Below are positions 1-64,000 of a DNA stretch of 64,000 nucleotides, piece by piece; position 1 is the first letter of the stretch, and each line of letters starts with the position of its first letter. Location: assembly GCA_045597805.1 (NCBI GenBank), contig JAZLKW010000062.1, positions 112,004 through 176,003 of the forward strand, given 5' to 3'. This stretch comes from Candidatus Avispirillum sp. (lineage in GTDB: Bacteria; Bacillota; Clostridia; Oscillospirales; CAG-272). The notes beneath the pieces are model-generated. The model saw only the letters and a list, made by a program, of their open reading frames with translations, did no database searches and was not told the origin of the DNA. The position numbers and the translations under genes were made by a program.

Positions 1-551
1 TCATGTTCCCCTTCGGCTGGGGCGAGCTCTGGGGCGTTGCTGACCGTACCGATTACGACCTGACTCAGCATCAGAACACCTCCAACAAGGATCTCACATA
101 TTTCGATCCCGAAACCAACGAAAGATACATCCCCTACGTTATCGAGCCCTCTCTGGGTGTTGAGCGTTCATTCCTCGCTTTCCTGGTTGACGCATACGAC
201 GAAGAGATCGTAGATGCCGAGAAGAACGATGTTCGTACCGTTCTCCACCTGCATCCCGCTCTGGCTCCCTTCAAGGCGGCTGTTCTTCCTCTCTCAAAGA
301 AGCTCTCCGAGGGCGCACTTGAAGTATTCAATGACCTTTCAAAATACTTCCATGTTGACTTTGACGAGACCGGCTCCATCGGCAAGCGTTACCGCCGTGA
401 GGACGAGATAGGTACCCCCTACTGCATAACCTACGATTTCGACTCCGTCGAAGACGGATGTGTTACCGTCCGCGACCATGACACAATGGAGCAGGTGAGA
501 CTGCCTATCACTGAGCTGAGAACATATCTTGAGGAGAAAATGGCGTTTTAA
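1..551 (+). CDS. glyQS: Glycine--tRNA ligase (GlyQS type), C-terminal part; 5' end lies outside the window
   Basis: The ORF is open to the window edge in the frame of 3..551. [20 protein letters not shown] and [22 protein letters not shown] are recognised as class II GlyRS core and anticodon-binding regions. TAA stop at 549-551. Confidence 0.85.
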
Positions 552-583
552 GCGACCGGCGGCATTGACGCCCGGAGGTTATT

Positions 584-1462
584 ATGGAATTTACAATATC
601 TAAAGGCTCTGCCGTAGGAAAAGCTTCATCCCGCGGCGGCGAGCTCGTATCATTCATAAAAGACGGCATCGAGTACGTATGGTACGGTCTGGCGGAGCAT
701 TGGTCGGGGCAGGCACCCTGCCTCTTCCCCGTTGTATGCCGTGCAAAGGACGACAAGATCACCGTAGACGGTATCGACTATCCCATGAAAAAGCACGGTA
801 TCGCCCGCAAGGTCGAGTACACCCCCATCGAGGTGAAGCCCGACAGCATCACCCTGCGTTATACCGAAAACGAGGAAACGCTGAAAAGCTTTCCTTTCAA
901 GTTTTTCCTTGATATCACCCACACAGTCAGAGAAGACGGATTCACCACTCAGTACAAGGTCACGAACTGTGATGAACGTGAAATGCCTTTCTGCGTGGGC
1001 GGTCATCCCGGATTCAACTGTCCTCTGCGCGAGTGCGAGAAGTTTGAGGATTACAGCCTTGTTTTCGACGATGCCGAGGGCGTGACTCTCAAAAACACGG
1101 AGCCCGAGGGCGGTTATATGGACGCATCCATGCCCCAGCTCGGATACATCGAGAATAACGAATTCAAGCTGAATTATCCCGCTTTTGACCTCGACGCCAT
1201 AGTTGCCGACGGCCTGCCCCAAAAAAAGGTGAGCCTTATAAACAGGAACACAGGGCACGGCTTTAAGTTTGAATTTGACTCCTTTGACGCCATAGGTTTC
1301 TGGACTCCCATCAAGGCGGGCTCTCCCTTTATCTGTCTTGAGCCCTGGAACGGTCTGCCCGGTGACGTTAAGGAAACCTCAGTTCTCCGCGACAAGAAAT
1401 ACGCGAGAACGCTCGCTCCCGGCGAAAGCTTCTCGACTGAGTATAAGATCACCGTTATATGA
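584..1462 (+). CDS. Aldose 1-epimerase (mutarotase-like) family protein
   Basis: 292-aa ORF. ATG 584 is preceded by GGAGG (574-578). Mutarotase-type motifs CVGGHPGFNCP and EPWNG are present. Confidence 0.7.
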   Translation: MEFTISKGSAVGKASSRGGELVSFIKDGIEYVWYGLAEHWSGQAPCLFPVVCRAKDDKITVDGIDYPMKKHGIARKVEYTPIEVKPDSITLRYTENEETLKSFPFKFFLDITHTVREDGFTTQYKVTNCDEREMPFCVGGHPGFNCPLRECEKFEDYSLVFDDAEGVTLKNTEPEGGYMDASMPQLGYIENNEFKLNYPAFDLDAIVADGLPQKKVSLINRNTGHGFKFEFDSFDAIGFWTPIKAGSPFICLEPWNGLPGDVKETSVLRDKKYARTLAPGESFSTEYKITVI

Positions 1463-2361
1463 ATCTCTGTTCTCCGAAAACCGTAAAAGAGTTATTGGAT
1501 AAGTACGGTCTGAAGCCTCAGAAGGGCTTCGGGCAGAACTTCCTCATCAATCCGGAGATACCTTACCGCATCGCGGAATCTTCCGCATTCGACAACGACG
1601 GTGTGGGTGCTCTTGAGATCGGGCCCGGCATGGGCGCCATGACAAGAGAGCTCTCAGCCATGTACGAAAAAGTGCTGGCGGTGGAGATCGACCGGGGACT
1701 TATTCCCCTGCTTTCCGAAACTCTTGAGGACTGCGGAAACGTGACGGTCATCAATGAAGATTTCATGAAGCTGTCGCTGCCCGATCTTCTCCGTGAACAT
1801 TTCGGGAAAATGCCCGTAAGGATCTGCGCAAATCTTCCTTATTACATCACGTCCCCCATCATAATGTCCGTGCTGGAGGCTTACCGCCCGTCTGAACGCC
1901 CTCAAGTGCAGTCTGTGACGGTTCTCGTGCAATCAGAGGTGGCGGACAGACTGTGCGCCGAGGCGGGGTCTGACGACTACGGAGCGATCACCGCCGCCGT
2001 TAATCTTTCGGGGCGGGCCTTAAAGCTCTTTACCGTGTCCGCAGGCAATTTTTACCCTGCTCCCAAGGTCACGTCAGCCGTGGTGCGCATCGAGCTTTTT
2101 GAAAACGGTGTGCGCGGCGCGTTCGACGGTCTTCCGAAGGATGACACGGAGCTTGACGAGTTTATCGGCAAGGTAAAAAAAGTGATTTCCGCGGCGTTCC
2201 TGCAGCGGAGAAAGACTCTGACAAACGCGCTCTCTTCCCTTTACCCCAAAGAAAAGATAACCGCAGCCCTCGAGGAGATGGGGCAGCGGTCCGACGTTCG
2301 CGGCGAAAGGCTTTCCGCCGCAGATTATGTTAAGCTCACGGGGCTTCTTTTGAAGAAATGA
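1459..2361 (+). CDS. rsmA: 16S rRNA (adenine1518/1519-N6)-dimethyltransferase
   Basis: GQNFL motif and SAM-binding EIGPGMGAMT. The start overlaps the upstream stop (ATGA). Confidence 0.9.
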   Translation: MNLCSPKTVKELLDKYGLKPQKGFGQNFLINPEIPYRIAESSAFDNDGVGALEIGPGMGAMTRELSAMYEKVLAVEIDRGLIPLLSETLEDCGNVTVINEDFMKLSLPDLLREHFGKMPVRICANLPYYITSPIIMSVLEAYRPSERPQVQSVTVLVQSEVADRLCAEAGSDDYGAITAAVNLSGRALKLFTVSAGNFYPAPKVTSAVVRIELFENGVRGAFDGLPKDDTELDEFIGKVKKVISAAFLQRRKTLTNALSSLYPKEKITAALEEMGQRSDVRGERLSAADYVKLTGLLLKK

Positions 2362-2798
2362 CACACGAAGAAAGAAAAGCATTTGAGATCGAATTCCAGG
2401 AAAAGCGCGTAGTGGCGCGGGACAAGGTAACGGAGTTCAAAAAGAAGATCCGTTTTGTACCGTACATCACGGTGGCTTTCGGTATCGCGTTCTTCATACT
2501 GGGATGGCATTTCGCGAGAGTGTTCTACAAGGCGGGGCATTCATGGCTCTCCCTTGCCTGCATCGCCGCGTTTGTCGTTCTGACCTATGCCGTGTACGTC
2601 ATCGCAGGCGGTATCACCTTACGCAGTGTGCCCGTGTTCCTTAAAAAGCGCGCCCTTGCGAAAAAGTGGCTGTCTGCCGCGGAGGAAATGGAAAAGGTCG
2701 AGGAAAAAGCCCATCTTCAGGTCGCTTACGAAGGCGATATCACCGACGCCGAGCAAAGGCTTCTGAAAGCGTCTGAAGCGGTCATTGAGAAAATGTAA
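2358..2798 (+). CDS. Hypothetical membrane protein (two predicted TM helices)
   Basis: 146-aa ORF translationally coupled to rsmA (ATGA overlap). It has hydrophobic stretches FGIAFFILGW and LACIAAFVVLTYAVYVIAGG. No family recognised. Confidence 0.5.
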   Translation: MTHEERKAFEIEFQEKRVVARDKVTEFKKKIRFVPYITVAFGIAFFILGWHFARVFYKAGHSWLSLACIAAFVVLTYAVYVIAGGITLRSVPVFLKKRALAKKWLSAAEEMEKVEEKAHLQVAYEGDITDAEQRLLKASEAVIEKM

Positions 2799-2810
2799 TA
2801 TTCCATGAAA

Positions 2811-2836
2811 AAAGGACTACTTTGCAGTCCTTTTTC
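2811..2836 (+). terminator. Rho-independent terminator after 2358..2798
   Basis: Hairpin AGGACT-ACTTTGC-AGTCCT followed by a T-run. Confidence 0.65.
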
Positions 2837-2979
2837 ATTTGATTGCGTATTTGTTGCCGTTATTGCGCTTGTTATTGATACAGCATATGTTATTGTCGCA
2901 ACCCGGCTGATACTGAAAACACCTAAAACAATTTGCGGTATATACTTCACCCGAAAAATCTGATAAACTCAAAAGCACA

Positions 2980-3102
2980 GGAGGTAAGTTTGAAAACAAA
3001 ATAAAAACAAATCGGATGTATGCTGTTTTCAAACCCCATTTGTTCCTTTTGCCGCCATAGGGCGGCAAAAGGAACAAATGCAAAGAAAGGATAATCATTA
3101 AT
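2980..3102 (+). promoter_or_regulatory. Conserved structured 5' leader, copy A (P1 hairpin 2988-2998/3024-3034; perfect 20-bp P2 hairpin 3037-3056/3061-3080; SD AAAGGA; ATG 3103)
   Basis: Near-identical blocks recur upstream of the aldolase start at 5395-5540 on the minus strand, in the same orientation relative to the downstream gene. Both copies share a 36-nt invariant core, CAAATCGGATGTATGCTGTTTTCAAACCCCATTTGT. Confidence 0.6.
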
Positions 3103-4419
3103 ATGAATTACGAAAATGCAAAAGACGTTTTGCCCGAAGAGCTTTTGAGAGAATTACAAAAATACGCCGCCGGAAAGCTCATTTACGTCCCCCGTGACGA
3201 CGGGCGGCGCAGATGGGGTGAGGCGAGCGGATACAGAAAAGCTCTCCGTGAGCGTAACCGCAGCATAATACGGGAATTTGCCGACGGCGCCGATGCGGAT
3301 TCCCTTGCTGATATGTATTATCTGACTCCTGAAACAATACGAAAAATCGTATATTCCAAAAAGGAGAAAGAAAAAATGGAGCTTGAAAAAATATTTGAGT
3401 TATACTCGGATAATGAGCCGCTGTCTTATGAGATTTTTGAGGAAGAAGATTATAACGACCCATGGTGGGGCGAAATTTACTTCAAACGTTATACGGTATC
3501 TTTCCCCGAAGGAAAAACCGAAATAAACATTTTTTCTCATTACCCTCTTATGTGTCCGGAAAGAATTGAGCAAATGTCACGGGTAATTGAAGCATACGCA
3601 GGTCTCGGATATGAATGTCCGAAAGTCCTTGAAAACAAGTACGGCAAGCTTTCACGGACTGTTGAATTCAGCGGTCATGAATGTTTGGTTTTTGCAACGG
3701 AATGTGCCTCTTGTGTACCCATTGATTACAGAAAAAGCCAAATCAATACAGATGAGCTGATGATGCTTTCCGCAAAGGTTGCAAATATGCACTTGTCAGG
3801 GACAGTAAACAGTACATGGGCAATTTTTGACAAGAGTACTGCTGTTCTGGACGGGTGCGACGACTGGATAGACGACAATGTTTTCGGTGAATTAAAGGAT
3901 GAGGTCGTCGGAAGATTTCCGGGATTGGCGGATAAATACAGCAAACTGGAAAAAGCATATTCCGAGAATAAAGCAAAAATAAAAAAGGTTTGGGAGTCTC
4001 TTCCCACGTCATTATTCTGTCCGACATTCTATAACGGCAGATATATTGAAGAAAACGGCAAGCTAAAAGGTCTTACCGACTTTTACGACGGCGGCAGAGA
4101 AATTTGTATACATTATTTCATTATCAGCAGTCTGACTTTTATAGGGCTCGACAAGATATTTGCATATAATGATGAGGGTTTTGCCCGTGCTGTGGAAAGG
4201 GTAAAGAAAGATTTGAAAACCATATCATCCGTTTACAAATTCACAAACGAAGAAATCCGGATCGCTCCCGCGATTTTCAAAATCGATTTTCTGGGAATGA
4301 GATTTTACGGAGAGAACGGCGAACTGTGGTACGGCGACGAGAAAACCGTTTCCGAAACGCTTGATTTCATTATCGAAAAGCTATCCGCAGATTATGATTT
4401 TTCGGAGTGCATGAGATAA
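3103..4419 (+). CDS. Fusion protein: N-terminal Mor/CD3324-like helix-turn-helix domain plus C-terminal aminoglycoside-phosphotransferase/kinase-like domain (catalytic loop looks degenerate)
   Basis: 438-aa ORF with an ATG start. The N-terminal ~90 aa (LPEELLRELQKYAAGKLIYVP...YYLTPETIRKIVYSKK) resemble small Mor/CD3324-type DNA-binding proteins as I remember them. The C-terminal region has an APH-like layout ending in LKGLTDFYDGG. Confidence 0.45.
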   Translation: MNYENAKDVLPEELLRELQKYAAGKLIYVPRDDGRRRWGEASGYRKALRERNRSIIREFADGADADSLADMYYLTPETIRKIVYSKKEKEKMELEKIFELYSDNEPLSYEIFEEEDYNDPWWGEIYFKRYTVSFPEGKTEINIFSHYPLMCPERIEQMSRVIEAYAGLGYECPKVLENKYGKLSRTVEFSGHECLVFATECASCVPIDYRKSQINTDELMMLSAKVANMHLSGTVNSTWAIFDKSTAVLDGCDDWIDDNVFGELKDEVVGRFPGLADKYSKLEKAYSENKAKIKKVWESLPTSLFCPTFYNGRYIEENGKLKGLTDFYDGGREICIHYFIISSLTFIGLDKIFAYNDEGFARAVERVKKDLKTISSVYKFTNEEIRIAPAIFKIDFLGMRFYGENGELWYGDEKTVSETLDFIIEKLSADYDFSECMR

Positions 4420-4525
4420 ATAATTTTGAGTTTGGCAAGCTGCGCTCGATAATGCGCCCAAAGGACGCAATTTATGGCGAGCTCCGCTCACCAAACTCAA
4501 ATTTGTACTTCGTCAGCAAGCTGAA

Positions 4526-4554
4526 AGGAGCTGTGAATTACAGCTCCTTTTTTC
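4526..4554. terminator. Terminator between convergent genes 3103..4419 (+) and aldolase (-)
   Basis: Hairpin AGGAGCTGT-GAATT-ACAGCTCCT followed by TTTTTT on the plus strand. Confidence 0.75.
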
Positions 4555-5394
4555 TTACACTTTATTATCAGATCCGCAGAGCTTTATCTTATGGCAGCAA
4601 AGGTCATATACAGCTTGTCTGCCGGGACCCATGAATTTCTTGGGGTCGATGATCTTTTCGTCTGTGAGCGCTTCCCTTACAGCCTTGGTCATAGCCGCAC
4701 GAAGCTCTGTTGCGAAATTCACCTTGCTTATTCCAAGCTCGATGGTTTTTCTTATCATCTCATCGGGTATGCCGCTGCCGCCGTGGAGAACGAGCGGTGC
4801 GTCTATCTTTCCGGCGATGGTGGAAAGGAGGTCGAAATCGAGCTTCGGCTCGCCCTTATAGAAGCCGTGTGCGGTGCCGATCGCAACTGCGAAAATGTCG
4901 ATTCCCGTGCGGGTAAAGAAATCCACAGCCTCGGCGGGATCTGTATACGCTATCGCCGCGGAATGTCCGTCCTCTTTTCCGCCGACAGTACCTAATTCCG
5001 CTTCAACGGTTATTCCCTTTTCGCGAGCCTTTGCGACAACTTTCTTTGTGACCTCGATATTTTCCTCATAAGGAAGCTTTGAGCCGTCGATCATGACGGA
5101 GGTATAGCCCTCGGTGAGTGCGGCTTCCACTCCCTCATAGCTTTCGCAATGGTCAAGGTGAAGTGCCACGGGGACACTCGCTCTTTCCGCTTCTGCCTTT
5201 ACCATGGCGACTGCCTCGTGAAGCGTCAGGTATTTCACGGTGGAGGGGGTCGTCTGTATCATCACGGGAGATTTCATATCCTCTGCCGCTTTGATTATCG
5301 CCTGCACCATTTCAAGGTTTTCGGCATTGAAGGCAGGGACTGCATAATGTCCCTCTTTTGCTTTTTTTATCATTTCAAGGCTTGTTGTGTACAT
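4555..5394 (-). CDS. Class II ketose-bisphosphate aldolase (fructose/tagatose-bisphosphate aldolase family)
   Basis: Motifs AVPAFN, HLDHC and LVLHGGSG. The start is moved to ATG 5394 (MYTTSLEMIKKAKEGHY), which has an AAAGGA SD. The longer tracked ORF (to 5502) reads through the conserved leader. Confidence 0.85.
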   Translation of the reverse strand: MYTTSLEMIKKAKEGHYAVPAFNAENLEMVQAIIKAAEDMKSPVMIQTTPSTVKYLTLHEAVAMVKAEAERASVPVALHLDHCESYEGVEAALTEGYTSVMIDGSKLPYEENIEVTKKVVAKAREKGITVEAELGTVGGKEDGHSAAIAYTDPAEAVDFFTRTGIDIFAVAIGTAHGFYKGEPKLDFDLLSTIAGKIDAPLVLHGGSGIPDEMIRKTIELGISKVNFATELRAAMTKAVREALTDEKIIDPKKFMGPGRQAVYDLCCHKIKLCGSDNKV

Positions 5395-5540
5395 ATTTAT
5401 GTTTATTCCTTTCTTTGCATTTGTGCCGTTTTTTTGCAAGGCAAAAAAATTCAAAGTCGGATTTATGCTTTGAAAGGCACAAATGGGGTTTGAAAACAGC
5501 ATACATCCGATTTGGATTTACTTTGTTTTCAAACTTTACT
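5395..5540 (-). promoter_or_regulatory. Conserved structured 5' leader, copy B (P1 5534-5524/5498-5488; P2 outer stem 5485-5476/5427-5418 enclosing a branched insert)
   Basis: It has the same conserved blocks as 2980-3102. It starts at the kinase stop codon and ends at the aldolase ATG. Confidence 0.6.
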
Positions 5541-6483
5541 CCAGATTATTCTCTTCAATCATTTTTTCCACGTTCTCGCGGGAGATCTTACCCTCCATGG
5601 GGCCGAACGCCGCTGTATTCAGCGATGCCGCCGCGGTAGCGAATTTAGCGGCGTCGAGAAGGCTCTTGCCCTCAAGAAGTCCGCAGAGGAACGCACCGTC
5701 GAAGCTGTCGCCTGCGCCCGTTGCGTCAACGGGAGTTACGGCATAAACGCCGAACTCGATTCTCTCGTCTCGTGTATAAATGACACAGCCCTTTTTACCG
5801 TTTTTCAGAGCGATGATCTCAAGCTGAGGCTTTGTGGCGAACAGTTCTTTTACTGCTTCCTCGATGTCCTCCTTTCCGGAGAGCATTCTGAGTTCGCTCT
5901 TTCCGGGCATGAATACCGCGGTCATATCCATGATCTCATTTACCAGATCCATGGATTCGGGGTCCTTCATAAGCTCGGGGCGGATATTGGGGTCAAAGGA
6001 AACTTTTGCTCCCTTTTCAAAAGCTTTTTTCGCGGTATCAACGATCCTTCTGCCGAATTTCAGTTCGGACATCACGGAGCAGCCCATAATGTGGAAGAAT
6101 TTCAGCCCGTCAAGCTTTTCTTCCGCAGGAGCGGGTGCGAGTACGGCGGGAGTATTCCCGATGTGGAAAATAAACTTTCGGTCGCCGTTTGAATAATACA
6201 TTACAAACGCACAGCCTGTGGAAATGCGGTCGTTCTTAATGATACACGATGTATCAACTCCGTCTTTTTCAAGGCGGTCTGTAAGGCATTTTCCGAAATC
6301 GTCGTCGCCGACACCGCCTACGATAGCCGCTTTATGACCGAGGCGGGCTACGGTATCAATGAAAATCGCGGGTGCGCCGGAAGGATAGGGTCCTTTGAAT
6401 ATTCCGGGTTTATCGAGGGGCATATCAACGTCGCCGCGCATTATCTCGACGATTATCTCGCCCATCGTCATTATTTCGTTCAT
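5536..6483 (-). CDS. PfkB-family sugar (ketohexo)kinase
   Basis: PfkB signature DATGAGDSFDGAF. The start is moved to ATG 6483 (MNEIMTMGEIIVEI), which has a GAAAGGTG SD. The tracked N-terminal extension runs into the upstream repeat. Confidence 0.8.
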   Translation of the reverse strand: MNEIMTMGEIIVEIMRGDVDMPLDKPGIFKGPYPSGAPAIFIDTVARLGHKAAIVGGVGDDDFGKCLTDRLEKDGVDTSCIIKNDRISTGCAFVMYYSNGDRKFIFHIGNTPAVLAPAPAEEKLDGLKFFHIMGCSVMSELKFGRRIVDTAKKAFEKGAKVSFDPNIRPELMKDPESMDLVNEIMDMTAVFMPGKSELRMLSGKEDIEEAVKELFATKPQLEIIALKNGKKGCVIYTRDERIEFGVYAVTPVDATGAGDSFDGAFLCGLLEGKSLLDAAKFATAAASLNTAAFGPMEGKISRENVEKMIEENNLE

Positions 6484-6540
6484 ATTTTTCACCTTTCTGA
6501 TAGCCCTCCCAGGTAAGGGAGGGTGGACCGCTTGCGGTGG

Positions 6541-6962
6541 GTGAGTCGTCATCAGCACAATACTGAATCATATAATGTCCAGCTTGTCCCGAAGATTAAT
6601 ACATACACCGTCAAAATTTCGGTCAATATCTTTGTTGGTATATCTAATTACTGTAATTCCCAATTCATTTAGCTCAATGTCACGTTTTTCATCAGCTTGC
6701 CAATTTTCAAGTTTTCCGTGCTGTGAGCCATCTATCTCTATTACAGTTTTCTTTTCCGGTATATAAAAATCTACTATGTATGTTAAAAGACAATACTGTC
6801 TTTTGACGGAGAAAGGGAGTTCCTTCAAAAAATCGTACCATAAATGTTTTTCCTGCGGAGTCATATTCTTTCGCAGAGTTTGTGCATTATGTTTGTTTTT
6901 TGTATTGTACTGATACATTTTCGCCTCACGAAAGCATAATTGTCGTGCAGATGACGACTCAT
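6541..6962. mobile_element. AT-rich DUF559 endonuclease cassette bounded by 18-bp imperfect inverted repeats (6541-6558 GTGAGTCGTCATCAGCAC; 6945-6962 GTGCAGATGACGACTCAT)
   Basis: The repeats match 16/18 as reverse complements. The interior is visibly more AT-rich than the flanking genes. GC hairpins lie just outside at 6504-6523 and 6982-7001. Confidence 0.4.
6568..6918 (-). CDS. DUF559 (Vsr-like fold) endonuclease-domain protein
   Basis: 117-aa ORF starting at ATG 6918 with a GAGG SD. It has the typical DUF559 layout: LRKNMTPQEKHLWYDFL, YIVDFYIPEKKTVIEIDGSQH and VIRYTNKDI. Confidence 0.75.
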   Translation of the reverse strand: MYQYNTKNKHNAQTLRKNMTPQEKHLWYDFLKELPFSVKRQYCLLTYIVDFYIPEKKTVIEIDGSQHGKLENWQADEKRDIELNELGITVIRYTNKDIDRNFDGVCINLRDKLDII

Positions 6963-7011
6963 CCATAACGGAGTGATTCCCCCTTCCCCCGCCGGGGAAG
7001 GCAATCGGGAA

Positions 7012-7884
7012 TCAGCCTGCAAAAGACTTTCTGAGGAACGCGGTGGCATCAGCCATCATTTCATCCATTTTATCTTCGTCGGCACCATTTGAGAGGTCGC
7101 GCCATACCTTGATATCTGAGCCGACCTTGCCGCCCATCTTCATGAAGGGCTCCATGACTACCATGCCGTCGAACCCGATCTCGCGGAGTGCCTCGCCCAT
7201 CTCATCCCAGGGCAGATGACCCATACCGGGAAGCTTACGGTTGCCCTCGCCCACGTGGACGTGGTAGAGAAGCTTGCCTGCACGGCGGAACGCATCGGGA
7301 AGGTTGTCTTCCTCAATGTTCATGTGGAAGGTATCGAGCAGGAGTCCCACAGACTTTTTATCTACGTCCTCGCAGAACTTCACGCCCTCTTCACAGTCGG
7401 TGAGAAGGCAGGTCTCGAAGCGGTTGAGTATCTCGAGCGCGATCTTCACGCCCAGCTTGTCGGCATAGTCGCCGACCTTTTTCATGGAATCAACGGCTCT
7501 TTCCCACAGTCCCGCTTTGTCTGTGTCGATAAAATCGTAAGGCCAGCAGTTATAGAGCGCGCCTATAAGAATTCTGCAATCAAGCTTTACCATCTGATCC
7601 ATGATATCGCAAAGGAATTTCACGCCTGCGGCGCGCACCTTTTCGTCCTTGGAGGACACGTCCTTATCCTTGGGAGGCCCGAGATTTGCGGATATTTCCA
7701 GTCCCAGCTCCTTTGCCGTGGTACGTAGTTCTTCAAGCTCTGCGTCACTCATGTTGAGCAGGTCTCCCGCGCCCACTTCAAGGACGTCGAGCCCTGCTTT
7801 TTTCGCCTTATGGCACAGCGCACAGTAGTCGCCGCCCCACTCGCCGTTCTTTGCCCAGTATGCGTAAAGTGTTCCGAATTTCAT
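7012..7884 (-). CDS. Ketose 3-epimerase (D-tagatose/D-allulose 3-epimerase family, xylose-isomerase-like TIM barrel)
   Basis: The N-terminus MKFGTLYAYW and the metal-ligand blocks ALEILNRFE, LLDTFH and HVHVGEGNR resemble DTE/DPE enzymes as I remember them. AAAGGA SD present. Confidence 0.7.
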   Translation of the reverse strand: MKFGTLYAYWAKNGEWGGDYCALCHKAKKAGLDVLEVGAGDLLNMSDAELEELRTTAKELGLEISANLGPPKDKDVSSKDEKVRAAGVKFLCDIMDQMVKLDCRILIGALYNCWPYDFIDTDKAGLWERAVDSMKKVGDYADKLGVKIALEILNRFETCLLTDCEEGVKFCEDVDKKSVGLLLDTFHMNIEEDNLPDAFRRAGKLLYHVHVGEGNRKLPGMGHLPWDEMGEALREIGFDGMVVMEPFMKMGGKVGSDIKVWRDLSNGADEDKMDEMMADATAFLRKSFAG

Positions 7885-7908
7885 ATTTTTGATTCCTTTC
7901 AGAATGAA

Positions 7909-10032
7909 TTATTGATATCTGTCTCCATCTACATCGTAAACGAGCATCATGGGACTCTTGTCAAGTGTGAATTTCGCCTGTATGCCCACTCTGTCATACG
8001 ACACGCGGATATTATGTGCGTTTATGTAATCGTATGTCCAGCGCCAGGTTTTTGCGTACTCTTCTCTCTCGGCGGCGCTTCCGTTTACATATCTGTCCTC
8101 GTACAGTGCCGACAGGCAGAGGAACTTCATATGGACGGACAGTCTGTCAATGTTATCTCTTTCGCGGTCGGTTTTCGCCGCCGCATACGCCTTATCGAAA
8201 AGGGTGAAAAATTCGTCAAAGTGCTCTTTGAAATACTCCTTTGAATACACGTCAAAGGGCTGTTCGAAATCGTTAAGGACACATCCCTTGAGATTGCCGC
8301 ATTCGTCCAGCATCTGCATATATTCATATACGTACTGCCAGCCGTAGCCGAAGTAATATTTCAGAAACTCTTTTGTACTTTGTTCAAACTCGTCACGGGT
8401 CAAGTCCGTGTCCCACATGAGGTCAGATATAAGGTACGCATCCAGATCTTCAAAGGAGGAGCCGGTCGTTCCCACCACGTAGAAGCCTTCCACCTCCTCA
8501 TGTGACATAAACCACTTGAAATCGTTATATATCTTGAAGAAATTGGGCTGAGGGCACAGGAGATAATAGATATTCGTGGGGTAATACCAGATGTATATTC
8601 TCGAACAGTGCTCGAGCCACTGATTGAAATAGGCTTCTTCGATTTTATTGGAACCGAGATCTCCTATCACCGCCGCGCCGCACTGTCCGCTTCCTATATC
8701 GTGGTTGGAGCAGGCGCACCAACACTGGAGCAGTATCACGTCGTCATTCATCACAGCCACGTCCGGGGGCTTTCTCCACGTGGCATAGCCGTTCGTAATG
8801 ACGGTGATGCCGGGGTACTCCGCCGTCAGTATATCGTCGATAGGATTGATGAGATTGGTTATAAGAATACCCATGGGGCTGTTTTCGACCCTCATTACCT
8901 TATTGCAGGCACGGCAGGTGCACATATCCTCGTCAGCCGCATAGGAAATGGATATCTCGGTTATATCGTCGCCTACGACACCTCCGGCAGCGATACGCTC
9001 GTCGAGAAGCTTTCTCATATTATTGAGGCATATTTCATACGCCTCTTTCTGAGAAAGACAGCGTTTTATGCTTTCGCTTGCTTTTTTGATCTGCTCGTCG
9101 GTCATGTAAGCGAGTGCTTCCGGGTCCTCTGTGGCACGGTACAGCTCCTCCAGAGGAAGAAAAACGTCAAGAGAGTGTGCGTTTGCGAAAAGGCGGCATA
9201 TCCCAAAGCCGTATTTTGCCTGCTGCATGGACCACTGTCCCGAGCATCCCGCCAGTTTTCTCTTGATAACGGAGGAATATGTATATTCGTCTCCGTAGGG
9301 GTGTATACAGATACAGCGGTAATATACCGTAGGTATCTGCGTGTCTTCAGTCCCCTCAGGTATATCCGCTTTTCCGGCTTTCAGAAGCTCGAAATCGTTA
9401 TATCCGTAGAATCTGTATCCGAAATAATCCTCCAGCAGGGCGTATACCGCGTACATGGTGCCGCGCTTTGCACCTGCCTCTATCTTCAGATCTCCGTTAT
9501 TAACGGTCAGCGTAAAGCCGTCATTTCCGTATTTTTCAGGGTCGCCCTCACGGAGTGTTATCGCTTTACCGGACGTCTTTGCGTTCACGGTGGGAAGCGT
9601 CACACCGCAGGCGTTTTTTACGTACTTAACAAGCTCGGATGCGGCGAACACCATGTTGGGGTTGTCCGGTGCGGTCACTATTATTTCATAATCGGATATC
9701 GGGTTCCCCGCTATCGTAAATCCGTCCCAGCCGTACCCTTCGGGGAAACGGTCGGAAATATCGAAACAGCCGGCAAAATGGGCTTTCAGGTAAAGCGCGT
9801 CCTTTGACGTGATCTTTCCGTCGCGGTCCACGTCGGCTCCGTCAGTAACGTCAAATCCGACATCTGAAATATTCCTTTTCATCAGCACGGCGTCTTTCGC
9901 ATCCACCGTACAGCTTCCGTCCGCGTCACCCGTCATATAAAGGCCGGCGTTCGCCGCAGAAACAAATACTGCGGAAGACGCGACCATGGCGGCGACTATC
10001 AGGGCGGATATCCCTTTTTTCAAGAATTCCAT
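7909..10032 (-). CDS. Secreted protein with N-terminal dockerin and DUF4838-like glycoside-hydrolase-like body
   Basis: Signal peptide (ALIVAAMVASSAVFVSAANA). Two Ca-binding dockerin repeats (GDADGSCTVDAKDAVLMKRNI and DVDRDGKITSKDALYLKAHF). The rest resembles DUF4838 proteins from memory. Confidence 0.55.
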   Translation of the reverse strand: MEFLKKGISALIVAAMVASSAVFVSAANAGLYMTGDADGSCTVDAKDAVLMKRNISDVGFDVTDGADVDRDGKITSKDALYLKAHFAGCFDISDRFPEGYGWDGFTIAGNPISDYEIIVTAPDNPNMVFAASELVKYVKNACGVTLPTVNAKTSGKAITLREGDPEKYGNDGFTLTVNNGDLKIEAGAKRGTMYAVYALLEDYFGYRFYGYNDFELLKAGKADIPEGTEDTQIPTVYYRCICIHPYGDEYTYSSVIKRKLAGCSGQWSMQQAKYGFGICRLFANAHSLDVFLPLEELYRATEDPEALAYMTDEQIKKASESIKRCLSQKEAYEICLNNMRKLLDERIAAGGVVGDDITEISISYAADEDMCTCRACNKVMRVENSPMGILITNLINPIDDILTAEYPGITVITNGYATWRKPPDVAVMNDDVILLQCWCACSNHDIGSGQCGAAVIGDLGSNKIEEAYFNQWLEHCSRIYIWYYPTNIYYLLCPQPNFFKIYNDFKWFMSHEEVEGFYVVGTTGSSFEDLDAYLISDLMWDTDLTRDEFEQSTKEFLKYYFGYGWQYVYEYMQMLDECGNLKGCVLNDFEQPFDVYSKEYFKEHFDEFFTLFDKAYAAAKTDRERDNIDRLSVHMKFLCLSALYEDRYVNGSAAEREEYAKTWRWTYDYINAHNIRVSYDRVGIQAKFTLDKSPMMLVYDVDGDRYQ

Positions 10033-10059
10033 ACAATACCCCTCTTATTTACTACTGTA

Positions 10060-10088
10060 ATTATAGTACAGAAGGGTCATCATTTCAA
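10060..10088 (-). promoter_or_regulatory. Sigma-70-type promoter for the 7909..10032 operon
   Basis: On the minus strand: TTGAAA, 17-nt spacer, TATAAT. It lies about 30 nt upstream of ATG 10032. Confidence 0.6.
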
Positions 10089-10123
10089 TAGTTTCACGCT
10101 ATTAATTTAACAAACGACAGCTA

Positions 10124-10152
10124 TTGACAAAAAGCGTGTACAGATGTATAAT
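10124..10152 (+). promoter_or_regulatory. Sigma-70-type promoter for 10182..10901
   Basis: TTGACA (10124-10129), 17-nt spacer ending in TG (extended -10), TATAAT (10147-10152). Confidence 0.65.
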
Positions 10153-10181
10153 TATTATATAAACACGGGAGCACATTCAAA

Positions 10182-10901
10182 ATGCACAACACAGGCAGGC
10201 AGAATATGAGATTTTGCACCGGCAGATATTCGCCGATACTTTTCTGCACGCCCGCTCAGACCCGTACTCTTCTGGATGAGCACCGCGTCCTCGTTCTGCT
10301 TATCCGTCACGGTACTACCGACTGGAACCTTGAGACTCGTCTCCAGGGACGGGAGGAGGTCCCGCTCAACGATAAAGGGCGGGAGCAGGCGAGACTTTGT
10401 GCGGGCGGGCTCTTCAAGGCGCTTGAGGGGCTGCCGGTAAAGGGATTTTACACCTCCCCGCTCTCGCGAGCCTACGAAACGGCAAAAACCGTTTCAGAGC
10501 ATTTCGGAGCAGGAAAGCCTGTCACCGTGGACGGTCTTATCGAGAGAGATTACGGTTCCATAACCGGCATGACATTTGCCGCCCGGCGCGAACTGTTCCG
10601 CAGTGCGGACGGGTACCCCGAGGACATGGAGAACACGGCTGACACCGCCGTGAGGATGAAGCGCACGGTCGCATCCATTCTGTCGGAGCCCGGGGACGGC
10701 ATACCGATTCTCTTCACCCACGGAGGTATACTTAATTCGTTCTTCTCCGTCATAACCCGCGGCAGAGCCGGGAGCGGTGGAAATATCGTTGCAAACTGCA
10801 CCGTGGAGATGATCGCGGCGGGAAAGAACGACACCATTCCCATCGCGTTCAACCTCAGAAACGGCGAATTATTCGATTTCATAAAAGAATTGTATAAATA
10901 A
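10182..10901 (+). CDS. Histidine phosphatase (phosphoglycerate-mutase-like) family protein
   Basis: RHG motif (LIRHGTTDWN) and family-typical blocks. The start is uncertain: ATG 10182 or 10206, because the N-terminal ~35 aa look non-conserved. Confidence 0.7.
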   Translation: MHNTGRQNMRFCTGRYSPILFCTPAQTRTLLDEHRVLVLLIRHGTTDWNLETRLQGREEVPLNDKGREQARLCAGGLFKALEGLPVKGFYTSPLSRAYETAKTVSEHFGAGKPVTVDGLIERDYGSITGMTFAARRELFRSADGYPEDMENTADTAVRMKRTVASILSEPGDGIPILFTHGGILNSFFSVITRGRAGSGGNIVANCTVEMIAAGKNDTIPIAFNLRNGELFDFIKELYK

Positions 10902-10931
10902 AATAGCCACCCCGCCGGGGTGGCTATTTTA
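10900..10931. terminator. Bidirectional terminator between convergent genes
   Basis: 10-bp stem TAGCCACCCC/GGGGTGGCTA flanked by an A-run and a T-run. Confidence 0.8.
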
Positions 10932-10956
10932 TTTAAATGGTCTATACTGATCCGGA

Positions 10957-11772
10957 TTATTCGGATTCGGATTCGTCGTCGGAACCTTCTTCGATCTCCT
11001 CAGCGGAGTCGTCAGTCTGTTCGTTTTTATCTGCCTTTTCTCCGGTGGAGACGTCGTTGATGCCCTCGATCTCCTGGTGGTTCTTCTGGCAGGTCTTGCA
11101 AAGCGCGGTGGCGTTATCCTGGAATGCCTGCTCAACCGTACCCTCATAGATGCTGTCGGACTTAGCATTCTTCAGATGGTAGCACTCGGGATCGATATGA
11201 TACTTATGTACCGTATTGCCGTTTACGGTCCAGTAGACGGTGGTATCGCCGAGAGCGTTCTGAGCTGCCTGAAGCTGTTCAGAGGAAACGGGATTCCAGT
11301 CGTAGGATGCCGCACCGCTGATGAGCAGTGCGATTACAGCCACGATGGCCGCTATGGTCTTGGTCTTCTTGTCCGCGTTCTTATCGGTGAGAGCGAAGAT
11401 GATGAAGGGAACGAAAGCAATAACGGATACGATGACACCCATGTTGTTCCAAAGCCAGAATTTTACTTTATTCTTCTCGGATGCGGGGTCGATGTGGTTA
11501 GCCTTCTTCCATAGAGCGGAGCCGACGATGACCAGAATCATATCGATGACGAGGAAACCGATCATGGAGACCATGTCGATCGCGTCCTTTGCGAAGATTT
11601 GGATCTTCTGCATGAGCGCAAGGATTGCGAGGACCTCGCAGCCCAGACCTGCAAGCCAGCAGATGACGGCGCCGACACGCAGACCCGCCGCGTTGCCTAC
11701 GGGCTTCGCTTCGAGGATCTCGGTCCCGGATACTTTATTATCGGATTTGACGATCTTCTTTTTTTCAGCCAT
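10957..11772 (-). CDS. Multi-pass membrane protein with extracytoplasmic Cys/His-containing C-terminal domain and acidic tail
   Basis: 271-aa ORF with AAGGAG SD and about five hydrophobic helices. The C-terminal segment reads HKYHIDPECYHLKNAKS...ALCKTCQKN. No family assigned. Confidence 0.5.
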   Translation of the reverse strand: MAEKKKIVKSDNKVSGTEILEAKPVGNAAGLRVGAVICWLAGLGCEVLAILALMQKIQIFAKDAIDMVSMIGFLVIDMILVIVGSALWKKANHIDPASEKNKVKFWLWNNMGVIVSVIAFVPFIIFALTDKNADKKTKTIAAIVAVIALLISGAASYDWNPVSSEQLQAAQNALGDTTVYWTVNGNTVHKYHIDPECYHLKNAKSDSIYEGTVEQAFQDNATALCKTCQKNHQEIEGINDVSTGEKADKNEQTDDSAEEIEEGSDDESESE

Positions 11773-11874
11773 GTTTTTTCTCCTTTTGAATATTGTTCCT
11801 TTTTCTGATTATACAATATCCCTTAAGGTTTTGCAACATTATTTTCGTTTTTGATCGTTTTTTTGACGGAATTA

Positions 11875-13113
11875 TTACTCTTTTTCGGCAACGGCCAGCT
11901 TAACGCACAGGCATAGTATCTCGATCGCGAGGGTAAGATCGCCTAAATCGGGATAGGTGGGCGCAATGCGCAGATGTCTGTCGTTGGGATCGAGCCCGTA
12001 TGGATATACGGCACCGACTGTCGTGAGCTTGACGCCGGCGGCGGCACAGAGATCGAATACCCTCTTCGCGCATCCGTCCGGAACGGAAAGGTCAACGAAG
12101 TATCCTCCGCGGGGCTCGGTCCAGGTGGCGATGCCCGTGAGGTTTTTGCGGAATGCGCCTATAACTGCATCAAACCTGGGTCGTATTATGGCAGCGTGCT
12201 TCTTCATGTGAGCACGGACTCCGTCCGCGTCACCGAAATACTTCACATGGCGCATCTGGTTTATCTTGTCAAATCCAATGGTCTGCGCGGAAATATAGGG
12301 GAGCATCTGTCTGAGGTTGTTTTCGCTTGCCGCCATGATCGCAACACCGCTGCCGGGGAAGGTGATCTTTGAGGTGGACGCAAAATAGAATATCATGTCC
12401 TTGTTGCCGCACTTCTCCGCTTCAGCGAAGATGTCCAGAAGCTTTACCTCTTCGTCGTATATCTCATGGATGGCGTATGCGTTGTCCCAGAATATACGGA
12501 AATCGGGAGCCGCAGGCTTCAGAGAAGCAAAGCGGCGCACCGTCTCATCTGAGTATGTATATCCTGAGGGGTTTGAAAACTTCGGAACGCACCAGATACC
12601 TTTTACGGAAGCATCCGTGCTCACAAGCTTTTCAACCGTGTCCATGTCGGGACCGTCGCTGTCCATCTCAACGGGTATCATTTCTATTCCCATCGCCTTG
12701 CAGATGGCGAAATGGCGGTCATATCCGGGGCTGGGACAAAGAAACTTGATCTTTCCCTGCGAGCCCCACGGTTTATCAGAGCCCACGGTACCGAAAAGCA
12801 TACACCTGGCGACAGTATCGAACATTATGTTAAGAGAAGAGTTTCCGCCTATGAACAGCATGGGCTCGGGGATACCCAAAAGCCCGGAAAACAGCTTTTT
12901 TGCTTCGGGGATACCGTCCAGACAGCCGTAGTTGCGGCAGTCCAGCCCGTTTTCGCATCTCACGTCCTCGCCCGTGCTGATGACTCCCAGCATCTTCTCG
13001 GACAGAGCAAGCTGTTCTGCACCTGGCTTTCCGCGGGTAAGGTCGAGATTGAGCCCTTTATTGCACCACTCCTCATACTGTGTTCTCAGAGCAGCAAGAT
13101 TTCCGTTTGACAT
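11875..13113 (-). CDS. PLP-dependent aminotransferase (class I/II fold)
   Basis: 412 aa with GGAGG SD. Fold-type I blocks DNAYAIHEIY and the Lys-containing STSKITFPGSG. Confidence 0.7.
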   Translation of the reverse strand: MSNGNLAALRTQYEEWCNKGLNLDLTRGKPGAEQLALSEKMLGVISTGEDVRCENGLDCRNYGCLDGIPEAKKLFSGLLGIPEPMLFIGGNSSLNIMFDTVARCMLFGTVGSDKPWGSQGKIKFLCPSPGYDRHFAICKAMGIEMIPVEMDSDGPDMDTVEKLVSTDASVKGIWCVPKFSNPSGYTYSDETVRRFASLKPAAPDFRIFWDNAYAIHEIYDEEVKLLDIFAEAEKCGNKDMIFYFASTSKITFPGSGVAIMAASENNLRQMLPYISAQTIGFDKINQMRHVKYFGDADGVRAHMKKHAAIIRPRFDAVIGAFRKNLTGIATWTEPRGGYFVDLSVPDGCAKRVFDLCAAAGVKLTTVGAVYPYGLDPNDRHLRIAPTYPDLGDLTLAIEILCLCVKLAVAEKE

Positions 13114-13297
13114 TTGTTTTCCTCCGGGGATCGTCGATATGAATAATGAAAATCAAAAACTTTCAAAAATTACGTTATGCAAGTATATATTATATTACAA
13201 ATGAATGCAGATTGCAAGTATCTTTCAGATATTTCTTTTCTATCATTGTTGATTTTTTCACTTTAAGGTGATAGAATCATGGTATGGGAGGAGTAAT

Positions 13298-13888
13298 ATG
13301 TTGATTTTCGTGATTATCGCGGCGATTTTTGCCGTATGTATGCTGATATATGACCTGAGGTCTGTAAAAAGCGGGGCTCTCTCCGCGGTTTGGGTAAACG
13401 GATCTATTCTCCTTGTCGGCGCTGCGGGATACGTTTTCGCATATATTTACACTAGGGACGAGATCGTAAACATAACGTCCGAGGCCGACGGTATCGCGGA
13501 GATCTTCGGCAAAGTCTCTCTGTGGCTTATTCCCGCCGTCCTGATCTTTGAGGAGTTTCTCATCCTGTCTGCTCTTCTCTCCCCCGGAGTTTTCCGGCTT
13601 CGGCACGCTCTCAATTTATTTTCAGCCGTTCTCCTTCTTTTCGCTTGCGGTATAATCACAGTGCTGATCTCCGAAAATCAGTACTACGGAAACGTATGTG
13701 ACGGCGAGTGCGTGCTTTTACTGTCCGTGTGCGCATTGTTCTGTACTTATCCGCTGACTGAGGAGCTGCTTATCCTGCACCGTGCGGGGTACACAGAAAG
13801 CATGACAAAGAGAGAGGAAATTCGGAAGAAAAGGAAAAAAGAGCGCGCCGCTCTCAAAAGCCAAATGGCATCTCTCGGAAGAAAGTGA
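13298..13888 (+). CDS. Hypothetical membrane protein with basic C-terminal tail
   Basis: The start is moved to ATG 13298, directly after GGGAGGAG; the tracked start at 13268 is GTG. Five or six hydrophobic helices. Confidence 0.5.
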   Translation: MLIFVIIAAIFAVCMLIYDLRSVKSGALSAVWVNGSILLVGAAGYVFAYIYTRDEIVNITSEADGIAEIFGKVSLWLIPAVLIFEEFLILSALLSPGVFRLRHALNLFSAVLLLFACGIITVLISENQYYGNVCDGECVLLLSVCALFCTYPLTEELLILHRAGYTESMTKREEIRKKRKKERAALKSQMASLGRK

Positions 13889-14052
13889 GAACGACTCAGG
13901 GACGTTATATTTTTGTTCAAAATACACAAGGGTAGAAGCCGTCTTTATATTACGCGAATGCCTAATTGCTTTTCCACAGCTTGTGGAAAAGTCTGTTGAA
14001 ATCCCGCGGTGATTGACTTTTACGATAAGCGAATATTTGTTCATATATAAAA

Positions 14053-14076
14053 AACGGCGGGCTCCGCCGTTCTTTT
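14053..14076 (+). terminator. Rho-independent terminator
   Basis: AACGGCGG-GCT-CCGCCGTT followed by CTTTT. Confidence 0.65.
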
Positions 14077-14184
14077 ATATCGGGAAATATCGCCGGACGT
14101 CAGTATTTACCGAACCGGCACGGATATATGTATATTTTGCACAATGAAAACTGACTGTTTCACAGCGAAGTAATGACGAGCACG

Positions 14185-14318
14185 CGTCAGATCACTCAGT
14201 TCCGAATCACAGTGCGAACTCTTATAGGAAGACGGAGCCGTCACGCCCATACGTCAGTTCATCCGGCTCGAAAGCATAGTGCAGACTCTTATAGGAAGAC
14301 GGAGCCGTCACGCCCCAC
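14185..14318 (+). repeat. Tandem direct repeat, 2 x 67 bp (31-nt identical cores at 14218-14248 and 14285-14315)
   Basis: Core ACTCTTATAGGAAGACGGAGCCGTCACGCCC is identical in both units. The unit 5' halves are about 60% identical. Confidence 0.8.
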
Positions 14319-14394
14319 GGGGTCAGCGCGGCGGCTCATATGACGTCTTATAAGTATTTTATGCCGAAATTGTTTATTTGATACACCGTTTCCC

Positions 14395-14423
14395 TTGACA
14401 CGATTTTTCAAGTATGATATACT
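14395..14423 (+). promoter_or_regulatory. Sigma-70-type promoter for tRNA-Gln
   Basis: TTGACA (14395-14400), 17-nt spacer, TATACT (14418-14423). The tRNA starts 12 nt downstream. Confidence 0.7.
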
Positions 14424-14434
14424 GATACGGTCGA

Positions 14435-14508
14435 TGGGATATGGTGTAACGGTAACACACAGGACTTTGACTCCTGTTTTGCTGGTTCGAGTCCAACTAT
14501 CCCAGCCA
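14435..14508 (+). tRNA. tRNA-Gln (anticodon UUG), CCA encoded
   Basis: Manual cloverleaf. Acceptor TGGGATA/TATCCCA, D stem GTGT/ACAC, anticodon stem CAGGA/TCCTG with loop CTTTGAC, T-loop TTCGAGT, discriminator G plus CCA. Confidence 0.9.
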
Positions 14509-14514
14509 ATAAAA

Positions 14515-14542
14515 TAAGACACCCTCACGGTGTCTTATTTTA
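14515..14542 (+). terminator. Terminator after tRNA-Gln
   Basis: AAGACACC-CTCAC-GGTGTCTT followed by ATTTT. Confidence 0.7.
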
Positions 14543-14640
14543 TTGTTTGAGCTATGTTGCGAGAACCACTCAATTGCGCAGCAATTGTTGTGTTTCCACC
14601 GCAGCATACTGTCGGTTGTAATAAACCGCAGTGGAAACAC

Positions 14641-14668
14641 CTGGTTCAAGTCCAACTATCCCAGCCAA
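14641..14668 (+). repeat. Orphan duplicate of the tRNA-Gln 3' end (T-arm plus acceptor plus CCA), 27/28 identical to 14482-14509
   Basis: CTGGTTCAAGTCCAACTATCCCAGCCAA compared with CTGGTTCGAGTCCAACTATCCCAGCCAA. No 5' tRNA half lies upstream of it. Confidence 0.85.
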
Positions 14669-14670
14669 AA

Positions 14671-14697
14671 GAGGCGGTCTCAAACCGCCTCTTTTTT
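14671..14697 (+). terminator. Terminator following the orphan tRNA 3' fragment
   Basis: GAGGCGGT-CTCAA-ACCGCCTC followed by TTTTTT. Confidence 0.75.
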
Positions 14698-14700
14698 CAG

Positions 14701-14735
14701 TAAAATACCCGGAGACTTCCCTGCGAGGTCTCCGG
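14701..14735 (-). terminator. Terminator for 14761..16971
   Basis: On the minus strand, CCGGAGAC-N11-GTCTCCGG followed by GTATTTTA. Confidence 0.55.
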
Positions 14736-14760
14736 TGTATTATTGTTAGTTATGGCAGAT

Positions 14761-16971
14761 TCATAGTTCTATGCTATTAATCTTTGTAATTCTCTCAGCA
14801 GTATTCCCTCTTATTTCAAGAATAGCCGCAGTATGCGGTGAAAGCTTTACACGGAGCACGTCACCGTAGCGGAGTTTCGTTTTCTCGCATTCGCACGATG
14901 CGGTCGTGCCTTCATACGTTACGGCTGCAGCAGTACTTACAGTGTAGGAGGCTTTGGGATCGGCGTCAAGTCCGATAAGGCTATCGAGTACAATTTCACA
15001 TTCTCCGCAGCATTCCGGCACGGAGAAGAGGAATATGTAACCGTCATGTCCTATGACATGCGCGGAGCCGTCAACTGTTCCCTCCCCGGGAGGTCCGAAG
15101 AGGCAGCGGCGGCGAAGCAGGTACTTATAGTTAGCATCGGCCCAGGCTTTCATCTTTTTGAAGATATCGGCGGTTTCGGGATAGTCGCGGAGCGCCGCGT
15201 AGCCGCCGGCAAGCTGGCAGTATGCCGAGGTACTGAGGGACGATATCATACTGTACTCGAACTCTGACGGCGTCTTGCCGGATATCGAAGTGTAGTTCAT
15301 GTAAGTCGGGCGGAAACGGTCATACTCGTTGTGCCACGTCTGATCGCGGTTGTTCTCGACGCATCCCATCTCATAGTAGTTTTCGTCAGCGTTGAGGCTC
15401 TTAAGTGACCACACCCCTCCGCGTTTGAGCCCGTAATACTGCTCAAGACACATATCGGGGTACCTTTCACGGAGCTTTTTCTTGAAATTCTCGATATTTT
15501 TCCATTCTTTGTAGCGCGAATCACCCGCAGGATGGCCGTGACTGTCTGAGAAGCACGGCTCCTCACCGATGCTTCCGAAGGAGTACCCCGCTATCTCGCG
15601 AAAGTTCAGCCACCTGCCGTCGAACGCCCAGAAGCGGCAGTCGAAGCGGTCAAGCACACGGCAGAGCATATCGAAATGAAAGTCCATATATTCGTCGCAT
15701 GCGGGACAGCTGAGCGGAGTACCGAAGTATTTGTACGTCTCGCCGTTCTCGCCTTTAGCGAGCCATTCGGGATGATTCGTATAGGCATTATTGGGTGTCG
15801 AGAAGCTCGAAACGTAAACCCCGAGTTCTTTTGCCTCGGAGATAAATTTTTCGTATTCGTCGGGCGCGCGGAATTCCTCTGTATAACCGATAATATCACC
15901 GCTGTCATCTCCCGCGGTCGCCTCGTGATGCCATCCGTCCGCTTCGGTTTCGGCGGTGGGAAAGCCGTGTCCCATCACGGGGAAGCCCAGCGGAGACGTT
16001 CTCGCATCACGTATGTAGCGCGGGGACGTACTCGGGTGACTGTCGTGCCCGAAATATATCGCGAAGGTCATAAGGTCACGCACGCCTGCACGGGCGAGCG
16101 GTTTTACCGCTTCAATGTCGGGCTTGGTGATCCCCGCCCACCAGCCGTTCTGCCATACGTAGTAGCCCCCTTCCGGCAGTCCTTCCTTCGGCAGATATGG
16201 GCGCATGAAATCCTGCATTGCCCAAACCTCGCCGAGGTCGAGTGTCTCCTCGGGCATTCCCGCGTTGTCCGGAAGCTTGTTCTCGGAAAAATGCTGACTG
16301 AGGCCGCCGTAGGAGTAGCTTTTGTAATATTTTCTTTCTTTTCCGTCGGGATAAGGACCGTGGGACTTGCGGTATTTATTTGTGTTTTCATATACCCCGA
16401 AAAAGGTCTTCTCACTTACAAAAGGACTGCCATCTTTAACGGTAAACGAGGGCGAGTACGCAAGAGTCACACCATCACGTGACGTCATCACGTCCGCGTT
16501 TGAGATACCGTCCCAGTACGGATATTCGAGTCCGGCACAAACGCCGCCTTTATCGAAGCGGAGGAAAAAGTTCGTCGGTACGTGCCAAAGGGTCTGGTCA
16601 TCGTGAAGAAGGATCTCGCGTGCGGGGGATGCAAGAATCACTGCATCGCACGTGACACGCTCACACGTCCATTCCCCGTCACGGGAGAACGTGAGACGGC
16701 GCTCAATGAAGTCGGCATCCGGGACGCGGAGATATTCAAGCACTGCTCTGAAGGGCGCATCGGTGAATTCAAAAGAAAAACCGTTGTCGGTTTTACTGTA
16801 CCCGTCAGCTGAGGCAGCATCAAAATACGTTTTGCCGTCGGCGGTGAGTGAAAAACCGTGGTATGAAAACGCACACGTCTCACCCGTTTGAGCGTTATCA
16901 AGAGACAGTATCCCGCCCGTTGTGCCGTCGATTTCCGCGGTGAGATTTCCGTTTTTCAGTATGATTTTCAT
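14761..16971 (-). CDS. Large cytoplasmic protein of unknown function, possibly a glycoside-hydrolase-like enzyme
   Basis: Uninterrupted ORF of more than 730 aa with no signal peptide. The start is either ATG 16971 (MKIILKNG...) or ATG 16998. The hydrolase assignment is only an impression from aromatic/acidic-rich blocks (FWAFDGRW). Confidence 0.35.
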   Translation of the reverse strand: MKIILKNGNLTAEIDGTTGGILSLDNAQTGETCAFSYHGFSLTADGKTYFDAASADGYSKTDNGFSFEFTDAPFRAVLEYLRVPDADFIERRLTFSRDGEWTCERVTCDAVILASPAREILLHDDQTLWHVPTNFFLRFDKGGVCAGLEYPYWDGISNADVMTSRDGVTLAYSPSFTVKDGSPFVSEKTFFGVYENTNKYRKSHGPYPDGKERKYYKSYSYGGLSQHFSENKLPDNAGMPEETLDLGEVWAMQDFMRPYLPKEGLPEGGYYVWQNGWWAGITKPDIEAVKPLARAGVRDLMTFAIYFGHDSHPSTSPRYIRDARTSPLGFPVMGHGFPTAETEADGWHHEATAGDDSGDIIGYTEEFRAPDEYEKFISEAKELGVYVSSFSTPNNAYTNHPEWLAKGENGETYKYFGTPLSCPACDEYMDFHFDMLCRVLDRFDCRFWAFDGRWLNFREIAGYSFGSIGEEPCFSDSHGHPAGDSRYKEWKNIENFKKKLRERYPDMCLEQYYGLKRGGVWSLKSLNADENYYEMGCVENNRDQTWHNEYDRFRPTYMNYTSISGKTPSEFEYSMISSLSTSAYCQLAGGYAALRDYPETADIFKKMKAWADANYKYLLRRRCLFGPPGEGTVDGSAHVIGHDGYIFLFSVPECCGECEIVLDSLIGLDADPKASYTVSTAAAVTYEGTTASCECEKTKLRYGDVLRVKLSPHTAAILEIRGNTAERITKINSIEL

Positions 16972-17004
16972 AGTAAGACCCCATTTACAAGCATTCATGT
17001 TTTG

Positions 17005-17032
17005 ATTATAACATTTCTTTTGCCCGTGTCAA
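17005..17032 (-). promoter_or_regulatory. Sigma-70-type promoter for 14761..16971/16998
   Basis: On the minus strand: TTGACA, 16-nt spacer ending in TG, TATAAT. The -10 element ends 6 nt before ATG 16998. Confidence 0.6.
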
Positions 17033-17250
17033 CGAAACGGGGCGAAAAAGAGGATTCAGAGGGGATCTTATAATAATTCCCACCATACAATTCAGCGGGT
17101 ATCAAGCTCCGCTTTTGTTCCAGAATATTCTTTTGAGAATAATATAAGCGGTGTAATTTAAAAAAGCTTGTCATTGTTCCCGTAATACTGTATTAAGTTC
17201 CGGGTCAGATGGATTGATACGGTTAGAAAGGGTTACTAACGATATTTCGT

Positions 17251-17279
17251 TTGACAAAAGAGCGGGAACGGAGTAAAAT
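17251..17279 (+). promoter_or_regulatory. Sigma-70-type promoter for xth
   Basis: TTGACA, 17-nt spacer, TAAAAT. Confidence 0.6.
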
Positions 17280-17338
17280 ACCGGGGAGTAGGGATGCGGT
17301 TTGACATTCCCGCGGATTCAGCAATATAGGAGAGTAAT

Positions 17339-18094
17339 ATGAAAGCGGTTTCATGGAACGTAAACGGATTAAGAGCCTGTATCGGCAAAGGCTTCAATGA
17401 AGTATTCGAAAAACTGGATGCAGATATTTTCTGTGTGCAGGAGACAAAGCTCCAGGAGGGTCAGGTCGAGCTCTCATTTCCCGGATACCGTCAGTACTGG
17501 AATTATGCCGACAAAAAAGGATACAGCGGCACTGCCGTTTTCGTCAAAGCAGAGCCTATATCCGTGAGCTTCGGAATCGGTATTGACGAGCACGACCACG
17601 AGGGCCGTGTGATCACTCTCGAATTCGATAATTACTATTTCGTCACGGTTTACACTCCCAACTCGAAGCAGGAGCTTGAAAGGCTCGAATACCGCATGGT
17701 CTGGGAGGATGATTTCCGGTCATATCTCTGCTCGCTCAATGAGAAAAAGCCCGTCATCGTCTGCGGTGACCTAAACGTTGCTCACTCGGAGATCGACCTT
17801 AAAAATCCATCCTCAAACCACAGAAGCGCCGGATTTACGGATGAGGAGAGAGGAAAAATGAGCGAGCTGCTCTCTGCGGGATTCACGGACTCCTTCCGCT
17901 ATCTTTACCCGGACACAAAAAACGTTTACTCCTGGTGGTCATACAGATTCCGTGCGAGAGAGAACAATGCGGGCTGGAGAATAGACTATTTCATAGTATC
18001 CGACAGCATTAGGGACCGCATATGCGACTCGGTGGTACACTGTGACATTACAGGCTCTGATCACTGTCCTGTGGAGCTCGATATTTCTATCTGA
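17339..18094 (+). CDS. xth: Exodeoxyribonuclease III
   Basis: SWNVNGLR, CVQETK and the C-terminal SDHCPV motif. AGGAGAG SD. Confidence 0.9.
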   Translation: MKAVSWNVNGLRACIGKGFNEVFEKLDADIFCVQETKLQEGQVELSFPGYRQYWNYADKKGYSGTAVFVKAEPISVSFGIGIDEHDHEGRVITLEFDNYYFVTVYTPNSKQELERLEYRMVWEDDFRSYLCSLNEKKPVIVCGDLNVAHSEIDLKNPSSNHRSAGFTDEERGKMSELLSAGFTDSFRYLYPDTKNVYSWWSYRFRARENNAGWRIDYFIVSDSIRDRICDSVVHCDITGSDHCPVELDISI

Positions 18095-18103
18095 CATAAT
18101 AAA

Positions 18104-18140
18104 AGCTCCCGGAGGATCTCCGGGGCTCCTATTTAGGATT
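18104..18140 (+). terminator. Terminator after xth
   Basis: Imperfect GC hairpin AGCTCCCGGA...TCCGGGGCT followed by a T-rich tract. Confidence 0.55.
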
Positions 18141-18212
18141 TTTTCACTGCAGACCGGAAAGGAAAACCAAGCAGAAAGCCAAGAACGGTGGGCATTTCCC
18201 GAACATCTAAAG

Positions 18213-18248
18213 TAAAAAATGACCGAAACCAAAGTTTCGGTCATTTTA
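18213..18248. terminator. Symmetric (bidirectional) terminator in the xth-corA gap
   Basis: 11-bp stem ATGACCGAAAC/GTTTCGGTCAT flanked by an A-run and a T-run. Confidence 0.7.
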
Positions 18249-18374
18249 TTATATCTTTCCTTTTTCCGTCTTGGACGTCTGGCGTAGATTTGTACGCCGA
18301 CGGTGTTCAAAACGGAAAATCAGCGGTGCCTCTCTCCCTAAATGAGCGCCCCTTTCCGGGTGTTTTTCGATTTT

Positions 18375-19307
18375 CTAAAACCACTTTTTGCGTTTCCCTA
18401 TGAATGCCAATATAAGGACGACTGCAACGGAAAGCGCGATAACGTAAATATACCCGTATTTCCACGTAAGCTCCGGCATATACCTGAAGTTCATACCGTA
18501 CCATCCGACTATTATAGTCAGCGGGAAAAAGATACTTGTAAGAACTGTGAATATTTTCATCGTGTTGTTCATGCTCATATCAAGGTATGAAGAATACGCA
18601 TCCTGCAGATGCTCGACTGTACTCTTGAGGTTTGACGTATCCTCTCGCAGGCGTCCTATACGTTTTGATACATTTTCCACGTATATCAGGTCAGGATCGC
18701 TGAAAATGCCGTTATCATTTTCACATACTGCATCTGCTATGTCCATAAGCTGTGAATAATATGAATGTCGCTTCGTCAGCATTTTCTTTGTCTGAAGGAG
18801 ATGAGTGTTGAAATCTTTACCTACCTTCTTTTCAAGCAGCGTTTCTTCCTGCTCTGAAAGGTCCAGTTCTATTTCTTCAAGGGCTGAGTAATCATCAGAC
18901 AGCAATGAATCAAAAAACGCCGCCAGGACCTTCTCACAGCTTATATTCTTCGCAGGATACTTATTTACGGCTGACATGTACATGGAACGGGTGGAGCCGT
19001 CGGTATCGCAGATATCAACTACAAGCACGAGATTCTTCTTTATGAAAAGAGCCACGTAATCATCGTTTTCCTCGTGATCGTTGAGTATTCTCAGCTCGGA
19101 AAATGTATAGTCTTTATGCACCTCAACACCTGTGCGGAACAGATCACTTGCATTTTTACACGACGCTATGGTGCTTTCTCCGAACATGAATCTGCCGTTC
19201 ATAGCCATCAATTCGTCCACGTTCAGATATCCTATCGTCAGCACAGAAGGATCAACTCTTCCCTCTTCGATCTCTTCTATTCCGTTTTCAGCAAACTGAT
19301 AAAACAT
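18375..19307 (-). CDS. corA: CorA-family magnesium/cobalt transporter
   Basis: YGMNF motif and two C-terminal TM helices. The start is moved to ATG 19307 (MFYQF...), 6 nt after GGAGG. Confidence 0.85.
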   Translation of the reverse strand: MFYQFAENGIEEIEEGRVDPSVLTIGYLNVDELMAMNGRFMFGESTIASCKNASDLFRTGVEVHKDYTFSELRILNDHEENDDYVALFIKKNLVLVVDICDTDGSTRSMYMSAVNKYPAKNISCEKVLAAFFDSLLSDDYSALEEIELDLSEQEETLLEKKVGKDFNTHLLQTKKMLTKRHSYYSQLMDIADAVCENDNGIFSDPDLIYVENVSKRIGRLREDTSNLKSTVEHLQDAYSSYLDMSMNNTMKIFTVLTSIFFPLTIIVGWYGMNFRYMPELTWKYGYIYVIALSVAVVLILAFIGKRKKWF

Positions 19308-19490
19308 GTTGTCCTCCATAAGACTTCTTTTGAAGTTTATGAGTTAATATTTTACGTTAGTATACCACAGTTCAACTGAAAAATCTATATTATAACAAAT
19401 TAAAACTGTTCCCATTCGACCAAAAATGTGATATACTTTTTATGTAAAAGTTGATAACAATCTACGATGATCAAATAAAGGAGCATAAAC

Positions 19491-19979
19491 ATGTTGGCAT
19501 TCAGATATGCACAAAAAGAAGATGCCGGTCTGATTCTCGAATTCATCAAAAAGCTTGCCGACTATGAAAAAATGCCGGGCGAGGTTGTGGCAGATGAAGA
19601 AACGCTCAGACTATGGATCTTTGACAAGCAGAAAGCAGAAGTGATTTTTGCGCTTGAAGATGGGAAGGAAGTCGGTTTTGCTTTATTCTTCCATAATTTC
19701 TCGACATTTCTTGGTCGTGCAGGGATCTATCTCGAAGATCTGTTCGTCGAACCGGAATACCGCGGCAGGGGCTATGGAAAAGCACTTCTCACAGAGCTCG
19801 CACGGATAGCCGTTGAGCGCGGATGCGGCAGACTTGAATGGTGGTGCCTTGACTGGAACCGTCCGAGCATTGACTTTTATCTTTCACTTGGTGCGGAGCC
19901 TATGGACGAATGGACGACATATCGCATCACGGGTGAAACCTTACAGAATCTTGCAAAACAGGCAAACTATAAGAATTAG
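19491..19979 (+). CDS. GNAT-family N-acetyltransferase (diamine/spermidine acetyltransferase-like)
   Basis: Acetyl-CoA-binding motif RGRGYGKALL. AAAGGAG SD. Confidence 0.8.
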   Translation: MLAFRYAQKEDAGLILEFIKKLADYEKMPGEVVADEETLRLWIFDKQKAEVIFALEDGKEVGFALFFHNFSTFLGRAGIYLEDLFVEPEYRGRGYGKALLTELARIAVERGCGRLEWWCLDWNRPSIDFYLSLGAEPMDEWTTYRITGETLQNLAKQANYKN

Positions 19980-19990
19980 GAGGACACATC

Positions 19991-20476
19991 ATGAGCAAAA
20001 TATTGGTAGCCTACTTCTCTGCCGGCGGGGTAACTGAAAAAGTTTCAAAGAAGCTTGCTGAGGTGATCGAAGCGGACGTATACGAAATCAAGCCGGAGGT
20101 GAAATACACCAAGGCGGATCTCAACTGGATGAACAAGAAGTCGCGCAGCAGCGTGGAGATGAACGACAAAAGCTTCCGCCCCGCCATGATTTCGGGTGAC
20201 GTTGACGTTTCGGGCTATGACACAGTTTGTCTGGGCTTCCCTATCTGGTGGTACGTTGCTCCGACGATAATCAATACGTTTCTTGAAGCGTATGATTTTT
20301 CCGGGAAGAAAATAATTCTGTTCGCAACTGCAGGCAGCAGCGGATTCGGGAATACGGCGGCAGAGCTCAAGCCTTCGGCTCCAGACTCGGAATTCATTGA
20401 AACCGAGGTGCTTCACGGTGCCATGACTGATTCAAAGATAAAGAAGCTGGCAGAGCTTATCCGTCAGGCGTTTTGA
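19991..20476 (+). CDS. Flavodoxin-family protein
   Basis: N-terminal KILVAYFSAGG(VT) FMN-phosphate loop and FPIWWY block. AGGAGG SD. Confidence 0.8.
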   Translation: MSKILVAYFSAGGVTEKVSKKLAEVIEADVYEIKPEVKYTKADLNWMNKKSRSSVEMNDKSFRPAMISGDVDVSGYDTVCLGFPIWWYVAPTIINTFLEAYDFSGKKIILFATAGSSGFGNTAAELKPSAPDSEFIETEVLHGAMTDSKIKKLAELIRQAF

Positions 20477-20515
20477 AAAGGTTAACAACAGGACAACAGG
20501 ATCTGAATAACAAAT

Positions 20516-20549
20516 GGCACCCGGATATTACGTCCGGGTGCCTTTCTTT
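20516..20549 (+). terminator. Terminator after the flavodoxin gene
   Basis: GGCACCCGGA-TATTACG-TCCGGGTGCC followed by TTTCTTT. Confidence 0.75.
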
Positions 20550-20737
20550 GCAGCACATTATTATGTGTTTTGTTTTCGGTCAATCGATGACGGAAAATCA
20601 GTTGATTGTCAGATAGTAAATATAAGCAGCTGTCCAAGGACAATCTGTTATTCTAGCTATCCAATTTGTATATAAAACCTCACCTAATAGTTTTACATCC
20701 TGTATTCTGTCCCGGCAGTCAGGGCATGGCAGCTCTC

Positions 20738-23212
20738 TTATACGCGCTTATTTTTGCTATTTTTCATCAGAACTACTGCGATTACTTTGGCTATGGCTAC
20801 AGCCACAGCTCCGACTATAATCCACAGCAAAGCGTTTTCAAATGAATGCATTGTGTCGTCGGCACCGGCTTTTTCGGACGGATTCTTAGTGTCGGCAGCA
20901 GCTTCTTCAGACGAATTTGCAGTATCGGAAGCGGCTTCTTCAGACGAATTCGCAGTATCGGAAGCGGCTTCTTCAGATGAATGCGCAGTATCGGAAGTGG
21001 CTTTTTCGCTCCCGAAAGCTACCGTATCCGATTGGATATCCGAGTATGGGGATGAGACATCGTCAGGTGCGGTCGGTGAGTCGGATGACGTGTTCTTGCC
21101 CGGAATGTCGGAAGTGCCGTTCTTTTCAGATTCTATTTTGATACTGTCACGGATCTCTTTGCAAAGCTTGGCATATGAGGAAAGAACCGTGGATCCGGTA
21201 GTGGGAGAGAGCAGCTCGGGTATCGCTTCATTTATGAGACAGTTGTAGGAAACCTTCTGAGTATAGCGGAATGTATAAATCTCTGTGGAGGGGAACTCAA
21301 CATCTGTCTTTTCCTTGGTGCAGGAGCTTGTCATAGAGGCATTGTCAGACGGGCCTCCGAGGAACGCGGCTTCATCTGTCTCCCAATACCAATGAGATTC
21401 GCCGTATATGGCAAGTGCACTGAGAGCTTTGTTCACCGAGACGCTTCCGCTTTTCGTATCCATCAGGGAGCCGTTCATCATTCGGCGTGAGGCGATGTAC
21501 TCGGAACTTGCGTCAGAGGGGAGAGATGAAAGCCTTACCGATGTTTTTCCGCTGAAGTATGAGCCGACAGCATTTGTTACTTTGAGTAAATTGTTATCGT
21601 TCAGAGGCAAGGACTGGGAGCCGACAATACTGATGACTGTCGAGCCATAGTCTTTTGCCGCGTTCTGTCCGAGCTTTTCGTTATAGAAATCGAAGTCGGC
21701 GGTGATTCCGTTATTGTTCATATAATACTGAAGAAGAAGCGTGTCAGTATCACCTATAAGCTTATCTGCCGTGAATGCTTTACCGCTTTGGCCGTAACGG
21801 ATATCAGTAACGGTATCTCCTATTTTGCAGCTTTCATAGCTGTTGACCATTCCGCGGTGTTTTGACTTGATTTCGCCGGAGTCCGTAAAGGAGGCTGTGC
21901 CGAAGCAGAGATTTTTGCTGGTAAGATAGCAGAAATTGTCGCGTCCCGTCAAGCCTTCCCTTTTTGTTTCATCTACGGTTATCAGAGTGCTGCAGTATGA
22001 TGCGAGAGTTGAAGCCTTATCCGCATCATTAACATAATCAGACATGCCCAGCACATTCAGAACGAAGGAGCCGTAGACACCGGTCTTGACTGCCATCCGG
22101 TCAAACAGATCCTTATAATCGTCGGCAATCTGATATTCAAACGCATGAGTCAGGAACATAGCCTTGGCTATGGCATCAATGCCGTCGTTATCGCTGACAA
22201 GGTGTGTGCAATAATTCGAAAACTGTTGAACGACCTGCAACGAGAATAAGGAATCCATGTTCATCTGAGCCGCGGTTACGCGGTATGTAAGCAGATCGAC
22301 TGCATCCTCAGCAAGTTCCCCGAGCAGCTCGTCTGTCAGTCCTTTCCCGGTTTCAAAAGCGGGAAAATTCTCAGCATCAAAAGCGGAAAAGCCGTCAGAC
22401 GCGATCTTGTCCTTCATGTTTTTGACAATTTCCGCCTTTATGCTTTCGCGATATGTGTTCACGTTCCATGAAAGCTGCTGAGGCAGGATATCGCTGTCAA
22501 GCACCAGAATGCGCGAATCCTCACCTGCAGACTCGGGGCGTCCGTTATCCTTGGAATAAATCAGCTTATATCCGTTTTCGGTGTTGTCGTAAGCAAGCAC
22601 GAGGCAGGTGTTGTCCATACCGTTAACAAGACGTGCCTTCCCCTCGTTTTGACACCACGACTGAATACCCTTCAGCATAAAGCTGTTGTACTGTATTATC
22701 AGATCGTCGAGACCTTTTTCCATGTAGCGATACTCGAAATCTTTCCAGTTGTTTTCAAACAGCATGGCCTTTTCGATGCGTGCGTTGAATTCAACAGAGG
22801 CCTGCACCTTAGCCATATCCTCAGTCAGGCGATCCAGCTTGCGGTCCATATCGGCGATCTGTTCGCCCATGACGGTCATCTGCTCCATAATGCTGGAAAG
22901 CATCGCCGTATTGCCGTCCTTGATCACACCGAGCAGTTTCAGAAATGTGACGCCGCTGTTTATTGCGGCAACATAGGTTCCCGCTGTTCTTAAGTTGTTT
23001 GCGAAATCCACAAAGACGTCTATGACTCCTTTTGCCTGATTATCGGAGAAGACATTGTTCAGATTATTCACGGCATTTGTAAGAGCATTGAGCGAATTCT
23101 GAATATCCTTGTCCGTCGCAGGTGTCTGCCCAAGAGCAATTCCGAATGAAGGCATAGTCGTCGAAAAGAGCAACGTAAGCATTAACAGCAGCGAAATGAA
23201 CCTTTTTGTCAT
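20738..23212 (-). CDS. Large secreted, C-terminally membrane-anchored protein of unknown function, with a Ser/Glu/Ala-rich tandem repeat
   Basis: Signal peptide (LLLMLTLLFSTTMPSFG), a helical N-terminal region, and a C-terminal TM helix (LLWIIVGAVAVAIAKVIAVVLM) followed by a basic tail. No family recognised. Confidence 0.6.
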   Translation of the reverse strand: MTKRFISLLLMLTLLFSTTMPSFGIALGQTPATDKDIQNSLNALTNAVNNLNNVFSDNQAKGVIDVFVDFANNLRTAGTYVAAINSGVTFLKLLGVIKDGNTAMLSSIMEQMTVMGEQIADMDRKLDRLTEDMAKVQASVEFNARIEKAMLFENNWKDFEYRYMEKGLDDLIIQYNSFMLKGIQSWCQNEGKARLVNGMDNTCLVLAYDNTENGYKLIYSKDNGRPESAGEDSRILVLDSDILPQQLSWNVNTYRESIKAEIVKNMKDKIASDGFSAFDAENFPAFETGKGLTDELLGELAEDAVDLLTYRVTAAQMNMDSLFSLQVVQQFSNYCTHLVSDNDGIDAIAKAMFLTHAFEYQIADDYKDLFDRMAVKTGVYGSFVLNVLGMSDYVNDADKASTLASYCSTLITVDETKREGLTGRDNFCYLTSKNLCFGTASFTDSGEIKSKHRGMVNSYESCKIGDTVTDIRYGQSGKAFTADKLIGDTDTLLLQYYMNNNGITADFDFYNEKLGQNAAKDYGSTVISIVGSQSLPLNDNNLLKVTNAVGSYFSGKTSVRLSSLPSDASSEYIASRRMMNGSLMDTKSGSVSVNKALSALAIYGESHWYWETDEAAFLGGPSDNASMTSSCTKEKTDVEFPSTEIYTFRYTQKVSYNCLINEAIPELLSPTTGSTVLSSYAKLCKEIRDSIKIESEKNGTSDIPGKNTSSDSPTAPDDVSSPYSDIQSDTVAFGSEKATSDTAHSSEEAASDTANSSEEAASDTANSSEEAAADTKNPSEKAGADDTMHSFENALLWIIVGAVAVAIAKVIAVVLMKNSKNKRV
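20898..20996 (-). repeat. 3 x 33-bp in-frame tandem repeat (encodes SSEEAASDTAN units)
   Basis: The three units are nearly identical, differing by 2-4 nt pairwise: 20898-20930, 20931-20963 and 20964-20996. Confidence 0.9.
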
Positions 23213-23492
23213 ATAAAAATCACTCTCCCATAATTTTATAGATTTCGTAATCTCATAATTTTCCGTTTTATTTCATTGCATCGGCCCGAACATATTGTTA
23301 TCCTTACGTTTTCAGCGCGTACCGGCTCACCGTTTTCTGCGAGGATCCTGACTGAGTATTGATCACGCTTTTTATGGTTGTGCCGCTTTGCTTTACGGGC
23401 CATATCAACTCAAATGCGTGAACAGAACAGTGTTCACGTATCCTCCGCCGCACTTATATAATTCTGCTGTAATGTGAGCGGATCACAGCGGA

Positions 23493-26400
23493 TCAGATCC
23501 TCTCTGCGATATTCTTTATAAGGACCTCGATCACTCCGAAATCTCGTTTCAGGGACTGCGGAAGTGTCGGGACCCTGTTATACAGCAGATGGATGTAATC
23601 ATCCCACTGACCGCCGAAATCCAGGATCTCTACGGTGTATACCGAGCGTACCGATGGATTCCGGGGGATTTTGACACCGACGACACTGCCTTGCAGATGT
23701 ATGGTCGTATCACCGTGCATCAGCTCCAGTCGGATCGGTTCTCCCAATCGGAAGGCATCGGGCTCATCAAAGTATATCTTCATACTGTGTTCAGTCAGTT
23801 GTGTGGTGATCCCGCCGTATACGCGGCCATCCTTTTCACTTGTAACGATTTCCGCATCCTTGACCGTCACAGGCTCTCCGTCATGATCACGGCCGTCCAC
23901 AAGGCAGAGGGACATGAGGATGAAGTAGACGTCACGTGCGAGCCAGTACAGCACTGTAAGCAGACCGAGGCTGCGAGTGCGTATAAGCAGACTCGAAATG
24001 CGGATCACACCGAAGATACAGCAAAGCAGCAGTATCCAGAACGGGATCTTGTAGGAAAGATTCCGGGTCTTTTGCGCTGCGCCGGACTGCTTGTCAGTCA
24101 CCTTGAACGTCGACATGGAGACGCCGAAGGATTCAAGAAGGATCGGAATCAGGAGATACGGCATGACCGACATCTCCTGCACACCGCTCCATTTTGTAGA
24201 AAGCGTATTACCGCTGTACAGACGGAAGCAGAGATACTGTGCAGCGAACATCGGGAGCCAGAAAAGCAGCAGTTCCGAAAAGCTGCACATGAACAGAGGA
24301 ATACCCGCTACGGCAAAAAGAAGAGGTGAAAGGATGTATACAAGATTTTTGACCGGTGAGAACCAATAGGTCACGGAACTGATATAGCTGATCTTCTGAC
24401 GCAGGGACAGACCTTTCCGTTTGGAAATCTTCAGAGTCTTGGCTGTTCGGATGACACCGCGGCCCCAGCGGGTACGCTGTTTGACGTGTTCCGCAAAGGA
24501 CGTGGGAGCGAGTCCCGAGGCAAGCGGCTCGGAAAGTCCGAGGCTGATAAAGCCGGACGATTCGATCAGGAGCCCCGTTGCAAAGTCCTCCGTGATGGAT
24601 TCTGTGAAGAAGCCGCCGATCGCATCAAGTGCGTTTCTGCTCAGTATCGTATTGGAGCCGCCGTAAATTACTGTATTTACGGAGGTGCGGGCTGCCTCGA
24701 CTGTACGATAGAAGAAGTCCTGCTCATTGGGGATCCTGTTTTCGCAATAGAGGTTATGCTGGAATACATCGGGGTTATAGAAGCTCTGCGGTGTCTGCAG
24801 CAGACCGAGAGGCATACGGCTTCCTTCCGGGAGACGGCTGTTACGTTCTTCTGCATCAACAAAGTAGGGGATCGTTTTCAGCAGGAACTCCTCGCGCGGG
24901 ATCATATCCGCATCAAATGTGACTACATAAGGAGAGCTGCTCAGGGATAGCGCATGATTCAGATTACCGGCCTTGGCTCCCTTATTGTCGGGACGATCAA
25001 AGTAATTGACACCGAGCTCATTTGCAAGTTCCCGCATCTCGCTTCTGCGATTATCATCGCAAAGGTAGATATGCACCTTTGATTTGTCGGGGTATTGCAT
25101 TCGCAGGCAGCCGATCAGCGTCTTACGAAGCAGTTCTGTTGATTCGTTATAGGTAGAAACAAAGATATCTACGTCGGGATAACGCTCGTCCTCGATCTCG
25201 GGGAGCGGATAGGTGCGAAGACCGGACATGGACGAATAATGCACGAGTGATTCCCCGAATCCTGTGATTTCCACAAGAAGCAGGAGAATGCTGCAGGCTG
25301 CAGCGAGCCATCCGTATATGATCGGCAGTGTAGATACGATACGCCAGACCAGATAGTTCAGGGAAAAGAATGTCGATAAAACGAGGAAAATATTGCGTGA
25401 TTTGATTCTGGCGCCTGCCTTGTCCTTGTTCTGCGAAGGATCGCCGGTACGAGAAAGGAGATCGTCATATGTAAAATGCTTCTTTTTCCCGAGTCTCCGT
25501 GCAGTCAGTACGATACCGGAGATCAAGAGCAGAACCGCTGCACAGAATCCGGAAAGCACCGTCCATTCCAGCGCCGGTTTGGCTTTCAGCGTTTCGAAAA
25601 ATGTCGTATCCGATGCGGCACGTGAGACGGAATCTGCTCTGGCTTCGGCCAGAGGCATCCCGCAGAGGATATCTTTAGTATAGACGCCGTAGGAGGAAAG
25701 AGAGCTGTCGGACAGTGCCTCTTTGGCTGATGTCCGGGGCACGAACATGGCGGATCCTTCATCCTTGTCCGAAAGGCTCCAGACAGCGTAAGAGATGCCG
25801 TGCTTATTGAGAAGCGACATCCATTGTTCGCTCTGCTCATAGTCGATCCTGCCGTCACCGGTGTGTTCACAAAAGCCGCACTCCGTGATAAAAACGGGCA
25901 ATCCACTGTCCAGTGCATTTTCGAGTTCATCCCTCAGGGCATCACCGTGTGTGGCGGCATAGAAGTGCAGTGTATACAGAATATTTGACCAGCCTTCGAT
26001 CGGGCAGTCCACGGCAGAAACGAGATCTTTGTCATAATCCGGCGTACCGACTACGATCACCGCATCTTTGTTATGGCTCTTGATCACGGGGATCACGCAG
26101 GAGGCGTATCTGCGGACATCTGCCCAGGTAGCATCGCCGTTCGGTTCATTGCAGATCTCATATATGATGTTCGGAACATCGGCGTATTCTTCTGAGATTT
26201 GATCAAAAAAAGTGATCGCATCCGCCAGATCCTGATTCGGATCACCATGCTCCAGAATGTGCCAGTCCACCAGAACGTACATATCTGCGTCGATGGAAAA
26301 GCGGATCCCGCGCTCCATAAGCTTCAGATTCGCTTTTCGGTTTCCGCTGCAATAATCGTACGAATACATGGCGAGACGTACCAGGTTCACATCCCAGTCT

Positions 26401-26708
26401 TTGCTGATATGTGCAAACAGATCCTGATCCACGAAATCCGGATAATATGTAAGACCGTGTGTGCTTACACCCCGAAGGACAGCCGGCTTACCGTCTTCGC
26501 CCGTCAGCTGCGTTCCCTCAAGGTGCAGAAAGCCGGAGGTGGAAGGACGCGCTTTATCATCGGCAGTTTTTTCGGTGACCGCTGTATCTGCTGCAGTGAC
26601 TTCGGCCGCCTGTGCGATGACAGGAAGACAGCAGGTCAGCAGAAGGACAGACAACAGAACACTCAATGAGTGCCTGAAGGTTATATGCAAGGTTCCGGGT
26701 GATTTCAT
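23493..26708 (-). CDS. Fusion: secreted GH5 endoglucanase domain + BcsA-like processive GT2 beta-glycan (cellulose-type) synthase + C-terminal PilZ-position domain
   Basis: Signal peptide. GH5 catalytic motifs EICNEPNG and FITECG (aa ~60-325). GT2 motifs STYNES, YLCDD, TFDADM, QTPQSF, ITEDFATG and QRTRWGRG (aa ~510-755). Multiple TM helices. C-terminal ~130 aa beta-rich domain. Confidence 0.8.
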   Translation of the reverse strand: MKSPGTLHITFRHSLSVLLSVLLLTCCLPVIAQAAEVTAADTAVTEKTADDKARPSTSGFLHLEGTQLTGEDGKPAVLRGVSTHGLTYYPDFVDQDLFAHISKDWDVNLVRLAMYSYDYCSGNRKANLKLMERGIRFSIDADMYVLVDWHILEHGDPNQDLADAITFFDQISEEYADVPNIIYEICNEPNGDATWADVRRYASCVIPVIKSHNKDAVIVVGTPDYDKDLVSAVDCPIEGWSNILYTLHFYAATHGDALRDELENALDSGLPVFITECGFCEHTGDGRIDYEQSEQWMSLLNKHGISYAVWSLSDKDEGSAMFVPRTSAKEALSDSSLSSYGVYTKDILCGMPLAEARADSVSRAASDTTFFETLKAKPALEWTVLSGFCAAVLLLISGIVLTARRLGKKKHFTYDDLLSRTGDPSQNKDKAGARIKSRNIFLVLSTFFSLNYLVWRIVSTLPIIYGWLAAACSILLLLVEITGFGESLVHYSSMSGLRTYPLPEIEDERYPDVDIFVSTYNESTELLRKTLIGCLRMQYPDKSKVHIYLCDDNRRSEMRELANELGVNYFDRPDNKGAKAGNLNHALSLSSSPYVVTFDADMIPREEFLLKTIPYFVDAEERNSRLPEGSRMPLGLLQTPQSFYNPDVFQHNLYCENRIPNEQDFFYRTVEAARTSVNTVIYGGSNTILSRNALDAIGGFFTESITEDFATGLLIESSGFISLGLSEPLASGLAPTSFAEHVKQRTRWGRGVIRTAKTLKISKRKGLSLRQKISYISSVTYWFSPVKNLVYILSPLLFAVAGIPLFMCSFSELLLFWLPMFAAQYLCFRLYSGNTLSTKWSGVQEMSVMPYLLIPILLESFGVSMSTFKVTDKQSGAAQKTRNLSYKIPFWILLLCCIFGVIRISSLLIRTRSLGLLTVLYWLARDVYFILMSLCLVDGRDHDGEPVTVKDAEIVTSEKDGRVYGGITTQLTEHSMKIYFDEPDAFRLGEPIRLELMHGDTTIHLQGSVVGVKIPRNPSVRSVYTVEILDFGGQWDDYIHLLYNRVPTLPQSLKRDFGVIEVLIKNIAERI

Positions 26709-26887
26709 AATGGAAGTTCCTTTTTTATGGGAGATGTTTGCAATTTTGGCTCATATGAGAGCTTCATTACGAGGATCCGGGCTCTGATGTACGGCAGATG
26801 TTCCCCGCCTCATAGTTCATATCTCCGCGAATTCCTGTCTTGTACGGTAATTATCTATACGAACAGTTAATGCCTGATACTGCTGCC

Positions 26888-26916
26888 ATTGTAACATATT
26901 TCGACCAAAAAAGCAA
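26888..26916 (-). promoter_or_regulatory. Candidate promoter for the GH5-synthase gene (leaves a ~170-nt leader)
   Basis: On the minus strand: TTGCTT, 17-nt spacer ending in TG, TACAAT. Confidence 0.45.
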
Positions 26917-26988
26917 TAATTTGTTATATTTTAGATATAATATTACACTTTCCGTTCTGCAGAAGGGTATCTCACTATTCAGTGATAT

Positions 26989-27537
26989 TCACTTCCCTCT
27001 TGCGAGGAGAAGCGCTCCGTTTTCACGGAGCCATTTATTATGTGTACGGTAATCGGGAAAGGCGTCTTCGACGAGGGCATAGAAGCGTTTCGAGTGGTTC
27101 ATTTCCTTACGGTGGCAGAGCTCATGGACCACCACGCTGTCGAGGACCTCACTCGGGGCGAGCATGAGCAGATAATTAAAGCTGAGGTTTCCTTTTGAAC
27201 TGCAGCTTCCCCATCTGGTTTTCTGACGGCGTACGGTTATCCTTCCGTACGTCACGCCGACTATAGGAGCGTAATATGCCACACGATCCGGTATTGTCTC
27301 TTTTGCTCTGTTTATCAGCTCGTTTTTCTCCCTCTCGGTGAGGGGCTTTTCTTTTTCCAGCGCTTCGCGGCGTGAATTATCCTTTGCCAGTTTCGCTTCT
27401 ATCCATGCCGTATGCTTTTCGATGAATGCTGAAATCTCCCTTTCGGTGGCTCTGATGGGAGCGCGGACGAGCACCTCCCCGTTTTTCACCTCGAGAGACA
27501 TGGTCTTTCTCTTGCTTTTAATTACTGTTATGTCCAT
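26989..27537 (-). CDS. YgjP-like (DUF45/M48-like) zinc metallohydrolase
   Basis: HELCHRKEMNH (HExxH) motif. The start is moved to ATG 27537 (MDITVIKSKRKT), after AAGAGG. Confidence 0.75.
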   Translation of the reverse strand: MDITVIKSKRKTMSLEVKNGEVLVRAPIRATEREISAFIEKHTAWIEAKLAKDNSRREALEKEKPLTEREKNELINRAKETIPDRVAYYAPIVGVTYGRITVRRQKTRWGSCSSKGNLSFNYLLMLAPSEVLDSVVVHELCHRKEMNHSKRFYALVEDAFPDYRTHNKWLRENGALLLARGK

Positions 27538-27716
27538 ATATGCCTCTTTCTTTCCGCCAATTATACCATTTTTTCGCGGTTTTTTCAATAATTGCTTGCA
27601 TTTTGCGGCAGGTTATGGTATCATCATGGCATCGGGTGAGCACCTACCGTCAGAGCAGCGCCGCGGCGCGTTCTGTGTAAGGCTTTTGCCCGTTTTTTCT
27701 TTTTCCGGAGGTTTTT

Positions 27717-28139
27717 ATGATGATGTATCTTCCCGTGGCGCTGGTGGTTTTATCCAACGTCTTTTACCACATCTGCTCGAAGTCCACGCCTGCGTCGGTC
27801 TCTCCTTTCGCTTCGCTTACGGTGACTTATCTTGTGGGCGCCGTATTTTCCGCGGTCCTTTATTTCTTCACTGCCAAAGGCGGTGATTTCATCACCGAGA
27901 TGAAAAATCTCAACTGGAGTGCTTTTGTGCTGGGGATAGCCATAGTGGGACTTGAGACGGGCTTCATATACATGTACAAGATGGGCTGGAACATGAGTGT
28001 GGGGCAGTTCACCGCCAGTGTGGCTCTCGCTGTATGTCTCATTTTCGTCGGGGCTTTTCTCTACCGTGAGCACATCACCGTTTCCAAGGTCGCGGGTGTC
28101 GCTATCTGCTGTGTGGGTCTCTTTTTCATGAATAAGTGA
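27717..28139 (+). CDS. Small EamA/DMT-like membrane transporter (half-size)
   Basis: 140 aa with 4-5 hydrophobic helices. GGAGG SD. Confidence 0.5.
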   Translation: MMMYLPVALVVLSNVFYHICSKSTPASVSPFASLTVTYLVGAVFSAVLYFFTAKGGDFITEMKNLNWSAFVLGIAIVGLETGFIYMYKMGWNMSVGQFTASVALAVCLIFVGAFLYREHITVSKVAGVAICCVGLFFMNK

Positions 28140-28168
28140 TTGAAATTAACCTGACAGTGTGATATAAT
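28140..28168 (+). promoter_or_regulatory. Sigma-70-type promoter for the ECF-S/amidohydrolase pair
   Basis: TTGAAA (28140-28145), 17-nt spacer, TATAAT (28163-28168). Confidence 0.65.
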
Positions 28169-28174
28169 CCAAAC

Positions 28175-28289
28175 ATCCGTTATTTTGCTTTGATCACTTT
28201 GCGGTGCAAAGCAATCAACGCCGATTTATCAGGCGACCTTATCCACGGCAGAGTGGATCCCCTTTCCCCGCGCGGTTTCCGGAGGTATT
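28175..28289 (+). promoter_or_regulatory. Structured ~115-nt leader (three hairpins) upstream of the ECF S-component; candidate riboswitch or attenuator of unknown class
   Basis: Hairpins TTGCTTTG...CAAAGCAA, CGCC...GGCG and ATCCAC-GGCAGA-GTGGAT, then a C-rich tract next to the GGAGG SD. Confidence 0.3.
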
Positions 28290-28826
28290 ATGAAAAAGAA
28301 CGATCTGCGTAATATGCTTTTTGCGGCCATGTTTCTCGCAATTGCTTTGGTGCTTCCCTTTGTTACGGGTCAGCTCAAGCAGCTCGGGAATATGCTGTGT
28401 CCCATGCATCTGCCTGTCCTTTTGTGCGGATTTTTCTGCGGTCCCTTATACGGTGCCGTAGTGGGATTCGCGGCGCCTATACTGCGGTTCCTTTTATTCG
28501 GTATGCCTGTGCTCGTTCCCTCCGGCATTTCCATGAGCCTTGAGCTTCTCACCTACGGGCTTGTTTCGGGGCTTTTATACAGAGCTCTGCCGAAAAAGAA
28601 ACCTTTCATCTACGTTTCCCTCATCTGCGCCATGCTCGCAGGCAGGGTCATATGGGGTGCTGCCCGTGCCGTGTTCTACGGGCTCGGAAAGGCCGATTTC
28701 GGCGTCGCCGCTTTTGTTTCCGGAGCGTTTCTGAACGCCGTACCGGGTATCGTATTACAAATCATTTTAATACCCATCCTCGTGATGGCTCTTGAAAGGT
28801 ATTTCCACAAAGATGAAAGACTTTGA
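28290..28826 (+). CDS. ECF-transporter substrate-specific (S) component, ThiW-like
   Basis: 178 aa, about six TM helices. The blocks CPMHLPVLLCGFFCGPLYG and GLVSGLLYR resemble ThiW-type S components from memory. Substrate unknown. Confidence 0.6.
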   Translation: MKKNDLRNMLFAAMFLAIALVLPFVTGQLKQLGNMLCPMHLPVLLCGFFCGPLYGAVVGFAAPILRFLLFGMPVLVPSGISMSLELLTYGLVSGLLYRALPKKKPFIYVSLICAMLAGRVIWGAARAVFYGLGKADFGVAAFVSGAFLNAVPGIVLQIILIPILVMALERYFHKDERL

Positions 28827-29598
28827 AATTATTGATTTCCACACGCATCCCTTTATAAACAGGGACGAAAACATATGTAATCACATTGACAACTGCGATA
28901 TGTCCGTGGAAAACACGAAGCGCGATATGCTTTCCATCGGAATATCGAAGATATGCGGATGTGTGGTATCCATGAGTCATCAGGTGAAGAGCTTTGATGA
29001 CGTGCGGTATTTCAACGATCAGGCGCTGAAGCTTCGTGAGATTTACGGCGATTTCTACTATCCCGGATTCCACGTGCACCCTGCGTACGTGAAGGAATCC
29101 CTTGAAGAGATCGAGCGCTTCAACAGTCTCGGTTTCAAGATGGTAGGCGAGATCGTCCCCTATATGCAGGGCTGGGAGGACTATTCCTGCAAGGGATTTT
29201 ACGAGATCGTAGAGCTTATTGAGCATTACGGCATGGTCCTTTCACTGCACTCTATCCTTGAGCGTGAGGAGGATATGGACCGTCTTGTGCGAGATCACAA
29301 GAATCTGACCATCGTGGCGGCGCATCCCGGCGAATACTGGCAGTTCGAACGCCATATGCAGAGGATGGGGATGAGCGAGAATTACTGCATCGACGTTTCC
29401 GGCTACGGCATTTTCCGTCACGGTATGGTACGTCACGCAATAGATCTGTACGGTGCGGACCGTATCCTTTTCGGCTCAGACTATCCCACCTGCAACCCCG
29501 CCATGTACATCGGCGGCATCCGTGACGATTTCCTGCTGACGGACGACGAAAAAGAAAAGATCCTCGCGGGGAACGCGAAGAGACTGCTGAATATATAA
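28813..29598 (+). CDS. Amidohydrolase-superfamily (TIM-barrel metal-dependent hydrolase) protein
   Basis: IIDFHTHPF metal-binding start and C-terminal FGSDYP. ATG 28813 overlaps the S-component gene by 14 nt. Confidence 0.7.
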   Translation: MKDFEIIDFHTHPFINRDENICNHIDNCDMSVENTKRDMLSIGISKICGCVVSMSHQVKSFDDVRYFNDQALKLREIYGDFYYPGFHVHPAYVKESLEEIERFNSLGFKMVGEIVPYMQGWEDYSCKGFYEIVELIEHYGMVLSLHSILEREEDMDRLVRDHKNLTIVAAHPGEYWQFERHMQRMGMSENYCIDVSGYGIFRHGMVRHAIDLYGADRILFGSDYPTCNPAMYIGGIRDDFLLTDDEKEKILAGNAKRLLNI

Positions 29599-29604
29599 AA
29601 CAGA

Positions 29605-29648
29605 CTGGCGCCGAGTGTCCGTGCAGACACTGGGCGCCAGCTTTTTTA
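29605..29648. terminator. Bidirectional terminator
   Basis: 15-bp stem CTGGCGCCGAGTGTC/GACACTGGGCGCCAG with one mismatch, followed by TTTTTT. Confidence 0.8.
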
Positions 29649-29654
29649 TATTTT

Positions 29655-30299
29655 TTATTTCAATTCCAGGTGCTCGCAGTTGAGGAACGCCTGGGCGGTG
29701 AGAGTACTGGTGACGGGAATGTCGGCCGTCGCTCCGCATCTTTCGCATTTCACGCAGACGCCGTCTCCCGTGACGTCCACGGAATAGAGCCCCTCGTCCT
29801 TTTCGCACTTACAGGTGATCTCGCCGGATTCATCCAGATCGCGTATTACGAAATTAACGATTTCCAGTATCTGCGGATCGGTAAAGACGGGGTCTACCTC
29901 CTCCTTTTTCGTGCCGAAGAAGTCCTCACAGCCCGCTTCTTCCAGAAGGGATGAAAGCTCCTCGTCGGATGCCTTCGTCGCCTCGGCGACCTTATCTTTA
30001 TCTCCTATAAAGCACAGGTCAACCGCGGAATAGGGGCACTGCAGGGCGAAAAGCTCTTTGGAGAAAAATATCTGAGGGGTAAGCGTATAGGAATGAGGGT
30101 TGGGGCATACGAAGCAGGGGGCGGTCATTCTGACCTTTTTATCCTTGCCATACACTATATCCATTTCACCGCCGCCGCACGGACATTTCAGTCTGAGCAT
30201 ATCGGCGGACAGGGAAAAAACGCCCGCTATCCCCGTGACCCAACTGCCGCATCCGGGGCATCTGTAAGCTACGGTGGTTTCTTTATTTTCTATCACCAT
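29655..30299 (-). CDS. Hypothetical Cys-rich (multiple zinc-ribbon-like CxxC pairs) cytoplasmic protein
   Basis: 214 aa with AAGGAG SD. Cys pairs: CPGCG...CPCGG, CFVCPNPH and CKCE...CVKCERCG. Confidence 0.5.
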   Translation of the reverse strand: MVIENKETTVAYRCPGCGSWVTGIAGVFSLSADMLRLKCPCGGGEMDIVYGKDKKVRMTAPCFVCPNPHSYTLTPQIFFSKELFALQCPYSAVDLCFIGDKDKVAEATKASDEELSSLLEEAGCEDFFGTKKEEVDPVFTDPQILEIVNFVIRDLDESGEITCKCEKDEGLYSVDVTGDGVCVKCERCGATADIPVTSTLTAQAFLNCEHLELK

Positions 30300-30455
30300 A
30301 AATACTCCTTTTGGGATTTAATTTATCTCGTTCACTTCGCTATTATACCACCTTCCCGTCCTTTTGGCAATATTTCTGCCGATAAAAGCTCAATTGCTTG
30401 AAAAACGTGAAATTGTATGGTAGAATAAGGTATCCTTTACTGTGAGGTTTCAGAT

Positions 30456-32990
30456 ATGACTTTAAGAGAAAAGATCGAAAAGCTGCTTGGCGAGATCGAA
30501 GCACTTGATTCTTCCGATATTGCGGACAAAAGATTGCCGCAGAACACCTTTTATCTAAACGAGAACGACATTCTGTGCTGTGAGCGTGAGGTTGGCGAAT
30601 CCCGCTACCCCTACGATGCGGACGGTCTGGTAGTCTGGGCTCATTCCTCGGGCTATATCGATGCCTGCGAGTCCACGTTCTCCGTTTTTAAGACCGCCCA
30701 CTATGCCGAAGACCCCTCTATCGGATTTTTCGCCGGTATCCCTCTTGACAACGGCGATTTTTACCCCATTTCCGTTCTGGGCTCCTCCCGTCAGCTCTTC
30801 GAGCCTCTTGACGTGAGAAGATACGTTGTTTATTCCTTCAGATGTGCCTATTATATCGCCGACACCGACAGCGTGACCTTTGCGGTCAGACTACACGTCA
30901 GCGCCGACAAGCATATACATTTCGCTTTCTGTGCCCTGAACAAGACCGCGGAGACAGTTCCCTTCTACATGGCTTCCTCAGTTGAGGCGATACTGCGCTT
31001 CCAGGAATCTGAAGACTTCTGGTGCAGGATGTCCAAATTCGGCAAGAGATACCCCGAAGGTAACGCTATGCTCCGTTCCGGTGAGAACGACTGTCTCGTT
31101 ATTAACTTTGCCGCCGACGGCGGTGAGGTCTGCGGCGAATACCGCTCCATGGCAAAATCCGATCTTCTCGGCGCCCGCGGACGTCAGCTGACCAATGCGG
31201 AAGCGCTCCGCTCCGGTGTGCTTACACGGCAGCAGAAATCCGTCAACACCACGGAGATCCCCATGGCATCCGAGATCATACACTACGAGCTGGGTGCGGG
31301 AGAGATGGTACGCCGTGAGTTCGATCTTTCGTATTACCACGACATAAAGGACGCCGAGGCGGCTGTGGGTGCTTTTATTGACGTTCCCGCCATCGACGAA
31401 GCTTTAATTCTCGCAGAGAAGGATGAGCTTGCGAAGTTCGAGACCATGAAGGTGGAGTTTTCCGACTGGTCCGGCTCGCTCAACGCGAAGGTGCTGGGCA
31501 AGTTCGTCCGCAACGTACAGAAGCAGGTATCATTCTGCGCTTTGGGCAAAAACTACGCCGGCCCTCACATCGGCATCCGCGATGTTATGCAGCAGCTTGA
31601 ATCCTCGCTTATATGGCAGCCCCGGGAGAGCCGCGAGAAGATCATCACCGCCCTCAATTTCATCATGGAGAACGGCAGACCTCCCCGCCAGTTCTCGCTT
31701 CCCGCAACGCCCGAGATGATCCCCGATATGGACCTGCGTATGTACATTGACCAGGGTGTATGGATAGTCTCGACTATCTATACTTACCTTTCCTACACGG
31801 ACGACTGGTCCATCCTCGACGAGGAATGCTCATACTACGTGCCTTCGGATGACAACACATACATTGTAAGAAAGAGCGACGTGCGCGACACGGTGCTCGA
31901 CCATATGCTGAAGATCATGGACTATCTCGCGTCCAATCTCGATCCCGACACGGGATGTCTCCACGCGCTGTACGGCGACTGGAACGACGCCATCGACGGC
32001 TTGGGCAGAACGAAGGACGAAGGAAAGACCTTCGGCACGGGCGTGACGGTCATGGCTTCCCTGCAGTTCTACCGCAACTGCTTCGAGATGGCCGATATCC
32101 TCTCCCATATCGGAAAGCATGAGGAAAAGCTTCCCCTTTATGAGAAGTACAGACAGGGCATTGAGGCCGGCCTCATGAAATACGGCATCGACAAAAACGG
32201 CGCGGGTGAGCGCCGCATAATCCACGGGTGGGGCGACAAGATGGCATACCGTCTGGGCTCCTACAACGATCCCGACGGAAAGGCGCGCCGCAGCACCACC
32301 TCCAACGCTTTCTGGGTACTTTCCGGCATGATAGACCGTGACGTGACCTTAAAGGATTCCATTCTCGGCAATTTCACGGCGGTCAAATCGAAATACGGTC
32401 TTATGACCTTCGACGAGCCCTTTACGCCCGATATGCGCCCCGTGGCGGGCCGTATCAGCGGCATCACCCCCGGCACCTATGAGAACGCCGCGGCGTACGT
32501 TCACGCAAGCATGTTCGCCATCATGGCGCTGTTCTCCATGGGTGAGGGCAGGTTCGCGTGGGAGGAGCTGGAAAAATCCGCCGTCATTTCCCACAAGAAC
32601 TGCACCATGACCTCCTTTGCCATGCCCAACTCCTACTGCCGTACCGACGTTTACGAGATCGACGGCGATTCCATGGGCGACTGGTACACGGGAAGCGGAA
32701 CGGTGCTCATAAAGGCTATCATAAAATTCGGCTTCGGTATTTCTCCCGACCTTGACGGTCTGACCGTACAGACGCCCGCCGTCATGCCCTGCCGCGACGC
32801 GAAACTTTCCATCGTAGTCAAGGGACACCCGGTGACCGTGGTATATAAGAACACGGGCAAGGGAAAACGCAGCTTCTCCGTTGACGGCGAGGCTATCGCG
32901 GGCAAGTACTGCGACCTTATGAAGACCGAAAAGCTCTTTATCGCAAAAGAAGACATTCACGACGGAATGGTGATTTCCGTTACCGACTGA
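30456..32990 (+). CDS. (alpha/alpha)6-barrel glycoside phosphorylase/hydrolase, GH94-like (cellobiose/cellodextrin-phosphorylase-like)
   Basis: 844 aa with no signal peptide. The GDWNDAIDG block resembles the catalytic-Asp region of GH94-type phosphorylases. The size also fits. Confidence 0.5.
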   Translation: MTLREKIEKLLGEIEALDSSDIADKRLPQNTFYLNENDILCCEREVGESRYPYDADGLVVWAHSSGYIDACESTFSVFKTAHYAEDPSIGFFAGIPLDNGDFYPISVLGSSRQLFEPLDVRRYVVYSFRCAYYIADTDSVTFAVRLHVSADKHIHFAFCALNKTAETVPFYMASSVEAILRFQESEDFWCRMSKFGKRYPEGNAMLRSGENDCLVINFAADGGEVCGEYRSMAKSDLLGARGRQLTNAEALRSGVLTRQQKSVNTTEIPMASEIIHYELGAGEMVRREFDLSYYHDIKDAEAAVGAFIDVPAIDEALILAEKDELAKFETMKVEFSDWSGSLNAKVLGKFVRNVQKQVSFCALGKNYAGPHIGIRDVMQQLESSLIWQPRESREKIITALNFIMENGRPPRQFSLPATPEMIPDMDLRMYIDQGVWIVSTIYTYLSYTDDWSILDEECSYYVPSDDNTYIVRKSDVRDTVLDHMLKIMDYLASNLDPDTGCLHALYGDWNDAIDGLGRTKDEGKTFGTGVTVMASLQFYRNCFEMADILSHIGKHEEKLPLYEKYRQGIEAGLMKYGIDKNGAGERRIIHGWGDKMAYRLGSYNDPDGKARRSTTSNAFWVLSGMIDRDVTLKDSILGNFTAVKSKYGLMTFDEPFTPDMRPVAGRISGITPGTYENAAAYVHASMFAIMALFSMGEGRFAWEELEKSAVISHKNCTMTSFAMPNSYCRTDVYEIDGDSMGDWYTGSGTVLIKAIIKFGFGISPDLDGLTVQTPAVMPCRDAKLSIVVKGHPVTVVYKNTGKGKRSFSVDGEAIAGKYCDLMKTEKLFIAKEDIHDGMVISVTD

Positions 32991-33004
32991 TTAAAAGCGC
33001 ATTA

Positions 33005-33040
33005 TAAAAAATGGCAGAAATCTTATTTCTGCCATTTTTA
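33005..33040. terminator. Bidirectional terminator
   Basis: 11-bp stem ATGGCAGAAAT/ATTTCTGCCAT flanked by A- and T-runs. Confidence 0.8.
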
Positions 33041-33053
33041 TTTTCAGTTTTTG

Positions 33054-34190
33054 TCAGTCCTCTGCGCGTTCTGCGAGCAGGTTGTGATATTTCTGATAAA
33101 ATTCCTCGAAATAGCCGCCGTCGAGGGCGTCTCTTATCTTCTGCATGAGCTCGTTATAGAACCACAGATTATGGGTGACTGCCGCTCTCATGCCGACCGC
33201 CTCTTTCGCCTTTATCAGGTGTCTTATATATGAAATGCTGCGGCGGGGGCAGGTGGGACAGCCGCAATTTTCGTGGATGGGACGGGGGTCACGGGCGTAT
33301 TTCTCGTTCATTATATTGACTTTTCCCTTCCACGTGAACACGTTGCCGTGGCGGGCGTTTCTGGAGGGCATGACGCAGTCGAAGAAGTCAACGCCCAGAT
33401 GTACCGCCTCGAGAATGTTCTGCGGGGTGCCGACGCCCATAAGGTAGCGGGGCTTGTCTTTGGGCATATAGGGCTCTACGGCGTCGATTATCCTGTACAT
33501 CTCCTCCGCCTCCTCGCCGACGGCGAGGCCGCCTATGGCGTAGCCGTCAAGGTCAAGCTCGGCAATTTTCTTCATATGGTCTATGCGGAGATCCTCGTAG
33601 GTACTTCCCTGATTTATCCCGAATAGCATCTGGCGGGGGTTTACTGTATCGGGGAGAGTATTAAGTCTTGCCATTTCGTTCTTACAGCGCACAAGCCAGC
33701 GGTAGGTCCTTTCACAGGAGGATTTCGCGTAGTTATATTCCGCGGGGTTTTCGACGCACTCGTCGAACGCCATGGCGATGGTGGAGCCGAGGTTCGACTG
33801 TATCTGCATACTTTCCTCGGGTCCCATGAAAATGCGCTTTCCGTCTATGTGTGAGGCGAAATAAACGCCCTCCTCGCGTATTTTCCTGAGAGAAGACAGG
33901 GAAAAGACCTGGAATCCGCCGCTGTCGGTGAGGATGGGCTTTTTCCACCCTGTAAACTTATGGAGTCCGCCCATATCGTGGACAAGTCTGTCGCCGGGGC
34001 GGAGATGGAGGTGGTAGGTGTTGGAGAGCATGACCTGGCAGTTTACCTCTTCCAGATCCCATGCGTCAAGTCCGCCCTTTATTGCGGCACAGGTCGCCAC
34101 GTTCTGGAATACGGGGGTCTGTATGGTTCCGTGAGGGGTCTCGAACTCGCCGCGGCGGGCTCTGCCCTCCTGCTTTAATACTTTGAACAT
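33054..34190 (-). CDS. tgt: Queuine tRNA-ribosyltransferase (tRNA-guanine transglycosylase)
   Basis: Motifs TDSGGFQV, GGLAVGE and DCVMPSRNARHG, plus the zinc site CGCPTC...H. Confidence 0.92.
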   Translation of the reverse strand: MFKVLKQEGRARRGEFETPHGTIQTPVFQNVATCAAIKGGLDAWDLEEVNCQVMLSNTYHLHLRPGDRLVHDMGGLHKFTGWKKPILTDSGGFQVFSLSSLRKIREEGVYFASHIDGKRIFMGPEESMQIQSNLGSTIAMAFDECVENPAEYNYAKSSCERTYRWLVRCKNEMARLNTLPDTVNPRQMLFGINQGSTYEDLRIDHMKKIAELDLDGYAIGGLAVGEEAEEMYRIIDAVEPYMPKDKPRYLMGVGTPQNILEAVHLGVDFFDCVMPSRNARHGNVFTWKGKVNIMNEKYARDPRPIHENCGCPTCPRRSISYIRHLIKAKEAVGMRAAVTHNLWFYNELMQKIRDALDGGYFEEFYQKYHNLLAERAED

Positions 34191-34201
34191 AGGATATTCC
34201 T

Positions 34202-36157
34202 TTACTGTATTCTGTCGAACTGTCTGTCGATAGATGATTTTTTGATTTCAAATGCTACGGGTCTGCCGTGAGGGCAGGTTTTTATTACCGCGCCCTTTTC
34301 GTCGGGCTCACAGAGAAGTCTGTCACATATCCATTTTATATGATCGGCGCCGTACACTCTGCCGCCTTTTATCGCCGCCTTGCAGGACGCCTGATAGAGC
34401 TTCGCCTCAAAGAATTTCGCCTCGGCGGTCTCTATCGTTCCCGTTGATTCCGCAAGGTCGGAGAGAAGCTTCGTTATCATATCTTCCGCCGCGTCACGCC
34501 CGATCTCCTCGGGGATCTCGGAAACCACTATCTCGTGTGTTTTTTCATCGTATGTGACGCCGAAGCCGACTGAAGCTATCTTCTCGCCGTATTCCGTAAG
34601 CGCTTCGCGCTCAGAGTCGCTGATCTGTGTCCTGATGGGATACATGAGCATCTGACCGCGGCGTGTTTTTTCCTTCATTCTGCGGCAGAGCTCATCAAAA
34701 AGGATGCGCTCATGTGCGGCGTGCTTATCTATCATCAGCACTCTGTCAGAGAGCTCTATTATGACGTAGCAGTTATAGGCTTCGCCTATTATCCTGTACT
34801 CCGGTATCCTTCTGATCTCCTCCGGCGGCTCCGGCTCCTCCTGTGCGGGAGCGGGTTTTACGGGAGCGGGAGAAGATACGGGTACGGGTGCGGGTACGGG
34901 TGAGGATACGGGAGCGGGTGACGGAACTGTCGGGATCTCATCCTTTGCCGGGGGCCTCCATGCAGGCTTCGGGACAGGCTGATTTGCCGGCTCGGATATT
35001 TTTATCTGCGCCCTTTCCGGCCGTTGGTCCGGGTCCCTCTCCACGGGGACGAATGCCTGAACGGGGGCGGGCTTTGCGGGCTCTTTTCTCACGTAGTGAG
35101 TGAAAGTATAATTCTTATTCTGTTCCGAGCTGTCCGTAAACGGGAGCTCGAGCTCCGGACGCTTCATTGAATTCTCGAGAGCGCCGAGGACGGCATAATA
35201 GACCGCCTCGAATATTATCCTCTCGTTGGCGAATTTGACCTCCAGCTTTGAGGGATGGACGTTTACGTCAACGGTGGCGGGGTTGAGCCCGATATTGAGC
35301 ACGCACACCGGAAATTTCTGAGACGGGATACGGGTCGAATACGCCTGCTCTATGGCCGCCATGGCGGTACGGCTCTTTACGAATCTGCCGTTTATGAAAA
35401 AACTCTCGGAATTTTTATTTGCGCGGACCAGGTCGGGCTCGCCGATATAGCCGGAAATGCGTATGCCCTCTCCGCTTGTCCTGTCTACGGGCGTCATGGA
35501 AGCAGCAACGCTTTTGCCGTAGACGGAATAAATCGTGCCCTTCAGGTCGCCGTCGCCGACGGTCATGAATCTGACCTCGCCGTCGCTTATGTATTTTATC
35601 GACACGCCCGGAGACGACAGAGCTATCTTCTCCATCACGGCTGTGACGGCGGCATATTCAGATGAATCTTTTTTTAAGAACTTTCTTCTTGCGGGGACGT
35701 TATAGAAAAGCTCCGCAACGATGACGGTGGTGCCTGCGGCACATCCCGTTTCCGTAAGGTCGATGATCTCGCCGCCCTCTACCGTCATACTGCAGCCAAG
35801 CTCGGAGCCGGCTGTTTTCGACATCATCTTCATTTTACACACCGCGGCGATGGCGGCAAGTGCCTCCCCGCGAAAGCCAAGAGTGCCGATGGATTCCAGA
35901 TCGGCGGCACTCGATATTTTACTGGTGGCGTGACGGAGCACCGTCAGCGGCATATCGTCGGGCTCGATACCCGAGCCGTTATCGGATACGCGGATAAAGG
36001 ACGTTCCGCCGTGCTTTATCTCTACGGTCACGGTGGTGGCGCCGGCGTCTATTGAATTTTCACAGAGCTCTTTCACCACGGATGCGGGTCTGTCCACGAC
36101 CTCGCCCGCGGCGATAAGATTGGCGACCTCGAAGCCGAGCACGTTTATCTTGCCCAC
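34202..36157 (-). CDS. mutL: DNA mismatch repair protein MutL
   Basis: N-terminal ANLIAAGEVVDRPASVVKELCENSIDAG and GFRGEAL. GTG start after AAGGAGG. Pro/Val/Ala-rich linker. Confidence 0.92.
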   Translation of the reverse strand: MGKINVLGFEVANLIAAGEVVDRPASVVKELCENSIDAGATTVTVEIKHGGTSFIRVSDNGSGIEPDDMPLTVLRHATSKISSAADLESIGTLGFRGEALAAIAAVCKMKMMSKTAGSELGCSMTVEGGEIIDLTETGCAAGTTVIVAELFYNVPARRKFLKKDSSEYAAVTAVMEKIALSSPGVSIKYISDGEVRFMTVGDGDLKGTIYSVYGKSVAASMTPVDRTSGEGIRISGYIGEPDLVRANKNSESFFINGRFVKSRTAMAAIEQAYSTRIPSQKFPVCVLNIGLNPATVDVNVHPSKLEVKFANERIIFEAVYYAVLGALENSMKRPELELPFTDSSEQNKNYTFTHYVRKEPAKPAPVQAFVPVERDPDQRPERAQIKISEPANQPVPKPAWRPPAKDEIPTVPSPAPVSSPVPAPVPVSSPAPVKPAPAQEEPEPPEEIRRIPEYRIIGEAYNCYVIIELSDRVLMIDKHAAHERILFDELCRRMKEKTRRGQMLMYPIRTQISDSEREALTEYGEKIASVGFGVTYDEKTHEIVVSEIPEEIGRDAAEDMITKLLSDLAESTGTIETAEAKFFEAKLYQASCKAAIKGGRVYGADHIKWICDRLLCEPDEKGAVIKTCPHGRPVAFEIKKSSIDRQFDRIQ

Positions 36158-36181
36158 GGCGGTACCTCCTTACAGTATTTT

Positions 36182-38773
36182 TCAGTCGTTCAGGTCCTTC
36201 TTCCATTGGAAGATCAGATTCATCGCTTCAATGGGAGTTAAAGTATTGATATCGGTTTTCTTTATGCTTTCGCACACGTTGTCGCGGCAGGTGTCCATCA
36301 TGCTGATGGTCATGGCGGCAAAGGGATCTTCCTCTTTTTCTTCGCGGCGGGACGGTGCTTTCAGCACGGCGCCATCCGTTTCGAAGCCTTCGAGGATAGT
36401 CTTTGCGCGCTTGACTATCTCTTTCGGGATGCCCGCAAGCTTTGCGACCTCTATGCCGTAGCTCTCGTCCACGGGACCGCGTACTATCTTACGTAGGAAG
36501 GTCAGGTCGTCTCCGCGCTTTTTGACAGCCACGTTATAGTTGATGACTCCGTCCAGCTCGCCCTCAAGGTCGGTGAGCTCGTGGTAGTGGGTGGCAAACA
36601 TGGTTTTTGCTCCCAGCTTTTTGCCTCCGGTGTATTCAAGCACGGCACGGGCTATCGCCATACCGTCGAAGGTACTTGTGCCTCTGCCTATCTCGTCATA
36701 AATAATGAAGCTCTTTTTCGTGGCGTTTTTAAGGATATACGCTACCTCTTTCATTTCGAGCATGAAGGTGGACTGTCCCGATGCCAGATCGTCCGAAGCG
36801 CCCACTCTGGTGAAGAGCTTATCTACGACTCCTATTCTCGCCTCCGACGCGGGGACGAAAGATCCTATCTGCGCCATGAGGACTATAAGTGCTGTCTGGC
36901 GCATATAGGTGGACTTACCTGCCATATTGGGGCCTGTGATGAGCATCATCCTATTAGCATCTGTGTCGAGATACGTATCGTTGGGCACAAAGTACTCGTC
37001 GCGGACGAATCTTTCCACCACGGGGTGTCTGCCGTCCTTTATCACTATGAGGTCGCTTGAATCGACCTCGGGGCAGACATAATTATTGAGAGCCGCCGCT
37101 TCCGCAAGGCTCACGAACACGTCCAGCTCCGCCAGCGCCGCGGCGCTGGTACGGATGCGGACGGAGTTTGCGGCAACGGTGTCTCTTATCTCGGAGAACA
37201 GCTCGTATTCCAGATTATTTATCTTATCGGAGGCGCCGACTATGGTTGTTTCCAGTTCTTTCAGCTCCTCGGTGATGTATCTTTCGCCGTTGACGAGGGT
37301 CTGCTTTCTGATATAGTTATCGGGCACCATGTCCGTAAAGGACTTGGAGACCTCGATATAGTAACCGAAAACCTTATTATTATGTATCTTCAGGGTCTTT
37401 ATGCCCGTCTGTTCCTTTTCTCTAGCCTCTATGGCGGCGATATACTCTCCCGCGTTGTCGCGCACGGAGTGCAACTCGTCCACGGTAGCGTTATAGCCGG
37501 GCTTTATCATTCCGCCCTCTCTGACCTGGAACGGAGGTGTTTCGATTATTGCGCGGTCTATGAGCTCGAAAACGTCGGTGAGCTCGTCTATATCGTTCCA
37601 TATGGCGGAGAGCTCTTCGGACTCCGCTCCCGACAGCATGGATTTGATTTTCGGGAGGACGGAGACGGTCTGTGCCACGGCGCGGAGCTCTCTGGCTGTG
37701 GCACTGCCGTAAGTGATCTTCGTCATCAGCCGCTCAAGGTCGAGCACGGAAGAAAGCGTCTCTCTTATCTCCTCGCGGAGCATGAAGTTCGCCAGCAGCT
37801 CGCCCACGCTCTTCTGGCGGCTTACTATCTCCTTTACGTTGGTCAGGGGGTGCTCTATGAGCGAGCGGAGACGGCGGGCGCCCATGGCGGTGCTCGTTTT
37901 GTCAAGCACCCACAGGAGCGAGCCCTTTTTGTCCTTGGTGAGCATGGTCTCGCACAGCTCCAGGTTCCGGCGGGTACTCATATCCATTTCGAGATACTGG
38001 GAGTTCTCGTACAGCTCAATATCCTTGATATACGAAATATCGGTTTTCTGCGTGTCGGCAATATAGCCGAGGGCGGCGCCTGCGGCGCAGACGGCGGGGA
38101 GAAACTCCTCTTTCCCCTCGTAATTCCCGAAATGCTTTCCGTAGCGATCCATAGCGCCCGCGTCGTAATAAGCGGCAAGGGAGGAGGAACACATCACGTC
38201 CCTGTCCCTTATATAGGAAGCCACGGCGGGAAGCTGTTTTATGTCGATGTTTGTGATGATCTCTCTCGGAGAGTAGGTGGATATTTCGGTGAGGACGTCG
38301 TTTTCGAATGCCGCGCCGGAAAAATGCGTCGCGAAGACCTGTGCCGTAGAAATATCGGCAAAGCAAATTCCCGCGCCCTCCTCCGACACGTACAGAGAAG
38401 CAAGATAGTTGTTTCTAGTATCGGTAAGCATGGAGCTTTCAATGACGGTGCCGGGGGTGATGACTCTTATCACTTCCCTTTTCACCAGCCCTTTGGCAAG
38501 TGCCGGATCCTCAGTCTGCTCGCAGATGGCTACCTTATGACCTTTTTCTATAAGCTTCGCTATATACCCGTCGCAGGCATGGAAAGGAACGCCGCACATG
38601 GGCGCTCTCTGCTCCTCGCCGCAGTCTCTTCCCGTCAGGGTCAGGTCAAGGTCCTTTGATGCTATCTGGGCGTCCTCAAAAAACATCTCGTAGAAGTCGC
38701 CGAGACGGTACATGAGTATATAATCCCTGTACTGGTCCTTTATCCGGAAGTACTGCTCCATCATAGGTGTCAT
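36182..38773 (-). CDS. mutS: DNA mismatch repair protein MutS
   Basis: MTPMMEQY start and Walker A motif GPNMAGKSTYMRQ. AGGAGG SD. Confidence 0.95.
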   Translation of the reverse strand: MTPMMEQYFRIKDQYRDYILMYRLGDFYEMFFEDAQIASKDLDLTLTGRDCGEEQRAPMCGVPFHACDGYIAKLIEKGHKVAICEQTEDPALAKGLVKREVIRVITPGTVIESSMLTDTRNNYLASLYVSEEGAGICFADISTAQVFATHFSGAAFENDVLTEISTYSPREIITNIDIKQLPAVASYIRDRDVMCSSSLAAYYDAGAMDRYGKHFGNYEGKEEFLPAVCAAGAALGYIADTQKTDISYIKDIELYENSQYLEMDMSTRRNLELCETMLTKDKKGSLLWVLDKTSTAMGARRLRSLIEHPLTNVKEIVSRQKSVGELLANFMLREEIRETLSSVLDLERLMTKITYGSATARELRAVAQTVSVLPKIKSMLSGAESEELSAIWNDIDELTDVFELIDRAIIETPPFQVREGGMIKPGYNATVDELHSVRDNAGEYIAAIEAREKEQTGIKTLKIHNNKVFGYYIEVSKSFTDMVPDNYIRKQTLVNGERYITEELKELETTIVGASDKINNLEYELFSEIRDTVAANSVRIRTSAAALAELDVFVSLAEAAALNNYVCPEVDSSDLIVIKDGRHPVVERFVRDEYFVPNDTYLDTDANRMMLITGPNMAGKSTYMRQTALIVLMAQIGSFVPASEARIGVVDKLFTRVGASDDLASGQSTFMLEMKEVAYILKNATKKSFIIYDEIGRGTSTFDGMAIARAVLEYTGGKKLGAKTMFATHYHELTDLEGELDGVINYNVAVKKRGDDLTFLRKIVRGPVDESYGIEVAKLAGIPKEIVKRAKTILEGFETDGAVLKAPSRREEKEEDPFAAMTISMMDTCRDNVCESIKKTDINTLTPIEAMNLIFQWKKDLND

Positions 38774-38805
38774 ATGGGCACCTCCTATGTTACTGTGTTA
38801 TCTGA

Positions 38806-39198
38806 TCAATGGCAGCCGCCGCAGGATGAACAGTCACCTGTGCAGGAGGATCGCTTGCCGGTGAGCTGATAGTTTATCTCGTCAAGGACGGCAGAATAGA
38901 ACTCCTCGTATTCGTCAGAGGCTTTCTTGTATTCTTCGTAGACCTCGGTCCCGATGACCGCAGCGTATATCTCGTTTATCCTGTTCTGTATCGCCTCGCA
39001 GAGGGCATCATCGCGCTCCTCCTTGGAATACTCAGCCGCCAGCGCCTGCTGCTGTACGGAATACTCCGTCATGGCAGAGGTTATTGCGGGGTCGGAATCA
39101 TATTTTTCGGCGGCCGCGGTCACTCTTTTATAGGTGCCGTTCTCTTTCATCAGGTCACAGAGGCTTTTTACTGCCGCAAGAATTTCGTGATCAAGCAT
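38806..39198 (-). CDS. YlbF/YmcA-family regulator-like protein with Cys-rich C-terminal tail
   Basis: 130 aa, helical, with the family-typical position between miaB and mutS. The C-terminus reads SSCTGDCSSCGGCH. Confidence 0.55.
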   Translation of the reverse strand: MLDHEILAAVKSLCDLMKENGTYKRVTAAAEKYDSDPAITSAMTEYSVQQQALAAEYSKEERDDALCEAIQNRINEIYAAVIGTEVYEEYKKASDEYEEFYSAVLDEINYQLTGKRSSCTGDCSSCGGCH

Positions 39199-39208
39199 TT
39201 TATTTCTC

Positions 39209-40627
39209 CTAAACTAGTTTTGCAAAAAGATTATATTTGTCGGCTTCGGTGATCTCCACGTCTGCCCATTCACCTATCATGGAAGAGTCTCCCACGAAAT
39301 GTATGGGACGCGGAGAATCCGCTCTGCCCGTGAGGACGGAGCTGTCTGTTTTCGAGGTGTCCTCGCAAAGGACACGGAGCCGTCTTCCCATAAAGCGGGA
39401 ATTGCGCTCCTTTGAGATCTCATCCTGCATCGCGGTCATACGGCGGAAGCGCTCGCCGGATACCTCAGGAGGTATCTGATCCTCCATTTCGGCGGCGGGA
39501 GTGCCTATGCGGGGCGAGTATATGAACGAAAAGATAAGATCGTACCGCACCTGTCGGAGCAGCTCCATGGTCGCCTCGAAGTCTTCGTCGGTCTCACCGG
39601 GGAAACCTACGATTATATCACTGGTAATGCTGGCGTCGGGTACCCACTTCTTTATCTTTTCTATTATCTCAAGATACTTCTCCGCGGTATATTTCCTGTT
39701 CATCCGGGACAGCACCGCATCGGAGCCGGACTGGACGGGCAGGTGGAAATGCTTCGCCACCTTCTCCTCTTCCGCCATCACACGGATGAGTTCATCGGAA
39801 GCGTCCTTCGGGTGGCTTGTCATGAAGCGGAGACGGAAGTCGCCGGGGATCCTGCATATTTCCCGCATGAGAGAAGCTATACTCATATATCCCGCGTCTT
39901 TTCCGTAGGAGTTGACGTTCTGACCGAGGAGTGTTATATCCTTCGCGCCGCTGTCGATAAGACCTCTCGCTTCTTCAAGGACGTCCTCCGGACGGCGGCT
40001 TCTTTCTCTCCCGCGGACGTAAGGAACGATACAGTAAGAGCAGAAATTGTTGCACCCGTACATAATGGACAGCCACGCTTTGAAGCTCTCTTTTCTGTAC
40101 GTGGGGATGCCTTCGGCGATCCCGTAGTTTTCGCTGATGACAAAGCGGCGGCGTTTTCCGGACACCGCGTCCCGGACCAGCTCGGGCAGAAGGTGGATGG
40201 CGCCCGTGTCAAAAGTGAAATTGACATAGGGGTAGCTCATCTTTATCTTTTCCGCGCGGTGCTCCTGGGTGACCATACATCCGCCGACGCCGATTATTGC
40301 GTCGGGATCGTTCTTTTTGCGGTGACCCGTATCTCCTATGATCGAGAGCGCTTTTTTCTCTGCGTGTTCACGTATGGCACAGGTATTAAGGAGTATGAGC
40401 TTGGCTTCCTCCAAGCTTTCTGCGGGACGATAGCCCATAAGGACGCACATCCCGGCGAGCCGCTCGCTGTCCGCCTCATTCTGCTGACAGCCGAAAGTCT
40501 CTATATAAAATCCGGGCTTTTCGTCCCCGTATTTTTCTCTGTTCAGTTTTGCTATTTCCGAGCAGATATCGAGGCTTTTATCGACTGCCGCCTCTTCTAT
40601 TCTGTCGGTGCTGTTTTTCAGTATCAC
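39209..40627 (-). CDS. miaB: tRNA-2-methylthio-N6-dimethylallyladenosine synthase
   Basis: N-terminal FGCQQNEADSE cluster and radical-SAM CNNFCSYCIVP. GTG start 8 nt after AGGAG. It overlaps the upstream gene by 50 nt. Confidence 0.9.
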   Translation of the reverse strand: MILKNSTDRIEEAAVDKSLDICSEIAKLNREKYGDEKPGFYIETFGCQQNEADSERLAGMCVLMGYRPAESLEEAKLILLNTCAIREHAEKKALSIIGDTGHRKKNDPDAIIGVGGCMVTQEHRAEKIKMSYPYVNFTFDTGAIHLLPELVRDAVSGKRRRFVISENYGIAEGIPTYRKESFKAWLSIMYGCNNFCSYCIVPYVRGRERSRRPEDVLEEARGLIDSGAKDITLLGQNVNSYGKDAGYMSIASLMREICRIPGDFRLRFMTSHPKDASDELIRVMAEEEKVAKHFHLPVQSGSDAVLSRMNRKYTAEKYLEIIEKIKKWVPDASITSDIIVGFPGETDEDFEATMELLRQVRYDLIFSFIYSPRIGTPAAEMEDQIPPEVSGERFRRMTAMQDEISKERNSRFMGRRLRVLCEDTSKTDSSVLTGRADSPRPIHFVGDSSMIGEWADVEITEADKYNLFAKLV

Positions 40628-41303
40628 TTTCTGTCTCCTGTGCGTTTTTTCTTTCTACGATTTTGTTATAGACATATATTCCGGCAAGACTCACCGTTCC
40701 CACGATGGCAAAGACTGCCGCCGATTTCAGATATGAGCCTCCCGCGAAGGTACTTCCCACGTAGGTGGAGGTTATGACGGACGGTATCCTCGCCACGGTG
40801 GATATAACGAGAAATTTAATAAGCCCGATGCCGGAAAATGGTGCGAAATAGGTGATGAGGTCCTTCGGGGTGCCCGGGATGAACATGAGCAGGAACACGA
40901 GAATATCTCGTGCAGCGGGCCTTTTCAGAAAACTCAGTTTCTCGAATTTATCGGAATCTGCGAAGGTCTCGATCAGGTCCTTCCCGAAAAATCTGACGAT
41001 AAGGAATATGAGAAGGCTTCCTATGAGTGTTCCCGCAAGGCAGAGTGCCATGCCGCCGAAGGTACCGTACATGGCTCCCATGACCAGCTCTATGGGCTCA
41101 CCCGGGATGATGGCGAAAACCACCTGCGCGATCTGCAGAAGAAGCATCACGGCGATTCCCCGGCCGCCCAGGGAGGTGACGTAATCGCGGAGGCCGTCCG
41201 TTCCATACGCGCGGTATGCTTTATATGCGAATAAGGTCAGCACCGCGCTGATAAGTATGAACGCGGCGAGGACTATGATACGGATTACTTTCTTTTTAGT
41301 CAT
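40578..41303 (-). CDS. TVP38/TMEM64 (DedA-related) family membrane protein
   Basis: 241 aa with a multi-TM profile and the block FAIIPGEPIELVMGAMYG. Confidence 0.7.
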   Translation of the reverse strand: MTKKKVIRIIVLAAFILISAVLTLFAYKAYRAYGTDGLRDYVTSLGGRGIAVMLLLQIAQVVFAIIPGEPIELVMGAMYGTFGGMALCLAGTLIGSLLIFLIVRFFGKDLIETFADSDKFEKLSFLKRPAARDILVFLLMFIPGTPKDLITYFAPFSGIGLIKFLVISTVARIPSVITSTYVGSTFAGGSYLKSAAVFAIVGTVSLAGIYVYNKIVERKNAQETESDTEKQHRQNRRGGSR

Positions 41304-42285
41304 CTGTGACCTCTGCGGACGTTTCCTCTATATAGAGCCCCATGCCCGCTCTGCCGGTCATAAACGCCGTGCCGTCGCGCTTCACGGCGACTGCCTCGAA
41401 GCTGATAGCACCGCTGTCGTACAGGGCGGAAAGCTCGTCCGCCGTCATATTATAAGCGGCGCGGGAGATCGTATAAGCCATGGCGGCGTCGGGGGCGAAC
41501 ACGGTGATCCTTTCGAAATCGCCCTCCGTTTCGCTGTAATTCGGATTTTCGCCGGAGGAATCAAAGGACGAGATACATCCGTCGGTCATCTTAAAATAGC
41601 CTGCGATTTTCCCACCGTCGGTAACGCCTATCGTAAAGGCACTGCCGTCGGGCTTTGAACCGAATACGATCTCCGTATTTATTACGGAAAGTCTGCCGCT
41701 TTTGACGCCGGACTCTTTCATAGCCGCGAGCGCTTCGTCGAGAGCGTATCCCGGAGCGTATGCTTCAAGATTGATCTTCGCTTTCCGGTCCGTCTTTTTT
41801 ACCGCAGCGCCGCTTATTCTGAACTTGTCCGTGCCGCAATGTGTCAGGGAATCTGCTGCGGATTCTTCGGTCTTATCCTCGGAGCATACGGCTTCGGTAT
41901 AGGTGCCGTGGGCAGGGGTGAATTTTCCGTTCAATGCGGACGACAGAGAAAAGACATTCCCGATAAGCTCAAGGAAATTCTCATCACAGTCGAGTATTGT
42001 ATCCACCTCTCCGTTCAGCTCCGCGAGAGCGGGGCCGGAGGTGAGAGATATATACACGGTCTCGAAACGGTCAGCGGCTGTTTTGGATGCCGCGGCAAGC
42101 TCTTCATCCGTGAAGGGCTTCTCTTCCTCCCCTTTGGCATAGGCTGTCCAAATGGTCATAACACCGCAGGAGGTCTCGAAATTTTCGCAGTGATATTCCG
42201 CGGAAGACTTATCCCCGCAGGAGGTAAGCGAAAGTACCGTTGCCATGGCGATGATAAGGCTGATTATCCCCTTTTTCGTTGTCAT
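41296..42285 (-). CDS. Lipoprotein, divergent ApbE-like (FAD:protein FMN transferase family?)
   Basis: Lipobox LSLTSCG. It has ApbE-like blocks (APGYALDEA, ITVFAPDAAMAYTIS), but I do not see the canonical HxxDPxTG region. Confidence 0.4.
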   Translation of the reverse strand: MTTKKGIISLIIAMATVLSLTSCGDKSSAEYHCENFETSCGVMTIWTAYAKGEEEKPFTDEELAAASKTAADRFETVYISLTSGPALAELNGEVDTILDCDENFLELIGNVFSLSSALNGKFTPAHGTYTEAVCSEDKTEESAADSLTHCGTDKFRISGAAVKKTDRKAKINLEAYAPGYALDEALAAMKESGVKSGRLSVINTEIVFGSKPDGSAFTIGVTDGGKIAGYFKMTDGCISSFDSSGENPNYSETEGDFERITVFAPDAAMAYTISRAAYNMTADELSALYDSGAISFEAVAVKRDGTAFMTGRAGMGLYIEETSAEVTDD

Positions 42286-42364
42286 TCGGCGGTATTTCCT
42301 TTCAATAGGCGATACTTTTCATAATAATTCATATTATTATATATCATTCTGCCTTTTTTGTCAA

Positions 42365-42398
42365 TAAAAAATCCCTCACGGGCTATGCCCGTGAGGGA
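42365..42398 (-). terminator. Terminator after 42414..43613
   Basis: 12-bp stem TCCCTCACGGGC/GCCCGTGAGGGA followed by a T-run on the minus strand. Confidence 0.8.
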
Positions 42399-42413
42399 TA
42401 AATTTATGTTTTG

Positions 42414-43613
42414 TCAGTTGGTGTAGTTATCGAAATAACCCTGAACGAGAACGACGGGAGTTCCCTTGTCGCCGGAGCCGGAGGTCAGGTCGCAGAGGGA
42501 GCCGATCAGGTCGGTGAGCTGGCGGGGTGTGGTACCCTGAGATGCCATATTGCCCTTAAGGTCGCCGTCCTTTGCCTTTATGGAGGCGGAGATCGCGTTC
42601 TTCAGAGCTTCGCCGGACAGATCCTTATAATCGTTATCTGCGAGATACTTCAGCTTCAGCTCATTGGGAGTACCCACGAGCCCGTCGGTGAACGCGGGAG
42701 ATACTACCGGGTCTGCAAGCTCCCAGATCTTGCCCTTGGGATCTTTGAATGCGCCGTCGCCGTAGACCATTACCTCAACGTGCTTGCCTGTTGCCTCGAG
42801 GATCTTCTTCTGGATATCCAGGACGATGGGCTGGCAGTTATGAGGGAAGAGCTTTACCTTATCCTCAGTGGACTTGTTGGAGCCCAGAAGGCCGTACTGC
42901 TCGTTGCAGCCGGAGCCGTCAACGGGTGCGTTCATTATATTATCAAGTCCGCAGACTATCTTCGCGCCTGCGGCTTTCAGTATTCTCTTGGTTCTTGCTC
43001 TTGTGTGGATGTCGCAGTTGAGCACGCAGTCAGCGTAAGGAAGGATGGCTTCTGCATGGTTCGCGAAGATGATCTCGACCTCCGCGCCGCACTCTTTAAC
43101 GAGATTACCGTAATACTCGACGTAGTCAACACCGGTGAACTCGTGGAGGTTAACACCGAAGAGCTCTCTGTATTTTTCCAGAGTGAGCACGTCGGAATAG
43201 GGGTTTACGCCTGCGGCGTCAAGCTTGTCGAGGCTGACCAGCTCATTGCCCACCTCGTCGGAGGGATAGCTGAACATAAGAACGACCTTTTTCGCGCCCA
43301 TTGCGATACCGCGAAGGCAGATCGCAAAGCGGTTTCTGGAAAGGATGGGGAAAATAACGCCGACAGTTTCGCCGCCGAGCTTTGCTTTCACATCCTTTGC
43401 GATATTTTCGACGGTTGCGTAGTTGCCCTGTGATCTTGCAACGACGGACTCTGTGACGGAGATAACGTCACGGTCACGGAGCTCGAAGCCCTCATATTCA
43501 GCGGCCTCCAGCACGCTGTCGGCAACGATCTTCGCGATGTCGTCTCCTTCTCTTATGATGGGGCAGCGGATTCCGCGGGAAACCGTACCGACTCTTCTTT
43601 CTTTCTGTGCCAT
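42414..43613 (-). CDS. CofE-like (F420-0:gamma-glutamyl ligase family) protein
   Basis: The N-terminal block GIRCPIIREGDDIAKIV...DVISVTESVVARSQGN resembles the CofE-type ligase fold from memory. The start is moved to ATG 43613, after AAAGGG. Confidence 0.5.
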   Translation of the reverse strand: MAQKERRVGTVSRGIRCPIIREGDDIAKIVADSVLEAAEYEGFELRDRDVISVTESVVARSQGNYATVENIAKDVKAKLGGETVGVIFPILSRNRFAICLRGIAMGAKKVVLMFSYPSDEVGNELVSLDKLDAAGVNPYSDVLTLEKYRELFGVNLHEFTGVDYVEYYGNLVKECGAEVEIIFANHAEAILPYADCVLNCDIHTRARTKRILKAAGAKIVCGLDNIMNAPVDGSGCNEQYGLLGSNKSTEDKVKLFPHNCQPIVLDIQKKILEATGKHVEVMVYGDGAFKDPKGKIWELADPVVSPAFTDGLVGTPNELKLKYLADNDYKDLSGEALKNAISASIKAKDGDLKGNMASQGTTPRQLTDLIGSLCDLTSGSGDKGTPVVLVQGYFDNYTN

Positions 43614-43655
43614 AGTATACCCTTTCATTGAAATCGAAAAATTTTTGACAATACT

Positions 43656-43683
43656 ATTATACTCCGATCCCCTCGGATTTCAA
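43656..43683 (-). promoter_or_regulatory. Sigma-70-type promoter for 42414..43613
   Basis: On the minus strand: TTGAAA, 16-nt spacer, TATAAT. Confidence 0.6.
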
Positions 43684-43851
43684 TAGAAAATTACAGTTTT
43701 TGCAAAAAAATACAGAAAACGGACTTATATCGCAAAATATCCGTCATTGTGTCGGCACCGGTCATTCGTTTCGGAAATGCTTTTCGGGATTATTCTGATA
43801 CAATTGATCCTGCAGGGGCGGCCACAGGCCGCCCCTGCCATACTGTACCAG

Positions 43852-43888
43852 ATAAAAATACGGGGCCGTTGTAAGTGCAACAGCCCCG
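43852..43888 (-). terminator. Terminator after xylAB
   Basis: On the minus strand, CGGGGCTGTTG...CAACGGCCCCG hairpin followed by TATTTTTA. Confidence 0.7.
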
Positions 43889-43892
43889 CAGG

Positions 43893-45362
43893 TCATTTAT
43901 TCATGTTATAAAAACACTCTTTGAGCGCAGGGTAGAATGTCTTGAAGATCTGATACTTTTTCTCGTATTTCGCGGTGAGGGTGGGGTTGGGCGTAACGGT
44001 TTCCTTTACCTTCACGATGTCCTTTGCCGCCGCTTTGACGCTGTCCCACTTTCCGTCGGCAACAGCCGCAAGGATCGCGCCGCCCATGGAGGGTCCCTCC
44101 TCGACGGCGGGAACTTCAAGTGTGAGGTCCAGTACATTCGCGAGGATTTTCAGCCACGTTTTATTCTTCGCGCCGCCGCCGCAGACCTTGGATCTTTCGA
44201 TCTTCAGCCCTAATTTGCGGGCGACCTCAAGAGAATCCCGCAGTCCGAACGCCACGCCCTCAAGAACTGACTGATACATATCGGTTTTCGTGGTATCGGG
44301 GGTCATTCCGATGAATGCACCACGGGCGTTCACATCGTTTAAGGGTGAGCGCTCGCCCATGAGGTAGGGAAGAAAATACACTCTGTTTTCGCCGAGCTTT
44401 TCATCCATCCCCTCTCCAACGCCGCTGTAATCCTTTGTTCCGAGGATCTTTTCTATCCACCATCCGCAGCAGGATGCCGCCGACAGCATACAGCCCATAA
44501 GGTGATAGCCGCCGTCCGCATGGTCAAAGGAATGAAGAGAGTTGAAGCTGTCAACTCTGAACTTTTCGCCGGATACAAACAGGGTGCCGGAGGTACCGAG
44601 GGAGATATTGCATCCGCCCTCTCCCACGATTCCGCATCCCACAGCCGCGGCGGCGTTATCCCCCGCGCCTGCGGCGAAAATCACATTGTCAAGCCCTAAC
44701 TTTTCGCAGTATTCGGCTTTCAGAGTTCCCACCCTTTCGGCGGATTCGCAAAGCCGCGGAAGCTGTTCCCCGGAAATGGAGCAGATCTCACACATCTCCT
44801 GTGACCATTTCCTGTTTTCAACGTCCAGAAGGAGCATACCGGAAGCATCGGACACGTCCGTGACGAACTCGCCCGTCAGCATATAGACGAGGTAGTCCTT
44901 GGGGAGCATTATCTTCTTTATCTTTGCGAAGATCTCCGACTCGTTGTTTTTTACCCACAGTATTTTCGGTGCGGTAAATCCCGCGAACGCGATGTTGGCG
45001 GTATATTCCGACAGCTTATCCTTTCCGATGACAGTATTTAAATATTCGGTTTCTTTTTCCGTTCTGCCGTCGTTCCAGAGGATAGCGGGGCGAAGGACCT
45101 TATCGTTTTCATCGAGGATGACAAGGCCGTGCATCTGTCCGCCCACGCCGATACCGCGAACGCTCTTTCTGTCAACGTCAGAAAGAAGTTCTTCCATGCC
45201 GTCAAGAGTACCCGAAAGCCAGTCTTCGGGATTCTGCTGTGACCAGCCGTTTCTCGGGTATTCTACGGGATAAGAGCGGGACGCGGTTTTTATGACCTCT
45301 CCTCCGTCCCCCATAAGGAGAAGTTTTACGGATGAGGTACCTAAATCAATTCCTATGTACAT
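43893..45362 (-). CDS. xylB: Xylulokinase
   Basis: MYIGIDLGTSSVK start and FGGY-kinase blocks. ATG 45362 is preferred over the tracked TTG at 45371. It begins 1 nt after the xylA stop. Confidence 0.9.
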   Translation of the reverse strand: MYIGIDLGTSSVKLLLMGDGGEVIKTASRSYPVEYPRNGWSQQNPEDWLSGTLDGMEELLSDVDRKSVRGIGVGGQMHGLVILDENDKVLRPAILWNDGRTEKETEYLNTVIGKDKLSEYTANIAFAGFTAPKILWVKNNESEIFAKIKKIMLPKDYLVYMLTGEFVTDVSDASGMLLLDVENRKWSQEMCEICSISGEQLPRLCESAERVGTLKAEYCEKLGLDNVIFAAGAGDNAAAAVGCGIVGEGGCNISLGTSGTLFVSGEKFRVDSFNSLHSFDHADGGYHLMGCMLSAASCCGWWIEKILGTKDYSGVGEGMDEKLGENRVYFLPYLMGERSPLNDVNARGAFIGMTPDTTKTDMYQSVLEGVAFGLRDSLEVARKLGLKIERSKVCGGGAKNKTWLKILANVLDLTLEVPAVEEGPSMGGAILAAVADGKWDSVKAAAKDIVKVKETVTPNPTLTAKYEKKYQIFKTFYPALKECFYNMNK

Positions 45363-45363
45363 A

Positions 45364-46680
45364 TCAGTCAAACAGGATTTCGTTTACTATGCTCTCGAGA
45401 TATTCCTGTCTGCCGGAGGCGGGATTCTCGGGCTTTTTCAGTTCTGCGGCCCTGTCGGCAAGCTCCTTGAGTGTGGTTTTTCCCTCTCTTATCTTTTTGC
45501 CGATGCCCTCTTCATAGCTTGAATATCTGTCTTTTACGAACGCGTCTATTCTGCCGTCCTCTATGATCTGCGCCGCTTTTATGAGGCCCAGAGCAAAGGT
45601 ATCCATGCCGAGAATATAGCTGTAGAACATATCCTCGGGGGTATTGCTGGGACGGCGGCATTTTGCGTCGAAGTTGAATCCTCCGGTAAGTCCGCCTGCT
45701 TTCAGAACCTCGTACATGGCCATGGTGGTTTCGTACACGTTGAAGGGGAATTCGTCCGTGTCCCAGCCGAGAAGATAATCTCCCTGGTTGGCGTCGATGG
45801 ATCCCAGCATCCCGTTCATGGCGGAGATGCGGAGGTCGTGCTGGAAGGTATGACCCGCGAGGGTCGCGTGGTTTGCCTCTATATTCATTTTGAAATCTTT
45901 ATCAAGACCGTACTGACGAAGGAAGCCTATCGCCGTTGCGGCGTCGAAATCGTACTGGTGCTTCATGGGTTCCTTGGGCTTGGGCTCGATATAGAAATCT
46001 CCTGTAAATCCGATGGAACGTCCGTATTCGACCGCCATTTTCATGAGAGCGGCGATGTTCTCCTGCTCGAATTTCACATCGGTATTGAGGAGAGTTTCAT
46101 AACCCTCGCGTCCGCCCCAGAAGACATAGCCGCTTCCGCCCAGCTTGACTGTGATATCAAGTGCTTTCTTGATCTGTGCCGCCGCGAAGCAGTAAACGTC
46201 CGCCGAATTGGCAGAGCCCGCGCCGTTCATGAAGCGGGGATTATTGAACATATTGGCGGTGCCCCACAGGCACTTTATGTTCGTACCCTTTGTCTTTTCA
46301 AGGATATAGTCGGAGATCTCGTCAAGGCGGGCATTGGTCTCGTTTATGTCGTCAGCCTCGGGGACAAGGTCCACGTCATGGAAGCAGTAATACTCTATCC
46401 CCAGCTTTTTCATGAACTCGATGCCGGCGTCCACCTTTGCTCTTGAGTGCTCCATCGTACCGGGAGCAGCACCGAAGGACTTATCGGCGGTACCCACGCC
46501 GAACATATCGGCTCCGTTTGCGCCGAGATTATGCCACCATGCCATGGCGAAGGGCAGATGTTCTTTCATCTTTTTGCCCATGATGACCCGCTCGGGGTCG
46601 TAATATCTGAAGGAAAGCGGCTCCTTCGTGCCTTTTCCCCCGTATTTTATCTCAGGTATATTCTTAAAAAACTCGCTCAT
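45364..46680 (-). CDS. xylA: Xylose isomerase
   Basis: Motifs [15 protein letters not shown] and EPKPKEP. AAAGGA SD. Confidence 0.95.
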
Positions 46681-46815
46681 GTTTTTATCCTTTCGTTTTT
46701 AGGATTTACTTCTGTGGTAATTCTACCACATTCTCTCCCTCTCTTCAAGTATCGGTATTGATTTTTTGGCAGAAATAATGTATGATTAAATCAGAAAATT
46801 CTGCGGAGGTTTTTG

Positions 46816-49029
46816 ATGAAAAAACTCATTTCGATAATTCTGCTTTGCTCGCTGCTGGCAGGTCTTTTCGTATTACCCGCAAATGCTTCGTCCACCGTCG
46901 GTGCCATCACGGGCGAGACATCCCGTACCACAGAGCCGATAAAGCTCCCGAACGGTAATAATTCCGGAGTCGATTTCACCACGGTGAACTTTACCGGACA
47001 TTACGGCACCAACAAGGTGCTCCATGTTGCCGAAGCCGATCTTTCCGACACACATCTGTCGGTGGACGTTTTCAACTGCGGCACCTATATCGTTTCAAAG
47101 CAGAAGGTGGCGACAGCCGCGCAGAACCTTTCCGTAAACGGCAAAACGGTGCTCGCCGCCGTCAACGGAGACCTTTGGATGACAAGCTCCTACGGCAACG
47201 GTACATCTACCCTTGCGGTCTCACGCGGTCCTCTCATGATAGACCGTGAGATATGGGCGACCCAGGAAATAGTTCAGGAGGCGAACATCGGCGGCCTCAA
47301 AGACGCTTTCGCCATAACCTCAACAAATCAGCCTCTGGTGGGATCTCCCGATTTCAAGATCACCATGCGCAACACAACAAGGAACATCACCGTTGCCGCA
47401 GACGGTCTCAACAGACTGCCCGGCAACAACGCCATCGTGCTTTACAACAGACGCGTCAATTCCTCCAACTACGCTCTCTCGGATTCATACGAGATAGAGC
47501 TTGAATCCGCATCCCCTGTATTTACGATCTCCGGCACCGTGACCGCCAGTGTAAAAGCCATTTATCAGTCCGGGTCCTCGACACGCCCCGGCATCGGTGC
47601 GAACACGATTCTCATTACCGCACGCGGCACGAGAAAGGGTGAGGTCGAGAGCTTCAGAGTGGGTGACACCGTCACCTTCTCCGCGTCCGTTACGGACAGC
47701 CACGGAAACACCGATCTGTGGCAGGATGCCGTTGACGTCATCGGCGGACACATGATGCCCCGCTTTGAGGGCGGCGATTGGGGAAACAACACCGACACCT
47801 CGGAATACCCCACCACGTTTATCGGTATCGGAAATACCGGAAAGGTCATGCTTTCCACTATCAGCGCCTCCTCCAACGGAGCATACAAGGGTCTCCGCTT
47901 CTATCAGGCGAAGGAGTTCTGCCGGCAGATGGGCTACAACAGCGTATTCTATCTTGACGGCGGCGGCTCCGCCACCATGGTGACGCTGAAAAACGGCACC
48001 TACACTGTGCGCAACTGCACCTCCGACGGCTCTCCCCGCTCCGTTATCAACGGCGTAGCCATCACTTGGAACCAGACGCCGGTCTGCCAGAGTCAGGGCT
48101 CTCTTGATTACATAATCAGCAAAGCTTCTCTGCCGGATAAATCTCCCGCCTTTATCGACGGCGCGCTTCTGCCCTACGTGCTTAACGGCAGAAACGACGT
48201 TTCCGTACGGAACATCCCGGGGACGGCTGATGCCGCGGTGACTGCATCGAAGGCGACCGCAGACGCTTTCTTCTGTGTGGATTATTCATGCTTCACCCGT
48301 GTTGAGGCATCGAATTACAAATATGTTGTGGTAAAAGCAAAAGCCGACCCGCGGCTTTCGGGTACGTGCAACTTAGGACTCTTTTACAGCACGGGAAGCG
48401 ACGGCGGATTTGCCCCGGCAAGGTATATGAGCCAAGACTTCGTCATGAACAATGACTGGCAGTACATCACCTTCAGAATGGCGTCTGCCGCCTCATGGAC
48501 GGGCACTCTCAACGGGTTGAGAATAGACCTTTACGACGCCTCCGGCGTGCCTCTGGGGTACACCAGCGAGATCGGATACGTGGCGCTGTGCCGCGATCTG
48601 ACTGAAGTCAGGAACGTAAAGGACGGGATCCCGCCCGCAGGCTCCATCGGCTATTATCCCTGTTATCTGGGACAGCATATAAGAGTGAGCACTCCCGCCG
48701 CAGCTCCAACCTGCACCGAGGCGGGACGCACCTCGGGCAGCGTCTGCTCTCTTTGCGGTACTGTGTTCTCACAGAGCGCTGTGATACCCGCTTTCGGGCA
48801 CACTTACGTTAACGGCGTCTGCACCAGATGCGGTGACGCAGATCCCGAATACGTTACCGTAATACCCGGTGACGCGGACGGAGATGGAAAGATCACCGTA
48901 AAGGACGTAAACCTTATGAAGCAGATGGTGCTCGGAAGCGCCGATCCGACACTGTCGGCAGACGTCAACGGAGACGGAAAGGTCACCGTTACGGACGTCA
49001 ATGCTCTCAAGGCAATGGTCGCGTCATAA
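46816..49029 (+). CDS. Secreted phosphodiester glycosidase (DUF2233/NAGPA-like) protein with Cys-rich module and C-terminal dockerin
   Basis: Signal peptide. YLDGGGSATM motif. C-terminal dockerin repeats GDADGDGKITVKDVNLMKQMV and DVNGDGKVTVTDVNALKAMV. ATG 46816 lies 6 nt after GGAGG. Confidence 0.7.
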   Translation: MKKLISIILLCSLLAGLFVLPANASSTVGAITGETSRTTEPIKLPNGNNSGVDFTTVNFTGHYGTNKVLHVAEADLSDTHLSVDVFNCGTYIVSKQKVATAAQNLSVNGKTVLAAVNGDLWMTSSYGNGTSTLAVSRGPLMIDREIWATQEIVQEANIGGLKDAFAITSTNQPLVGSPDFKITMRNTTRNITVAADGLNRLPGNNAIVLYNRRVNSSNYALSDSYEIELESASPVFTISGTVTASVKAIYQSGSSTRPGIGANTILITARGTRKGEVESFRVGDTVTFSASVTDSHGNTDLWQDAVDVIGGHMMPRFEGGDWGNNTDTSEYPTTFIGIGNTGKVMLSTISASSNGAYKGLRFYQAKEFCRQMGYNSVFYLDGGGSATMVTLKNGTYTVRNCTSDGSPRSVINGVAITWNQTPVCQSQGSLDYIISKASLPDKSPAFIDGALLPYVLNGRNDVSVRNIPGTADAAVTASKATADAFFCVDYSCFTRVEASNYKYVVVKAKADPRLSGTCNLGLFYSTGSDGGFAPARYMSQDFVMNNDWQYITFRMASAASWTGTLNGLRIDLYDASGVPLGYTSEIGYVALCRDLTEVRNVKDGIPPAGSIGYYPCYLGQHIRVSTPAAAPTCTEAGRTSGSVCSLCGTVFSQSAVIPAFGHTYVNGVCTRCGDADPEYVTVIPGDADGDGKITVKDVNLMKQMVLGSADPTLSADVNGDGKVTVTDVNALKAMVAS

Positions 49030-49039
49030 TAATAAAGGA

Positions 49040-49072
49040 ACGGCAGATGCTCAAAAGCATCTGCCGTTTTTT
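49040..49072. terminator. Bidirectional terminator
   Basis: 12-bp stem ACGGCAGATGCT/AGCATCTGCCGT followed by TTTTTT. Confidence 0.8.
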
Positions 49073-49073
49073 A

Positions 49074-50303
49074 TTATATTGCGAAATTTCCGTTTTCGAA
49101 GATTTTTACTTCCCTGCCGCCGCGGGTGGTGCCTATGATGGAAAGGTCCCGGGTACCCACCATGAAATCCGTATGTGTACAGCTTTCGGCATTGATGCCC
49201 GCTTCGAGCAGTTCCTCCGCCGTAAGGTCGTCGCCGCCGCGTATGGATGCGGAATACGCCTGACCAAAGGCGAAATGGCAGGAAGCATTTTCGTCGAACA
49301 GGGTCTCGTAGAAGAGTATGCCCGTATCAGATATGGGTGAGTCATAGGGGACAAGTGCGATCTCGCCCAGATAGTGAGCGCCATCATCCGTACCGACCGC
49401 GCCGCGGAGGATGTCCTCGCAGGTGTCGGCATGAGCTTCAACTATCCTGCCGTCGCGGAAGGTGAACCTTATTCCCTCTATGATATTTCCGTTATAGGCG
49501 AGGGGCATGGAAGCACAGAGCGTTCCGTTGACTCCCGTTTTCAGCGGTGCGCAGAAGACCTCCTCCGTTGGCATATTGGCAACGAAACGGCGTCCTGACT
49601 TCAGTGTATCGCCGCCGCCCAGCCACATATGATTCTCCGGCATTTCAACATAAAGATCCGTGCCGATGGAATTGGTATAGTGCAGATATCTGAGGTCGAG
49701 GTCGTTGAGCTTTTTGCAGATGGTCTCGAGACTGTCACAGTGCTTTTCCCATCTTTCGGCAGCTTCGCCGCTGCCGTCGATGCGGACAGCCGCAAAAATC
49801 GCGTCCCAGAGCTTTTCTACGGCGTTTTCCGCGTCGGGGAATACTTTTACCGCCCAGCTCTCTGTCGGTGCTGCAGCGACGCACCAGGGGAAACCGTTTG
49901 ACGTTTCCAGATCGAAGAACTCTTTCAGGTCGCGCCCGCGTGCCGTCTCCCATCTGCGCAGTCTGTCGGGATCAACGCCTTTCAGGCATTCGGGGTCATC
50001 GCCGCAGATGAAAACGTACGCCGCGCCCTCTTTTGCCAGCATATTTCTCTTGTCCGCGTCCCAGGGATAGACCTTATCGAACAGGTTTCCGTCGGCGTAA
50101 AGCCAATGGGCACGGCTGACGGTATCGTCCCGCCAGTCCATTATCACGTCGGCGGCACCGAGGGAGAACGCCTTATCGGCGATCAGCCTCGCAAAATCCG
50201 CTCTCTCCACGGGACAGGACACCATAAGTTTCTGCCCTTTCTGCAGAGCCACGCCCACCTCAACGATAAGGTCGGCATATTCTTTTATTCTCTTATTGTT
50301 CAT
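49074..50303 (-). CDS. Aminopeptidase, M29 (AmpS/PepS-like) family
   Basis: About 409 aa. The start is moved to ATG 50303 (MNNKRIKEYADLIVEVGV), after GAGAGG. Family-like blocks PTEEVF and HFAFGQAY. Confidence 0.7.
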   Translation of the reverse strand: MNNKRIKEYADLIVEVGVALQKGQKLMVSCPVERADFARLIADKAFSLGAADVIMDWRDDTVSRAHWLYADGNLFDKVYPWDADKRNMLAKEGAAYVFICGDDPECLKGVDPDRLRRWETARGRDLKEFFDLETSNGFPWCVAAAPTESWAVKVFPDAENAVEKLWDAIFAAVRIDGSGEAAERWEKHCDSLETICKKLNDLDLRYLHYTNSIGTDLYVEMPENHMWLGGGDTLKSGRRFVANMPTEEVFCAPLKTGVNGTLCASMPLAYNGNIIEGIRFTFRDGRIVEAHADTCEDILRGAVGTDDGAHYLGEIALVPYDSPISDTGILFYETLFDENASCHFAFGQAYSASIRGGDDLTAEELLEAGINAESCTHTDFMVGTRDLSIIGTTRGGREVKIFENGNFAI

Positions 50304-50315
50304 TTTTACCTCTCG

Positions 50316-50359
50316 AAAAAACTCGCTCAAAGCTATGGTCTGCTTTGGGCGAGCTTTTT
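50316..50359. terminator. Terminator after the SPFH gene (hairpin flanked by A- and T-runs)
   Basis: On the minus strand, GCTCGCCCAAAGC-N8-GCTTTGAGCGAG followed by TTTTTT. Confidence 0.65.
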
Positions 50360-50371
50360 ATGTATTATTCT

Positions 50372-51628
50372 TTATTCGGGTTTTTTCTCACCACAGTTTG
50401 TGCAGAAGTTACCGGAGTTCTCGGTGCCGCAGGAGCACTTCCATGTTTCGGGCTTCTTGGCGCCGCAGTTTGTGCAGAAGTTTCCGGAGTTTTCAGCACC
50501 GCACGAGCACTTCCAGCTTTCGGGTTTCTTTGCGCCGCACTCGGTGCAGAACTTGCCGGAATTATCCGCGCCGCAGGCGGGACACTTCCATGTATCTGCG
50601 GGAGCTGCCGCCGCTTTCTGCTCTGCCGCCGCGTTGAAGAGGCCCTGTACGGTGGAGCCGCCGGCGTTTACCGCCATACCCATGCCCATGAAGCCGCCGA
50701 CCGCGCCGTTTGTGTTATTGGCAGCGTCTACCATAGCCTCGGTCTGTGACGTAGTGAATGCACCCGCCGCCATACCGGCGTTGGAATACATAGCGCTCTG
50801 CTGAGCCTTTTTGATGATCTTCTGGTCCTCTTCGGGGAGAGTCAGCGTTGCAAATGCGACGTTTACTACCTCGATACCGCGGAGCTCCGCCCACTTTTCG
50901 GAAAGCGCCTTATTGAGTGCCGCTTCCATCTCTGTGGTGCGGGTCATGAGCTGGTTGGGTCTGATCTCAAGGTTGGAGAGGTCGCCGAAAGCGGGCTGAA
51001 GCGCGCTTACGAACTCGGTCTTCAGCTGGCCGTCGATCTCTTCTCTGGTATAGTCATGCTCCACGTTGCCGCACACGTTTGCGTAGAACAGCATGGGGTT
51101 GGTGATCTTATAGGAATATATGCCTGCGCATCTCAGGGATACGTCGATGTCGAGGCCGATTTTCGAATCCACTACTCTGAAGGGCACGGGATTGGGAGTG
51201 CCGAACTTATTGTCAAGGATCTCTTTTGTATTGAAATAATAGACTCTCTGATCCTTTCCGGGGTCGCCGCCGAAGGTGAATCTCTTGCCGAGCTCCTTGA
51301 AGGTCTCCTTGAGGCTGTCGCCGAGCTTGCCCGTGAAAATGCTGGGCTCGAGATCGGTCTTATAGGTAAACTCGCCGGGCTCTGCACAGAACTCGACTAT
51401 CTTGCCCTGCTCCACTATCATCATGCACTGGCCGTCTGCCACTGCGATGACGGAGCCGTCGGAAATTACGTTATCGTTGCCCTTTGTATTGGAAGATCTG
51501 CCTGAGATCTTCTTCTGTCCCTTTACTGCGAGAACGTCCTTGGGAAGCGCGTCACAGTAGAAAAATTCCTTCCACTGGTCTGCCAGTACTCCGCCGAGAG
51601 CGCCCAGACCTGCCTGAATAAGTCCCAT
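50372..51628 (-). CDS. SPFH/Band-7-domain protein (YdjI / virion-core-protein-like, COG4260-type) with three C-terminal zinc-ribbon repeats
   Basis: The N-terminus MGLIQAGLGALGGVLADQWKEFF is typical of the family. The C-terminus has three WKC(x)CG-x-NSG-x-FC-x-x-CG units. AAGGAG SD. Confidence 0.7.
   Translation of the reverse strand: MGLIQAGLGALGGVLADQWKEFFYCDALPKDVLAVKGQKKISGRSSNTKGNDNVISDGSVIAVADGQCMMIVEQGKIVEFCAEPGEFTYKTDLEPSIFTGKLGDSLKETFKELGKRFTFGGDPGKDQRVYYFNTKEILDNKFGTPNPVPFRVVDSKIGLDIDVSLRCAGIYSYKITNPMLFYANVCGNVEHDYTREEIDGQLKTEFVSALQPAFGDLSNLEIRPNQLMTRTTEMEAALNKALSEKWAELRGIEVVNVAFATLTLPEEDQKIIKKAQQSAMYSNAGMAAGAFTTSQTEAMVDAANNTNGAVGGFMGMGMAVNAGGSTVQGLFNAAAEQKAAAAPADTWKCPACGADNSGKFCTECGAKKPESWKCSCGAENSGNFCTNCGAKKPETWKCSCGTENSGNFCTNCGEKKPE
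50375..50590 (-). repeat. 3 x ~69-75-bp in-frame tandem repeat encoding zinc-ribbon units
   Basis: Nucleotide-level repetition of TTTGTGCAGAAGTT(A/T)CCGGAGTT...GCACTTCCA. Confidence 0.85.
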
Positions 51629-51715
51629 CTTGTTTCTCCTTTGTATTTGATTTATTAAATTATACTATTTTCACTGCCGTTAATCAACAGTTTTCGCAAA
51701 TTTTTACTTTTAGTA

Positions 51716-51744
51716 TTGACGTTCAGATGAACTTGCGTTATAAT
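51716..51744 (+). promoter_or_regulatory. Sigma-70-type promoter for 51775..52338
   Basis: TTGACG, 17-nt spacer, TATAAT. Confidence 0.65.
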
Positions 51745-51774
51745 CTTTATAACACAAATCACGAGGTGAATATC

Positions 51775-52338
51775 ATGACCGAAAAAGTTATCCCCGGGAC
51801 CGTCCTCCCCTATTCCGACAGCGGCGACAGTATGTTTTCGTTCTTTCGCCCCATGATAAAAGCCACCGACGGGCTTTCTCTCGGGCAGGTATGCGCCATC
51901 ACCGGCCTTGAGGTATCCACTATACAGAACTGGGTAAAACGCGGCTTCGTGGCACACCCTGTAAAGAAGAAATACTACGAGCGCCACTTTGCCCGCATCC
52001 TTCTCATCACCGCTCTGCGCGACTCCATGAGAATAGAGCAGATAGGCGAGCTTATGACCGCCGTCAACGGCGACACGGAGGACGTCTCCGACGACATCAT
52101 CTCCGAGCCTGAGCTGTACGACTGTCTGTGCAGGTGCGTGCGGGAACTGAATATGTTCGGTGCAGGTGAGGATGAGGTCCTCAGCACCGTGGAAAAGGTA
52201 ATAAAGGAATATTCCGGCGCGGACAGCGCCGTCATCGATCGTCTTTCCCTGGCGCTTACCGTTATGGTGACCGCCTATATCTCCACCAGGATGAAGAAGG
52301 AATCGGAGGTATATTTCGCAAAGCTCCGCTCACTCTGA
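51775..52338 (+). CDS. DUF1836-like (MerR-like HTH) DNA-binding protein
   Basis: The block LEVSTIQNWVKRGFVAHPVKKKYYERHFARILLITALR matches the DUF1836 pattern as I remember it. ATG 51775 follows GAGGTG. Confidence 0.55.
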   Translation: MTEKVIPGTVLPYSDSGDSMFSFFRPMIKATDGLSLGQVCAITGLEVSTIQNWVKRGFVAHPVKKKYYERHFARILLITALRDSMRIEQIGELMTAVNGDTEDVSDDIISEPELYDCLCRCVRELNMFGAGEDEVLSTVEKVIKEYSGADSAVIDRLSLALTVMVTAYISTRMKKESEVYFAKLRSL

Positions 52339-53595
52339 CTTTTTCTTTCGCACGCCGAAAACTCTGTGAGCCTTCGTCTCTCCGGTCTCTGTCGAGATCA
52401 TTCTGTAATGCACCAGCAGGGTATCGCCCTTTACCGTTATGTACGAATACGCGGTACAGCACCATACCATGGGCAGCATATCAAATAAATATTTCCCGTA
52501 TTCCGGGGTACATGCCTCGTCGATGCCTCTGTCTTGATTGCCTGCGCAGCCCGGCAGAAAGTTGACGGGGCCTTTTGGATTTACGAATATATGTGCGTCT
52601 GTGCCGTCCACCGTTTCTGTGACAAAGGGGCAATCGCTCTGTACTTCGTTTTCACCCGTTATGGGGTATGAGGCGGAATACACGTGGTCGTGTCCGGATA
52701 GGATCAGGTCGACACCTTCTTTTGCGAAAAGCTCTGCCCCATTCTTTCGAAGTCTCAAAGCAAGGTCGTTTCTATCCGGTCTGCATCCGTATTTTCCGGG
52801 AGAGAACAGGGGGTTATGGCAGATCACGATCTTCCATTTTTTGTCGGTGGAGGAAAGGTCGTCCAAAAGCCAGCGCAGCTGGGCTGTGGGCTCACCGTCC
52901 TCTGTATACTCCACCGGTTCTCCGTAATTCATTACGATGAAATGGACGTCGCCTATATCGCAGGAGTAGTATACTCCGTACGTTGTATCCTGAGGGGTCA
53001 GGTCGAGAGTGAAATGCTTTTCGAAGGTATTATGATACCCCTCAAGATAGCACTCCCAGCAATCGTGGTTGCCCGCAGACGGCACCATGGGGTACGCAGT
53101 CATAAAATCGCGGTTCGTATCGAGCATTTTCTGCCACATATCGCGCATACCGGACATATGGACCATATCGCCGCCGTGGACTAACAGATCGCACTCCGGG
53201 TATCTTTTCCGTGCGTCCTCGAAAGCTTTATGCCAGAAGGTACCGTGATTCACCACGTCCTGTGTATCCGCCATATAGTAAAACCCGAGGTCGCCTTTAT
53301 CTCCGAGCGTTTTGAAGGAGAAGGTCTCGGAGAACTCTCCCGTCTCGCTGTCGCCAACGCGCCAGAGATACCGGGAGTCTTTTATTGTTTCCATGACGGC
53401 AGAATTTTTCACGGTTCCCGTGCTCTCCGAGGTATGGGCGGTGACGGTCACGGCTCTCTCAAAGCCCGGGTCGTCTGCGTCCGTATACTGAAGGACGGGA
53501 CTGCCCGTCCCGTCGGTCTGCCATGCGGCGCCGTATCTGTCCGCCGCTTTGTTATAGACGGAAAGCGTTATCGCCTCCGGCGTGAATTTTCCCAT
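52330..53595 (-). CDS. Calcineurin-like metallophosphoesterase (purple-acid-phosphatase-like)
   Basis: Motifs GDMVH, GNHD and GHDHVY. Its 3' end overlaps the convergent gene by 9 nt. Confidence 0.75.
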   Translation of the reverse strand: MGKFTPEAITLSVYNKAADRYGAAWQTDGTGSPVLQYTDADDPGFERAVTVTAHTSESTGTVKNSAVMETIKDSRYLWRVGDSETGEFSETFSFKTLGDKGDLGFYYMADTQDVVNHGTFWHKAFEDARKRYPECDLLVHGGDMVHMSGMRDMWQKMLDTNRDFMTAYPMVPSAGNHDCWECYLEGYHNTFEKHFTLDLTPQDTTYGVYYSCDIGDVHFIVMNYGEPVEYTEDGEPTAQLRWLLDDLSSTDKKWKIVICHNPLFSPGKYGCRPDRNDLALRLRKNGAELFAKEGVDLILSGHDHVYSASYPITGENEVQSDCPFVTETVDGTDAHIFVNPKGPVNFLPGCAGNQDRGIDEACTPEYGKYLFDMLPMVWCCTAYSYITVKGDTLLVHYRMISTETGETKAHRVFGVRKKKSE

Positions 53596-53600
53596 TAACT

Positions 53601-54755
53601 TTATTTCCTGACCAATGACAGCAATCTGCCTGCTATCTGCATTATTACGAATTTTAATTCCGATTTTATCACGTATGACAGAGGTGCGGGTGCCGCGTAT
53701 TTTTTCGCGATATCTGCGAAAGGTTCGCCGTTCTTAATCATTTCCATCACGTCTTCACTTTCGGGACGGCGGTTCGAGCTTTTATTAAGCGCTCCGTTGC
53801 CGCGGGATATATCGGAAACGGTACACTCTTTTTTCTGTATTCTGTCGCCGATGGCATCGAATGCCGCTCTGCCCTTTTCGCTTCTGACGATGACGGCGGA
53901 GATGCCTTTATCGTCGTTCATTTCGGGGGAAAGGCGGTTTATGCCCCAGAAGTCGCCGAGAGTTATATCCGAAAAATAGCTCCCGCCCTTGAAATTACAG
54001 TCAAAGCAGCATTCGCGCAGGGCGCAGTTTCCGAGAAAGATCCTCAGATACGGATCACGGTTTATGCCCTTCCTATAAGTGCCGCGTCCGTCCTCGACCT
54101 TCAGTGAGGAATGATGCCAGCCCTTGTCTTTGCTTCGCATACTGACGCTTTTTATATCGCTGAAATTTTCGTCAATATAGCTTTTCCACAATCTCGGTGT
54201 GGGGACTCCGTGGCATATGATATCCACCATAAGCAGGTTATCGTATTCTCTGCCCAGATATGATGAAAGTGCGGCGCACTGGCAGGGCGTTCCCGAAAAA
54301 AGGACCTTTCTGCCGCCGTCGAGCAGCTCCTTTATCTGCTTCCACACGTCCGCAGTCTCGCTTTGAACGTATTTTGAGCCTCTGAGCTTACAAAGGTCAT
54401 CGATTGCCGTGACAATTATATGTTCCGGCATGAAATCGGGACCGAACGCGCAGCCGCACACGGCGCCACCCGCATTCAGTACGTCCTCGGAAAGAAGCGA
54501 GAAAATGCCGCCCGAGGACGACTCAAGTCTTACGTCACGGTCTTTGTTATATGCCGCGAATGCGGATAAAACTTCTTTATTCGTTTTTTTGTTTTCCGGG
54601 CAGACCTTTTCGCATAGAGAACACTCTACACACTTTTCCGGGTCTATCACGGGACGTGTGAAGCCGTATTCGTCCTTTTTCGCACTTATGGCGCCTACCG
54701 GACAGACTGCCCCGCACGCCATACAGCCGCAGCAGCGGGAAGGAGAGCAGATCAT
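53601..54755 (-). CDS. FrhB-like (coenzyme F420 hydrogenase/dehydrogenase beta-subunit family) Fe-S protein
   Basis: Two ferredoxin-type cluster motifs (CCGCMACGAVCP and CVECSLCEKVCP) followed by an FrhB-like C-terminal domain. It is commonly paired with pyruvyl transferases in EPS loci. Confidence 0.65.
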   Translation of the reverse strand: MICSPSRCCGCMACGAVCPVGAISAKKDEYGFTRPVIDPEKCVECSLCEKVCPENKKTNKEVLSAFAAYNKDRDVRLESSSGGIFSLLSEDVLNAGGAVCGCAFGPDFMPEHIIVTAIDDLCKLRGSKYVQSETADVWKQIKELLDGGRKVLFSGTPCQCAALSSYLGREYDNLLMVDIICHGVPTPRLWKSYIDENFSDIKSVSMRSKDKGWHHSSLKVEDGRGTYRKGINRDPYLRIFLGNCALRECCFDCNFKGGSYFSDITLGDFWGINRLSPEMNDDKGISAVIVRSEKGRAAFDAIGDRIQKKECTVSDISRGNGALNKSSNRRPESEDVMEMIKNGEPFADIAKKYAAPAPLSYVIKSELKFVIMQIAGRLLSLVRK

Positions 54756-56278
54756 ATTTCTGACCTCCCGAAAAGCTTTCCCATATACTTTTTCACCATA
54801 CCCTTTTCATAGTCGTTCATAACTGAGAAATACGCAGTAGCGGTATACATCAGGACGTACAGAGAACCGAGGATGAAGAACTCGCCCATACCGGGGATCT
54901 TCAGCGTGAATTTCAGTATCACGGTCACGGCTATGGCGGGAACGAATTTCACAAACATCGTCCCGACTGTCTTCCAGTATGCCACCATATCTATGCCGAC
55001 GCGCTTCTGGTAATAGATATTTATTATGAGCACGTTTGCCACCAAGAGAGCTATCGCCGTACCTGCAGCACTGCCGGTACCGCCGAAGCGAATCGCCAGG
55101 GGAACGCTGATTATGACGTTTACTATCGCCATTCCCAGAGTGACCAGCGCTCTCGCGCGGAACAGGTTCTTTGCTTTCATGATACTTACGCCCACGCTCT
55201 GAGTGATCGGGATCGCGGACGACAAAATCAGGAACAAAGCTATATAATACGATTTTTCACACTCCGCGCCTACGTGCCATATGACGAACTTATGTCCGAA
55301 CATCACAAAACCGCTGATGAACAGGAACACCGTGAAAAACTGCAGTCTGCTGGTCTTCAGAAACTCCCCGGTCAGCGATCTGTCGTCCGAGCCAGTCGCC
55401 ACCATTTTCGAGATCTTCGGCAGCATTACGGACGAGAATACCGCGGAAAGCTGTATCGCCATCTGGTTATAGTTGGACGCCATGGAATACACCGTGACCT
55501 CCTCCGTACCCTTTACGATACCGAGGATCGCCTGATCCACGTACCAGTTCACCTTATCCACGACCTCTGCTATGAACACGAAGATGGAATAGGAAAAGAT
55601 CTCCGCGAATATGTACCTCTCGAAGCCGCAATACCTTACGGTGAGACCCAGCTTTTTCTTACAGTACACCGCATTCGTGACAAGACACGCTATATTTATG
55701 GCAGAGATGACTGACACCAGGACCACCGAATCCGCGCCGAGGCACAGAAGCGGGATCATTATTATGGGATTGAGTAATATACGTATTATGTTGATGATCT
55801 TCGCGAAAACGAAGTTCTCGTATGCGGTTATTATATTGCCGTAGATGCTCAGGACAAAAGTAAGGCTGACGTTTACCGTCAGTATGGAGAGAAGCACCTT
55901 GCCCTTTGCGATCTCGGCGGGAGTGAGGGCGAGAAAGATCTTTCCGGAATTCAGCGTTATGAGCGTCCCTGCGCCGAAAACGGCAACGCCGATAAAGCAG
56001 AATATGATGAAGAACATTCCGTGGAGCTTCTTCTCCTCATCGTATCTGCCTGCGGCATGATATTTTGACGTATATACCACGATGCCGTTGCCGAAGCCCA
56101 GGTCCATCACGTTCAGATAGTTTATGACGGAGGTAGCGAGCTGGTACAGACCGAACTCCGATTTTCCGAGAAATCTCAGCACGAGGGGCTGATAAACCAG
56201 GATTATCAGAGAGTTTATTATGATATATACGTACGACAGCAGGGCGCCTGCACGGCGCTGATTCACGTTACTTTGCAT
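54752..56278 (-). CDS. Oligosaccharide flippase (Wzx, MOP superfamily)
   Basis: 508 aa, about 14 TM helices, in an EPS-locus context. ATGA overlap with the downstream gene. Confidence 0.7.
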   Translation of the reverse strand: MQSNVNQRRAGALLSYVYIIINSLIILVYQPLVLRFLGKSEFGLYQLATSVINYLNVMDLGFGNGIVVYTSKYHAAGRYDEEKKLHGMFFIIFCFIGVAVFGAGTLITLNSGKIFLALTPAEIAKGKVLLSILTVNVSLTFVLSIYGNIITAYENFVFAKIINIIRILLNPIIMIPLLCLGADSVVLVSVISAINIACLVTNAVYCKKKLGLTVRYCGFERYIFAEIFSYSIFVFIAEVVDKVNWYVDQAILGIVKGTEEVTVYSMASNYNQMAIQLSAVFSSVMLPKISKMVATGSDDRSLTGEFLKTSRLQFFTVFLFISGFVMFGHKFVIWHVGAECEKSYYIALFLILSSAIPITQSVGVSIMKAKNLFRARALVTLGMAIVNVIISVPLAIRFGGTGSAAGTAIALLVANVLIINIYYQKRVGIDMVAYWKTVGTMFVKFVPAIAVTVILKFTLKIPGMGEFFILGSLYVLMYTATAYFSVMNDYEKGMVKKYMGKLFGRSEI

Positions 56279-57473
56279 CTTTTTCGAGAAGTGCTTCTAT
56301 CTCGTCGCCGACAGCACGTGCCTTGGCGATATACTCCGGCATAATGGACTTCAAGTGCGCTCTGTCGCTCTCTTCCCTTTCCGCAAGGGCTCTGAAAGCG
56401 TTTTTCAGAGAATCCTCCGATTTCAGGCTCTGTACGGGAAGAACGTAGCCTTCGTCCGTTCCGAACAGGTCTTTTGCTATTCCCTTCGCCTTTACGGAGT
56501 AGCCCACCACCAGTGTGGGGACGCAGTTGGAGTATGCCGCGATGGAAGCGTGTGTTCTTGCCGCCACGAAGAAGCGGCATTTTGATATCTTTCCTTTAAG
56601 TTCAATGGCGTTTCCACGGTCAAAAAGCTTTATCCTTTCTTCTCCCGGGAAGTACGTCATCAGTTTATTTGCTGAATCGCTGTCATCTGTGGTCTGGCAT
56701 CTGACGTGAGATATGAGCGCAATATTGAAATCGGTGTCCGCAAGTATCATACGGACCAGCTCGATATAGTTTCTGAGCATTATGCTGTCGCCCTGCTCGA
56801 ACATCTGCGCCAGGGGGCTTATATTGATACCGACTATGTCGCGGTCGTTATCGAACATAGGCTCCGTCACCTCGCCGGTGGGAAGAGTGAACGCGGGATC
56901 GGGATAATACTTGACATTTTCAAATCCCAGGCCTTTCAGCGTCTCGTACGTTATGGTCTCGCGGGCGGTAATGAGGTCAAACTTTTTGAGCCCCTCAATT
57001 TTCTTTTTATGAGCTTTCGGGTCGAGCAGCTCGGGATTTATGGAGCAGCCCCATAGAACTGACTTTTTGCAATGGCGTCTTACGTTCCTGTCCACTGTCG
57101 TCAGTGTTGCGCTCTTTCCGTAGGAATAGGTATCTCCTCCGACGGAAATGGCTAAGTCCGCAACCTTTGCCGCCTTTACCGTTTCTTTGAAGAACGCGCC
57201 GAAAAAGGGCATTCCGCCCAGAACGGTGCATACGGAACCCGTTATCAGCCTTCTTTTTTCGAAGGACAGCTTGCAGAACACGTCGGACAGAACGAATTTA
57301 TATCTTCCGCCCTCCGTGTCTATATACTGCTCGTCCTCTTTAGGCTTTACCGAGGACACTATGTATTCCGCATCCGGATACTTTTCGCTGATAATACCGC
57401 TGATGGATCTGACTATGGCCTCACAGCCGTGATTGTAGCTCGTTCCGTGATTGTACAGGAGTACTCTCTTCAT
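56268..57473 (-). CDS. Polysaccharide pyruvyl transferase family protein
   Basis: The N-terminus MKRVLLYNHGTSYNHGCEAIV is typical of the family. The start at ATG 57473 follows AAAGGA. Confidence 0.7.
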   Translation of the reverse strand: MKRVLLYNHGTSYNHGCEAIVRSISGIISEKYPDAEYIVSSVKPKEDEQYIDTEGGRYKFVLSDVFCKLSFEKRRLITGSVCTVLGGMPFFGAFFKETVKAAKVADLAISVGGDTYSYGKSATLTTVDRNVRRHCKKSVLWGCSINPELLDPKAHKKKIEGLKKFDLITARETITYETLKGLGFENVKYYPDPAFTLPTGEVTEPMFDNDRDIVGINISPLAQMFEQGDSIMLRNYIELVRMILADTDFNIALISHVRCQTTDDSDSANKLMTYFPGEERIKLFDRGNAIELKGKISKCRFFVAARTHASIAAYSNCVPTLVVGYSVKAKGIAKDLFGTDEGYVLPVQSLKSEDSLKNAFRALAEREESDRAHLKSIMPEYIAKARAVGDEIEALLEKDAK

Positions 57474-58764
57474 TAGAATCGTTCCTTTCATCTTCTATAA
57501 GTAAAGCCATCATTACCGGCAGCACAAACAAACGCGCATTGAGAAGGTCGGGGATCAGGTTTGACGCCAGAAGTCCGAAAATTATGAACCAGAACTCCGT
57601 TTTGTTCTTCTTTCTTAATGACGAAAAAACGAAGTACATTCCGACAACGAACATAAGTACGCCGAATATCCAGCCGCCCATCACAAGCCAGCGCAGCATG
57701 GTATTATGCGGTACTATGCCGCCGACGAGAGATTGTATGTATTTGTTATCGTATCCCACGCCGAAGGGATTTTTCCACAGTACCTCAAGAGAGCTCCTGG
57801 CAATTTCTATTCTGCCGTTATCGTATATGAGAGTGGATATATTACTGATCGATCGTGTAAAGAACAGGTACAGGAACATGACTGCCATCATTGCCACAAC
57901 GATCAGCGACATGGTAAGCTTTTTGAACGTGCCCTTGTAATGGAGCAGGACGTAAAACACCAGCACTACGGCAAGAGTCACTATACTGGTGCGGCGCGTT
58001 GTTACGCCGATACCCGCCATCAGTATCACTGCCATGGTGATTATACCGAGCCAGTTTTTCTTATTCAGCTTTTCCAGAAGGTAGAACACCGCTCCGCCTA
58101 TCATAATGGTTGACGAGCTGCTGTCCTCCATCAGAAGCTTTGAGGACACCTGCGAACTGCCGAAATAGGTACGCACCTCATATCTGAACAGGTACAGACC
58201 AGCGTAATGCTGCAGTATATACTGCAGGAAGAGTAAGGCGCAGCTGAGGACCATATTGAATATGAAAGCGTCCGCCACGTATTTCCTTTTTTCGTATGGG
58301 ATCGTTCTGCGGAATATGAACGCCACAAAGGATACCACCAGGAAAAACGCTATTATCAGATACTCCTTTATACCTTCGCCAAAGGACTTGGAAATGATGA
58401 GCGGATACGGCAGAAAAATAAACAGGCTGACGAAGGATGCCAGTGCAAACGCGTTTACCCTTGTGTTTACGACCTTTCTTACATTGAACATGCAATACAC
58501 AAGGATCATCGCGCCTATGATATAAAACCACGTTATCTGCAGAGGAGAGCCCCAGTCACCCAGCACGTTATACCAGGATGCCTGCCACGTATGACAGAAC
58601 ATCATCATGCAGGCACACAAAAAATCGCCGCTCTTATTATAGCAGACACGGAAAAGCGCGCAGAACAAAACGAGTCCTGCGCTGAAAAACACTATTGACG
58701 GAAGATTGTTCTCGTAATCAAAAAGATGAAGAGCGAGAAACAGGAACGACAGAAAATATTCCAT
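57421..58764 (-). CDS. O-antigen/EPS polymerase-like (Wzy/O-antigen ligase family) membrane protein
   Basis: 447 aa, at least 10 TM helices, in an EPS-locus context. AAGGTG SD. Confidence 0.55.
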   Translation of the reverse strand: MEYFLSFLFLALHLFDYENNLPSIVFFSAGLVLFCALFRVCYNKSGDFLCACMMMFCHTWQASWYNVLGDWGSPLQITWFYIIGAMILVYCMFNVRKVVNTRVNAFALASFVSLFIFLPYPLIISKSFGEGIKEYLIIAFFLVVSFVAFIFRRTIPYEKRKYVADAFIFNMVLSCALLFLQYILQHYAGLYLFRYEVRTYFGSSQVSSKLLMEDSSSSTIMIGGAVFYLLEKLNKKNWLGIITMAVILMAGIGVTTRRTSIVTLAVVLVFYVLLHYKGTFKKLTMSLIVVAMMAVMFLYLFFTRSISNISTLIYDNGRIEIARSSLEVLWKNPFGVGYDNKYIQSLVGGIVPHNTMLRWLVMGGWIFGVLMFVVGMYFVFSSLRKKNKTEFWFIIFGLLASNLIPDLLNARLFVLPVMMALLIEDERNDSNEESTPVQSRNELQSRL

Positions 58765-58845
58765 GGTACACCTTAACGAATATGTCAGTTAATTATACTA
58801 TCAAAATGCACGATTGTCAACACGGAGCATTTCTTTGGGGTCTGG

Positions 58846-59877
58846 TCAGTTTTTTCCTTTTTCGTATGCGGCTACAACGCTGTCCATGTATGCCCGGATA
58901 TCTGTGAAGCGGCGCGACGACTCTTTCGCCATTTCGGATTTTCTCCGGTAACGGTCCTCATCGGTAAGAAGGCGCAGGACCTCATCCTTCATTTCGTCGG
59001 TGTCGCGGCACAGCTTTCCGTTTTCGTCGGAAATTATTCTGGTAAGCCCACCTGTGGGAAATGCTAAAAAGGGCAGGCCCAGGATCATCGCTTCCACCGC
59101 CACAAGACCGAAGCCTTCGCTGGACGACGTAAGGACTCCTATTTTCGAGTTATTCATGTATTTGTAGGGGTTCGGGTCGTAGCCGGCGAAAAAAATATTA
59201 TCAGAAACGCCCAGTTCTTTCGCGTACAGCTCCGTTTTTTCACGCTCGTCACCGTCCCCCACCATCACGGCTTTTATATCTTCTTTCTCTTTTTTTAGTT
59301 CAGAGACGAGATCGACGAAGCGCCACGGCTTTTTTATATCGGTCATTCTGCCCGTGAAGCACAGGTCATACCTTTCGGGGACGGGCTCCCCGGCAAGCCT
59401 TTTCACGCTGTCCGCGTCCACGAAATTATAGAGGACCTCTCCCTTTTCTTTCAGAAGTGTGCGGAATACGTACTCTTCTTTTATGCTGGGAGACACGCAG
59501 AAGACCCGTGACGCTTTCATGCATGAATACGCCAATCCCAGGCTGTTCGGGCAAACGGAGGCCATCCAGGGACAATTACAGTGCAGATGTGACACGAAGC
59601 GGGCTCCTGCAAGGGCAGCGATCATGCTCATATGGGGGTCATGGGCGTGGACTGCATCGGGCTTTATTTCTGAAATGAGTTTTTTTACCGCTGACACGCT
59701 GTGAGTGTCGCATGTCACAGTATTTATTCCCATTGCCGCCACTTGTTTTATCCCGTCGCCGTCGGGCGCGACATAGCAGCCCTCCCAGCCGGAGGGAAGA
59801 TTTTTTATGATATTAACCGCCACGGTCTCCGCGCCGGAGTAAATATCCGAATATATGAGGTGCAGTACTTTTTTCAT
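58846..59877 (-). CDS. Glycosyltransferase family 4 (GT-B)
   Basis: E-x7-E region EGFGLVAVEAM. Confidence 0.8.
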   Translation of the reverse strand: MKKVLHLIYSDIYSGAETVAVNIIKNLPSGWEGCYVAPDGDGIKQVAAMGINTVTCDTHSVSAVKKLISEIKPDAVHAHDPHMSMIAALAGARFVSHLHCNCPWMASVCPNSLGLAYSCMKASRVFCVSPSIKEEYVFRTLLKEKGEVLYNFVDADSVKRLAGEPVPERYDLCFTGRMTDIKKPWRFVDLVSELKKEKEDIKAVMVGDGDEREKTELYAKELGVSDNIFFAGYDPNPYKYMNNSKIGVLTSSSEGFGLVAVEAMILGLPFLAFPTGGLTRIISDENGKLCRDTDEMKDEVLRLLTDEDRYRRKSEMAKESSRRFTDIRAYMDSVVAAYEKGKN

Positions 59878-60977
59878 AAATTTTTAAGGCAATCGGAGTA
59901 ATAGTCTTCAAGCTCCCTGACGCAGATGTCCATGTTGAACGCGCTGTTTTGCATCTGCAGAAACGTCGCCGCACGGTCGCGCGTCAGATTTTTATCTATT
60001 TCGTATGCCCACACAAGTGGGTCATCTATGGGCAGGAAGGTCACGGCGTCCGTTATCTTACACTCCTTTGTGACCTTATCGGAGATGATCTGAGAAAGTC
60101 CGGCAGCCGACGCTTCCACGGACACCACGGGAAGTCCCTCGTACAGGGACGGAAGAAGAAATATATCGAAAGCGCTGTACATCTTAGAAGTATCGGGAAG
60201 GACTCCTATGAAATACACGGAGCCGTAGAGATTCTTTTTCTTTACGTACTCTCTGACCTCATTCATGGTAGGTCCCTCACCGACGAGGAGAAGCACGCTT
60301 TCATTATTGATCTTCTTATATTCCGCAAATATATCGATAAGAAACAGGTGGTTTTTCTGGGTCATGAATCTGCCTATATGACCCACCACCGTTTTATTTT
60401 CAATTTCAAGCTCACGGCGGATCTGTATTCTCGCAGACTCGTCGAATCTGAATCTTTCGATGTCTACGGCATTTCGGAACACAGTGACTTTTCCGCATTT
60501 GAATGCTTTATCGCCGTACATCCATCTGCCCGAAAGTTCCGAGCAGGCGCACCATTTGTTCGCAAGCCTCGGTGCGATGAGGCGCAGTACCTTTTTCAGG
60601 AGGTCACGTTTGAACTCATATTTCGATGAGGTCGAATGATTATGAAGTATTCTTACGGGAACGCCGCAGGTTTTTGCCGCCCACAGGGGGAGGACCGACA
60701 GCGTACTCGTATTACAATGTATTATTTTATAGTTCCCTTTTCTTATTATTACTCTGAGGGCTTTCAGATACTTACGGGGATGGGACATGGCAGGTATTTT
60801 GAAAGCGCGGGCGCCCATTTGTATGAGTTCCTCAGGCACATCTCTGTCCGAACGGTCTTCATAAACGATATCGTACTGGAATTTCGATTTATCGAGAGCG
60901 GAGTAATATGAAAACACTATGCTTTCGATACCTCCAGATCCGATCTTTCCCATTACACACAGTATACGTTCTGCCAT
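59874..60977 (-). CDS. Glycosyltransferase family 4 (GT-B)
   Basis: EGLPVVSVEASAAG block. ATG 60977 follows AAAGGA. ATGA overlap with the downstream GT gene. Confidence 0.8.
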   Translation of the reverse strand: MAERILCVMGKIGSGGIESIVFSYYSALDKSKFQYDIVYEDRSDRDVPEELIQMGARAFKIPAMSHPRKYLKALRVIIRKGNYKIIHCNTSTLSVLPLWAAKTCGVPVRILHNHSTSSKYEFKRDLLKKVLRLIAPRLANKWCACSELSGRWMYGDKAFKCGKVTVFRNAVDIERFRFDESARIQIRRELEIENKTVVGHIGRFMTQKNHLFLIDIFAEYKKINNESVLLLVGEGPTMNEVREYVKKKNLYGSVYFIGVLPDTSKMYSAFDIFLLPSLYEGLPVVSVEASAAGLSQIISDKVTKECKITDAVTFLPIDDPLVWAYEIDKNLTRDRAATFLQMQNSAFNMDICVRELEDYYSDCLKNL

Positions 60978-61000
60978 ATTCTTATCCTTTCTTACCAATA

Positions 61001-61029
61001 CACCCCGCCTTGCTCGGCAAGGCGGGGTG
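61001..61029 (-). terminator. GC-rich hairpin downstream of the scaffoldin-like gene (weak U-tract)
   Basis: 11-bp stem CACCCCGCCTT/AAGGCGGGGTG. Confidence 0.45.
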
Positions 61030-61061
61030 CGGGGTCAATTATTCAGCTATTGGTTTACTAT

Positions 61062-64000
61062 TCAGTTGCCGAATACAGCAGTGATAGTGTAAGTGGTCTG
61101 GAGGCCCTTACCATCCTGAACAGTGATTTCCTTTACAACGTTGTTAGTGCCATCGTTGTAAATCTTGAACCAAGTGATGCTGCCGGACTTAACAGTGTCA
61201 ACGTCTTCGGGGATGGTAACGAAGGTGTGCTTCGTATCTTCGAATACGTATCTGAATGCTGCACTGTCAGCGTCAGCGGGAGCATATACGGTGATGTCGG
61301 TGCCGTTGAGTGTGATGCCGTTCATCTTACCACCGGCCTGAACACCCTCGGTGCTGTATACTACTACGATGTTGTATACTTCCTCTTCGCCTGCTGCGTT
61401 GCGGCAAGTGATGGTAGCACCGGTCGTGGGATTCTCAATGGTGATGTAAGAGAAGGTGTAGTTAGCAGACTGAGCGATCGTGCATCCGGTGAAGCCGGTG
61501 ATCTTGACCTTGCTTGCGCTATCCTTCAGAACAGCGATCTTTACGTACTCAGCGAGGTTCTGAGCGTAGATGGTGATGGTGTTGCCATCAAGAGATACGC
61601 TTCTTACCTTTTCCTTAGCGGAAGCACCGGTAAGGAACTTAAAGGTCTCAACGGGGATGACAGGGATCTCTCTCTCATCGGTTGCTGCGCCACAAGCGGA
61701 GCACTGGTACTCTTCGAGACCAGTTACAGCAGTTGTTGCCTCAGATACTACAACCCACTCGAAAGGTCCTTCATGGTTATCAGCGTCGAATCCAAGGGAC
61801 TCAGCCTCAGCGATAGTCTCGCCACAAGCGGAGCATACGGTGGACGCGGTGAAGCCTTCAGTTACACAAGTAGCGGTGATTGCGGGAGTACCCTCAATCT
61901 CTTCGCCCTCGTGGTTATCAGCGTCGAATCCAAGGGACTCAGCTGCAACGAGAGTTTCGCCACAAGCGGAGCATACGGTGGATGCGGTGAAGCCTTCGGT
62001 TGCGCAGGTAGCGGTGATTGCGGGAGTACCCTCAATCTCTTCGCCCTCGTGGTTTGCGGGATCGATAGCGATAATTTCGCCAGCCTCAACGATCTCGCCA
62101 CAATCGAGACATACAAGGTCGCCGGTGAAGCCTGTTTCTACACAGGTTGCAGCTACAGCGCCCTGGAGCTCAGTGTTCTCATGAGCACAAGCAGTTACGG
62201 TTACCTTACCGTCGAAGGGGATTACTACTGCTTCTTCAGCTTCATCGGTGATGGTGTTGTCAGCGATGATTGCAGCTGCAAGCGCATATTCGCCTTCCTC
62301 AGCGGTGAGGATCTCGAAGTTAGCATAGAATGCTACGCCGTCTTCGGTAACGTTCTCAAGGCCGTCAGCCATTACGAAGATGGTAACTACGCCGTCAGCA
62401 GCGGAAGCAGAGCTTTCGTCAACTGCGAACAGACCGCCTTCAAGGCCAGCAAATTCAAGAGCGTCTTCATCATAACCGATGGTCATTCCGATGGACCATA
62501 CGCCGTTGTTGTTAGCGAGGGTCACGGGAACGGATACGGTAGCGCCCTTAGAGCCTTCTGCCTCACCAACTACGATAGAGGTGAGCATGGGGATAACTTC
62601 TTCGCTCTCGATAGCGCCGCAGATAGTGCATACATACTGGAGGAGACCTTCAGAAGTAGCAGTTGCGGGAGTTACTACAACGGGAGCAAACTCATGGTTA
62701 CAAGCATCAACAGTTACTACTGCATCTGCTGCTTCGAAATCAACGTCAGCGCCGTCAGCATCGATGATATCGAATACTTCAAGATCTACGTTGTATTCAC
62801 CGGCTTCTCTGGGAGCCGTGTAAAGAACTGTGAAGAGAACGCCGTCCTCTGCGATGTCAACGAGATCAGCATTGTCAACGAAGATGGTAACTACGCCGTC
62901 AGCATAGCTTACGTTGTCTTCGCCGATGGTGAACAGACCGCTTTCAACACCAACATAGGTGAGGCCGTCGTCAGTAAGGGTAGCGCCTATAGCCCAGATA
63001 CCGTTGTTGTTTTCAACAGATACGGGAACCTCAACGTCAGCACCCTCGAGAACCTCGGAGCTGCCGGCAGTGATGATTGCCTGGGTGAGCGCAGGAATTT
63101 CTCTGGTTTCGATGTATTCGCCGCAAACAGGGCACTTCAGGCCTTCTTCACCTGCGACACCGATACCAGCGGGAGTGATAACTTCCCAAGTAGCGTTATC
63201 TGCATCATGTCCGAGAGCGGAAATCTCTTCGGGAGCCACAAGAACTTCGTCACAAACGGAACACTTAATACCAGCAGTAGCGCCGGCAGTGGTGCAGGTT
63301 GCGGTTACAGCGGGGATCTCAACCTCGGTGTGGCCGAGGGCAGCGATCTCAACGTCTGCCTCTACGATTTCTTCGCAATCGTCGCAGACGATGTTCTTAA
63401 GACCAGTCTCAGTACAAGTAGGATTGAGAGTGATAACTTCGTGGGTGTTAACATGATCGCAGGGCAGAGCCTCACCGGTAATGGTGATGGAACCGTCAAC
63501 ACACTGGAAAGGAACGGAAAAGTTCTTTGCATTGGATACACCGTCATCAAGGTCAGACATGATCATGATGTCGTATACAGTACCGGGTCTTGCGTTATCG
63601 GGAATCTGGAAGGATACCGTGTAGAGCAGACCGTTGCCGTAGAACTGATCCGAAGGAGACTCGGGCATGAACACAACGGTGGTCCAGCACTTATCAGGAT
63701 TGTTCTCAGGAACAAAGTTGAAGGAGCTGAACGCATACTTCATAGTATCGTTGGTGTTCTGCTTGCCGCTGGTGTAATCCAGGCCGATGTCACCGGTGTT
63801 GATAGCAGTCTGGTCCCAGAATACATAACCGTTGACAGCAGGACCGGTCATGGTCAGAGCCTTATCGTAAACGATAACGTTTGCAACACCCCATACACCG
63901 ATGTTCGCAGTCTCGGTTGCATCGGAATCGTCCTCATCGTTATTGAGCATGTAAACGGGAACCTCAACGATGCGGTTCTCGGAAGCAGCATCGATGGTAA
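61062..64000 (-). CDS. Large cohesin-module-containing (scaffoldin-like) surface protein with Cys-rich linker modules; N-terminus lies outside the window
   Basis: The frame stays open to the window edge. At least three cohesin-like modules, for example GADVEVPVSVENNNGIWAIGATLT...DGVLFTVLY and GATVSVPVTLANNNGVWSIGMTIGYDEDAL. Repeated [TC-x3-G-x5-C-x2-C ... GH] units. Confidence 0.65.
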   Translation of the reverse strand, partial: TIDAASENRIVEVPVYMLNNDEDDSDATETANIGVWGVANVIVYDKALTMTGPAVNGYVFWDQTAINTGDIGLDYTSGKQNTNDTMKYAFSSFNFVPENNPDKCWTTVVFMPESPSDQFYGNGLLYTVSFQIPDNARPGTVYDIMIMSDLDDGVSNAKNFSVPFQCVDGSITITGEALPCDHVNTHEVITLNPTCTETGLKNIVCDDCEEIVEADVEIAALGHTEVEIPAVTATCTTAGATAGIKCSVCDEVLVAPEEISALGHDADNATWEVITPAGIGVAGEEGLKCPVCGEYIETREIPALTQAIITAGSSEVLEGADVEVPVSVENNNGIWAIGATLTDDGLTYVGVESGLFTIGEDNVSYADGVVTIFVDNADLVDIAEDGVLFTVLYTAPREAGEYNVDLEVFDIIDADGADVDFEAADAVVTVDACNHEFAPVVVTPATATSEGLLQYVCTICGAIESEEVIPMLTSIVVGEAEGSKGATVSVPVTLANNNGVWSIGMTIGYDEDALEFAGLEGGLFAVDESSASAADGVVTIFVMADGLENVTEDGVAFYANFEILTAEEGEYALAAAIIADNTITDEAEEAVVIPFDGKVTVTACAHENTELQGAVAATCVETGFTGDLVCLDCGEIVEAGEIIAIDPANHEGEEIEGTPAITATCATEGFTASTVCSACGETLVAAESLGFDADNHEGEEIEGTPAITATCVTEGFTASTVCSACGETIAEAESLGFDADNHEGPFEWVVVSEATTAVTGLEEYQCSACGAATDEREIPVIPVETFKFLTGASAKEKVRSVSLDGNTITIYAQNLAEYVKIAVLKDSASKVKITGFTGCTIAQSANYTFSYITIENPTTGATITCRNAAGEEEVYNIVVVYSTEGVQAGGKMNGITLNGTDITVYAPADADSAAFRYVFEDTKHTFVTIPEDVDTVKSGSITWFKIYNDGTNNVVKEITVQDGKGLQTTYTITAVFGN
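61774..62049 (-). repeat. 2 x 138-bp near-identical in-frame tandem repeat (46-aa unit NHEGEEIEGTPAITATC.TEGFTASTVCSACGET...SLGFDAD)
   Basis: The period of 138 nt was verified at 61774, 61912 and 62050. Confidence 0.85.

Follow-up and report, generated by a model that had tools for sequence, protein, structure and literature searches.

The two related leaders in this 64-kb stretch of DNA (the window, meaning the whole stretch that was analysed), copies A and B, are read here as members of a repeated 5'-leader cassette family in Avispirillum-like uncultured gut Clostridia. The cassette would be a portable start-of-gene module that is inserted sporadically, and we put the probability of this reading at about 45%. 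According to this reading, each cassette would be composed of a hairpin P1 with invariant 11-bp arms and a loop of about 25 nt, a modular helix P2, and an extended Shine-Dalgarno (SD) sequence, AGAAAGGA, with a short tail leading to the ATG. It is the conservation pattern opposite to that of an aptamer, the incoherent set of attached genes and the lack of MITE or REP traits that lead to the reading as a repeated leader cassette. The element has a definite anatomy and belongs to a family, follows one rule of orientation and position, carries compensatory changes and is polymorphic for insertion among relatives. Its role at the RNA level is one that we purely infer. The family is undescribed, being neither represented in Rfam 15 nor matched in the literature search.

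Anatomy of copies A and B

The coordinates of both copies, their parts and the neighbouring genes are displayed in Table 1.

Table 1. Position of the leader cassettes, their parts and adjacent genes in the window
Feature	Position	Strand	Remarks
Leader cassette, copy A	2980..3102	+	5' of CD3324-family (Mor-like HTH) gene; covariance model R1, 130.5 bits
Leader cassette, copy B	5395..5539	-	pfkB-fba intercistronic spacer; covariance model R1, 135 bits
P1 hairpin, copy A	2988..3034	+	arms GTTTGAAAACA (2988-2998) and TGTTTTCAAAC (3024-3034); 25-nt loop
P1 hairpin, copy B	5488..5534	-	arms 5534-5524 and 5498-5488; 25-nt loop
P2, copy A	3037..3080	+	perfect 20-bp hairpin, arms 3037-3056/3061-3080
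P2, copy B	5418..5485	-	10-bp closing helix CATTTGTGCC/GGCACAAATG around two small hairpins
Extended SD AGAAAGGA, copy A	3084..3091	+	11 nt to ATG 3103; mean unpaired probability 0.83
Extended SD AGAAAGGA, copy B	5407..5414	-	12 nt to ATG 5394
Gene after copy A	3103..4419	+	438-aa protein, N-terminal CD3324-family/Mor-like HTH domain
Gene after copy B	4555..5394	-	class II fructose/ketose-bisphosphate aldolase (fba)
pfkB-family (tagatose-kinase-like) gene 5' of copy B	5536..6558	-	

The original prediction held A and B to be one and the same element, set in the same orientation to the gene behind each, and this is borne out. The 36-nt block CAAATCGGATGTATGCTGTTTTCAAACCCCATTTGT has two exact sites in the window, 3008-3043 (+) and 5479-5514 (-), and was matched in none of 100 shuffled sequences. 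The 18-nt block ACAAATGCAAAGAAAGGA also has two exact sites, 3074-3091 (+) and 5407-5424 (-), and for neither block would chance account for the repeat. Pairwise alignment indicates that the copies are alike from GGAG through the ATG, and that the coding sequences past it are without similarity, as had been stated. The P1 hairpin with its 25-nt loop is likewise present, with a stem of 11 bp in both copies, and the insert of copy A does form the perfect 20-bp hairpin described. The distance to the start codon had been given as 12-14 nt; counted from the end of the GGA block, copy A has 11 nt and copy B 12 nt. Both copies are predicted to fold far more stably than shuffled sequences (z-scores of -8.1 for A and -6.4 for B; 0 of 200 shuffles as stable). 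The P2 of copy A has lost the 3' internal loop of the family (AAATTCAG...), and the orthologue of this copy in a related metagenome contig, L001, retains a 10-nt internal loop.

Copy B lies within a minus-strand operon for a DUF4838/dockerin protein, a D-psicose 3-epimerase, a DUF559 protein, the tagatose-kinase-like PfkB and the class II aldolase. Its leading GGAGTAA belongs to the pfkB-family kinase gene upstream, of which it forms the final codons and the stop, and this stop, TAA (5538-5536), is 1 nt before P1. Copy B therefore occupies the entire intercistronic spacer. The 5' flanks of A and B share a GGAG(G)TAAG likeness at 7 of 9 nt. Since the flank of another family member, L094, matches GGAG(G)TAAG equally well, this likeness is no proof that copy A derives from copy B together with its flank.

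Copies A and B are inverted repeats that flank two convergent genes, with arms of 70 nt (91% identity) and 25 nt that end exactly at the start codons. Such repeats could act as recombination substrates, where inversion of the 2.3-kb segment 3103-5394 would swap the upstream contexts of the CD3324-family gene and the aldolase gene. This explanation of the pair is barely credible. The pfkB-fba arrangement is the same in all relatives, L001 has the same upstream region, copy A and CD3324-family gene in the same order, and family members elsewhere are single; no recombinase was noted beside the element, most of the window being unannotated.

Both copies and six related copies were compared with Rfam 15, and no match was obtained for A or B at the gathering threshold or for the related copies, in agreement with the earlier statement that the element fits no RNA class. 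With E<=10, the sole match over a copy was a meaningless one to a miRNA on the opposite strand of A, at 25.6 bits against a gathering threshold of 100, and the other sub-threshold matches fall outside A and B. The exact 36-mer is absent from 185,579 species genomes, a 21-mer has no match in the metagenome contigs of JGI or in viral contigs, and the P1 pattern is likewise missing from the viral contigs. BLASTN of copy B gave no match among plasmids and, among phages, only chance matches of 24-29 nt, most of them in tail-fibre genes. On these sequence comparisons, an IS-end, plasmid or phage origin of the cassette finds no support. The only items that the literature search gave for the P1 arm sequence were eukaryotic primers without relation to it.

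Several other candidate features of the copies were rejected. A leader peptide, MKTK followed by a stop (TTG AAA ACA AAA/G TAA), is found in A and B and is not conserved in other copies. A longer ORF (..AVFKPHL.LLPQ..), open in several copies, is without an SD and is interrupted by an in-frame stop in L092 and by a frameshift in L097. An internal promoter could be sought in the TTGAAA of the P1 arm, but in none of the copies does a -10 box follow it at a workable spacing; nor did a promoter scan give a promoter-like site within A or B. TATGCTGTTTTCAA resembles what we take to be a type II CRISPR repeat, and was set aside as such on account of only two non-arrayed copies and no spacers.

Family members and conservation of the stems

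Metagenomes were scanned with a pattern of the palindromic P1 arms, GTTTGAAAACA-N18-32-TGTTTTCAAAC, which is blind to strand and genes. Among the 28 loci obtained, five (L092, L094, L100, L097 and L115) also contain the J-CCC linker and the P2a and SD blocks. The first three are from one ENA assembly (ERZ825137, with similar coverage), and the last two from another. Together with A and B, these five make seven independent copies, or eight with L001, the sole contig with an orthologue of copy A. All five scan-found copies are oriented like A and B relative to the gene and abut its start codon, and the genes that follow are bioY, cysE, a heavy-metal P-type ATPase gene, pnp and dnaJ. The position upstream of unrelated genes, originally noted for two genes, thus extends to five more unrelated genes in other organisms. 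It had also been reasoned that a REP or MITE scattered regardless of start codons would speak against a leader; instead, 7 of 7 copies abut a start codon in the same orientation.

The cassette is 85-150 nt in length, the known copies having 87-148 nt, and is A+T-rich (GC 0.32-0.43). All eight copies end at the start codon, which the SD block precedes by 7-13 nt. The P2a helix of the family, CAUUUGNNCC/GGNNCAAAUG, is followed by the block (C)AAAG(A/G)AAGGAAU and by a tail reaching the ATG. Outside the window the members were found singly, always 5' of a gene. In the upstream context of L092, a sigma-70 promoter (TTGACA-17-TATAAT) is located outside the element, about 35 nt 5' of P1. The L094 copy starts 12 nt after a stop codon, a terminator lies upstream in L100, and in L115, whose copy is entirely without P2, the end of dnaK is 174 nt away. 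A common P2 interior, UUUUGCCGC, loop, GCGGCAAA and internal loop AAAUUCAG.., is found in L001, L092, L094 and L100. While A and B are near-identical (36/36 and 18/18 nt in the two blocks), copies in other organisms diverge.

The covariance model R1 gave no copy beyond the known ones in the window and 92 loci (723 kb, with about 80 aldolase loci of related genomes), and a model of P2 plus SD gave no further convincing member. The matches of the latter were a generic "hairpin + extended SD" at 60975-61035 of the window and partial look-alikes at L015:1-64. Possible truncated relatives are located 5' of the DUF4838 gene in L015, L018 and L021, where the loci end within them. In the clade, genes are commonly preceded by the extended SD AGAAAGGA.

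Both P1 and P2a are recovered by RNAalifold. Once P2b is included, 91.6% of the pair cells are paired; sliding the 3' partners by 1-3 columns lowers this to 31-46%. Covariation in homologues, which the original prediction had named as a check, is present in part. Four P2 pairs are altered in both partners (A-U to G-C; U-A to A-U or C-G; G-C to U-A; G-C to A-U), but the statistics are modest, as the observed values were reached by 7 of 500 shuffles for the percentage paired and by 32 of 500 for the compensatory cells. Two G-U pairs in P2a can pair only on the sense strand. The compensatory changes concern P2, as the arms of P1 were fixed by the search pattern.

The P1 arms are 100% identical in the seven independent copies and the P2a arms are largely fixed, whereas identity between copies falls to about 52% in the P1 loop and about 28% in the P2 interior. 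L115 has no P2 interior, copy A has a collapsed one, and in copy B another sequence has taken its place. The conserved flanks and variable helix interior of the original description are thereby confirmed, but as the reverse of an aptamer, with stems fixed and loops varying. In predicted ensembles the SD is mostly unpaired in six of the eight copies (mean unpaired probability 0.62-0.90); the SD of L092 and L100 is paired, through non-conserved coding sequence, in the fold predicted when the coding sequence is included. No helix that sequesters the SD is conserved across the copies. Furthermore, no terminator-like site was found in 2980-3102 or 5395-5539, and P2 is followed by CAAAGAAAGG instead of a U-tract.

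These observations bear directly on the earlier suggestion that the leaders look like riboswitches or protein-bound leaders. In a metabolite- or ion-sensing riboswitch, P1 and P2 would form the aptamer and the SD region the expression platform, and in view of the lack of an Rfam match it would, if real, represent a new class. The leader is indeed structured and fixed relative to the start codon, P2 shows some covariation, and the 5' strand of P2 contains CCUUU, an anti-SD-like sequence that might in principle base-pair with the SD. However, a conserved unpaired core is lacking, as loop and interior nucleotides vary or are deleted, and the P2 of copy A, a perfect 20-bp hairpin, leaves no room for a switch. 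The likeness fails on the reversed conservation, the missing terminator and the absence of a conserved SD-sequestering helix, with the SD mostly open in the predicted ensembles. The genes also form no coherent set, and close relatives lack the element at their orthologous fba and dnaJ loci. The riboswitch reading is therefore unlikely, and we would accept it only at very long odds. The coordinated control of the two genes that had been proposed is not supported either, as the downstream genes have no common theme and the fba and dnaJ of close relatives are without the element.

A regulon leader deserves more weight, with a real though minor chance of being correct. P1 (and P2a) would here be bound in a sequence-specific way by an RNA-binding protein or small RNA that controls the attached genes in concert, at the level of translation or stability, in the manner of a post-transcriptional operator. 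Neutral drift at the rate of the loop would almost never spare 22 arm positions, which implies that the stem sequence is constrained beyond pairing. The orientation and SD distance, fixed in 7 of 7 copies, are also in line with such a leader. However, the attached genes have no common function, the association with genes is not kept even among close relatives, and no candidate factor has emerged. The P1 invariance itself is partly an effect of ascertainment, since five of the seven copies were found by a pattern that fixed the P1 arms.

Filled and empty sites in related genomes

The organism is related to Candidatus Avispirillum MAGs from animal guts, and its orthologous sites can be compared with those of related genomes. 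The operon order DUF4838, epimerase, pfkB and fba is kept in about 30 such genomes, and about 25 relatives have no cassette ahead of fba. The pfkB-fba spacer of L003, the nearest relative (identity of 96% for the aldolase and 96.5% for the kinase), is about 8 nt. L083 has 1 nt there, L084 has 4 nt and L082 has 44 nt; in most of the other relatives the length is 20-45 nt. Where the spacer is short, the terminal CTG GAG codons of the kinase are located at the expected position of the aldolase SD, a placement that suggests translational coupling.

Other long inserts also occur at this site. The 155-nt spacer of L002 is unrelated to the cassette or very diverged; its architecture is like that of the cassette, in that a hairpin of 8 bp with a loop of 30 nt directly follows the stop and is succeeded by CCC and a 10-bp helix, but it scores only 8.6 bits. 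L006 has another sequence, and L005 and L008 have an element with 13-bp TIR-like ends. From these short or empty spacers and differing inserts it can be concluded that the spacer is a hot spot of insertion and that copy B is an insertion.

Similar variation is seen at the other sites. The dnaK-dnaJ spacers of L116, L117 and L118, whose DnaJ proteins are 76-82% identical to that of L115, are without the cassette according to R1. The CD3324-family gene is accessory, being absent at the site in L002 and L082; L082 has a THF riboswitch and an ECF-S transporter gene there, and L002 has nothing. Homologues of the 438-aa protein (about 38% identity) are preceded by unrelated leaders. The variable presence of the cassette at orthologous sites indicates that it arrived by insertion or duplication, although no signature of mobilisation (terminal inverted repeats, target-site duplication or a linked transposase) was found. 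As judged from these sites, it is not an ancestral regulator of the genes to which it is attached.

Such polymorphism could also be produced by purely selfish DNA, that is, a non-autonomous, MITE- or PATE-like hairpin element without selected RNA function, whose insertion preference or survivorship would set it in front of a start codon and behind a stop or promoter. The hot spot with its other inserts, among them the element with TIR-like ends in L005 and L008, fits this explanation. So do the near-identity of copies within the genome beside the difference from those of other organisms, and the modular composition, with P2 missing in L115. Nevertheless, we regard it as fairly improbable. The inverted repeats of the cassette are internal and none is terminal, its ends (..AAG|TTTG.. 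and ..AAAT|ATG) not being inverted repeats of each other. Comparison of filled with empty sites (L003, L083 and L084) gave no clear target-site duplication; the A-rich surroundings offer at most a TAA(A) on either side, which is ambiguous. Plasmid and phage records are without a match. Neutral insertions would not be expected to show the same orientation in 7 of 7 copies, an SD in the conserved unit and similarity reaching to the ATG, and the two G-U pairs of P2a work on the sense strand only.

Possible role and relation to known systems

In the repeated leader cassette, the element would act in cis in the mRNA, with transcription running through it. Two stable hairpins directly 5' of a strong and mostly single-stranded SD would insulate the ribosome-binding site from upstream sequence. 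They could also keep 5'-to-3' decay from reaching the downstream cistron, or indicate where the transcript is processed. With an insulated SD behind hairpins, the attached gene would gain an autonomous and efficient translation start of its own. In the window, the start provided by copy B may thus have replaced the tight pfkB-fba coupling implied by the spacers of 1-8 nt in the nearest relatives. The cassette probably stabilises or insulates its cistron.

The cassette model leaves the invariant sequence of the P1 arms unexplained, which keeps factor binding alive as an explanation. Strict arm sequence beside loops of about 50% divergence suggests a sequence-specific partner, and a plain stabiliser or insulator needs none. 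It is conceivable, though doubtful, that P1 is a sequence-specifically recognised hairpin and that the family represents either a new post-transcriptional regulon or a new mobile "translation-start cassette". As a regulon of uncultured gut Clostridia, it would place the translation starts of dispersed housekeeping genes, among them fba, dnaJ, pnp, cysE and bioY, under one RNA-binding factor. As a mobile cassette, the element would be mobilised through its hairpins and targeted to stop/start junctions of genes. If a dedicated partner of the strictly conserved P1 stem, at which this conservation hints, were found, a new layer of regulation or mobility would be added.

If the cassette reading is true, Gram-positive gut anaerobes carry repeated portable modules of two hairpins and a strong ribosome-binding site. 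These would be grafted before unrelated genes, also within operons, where they replace translational coupling, and would offer a cheap evolutionary route for rewiring expression levels. Caution would be required in riboswitch-discovery pipelines, since cassettes of this kind mimic conserved structured 5' UTRs. The module might further serve as a ready-made ribosome-binding-site or insulator part for genetically intractable Clostridia.

Several classes of known elements can be compared with the cassette. With riboswitches and protein-binding leaders it has in common a structured 5' leader fixed to the start codon and some compensatory changes. In contrast to riboswitches, its stems are conserved in sequence, its loops are variable or dispensable, and an expression platform and a conserved gene association are lacking. 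An RNA thermometer needs an SD that is paired in the ground state, whereas the cassette SD is mostly unpaired in six of eight copies, and an intrinsic terminator or attenuator consists of a G+C-rich hairpin with a U-tract, which the cassette P2 does not have. Unlike a MITE, the cassette has neither terminal inverted repeats nor a clear target-site duplication, and lies in one orientation at the start codon in 7 of 7 copies. REP and BIME sequences are short G+C-rich palindromes, often clustered and mostly 3' or between convergent genes; the cassette is A+T-rich, single and always 5'.

Pneumococcal BOX, Neisseria Correia, E. coli REP/BIME, B. cereus bcr1 and mycobacterial MIRU elements are co-transcribed structured repeats that alter the fate of mRNA. 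The cassette resembles them in being multi-copy, hairpin-forming, modular (compare the A, B and C boxes of BOX) and polymorphic for insertion between close relatives, and MIRUs are also intercistronic and orientation-specific within operons. However, most repeats of this type lie in either orientation, often at 3' ends or between convergent genes, which the cassette does not, and the cassette shows none of the terminal inverted repeats or RAYT-type association of interspersed repeats. To our knowledge, none of them is defined by a fixed junction with an SD and start codon.

Stabilisers and ribosome-binding-site insulators at 5' ends occur in Firmicutes, including the leader hairpins of ermC and aprE, the STAB-SD of cryIIIA and the processing of cggR-gapA. 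In these, as in the cassette, a stable hairpin stands directly 5' of a strong accessible SD, and a similar function may be suggested by analogy. Shared, too, is a site within an operon that could allow a downstream glycolytic gene to be expressed independently. These are features of single loci, whereas the cassette is a repeated sequence family.

REP/BIME, IHF sites and Correia promoters have been reviewed together with two further kinds of repeat (Delihas 2011; PMC3184786), the Neisseria REP2/CREN and the Borrelia plasmid IR-A/IR-B. These are intergenic repeats of 120-150 nt without terminal inverted repeats, in which two stem-loops, an RBS and an ATG are placed immediately 5' of unrelated ORFs, in several copies per genome (PMC3184786). 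They contain their own promoter (PMC3184786), whereas no sigma-70-like promoter is recognisable inside the cassette. The cassette can also be intercistronic, as in copy B (1 nt after the stop) and L094 (12 nt after it). It belongs to a different phylum and has no evident sequence relation to them, the comparison being one of architecture and not of REP2 sequence. On architecture only, REP2/CREN and the Borrelia IR appear to be the closest of the kinds described. Like them, the cassette has no terminal inverted repeats, forms two internal stem-loops from inverted repeats, and carries an RBS that abuts the start codon of unrelated ORFs in all eight copies. As to number, two copies were seen in the 64-kb window, three contigs with a copy in one assembly (ERZ825137), and two in another.

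Conserved 5' module of the CD3324-family gene

According to the pairwise comparison with L001, the metagenome contig carrying the orthologue of copy A, the CD3324-family gene can be divided into 2 parts. The upstream region, the leader and the first ~113 codons are 93-100% identical between the window and L001, and the rest of the gene displays ~60% identity. No similarity was found in this comparison upstream of window position 2822. The two CD3324-family proteins share 66% identity overall, and that of L001 is only 299 aa long. As judged from these alignments, the CD3324-family gene is an accessory gene of mosaic make-up: its 5' module is conserved, and its C-terminal part varies.

In L082, a related aldolase locus, the site held in the window by the CD3324-family gene is occupied by a THF riboswitch (84 bits, Rfam) and, following it, an ECF-S transporter gene. 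The SD and start of the transporter gene, GGAGGTATTTTATTTTGAAAACAAAAAC, are similar to the 5' terminus of copy A (GGAGGTAAGTTTGAAAACAAAA), and a 13-mer is common to both at the syntenic position. This match may represent a recombination scar, or it may have arisen by chance.

Coordinates of the features discussed
Feature	Location	Strand	Context
CD3324-family 5' module	window 2826-3440; L001 34-650		upstream region, leader, first codons
VFKPHL frame, copy A	window 3014-3058		cassette
Inverted repeat (27 nt, 81% complementary)	window 4422-4504		between convergent CD3324-family and aldolase genes
DUF559 (endonuclease-like) gene	window 6568-6966	-	between psicose-epimerase and kinase genes
G+C-rich hairpin and extended SD	window 60975-61035	-	ahead of another gene
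Site with THF riboswitch and ECF-S gene	L082 6279-6445	-	syntenic with window ~2800-3100
Spacer inserts	L005 3716-4000; L008 3766-4000; L006 829-1079		pfkB-fba spacer
DUF4838 gene leaders	L015 1-64; L018 1-60; L021 1-16		at locus boundary
Spacers sharing a conserved hairpin	L116 60-160; L117 9895-10000; L118 100-181		dnaK-dnaJ spacer

Inserts and a probable terminator of the aldolase operon

The DUF559 gene was not found between the epimerase and kinase genes in any related operon examined; in L011, a DUF559 homologue is placed downstream of the aldolase gene instead. The window gene looks like an inserted selfish gene. The pfkB-fba spacer of other Avispirillum species holds other inserts, and an element of ~130 nt, without a match in Rfam, is common to L005 and L008. 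This element has TIR-like ends, GTCATCCTGAGCG...CGCTCAGAATGAC, and includes the tRNA-T-arm-like sequence GGTTCGACTCC. At the other end of the aldolase gene, the inverted repeat is probably a bidirectional terminator serving both convergent genes.

Reading frame across the cassette

As seen in the alignment of cassette copies (A2), the GTT-TTC-AAA frame encodes ..(M)x(H/Y)xVFKPHLxLLP(Q/P).. and remains open from an ATG inside the P1 loop in A, B, L094 and L100. In L092 it is open from a TTG, with an in-frame stop farther upstream, and L097 carries a frameshift. The frame stops less than ~10 nt from the main ATG in L092 and L100, and ~22 nt 5' of it in L094. No SD for this frame was found in the aligned copies. 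The frame has probably arisen only as a side effect of conservation at the nucleotide level.

Similar and look-alike leaders

The DUF4838 gene leaders of three relatives are similar to the 3' half of the cassette family (GGCGCATGTGCAAAGAAAGGAATGGATGTTGTCATG in L015, AATGATCGTAAATATG in L021); these leaders are truncated by the locus boundary, and the likeness covers this half, any P1 region falling outside the loci. A cassette-like layout of hairpin, extended SD and A-rich tail was also observed near the far end of the window, where the G+C-rich hairpin CACCCCGCCTTG..CAAGGCGGGGTG, followed by GTAAGAAAGGATAAGAATATG, is without homology to P1 or P2a (the closing helix of P2). Additionally, the dnaK-dnaJ spacers of L116, L117 and L118 share one conserved hairpin, AAGTTTTTGGGGA(G)GGTGCGG...TTTTTTCAAAAAGGGGTTCCCGC, directly 5' of the dnaJ SD. 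It differs from the cassette and may be another leader-type structured element of the clade.

Follow-up and report, generated by a model that had tools for sequence, protein, structure and literature searches.

The window, by which we mean the whole 64,000-nucleotide stretch analysed here, encodes on its minus strand a single polypeptide in which a GH5 endoglucanase domain is fused to a BcsA-like synthase core and a C-terminal PilZ-fold barrel. We propose that this protein is likely a self-contained machine that synthesizes, exports and trims a β-glucan, most probably a β-1,4-glucan (cellulose or cello-oligomers). The fusion is real and old, and it represents a large family of gut and rumen bacteria that is apparently undescribed. 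The features to which the analysis refers are as follows.

23493..26708, minus strand: complete open reading frame of the GH5::BcsA-like::PilZ-fold fusion (translation, Pfam, NCBIfam, AF2)
26607..26708, minus strand: putative Sec-type signal peptide, aa 1-34, ending ...VIAQA/AE (sequence reading; predicted cleavage)
25659..26549, minus strand: GH5 (subfamily 2-like) endo-β-1,4-glucanase domain, aa 54-350 (Pfam, PDB matches, Foldseek with TM 0.93-0.96 and rmsd 1.2-1.5 Å)
25491..25577, minus strand: first transmembrane (TM) helix, aa 378-406, predicted tether of the external GH5 domain (AF2 helix)
25224..25415, minus strand: TM helices aa 432-459 and 467-495, where homology to BcsA begins (phmmer, AF2)
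24429..25223, minus strand: predicted cytoplasmic processive GT2 catalytic domain, aa 496-760 (Pfam, NCBIfam)
23904..24428, minus strand: C-terminal bundle of TM and interface helices, aa 761-935 (AF2 helices)
24090-24107, minus strand: gating loop FKVTDK (FxVTxK), aa 868-873 (sequence)
23496..23903, minus strand: PilZ-fold C-terminal domain, aa 936-1071 (profile alignment, AF2, Foldseek)
23874..23897, minus strand: replacement of RxxxR, D938-G-R940-D-H-D-G944-E945, consensus DGRDxDGE (profile alignment, family conservation)
23787..23813, minus strand: replacement of (D/N)xSxxG, G966-I-T-T-Q-L-T-E973-H974, consensus G[IV]TTxLTEH (profile alignment)
26888..26916, minus strand: possible promoter, TTGCTT-17 nt-TGTTACAAT with an extended -10, about 170 nt before the ATG (sequence reading)
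23417..23438, minus strand: weak terminator-like hairpin 55 nt past the stop codon, with a weak T-tract (consensus scan only)

The reading frame runs from an ATG start through 1071 aa to a stop codon with no internal stops, and its product carries, from the N to the C terminus, a signal peptide, the GH5 domain, three TM helices, the BcsA-like GT2 core and the PilZ-fold barrel. The full-length AF2 model (mean pLDDT 84.7, pTM 0.67) places a helix at residues 7-26, followed by disorder at 27-49. Pfam assigned GH5 (PF00150) to aa 71-315 (E=5e-53) and GT2 families to aa 511-817, with a further match to Cellulose_synt; NCBI labels the protein 'cellulase family glycosylhydrolase'. An earlier sequence-only reading had proposed that the GH5 domain and the synthase share one polypeptide, and the continuous frame, the domain matches and the recurrence of the layout in relatives confirm it. 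Every motif quoted there is found in the translated frame: EICNEPNG (aa 184-191) and FITECG (273-278) in GH5; STYNES (518-523), YLCDD (548-552), TFDADM (597-602), QTPQSF (638-643), ITEDFATG (705-712) and QRTRWGRG (744-751) in GT2; and VDGRDHDGEPV (937-947) and TQLTEHSMKIYF (969-980) in the C-terminal domain. Its domain boundaries differ from ours by a few tens of bases.

The GH5 domain keeps what is predicted to be an intact catalytic site for β-1,4-glucan hydrolysis. None of the eight canonical GH5 residues (R111, H150, N187, E188, H248, Y250, E276 and W310) varies among 43 homologues, with E188 of the NEP motif as the acid/base and E276 as the nucleophile. The best PDB sequence matches found by phmmer were 6gjf, 3pzt, 1a3h and 1egz (E down to 1.8e-77), and Foldseek superposed the domain on 3pzt, 1a3h, 1egz and 1tvn with TMt of 0.90-0.96 and rmsd of 1.2-2.1 Å; two of these fold matches, 1egz and 1tvn, are described as 'family GH 5-2'. 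The GH5_25 structure 3amc scored E=3.4e-6 versus 1.8e-77 for the GH5_2-like enzymes, and the domain is GH5_2-like, not of the GH5_25 type of clostridial CcsZ. Constraint acts on both catalytic domains, with a mean pairwise identity in the fusion family of 55% for GH5 and 76% for the glycosyltransferase.

The first TM helix is directly followed by a basic stretch, RRLGKKKH, and by the positive-inside rule this stretch would be cytoplasmic and the GH5 domain external. The phmmer alignment to 4hg6/4p00 begins at query residue 438, which corresponds to chain residues 66-67, and we infer that the helices at 432-459 and 467-495 are the equivalents of BcsA TM3 and TM4. The GT2 signature is complete (D551/D552, D599xD601, T706-E707-D708 and Q744-R745-x-R747-W748) and invariant in the 43 homologues, as are F868, V870, T871 and K873 of the gating loop. 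In the Foldseek search with the AF2 model BcsA ranked first, with E=3.5e-44 to 3.9e-43 and, for 4p00_A, about 745 aligned columns at a TMt of 0.74. The GT2 domain is nearest to BcsA by both sequence and fold, rather than to any non-cellulose synthase known to carry a fused hydrolase, a relationship that the sequence-only reading had raised as a possible objection. The best NCBIfam match was TIGR03030 CelA over aa 438-979 (E=3.8e-106), yet its 355.8 bits lie far under the equivalog cut-off of 699.1; NF008558, the UDP-forming cellulose synthase catalytic subunit, scored 262.6 against a cut-off of 992, and the score for PRK11498 also fell short of its cut-off. As judged from these profiles, the synthase part is homologous to cellulose synthase but not an equivalog at the NCBI threshold.

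In the C-terminal domain a linker leads into a six-stranded barrel (954-1030) and two helices. Pfam PilZ (PF07238) gave no match at E<=1 with the full-length protein and reached E=0.24 with the C-terminal fragment (12.2 bits against a gathering cut-off of 22.5); it was detected in only 4 of 16 fusion-family members (best E=8e-4), compared with 5e-15 to 2.9e-5 in unfused relatives. A profile of the domain nevertheless aligns to residues 690-765 of E. coli BcsA, its PilZ region, and the top Foldseek matches of a model of the domain alone (aa 932-1071, pLDDT 73.5) are mostly PilZ proteins, namely MotI, 4xrn, YcgR, MapZ, Alg44 and BcsA, with 5vx6, 4xrn, 5y6g, 5xly, 4rt1, 2rde and 4i86 among the PDB entries. 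The modelled domain is still a PilZ barrel. The sequence-only reading had reported that the canonical c-di-GMP motifs are missing from it, and both the profile alignment to E. coli BcsA and the comparison with unfused relatives bear this out. At the RxxxR position the first Arg is retained (R940) and the second is replaced by G944; DFSDGG of E. coli aligns with QLTEHS here, or xLTEHx in the family consensus. Every N-terminal fusion scored shows the same exchanges, of RxxxR for GRDxDG and of (D/N)xSxxG for xLTEHx, whereas RxxxR is present in 33 of the 36 unfused relatives that retain a C-terminal domain, all but three of which have both canonical motifs. Few segments of the protein are as strongly conserved as these replacement motifs: G939, R940, E945, G966, E973 and H974 are invariant in the fusion family, conservation reaches at least 88% for D938, D941 and D943, and the replacement linker is 69% identical. 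Because both motifs have been exchanged for a conserved acidic/His signature, canonical c-di-GMP switching of the fusion enzyme is probably absent. The tetrameric Xanthomonas PilZ protein (3PH1/3RQA), an example of a PilZ fold without c-di-GMP binding, likewise has the barrel without the binding motifs and occurs among the fold matches of our domain at ranks 40 and 43; those proteins stand alone, whereas in the fusion the degenerate domain serves a synthase as its regulatory module, with an invariant replacement motif of its own.

The same architecture occurs in at least 120 protein clusters (90% identity level) at 50-77% identity. At least 24 GTDB species genomes have the fusion frame too; among them are those of cultured isolates, with contigs of 130-850 kb. 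The hosts are Butyrivibrio, other Lachnospiraceae, Erysipelotrichaceae and Anaerovoracaceae, with Fibrobacter and Treponema nested within; many inhabit the fibre-rich rumen, and rumen and gut metagenomes commonly contain the family. In a simple neighbour-joining tree without bootstrap values the fusions group as one clade, and the family has crossed into Fibrobacter and Treponema. Among the relatives, the synthase gene is immediately followed by a GH5_2 gene in L052, L053, L057, L059 and L061-L065, and immediately preceded by a GH5 gene in L048, L068, L070, L072 and L074; GH5 is fused at the C terminus in L066, L071, L078 and P0158, and GH44 at the N terminus in L039. The loci L025, L050 and L075 are split or fragmented. 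This repeated adjacency and fusion in several independent arrangements shows a functional link of GH5 with the synthase and speaks for a common pathway. Butyrivibrio also has unfused synthases with canonical PilZ (L033), so c-di-GMP is probably present in the genus.

The fusion gene is a self-contained system with no conserved partner gene. Its neighbours in the window encode CorA, GNAT, flavodoxin, YgjP, an ECF-S component, an amidohydrolase and a GH94-like protein, and relatives show no synteny for the 824-aa protein encoded downstream. Across the window and the loci L001, L002, L004, L005 and L006, no neighbour gene was conserved, and BcsB, CcsB, MBOAT and SGNH/DHHW-type domains were absent among the neighbours. 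In some Butyrivibrio a partner-switching module with a STAS-domain protein flanks the fusion gene. The organism had been called cellulosome-bearing from its sequence, and the window does contain cohesin and dockerin genes. The terminator-like hairpin suggests that the gene is transcribed on its own; the candidate promoter was not called in a promoter scan, and an Rfam search of the leader returned no elements, including no c-di-GMP riboswitch upstream.

The fusion shares with the BcsA-BcsB-BcsZ system (4HG6, 4P00, 9B8V) the GT2 core, QxxRW, FxVTxK, the TM channel and the position of the PilZ barrel, but it is no more than 22-24% identical to proteobacterial BcsA. In that system the GH8 enzyme BcsZ is a periplasmic protein of its own, and BcsB, which is required there, is absent among the neighbours of the fusion; moreover, the first two TM helices of BcsA are replaced here by the signal peptide, GH5 and one TM helix, and neither c-di-GMP motif, RxxxR or DxSxxG, is conserved. 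Closer to the present case is the clostridial cellulose locus ccsZABHI, which encodes the GH5 endoglucanase CcsZ and the synthase CcsA (Scott et al. 2020, PMC7710045), CcsZ being membrane-tethered (PMC7710045, PMC8892547). Both systems combine a Gram-positive BcsA-like GT2, a C-terminal domain at the PilZ position and a membrane-tethered, predicted extracellular GH5, without an outer-membrane component, and the synthase part is about 40% identical in the CcsA-type locus L048 of Clostridium simiarum. CcsZ and CcsA are, however, separate proteins, CcsZ is of the GH5_25 type rather than subfamily-2-like, no CcsB, MBOAT (CcsH) or CcsI genes lie near the window fusion, and the fusion has other residues in place of the PilZ motifs. 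In the literature searched, tunicate CesA was the one protein described in which a cellulose synthase is covalently joined to a glycoside hydrolase; this GT2-GH6 protein is thought to have merged from adjacent bacterial GT2 and GH genes (PMC7464555). That animal protein carries a C-terminal GH6 that has lost its catalytic Asp (PMC7464555), whereas the hydrolase of our family is an N-terminal GH5 with all catalytic residues invariant. The sequence-only reading had regarded an endoglucanase-synthase fusion as undescribed; this holds for bacteria within the literature searched but not in general, given the tunicate protein, which together with the separate CcsZ and CcsA is the nearest precedent.

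We envisage that the signal peptide exports the GH5_2-type domain and that the first TM helix keeps it tethered outside the membrane, after which the chain would re-enter the membrane as the BcsA-like core, with two TM helices standing for the last two N-terminal helices of BcsA. The cytoplasmic GT2 domain would polymerise UDP-glucose, and the C-terminal helix bundle and gating loop would form the translocation channel. The tethered GH5 could then cut the emerging chain in cis for release, shortening or quality control of the polymer, a role paralleling that of the separate BcsZ, CcsZ and KORRIGAN proteins of other systems. The PilZ barrel is retained, with its c-di-GMP motifs swapped for the strictly conserved acidic/His signature and canonical activation probably gone.

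A somewhat unlikely alternative keeps this architecture but makes the product a mixed-linkage (1,3;1,4)-β-glucan, or another β-glucan, trimmed by the GH5_2 domain. RiGT2/Cgs of Romboutsia ilealis is a BcsA-like, Gram-positive (1,3;1,4)-β-glucan synthase that functions in the absence of BcsB. Its activity depends on the PilZ domain, yet in vitro it is neither bound nor stimulated by c-di-GMP, and related proteins are found in Clostridia, among them that of Robinsoniella in the Lachnospiraceae (PMC10374906). Since this enzyme makes mixed-linkage glucan, linkage cannot be read from homology, and the TIGR03030 score under the equivalog cut-off fits such a product. RiGT2 differs from the fusion in its mixed-linkage product, in having no hydrolase domain and in keeping canonical RxxxR and NxSxxG, and the characterised enzymes most closely related to the GH5 domain are endo-1,4-β-glucanases, which points back to a β-1,4-glucan. 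We consider it quite unlikely that non-canonical residues let the PilZ-fold domain still bind c-di-GMP or a different cyclic dinucleotide, so that control is altered rather than lost. The invariance of R940, the first Arg of RxxxR, in a highly conserved region would suit such binding, as would the probable presence of c-di-GMP in Butyrivibrio, and S. meliloti BgsA is cited in PMC10374906 as binding c-di-GMP without a PilZ domain. Yet the second Arg and the D/N and final G of the second motif are missing in all members, the Pfam PilZ score is under threshold, and the new motif is strongly acidic (D938, D941, D943, E945 and E973), which would be unfavourable for a dianionic nucleotide.

That the two halves do not cooperate on one polymer, GH5 being a nutritional cellulase anchored by the synthase or GT2 an inactive relic, seems very improbable. 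The cohesin, dockerin proteins and GH94-like enzyme of the window, the fibre-rich rumen habitat of many hosts and an NCBI name that mentions only a cellulase are all compatible with a nutritional role; a plain anchor, by contrast, would not need about 690 conserved residues, and no part of the protein is better conserved than GT2 (76% pairwise identity), with all catalytic and gating residues invariant. The recurrent pairing of GH5 genes with this synthase family, adjoining or fused, also suggests that they act in one pathway. In L068, L070, L072 and L074 the GH5 and synthase genes are separate neighbours; these loci, and the split or fragmented ones, might have suggested that an error of assembly, reading frame or gene calling had joined two adjoining genes, as the sequence-only reading had cautioned for assembly and frameshift. 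The frame is, however, continuous in the window and in more than 100 independent assemblies (NCBI, ENA, JGI and Logan), isolates included, all of which contain the linker and first TM helix, and the AF2 model is coherent; the recurrence of the single-frame layout across the clusters and species genomes counted above rules out an assembly or frameshift artefact, and we give the artefact explanation as a whole practically no weight.

Endoglucanases are paired with cellulose synthases in bacteria (BcsZ, CcsZ), plants (KORRIGAN) and Streptomyces (CslZ), and the reason is debated. With both active sites conserved and the association reinvented several times, as N-terminal GH5_2 or GH44, C-terminal GH5 or an adjacent gene, the fusion family offers 'Rosetta-stone' evidence for action of the hydrolase directly at the synthase, and, as a one-gene system, it allows mutations of the hydrolase to be combined with mutations of the synthase. 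It also presents a clean evolutionary switch, from canonical PilZ motifs in nearly all unfused relatives with a C-terminal domain to a new motif in every fusion, which bears on the control of exopolysaccharide synthesis in gut anaerobes. A bolder and tentative extension, which we hold to be rather doubtful, is that the PilZ barrel has been repurposed for a signal other than c-di-GMP and that the tethered GH5 works in cis where the chain leaves the channel, each hydrolase paired with its own synthase. The ligand of the signature LxDGRDxDGExVxV ... G[IV]TTxLTEH could be a divalent cation or a protein partner, for which the STAS-domain protein flanking the gene in some Butyrivibrio could be a candidate. 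If so, this would be the first synthase-dependent exopolysaccharide machine in which a PilZ fold conveys gating by an input that is not a nucleotide, and the 'cellulase requirement' of cellulose synthases would operate in cis, with one hydrolase per synthase at the channel exit. Being common in rumen and gut metagenomes and having spread to Fibrobacter and Treponema, the family may matter for biofilm formation on plant fibre, and it could help to show why cellulose makers always keep a cellulase.

The gene at 23493-26708 (reverse strand) is a single open reading frame with an ATG start, 1071 codons and zero internal stops, and all of the motifs quoted from it by the sequence-only reading lie where that reading had placed them. 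Pfam matched a GH5 cellulase domain (PF00150) at aa 71-315 (E=5e-53) and several GT2 families at aa 511-817, plus Cellulose_synt, and gave no PilZ match in the full-length protein at E<=1. The top NCBIfam model, matching aa 438-979 at E=3.8e-106, was TIGR03030 (cellulose synthase catalytic subunit, UDP-forming); its score of 355.8 bits falls short of the 699.1 bits set as the equivalog cut-off, and models for PgaC, NodC and other GT2 synthases scored vastly lower. A full-length AlphaFold2 model with 43 homologues as input was confident (mean pLDDT 84.7, pTM 0.67) and contained the following elements.

Elements of the fusion protein (encoded at 23493-26708, reverse strand) in the AlphaFold2 model
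aa 7-26: N-terminal hydrophobic helix (signal peptide, ...AQA/AE)
aa 27-49: disordered linker
aa ~54-350: (beta/alpha)8 GH5 domain
aa 353-376: two short amphipathic helices
aa 378-406: TM helix, then basic stretch RRLGKKKH
aa 432-459 and 467-495: two more TM helices
aa ~496-760: GT2 domain
aa 761-935: interface and TM helix bundle
aa 861-883: gating loop (FKVTDK at 868-873)
aa 954-1030: six-stranded beta-barrel
aa 1035-1043 and 1059-1070: two terminal helices

Taken with the positive-inside rule, the presence of a signal peptide and of an odd number of TM helices separating GH5 from GT2 leads us to infer that the GH5 domain lies outside the cell and that GT2 and the barrel lie inside. Homology to BcsA starts at residue 438, equivalent to residue 66 of 4HG6, and the first two TM helices of BcsA (in a helix numbering that we infer) therefore appear to have been replaced by a 'signal peptide-GH5-one TM helix' module.

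The sequence-only reading had proposed a single-polypeptide GH5-synthase fusion, which could have been an assembly artefact. Searching at the protein level yielded 591 relatives (E<=1e-10), and the best 120 clusters, drawn from NCBI, ENA, JGI and Logan assemblies, all measured 1032-1145 aa and all carried PF00150 together with GT2 families. When one genome for each GTDB species was scanned, the best 80 loci included at least 24 species genomes with the same single-ORF architecture. This recurrence rules against an artefact, and the fusion is real. Carriers include Butyrivibrio sp. FCS014, NC2002 and AC2005 in the genome scan and LC3010 (locus L001), of which AC2005 and LC3010 are cultured, as well as MAGs of Lachnospiraceae, Clostridiales, Saccharofermentans, Oscillospiraceae, Erysipelotrichaceae and Anaerovoracaceae; the closest genome among the loci listed is Candidatus Crickella caballi (76% identity). 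The fusion is also carried by four Fibrobacter MAGs (loci L009, L012, L013 and L017, one on a 521-kb contig) and by the cultured rumen spirochaetes Treponema sp. C6A8 (L010, 850-kb contig) and Treponema sp. JC4 (L025), and identity in these diderm loci is 51-53%. A neighbour-joining tree built on the GT/TM core, without support values, places all N-terminal GH5 fusions in a single clade, and the Fibrobacter and Treponema fusions branch inside Firmicutes sequences; this nesting suggests cross-phylum horizontal transfer of the gene among rumen organisms. The G+C content of the fusion gene (51.7%) matches that of the window (50.6%).

A few relatives depart from the intact single ORF. The GH5 portion of the Treponema sp. 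JC4 locus is spread over two overlapping ORFs, possibly through a frameshift or sequencing error, and in two MAG loci (L050:5974-8063 and L075:5803-8758) the fusion is in two or three ORFs with internal segments missing, which marks these loci as pseudogenes or else as misassembled. The 641-aa relative P0150 was considered as an unfused protein with the new C-terminal motif and rejected, because its 90%-identity cluster has a 1044-aa member, indicating a truncated gene call.

The nearest sequence relatives of the GH5 domain are GH5_2-type endo-1,4-beta-glucanases, with ancestral Cel5A (6GJF) as the best match (E=1.8e-77), alongside B. subtilis EglS (3PZT), B. agaradhaerens Cel5A (1A3H) and Erwinia EGZ (1EGZ). 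Thermotoga Cel5A (GH5_25-type), a structural relative of clostridial CcsZ (PMC8892547), reached only E=3.4e-6, and Foldseek backed the GH5_2-type assignment (TM 0.90-0.96, rmsd 1.2-2.1 A). For the remainder of the model the best Foldseek matches were BcsA structures, among them 9B8V_E (E=3.5e-44) and 4P00_A (E=3.9e-43, ~745 aligned columns, 728-residue chain, TMt 0.74), with plant CesAs far behind. Across 43 homologues of 50-77% identity, the eight canonical GH5 residues (R111, H150, N187, E188, H248, Y250, E276 and W310), the GT2 signature (D551/D552, D599xD601, TED 706-708 and Q744RxRW748) and gating-loop residues F868, V870, T871 and K873 are invariant, so both enzymes are under purifying selection; pairwise identity averages 55% in GH5 and 76% in GT2.

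The C-terminal domain had been read as occupying the PilZ position without canonical c-di-GMP motifs. Its Pfam PilZ score of 12.2 bits is below the cut-off of 22.5, and unfused relatives match PilZ at 5e-15 to 2.9e-5. When modelled alone by AlphaFold2 (pLDDT 73.5), the domain's best fold matches were mostly PilZ (MotI/DgrA, PA 4XRN, YcgR, MapZ, Alg44, VCA0042 and BcsA), and a family profile of the last 340 residues aligned with E. coli BcsA over chain residues 486-765 (E=2.3e-22), a stretch that takes in its PilZ region, placing E. coli RRSHR opposite GExVx and DFSDGG opposite xLTEHx. The closest unfused relatives carry ...DGR-xxY-R... and ...D-[IAL]-S-E-x-G..., and the fusion family has ...DGR-DxD-G... 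and ...x-L-T-E-H-x... in their stead. The Butyrivibrio sp. M55 protein in L033 is an example of an unfused relative with the canonical motifs. Thus, the first Arg of RxxxR is retained (R940, invariant) and the second is Gly, and both the Asp/Asn and the final Gly of (D/N)xSxxG are lost. Family-wide identity in the linker at aa 936-953 is 69%, which exceeds that of the GH5 domain, and G939, R940, E945, G966, E973 and H974 are invariant. Both alignments therefore show the two motifs replaced, and, given the conservation of the replacement linker and residues, the earlier reading of this region was correct; the motifs have been replaced within a PilZ barrel, not lost by decay. Canonical c-di-GMP activation is probably lost, and the new acidic/His motif might fix the enzyme in a constitutive conformation or serve as a binding site for a metal or for a partner protein.

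Relatives outside the GH5-fusion clade were surveyed for an adjacent or fused hydrolase, and we count five other arrangements, tabulated here in six rows.

Hydrolase-synthase arrangements outside the GH5-fusion clade (arrangement; loci or proteins; PilZ)
Synthase, then directly a TM-anchored GH5_2 gene; L052, L053, L057 (Asaccharospora, Paeniclostridium, Paraclostridium), L059, L061-L065; canonical
GH5_2-like gene directly upstream of synthase; L068, L070, L072, L074; absent in L070 and L072 (L068 and L074 run off contigs)
CcsZ-like GH5 gene upstream of CcsA-type synthase; L048, Clostridium simiarum; canonical
C-terminal GH5 fusion; L066, L071, L078; PilZ-like domain not detected
GT2, degenerate PilZ, TM helix, then GH5; relative protein P0158; degenerate
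N-terminal GH44 fusion, sister to the GH5-fusion clade; L039, Ruminococcus sp.; degenerate

Because adjacency and fusion recur, these comparisons provide strong evidence that hydrolase and synthase would act on one and the same polymer. In the reverse-order fusions (L066:5938-8568, L071:5914-8625, L078:1-2544 and P0158) an extra TM helix precedes the C-terminal GH5, which is CcsZ-like in Ca. Improbicoccus and GH5_2-like in two Bacilli MAGs, where no PilZ-like domain was detected; the degenerate PilZ of P0158 reads QSLYR / SISETN, ahead of the TM helix and GH5. The Ruminococcus sp. RUI322 MAG locus (L039:2-3736, forward strand) encodes GH44 (Pfam E=7.4e-39) rather than GH5, N-terminal to a homologous synthase; its ORF runs off the contig start, and its sister position comes from the same tree without support values.

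In the window, the fusion gene is surrounded by genes for CorA, GNAT, flavodoxin, an 824-aa surface protein, YgjP, an ECF-S component and an amidohydrolase, and by a GH94-like gene. No neighbour genes were shared between the window and five homologue neighbourhoods, and the loci within L001-L006 each differ. The fusion gene looks like a stand-alone unit, since no neighbour is conserved, a weak terminator-like hairpin lies 3' of its stop codon and a search of 23100-27300 for Rfam elements, including the c-di-GMP riboswitch, gave only a chance-level match at E<=1. A GGDEF/EAL signature scan of the window returned nothing meaningful, 64 kb being too small to judge the organism's c-di-GMP use.

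In Butyrivibrio sp. LC3010 (L001:4054-10861) and AC2005 (L026:5464-12313), the fusion gene sits inside a partner-switching cluster, with STAS upstream and, after a 15-bp gap from the synthase stop, STAS-APH, HATPase_c_2 (RsbW-like) and SpoIIE phosphatase genes downstream. This cluster could be an alternative regulatory input to the fusion. A phmmer search found no STAS, HATPase_c_2 or SpoIIE genes in the window, and they are absent from most other loci; the link is therefore lineage-specific (L001, L026 and partly L002 and L018) and not a property of the window locus.

Other window genes are noted here in their own right. The 824-aa protein (20738-23212, reverse strand) has a signal peptide, a C-terminal TM anchor preceded by Ser/Ala-rich near-repeats (SDTA[HN]SSEEAA) and no Pfam family; some of its 29 homologues end in SLH domains, which suggests a cell-surface protein family. 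We dropped it as a BcsB/CcsB analogue, as synteny between its homologues and the fusion is lacking in L005 and L006. The gene at 30456-32990 (forward strand, 844 aa) has a moderate match to the catalytic domain of GH94 (E=4e-30), the cellobiose/cellodextrin phosphorylase superfamily, and lies 3.7 kb from the fusion gene, an adjacency not conserved in other genomes. A cohesin-containing protein (61062-63950, reverse strand, 962 aa) and two dockerin-bearing proteins, DUF4838/GH20b-like (7909-10032, reverse strand) and NAGPA phosphodiester glycosidase-like (46813-49029, forward strand), point to cellulosome-type cohesin-dockerin machinery in the organism, with the window's dockerins on predicted non-cellulase enzymes. 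ORFs at 14761-16998 (reverse strand, 745 aa) and 29655-30299 (reverse strand, 214 aa) had no significant Pfam families.

Taken together, we propose that one polypeptide would serve as beta-glucan synthase, translocase and endoglucanase: UDP-glucose would be polymerised on the cytoplasmic side, the chain would leave through a channel that the protein itself forms, and GH5, on its tether, would trim or release it outside the cell, a role elsewhere assigned to BcsZ, CcsZ or KORRIGAN (PMC7710045, PMC8892547). N-terminal to the core, the order of extracellular domain, amphipathic helix and TM helix resembles the C-terminal anchor of BcsB, and we speculate that this likeness may explain why a BcsB/CcsB partner is dispensable. 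Cellulose is one possible product; another, suggested by the Romboutsia ilealis synthase RiGT2, is a mixed-linkage glucan (PMC10374906).

The building blocks and their partnership are already known from BcsA/BcsZ and CcsA/CcsZ. Tunicate CesA (PMC7464555) is also a covalent synthase-hydrolase fusion, but its hydrolase is a C-terminal GH6 without the catalytic Asp. In the literature we searched, neither a bacterial GH5::BcsA fusion nor the PilZ variant was described, though a prior mention may exist, and the only database names for the proteins are 'cellulase family glycosylhydrolase' and 'cellulose synthase (UDP-forming)'. The family is well defined and widespread, apparently undescribed and not categorically new, and it allows direct tests of why a cellulose synthase needs a cellulase and of how PilZ control evolved.
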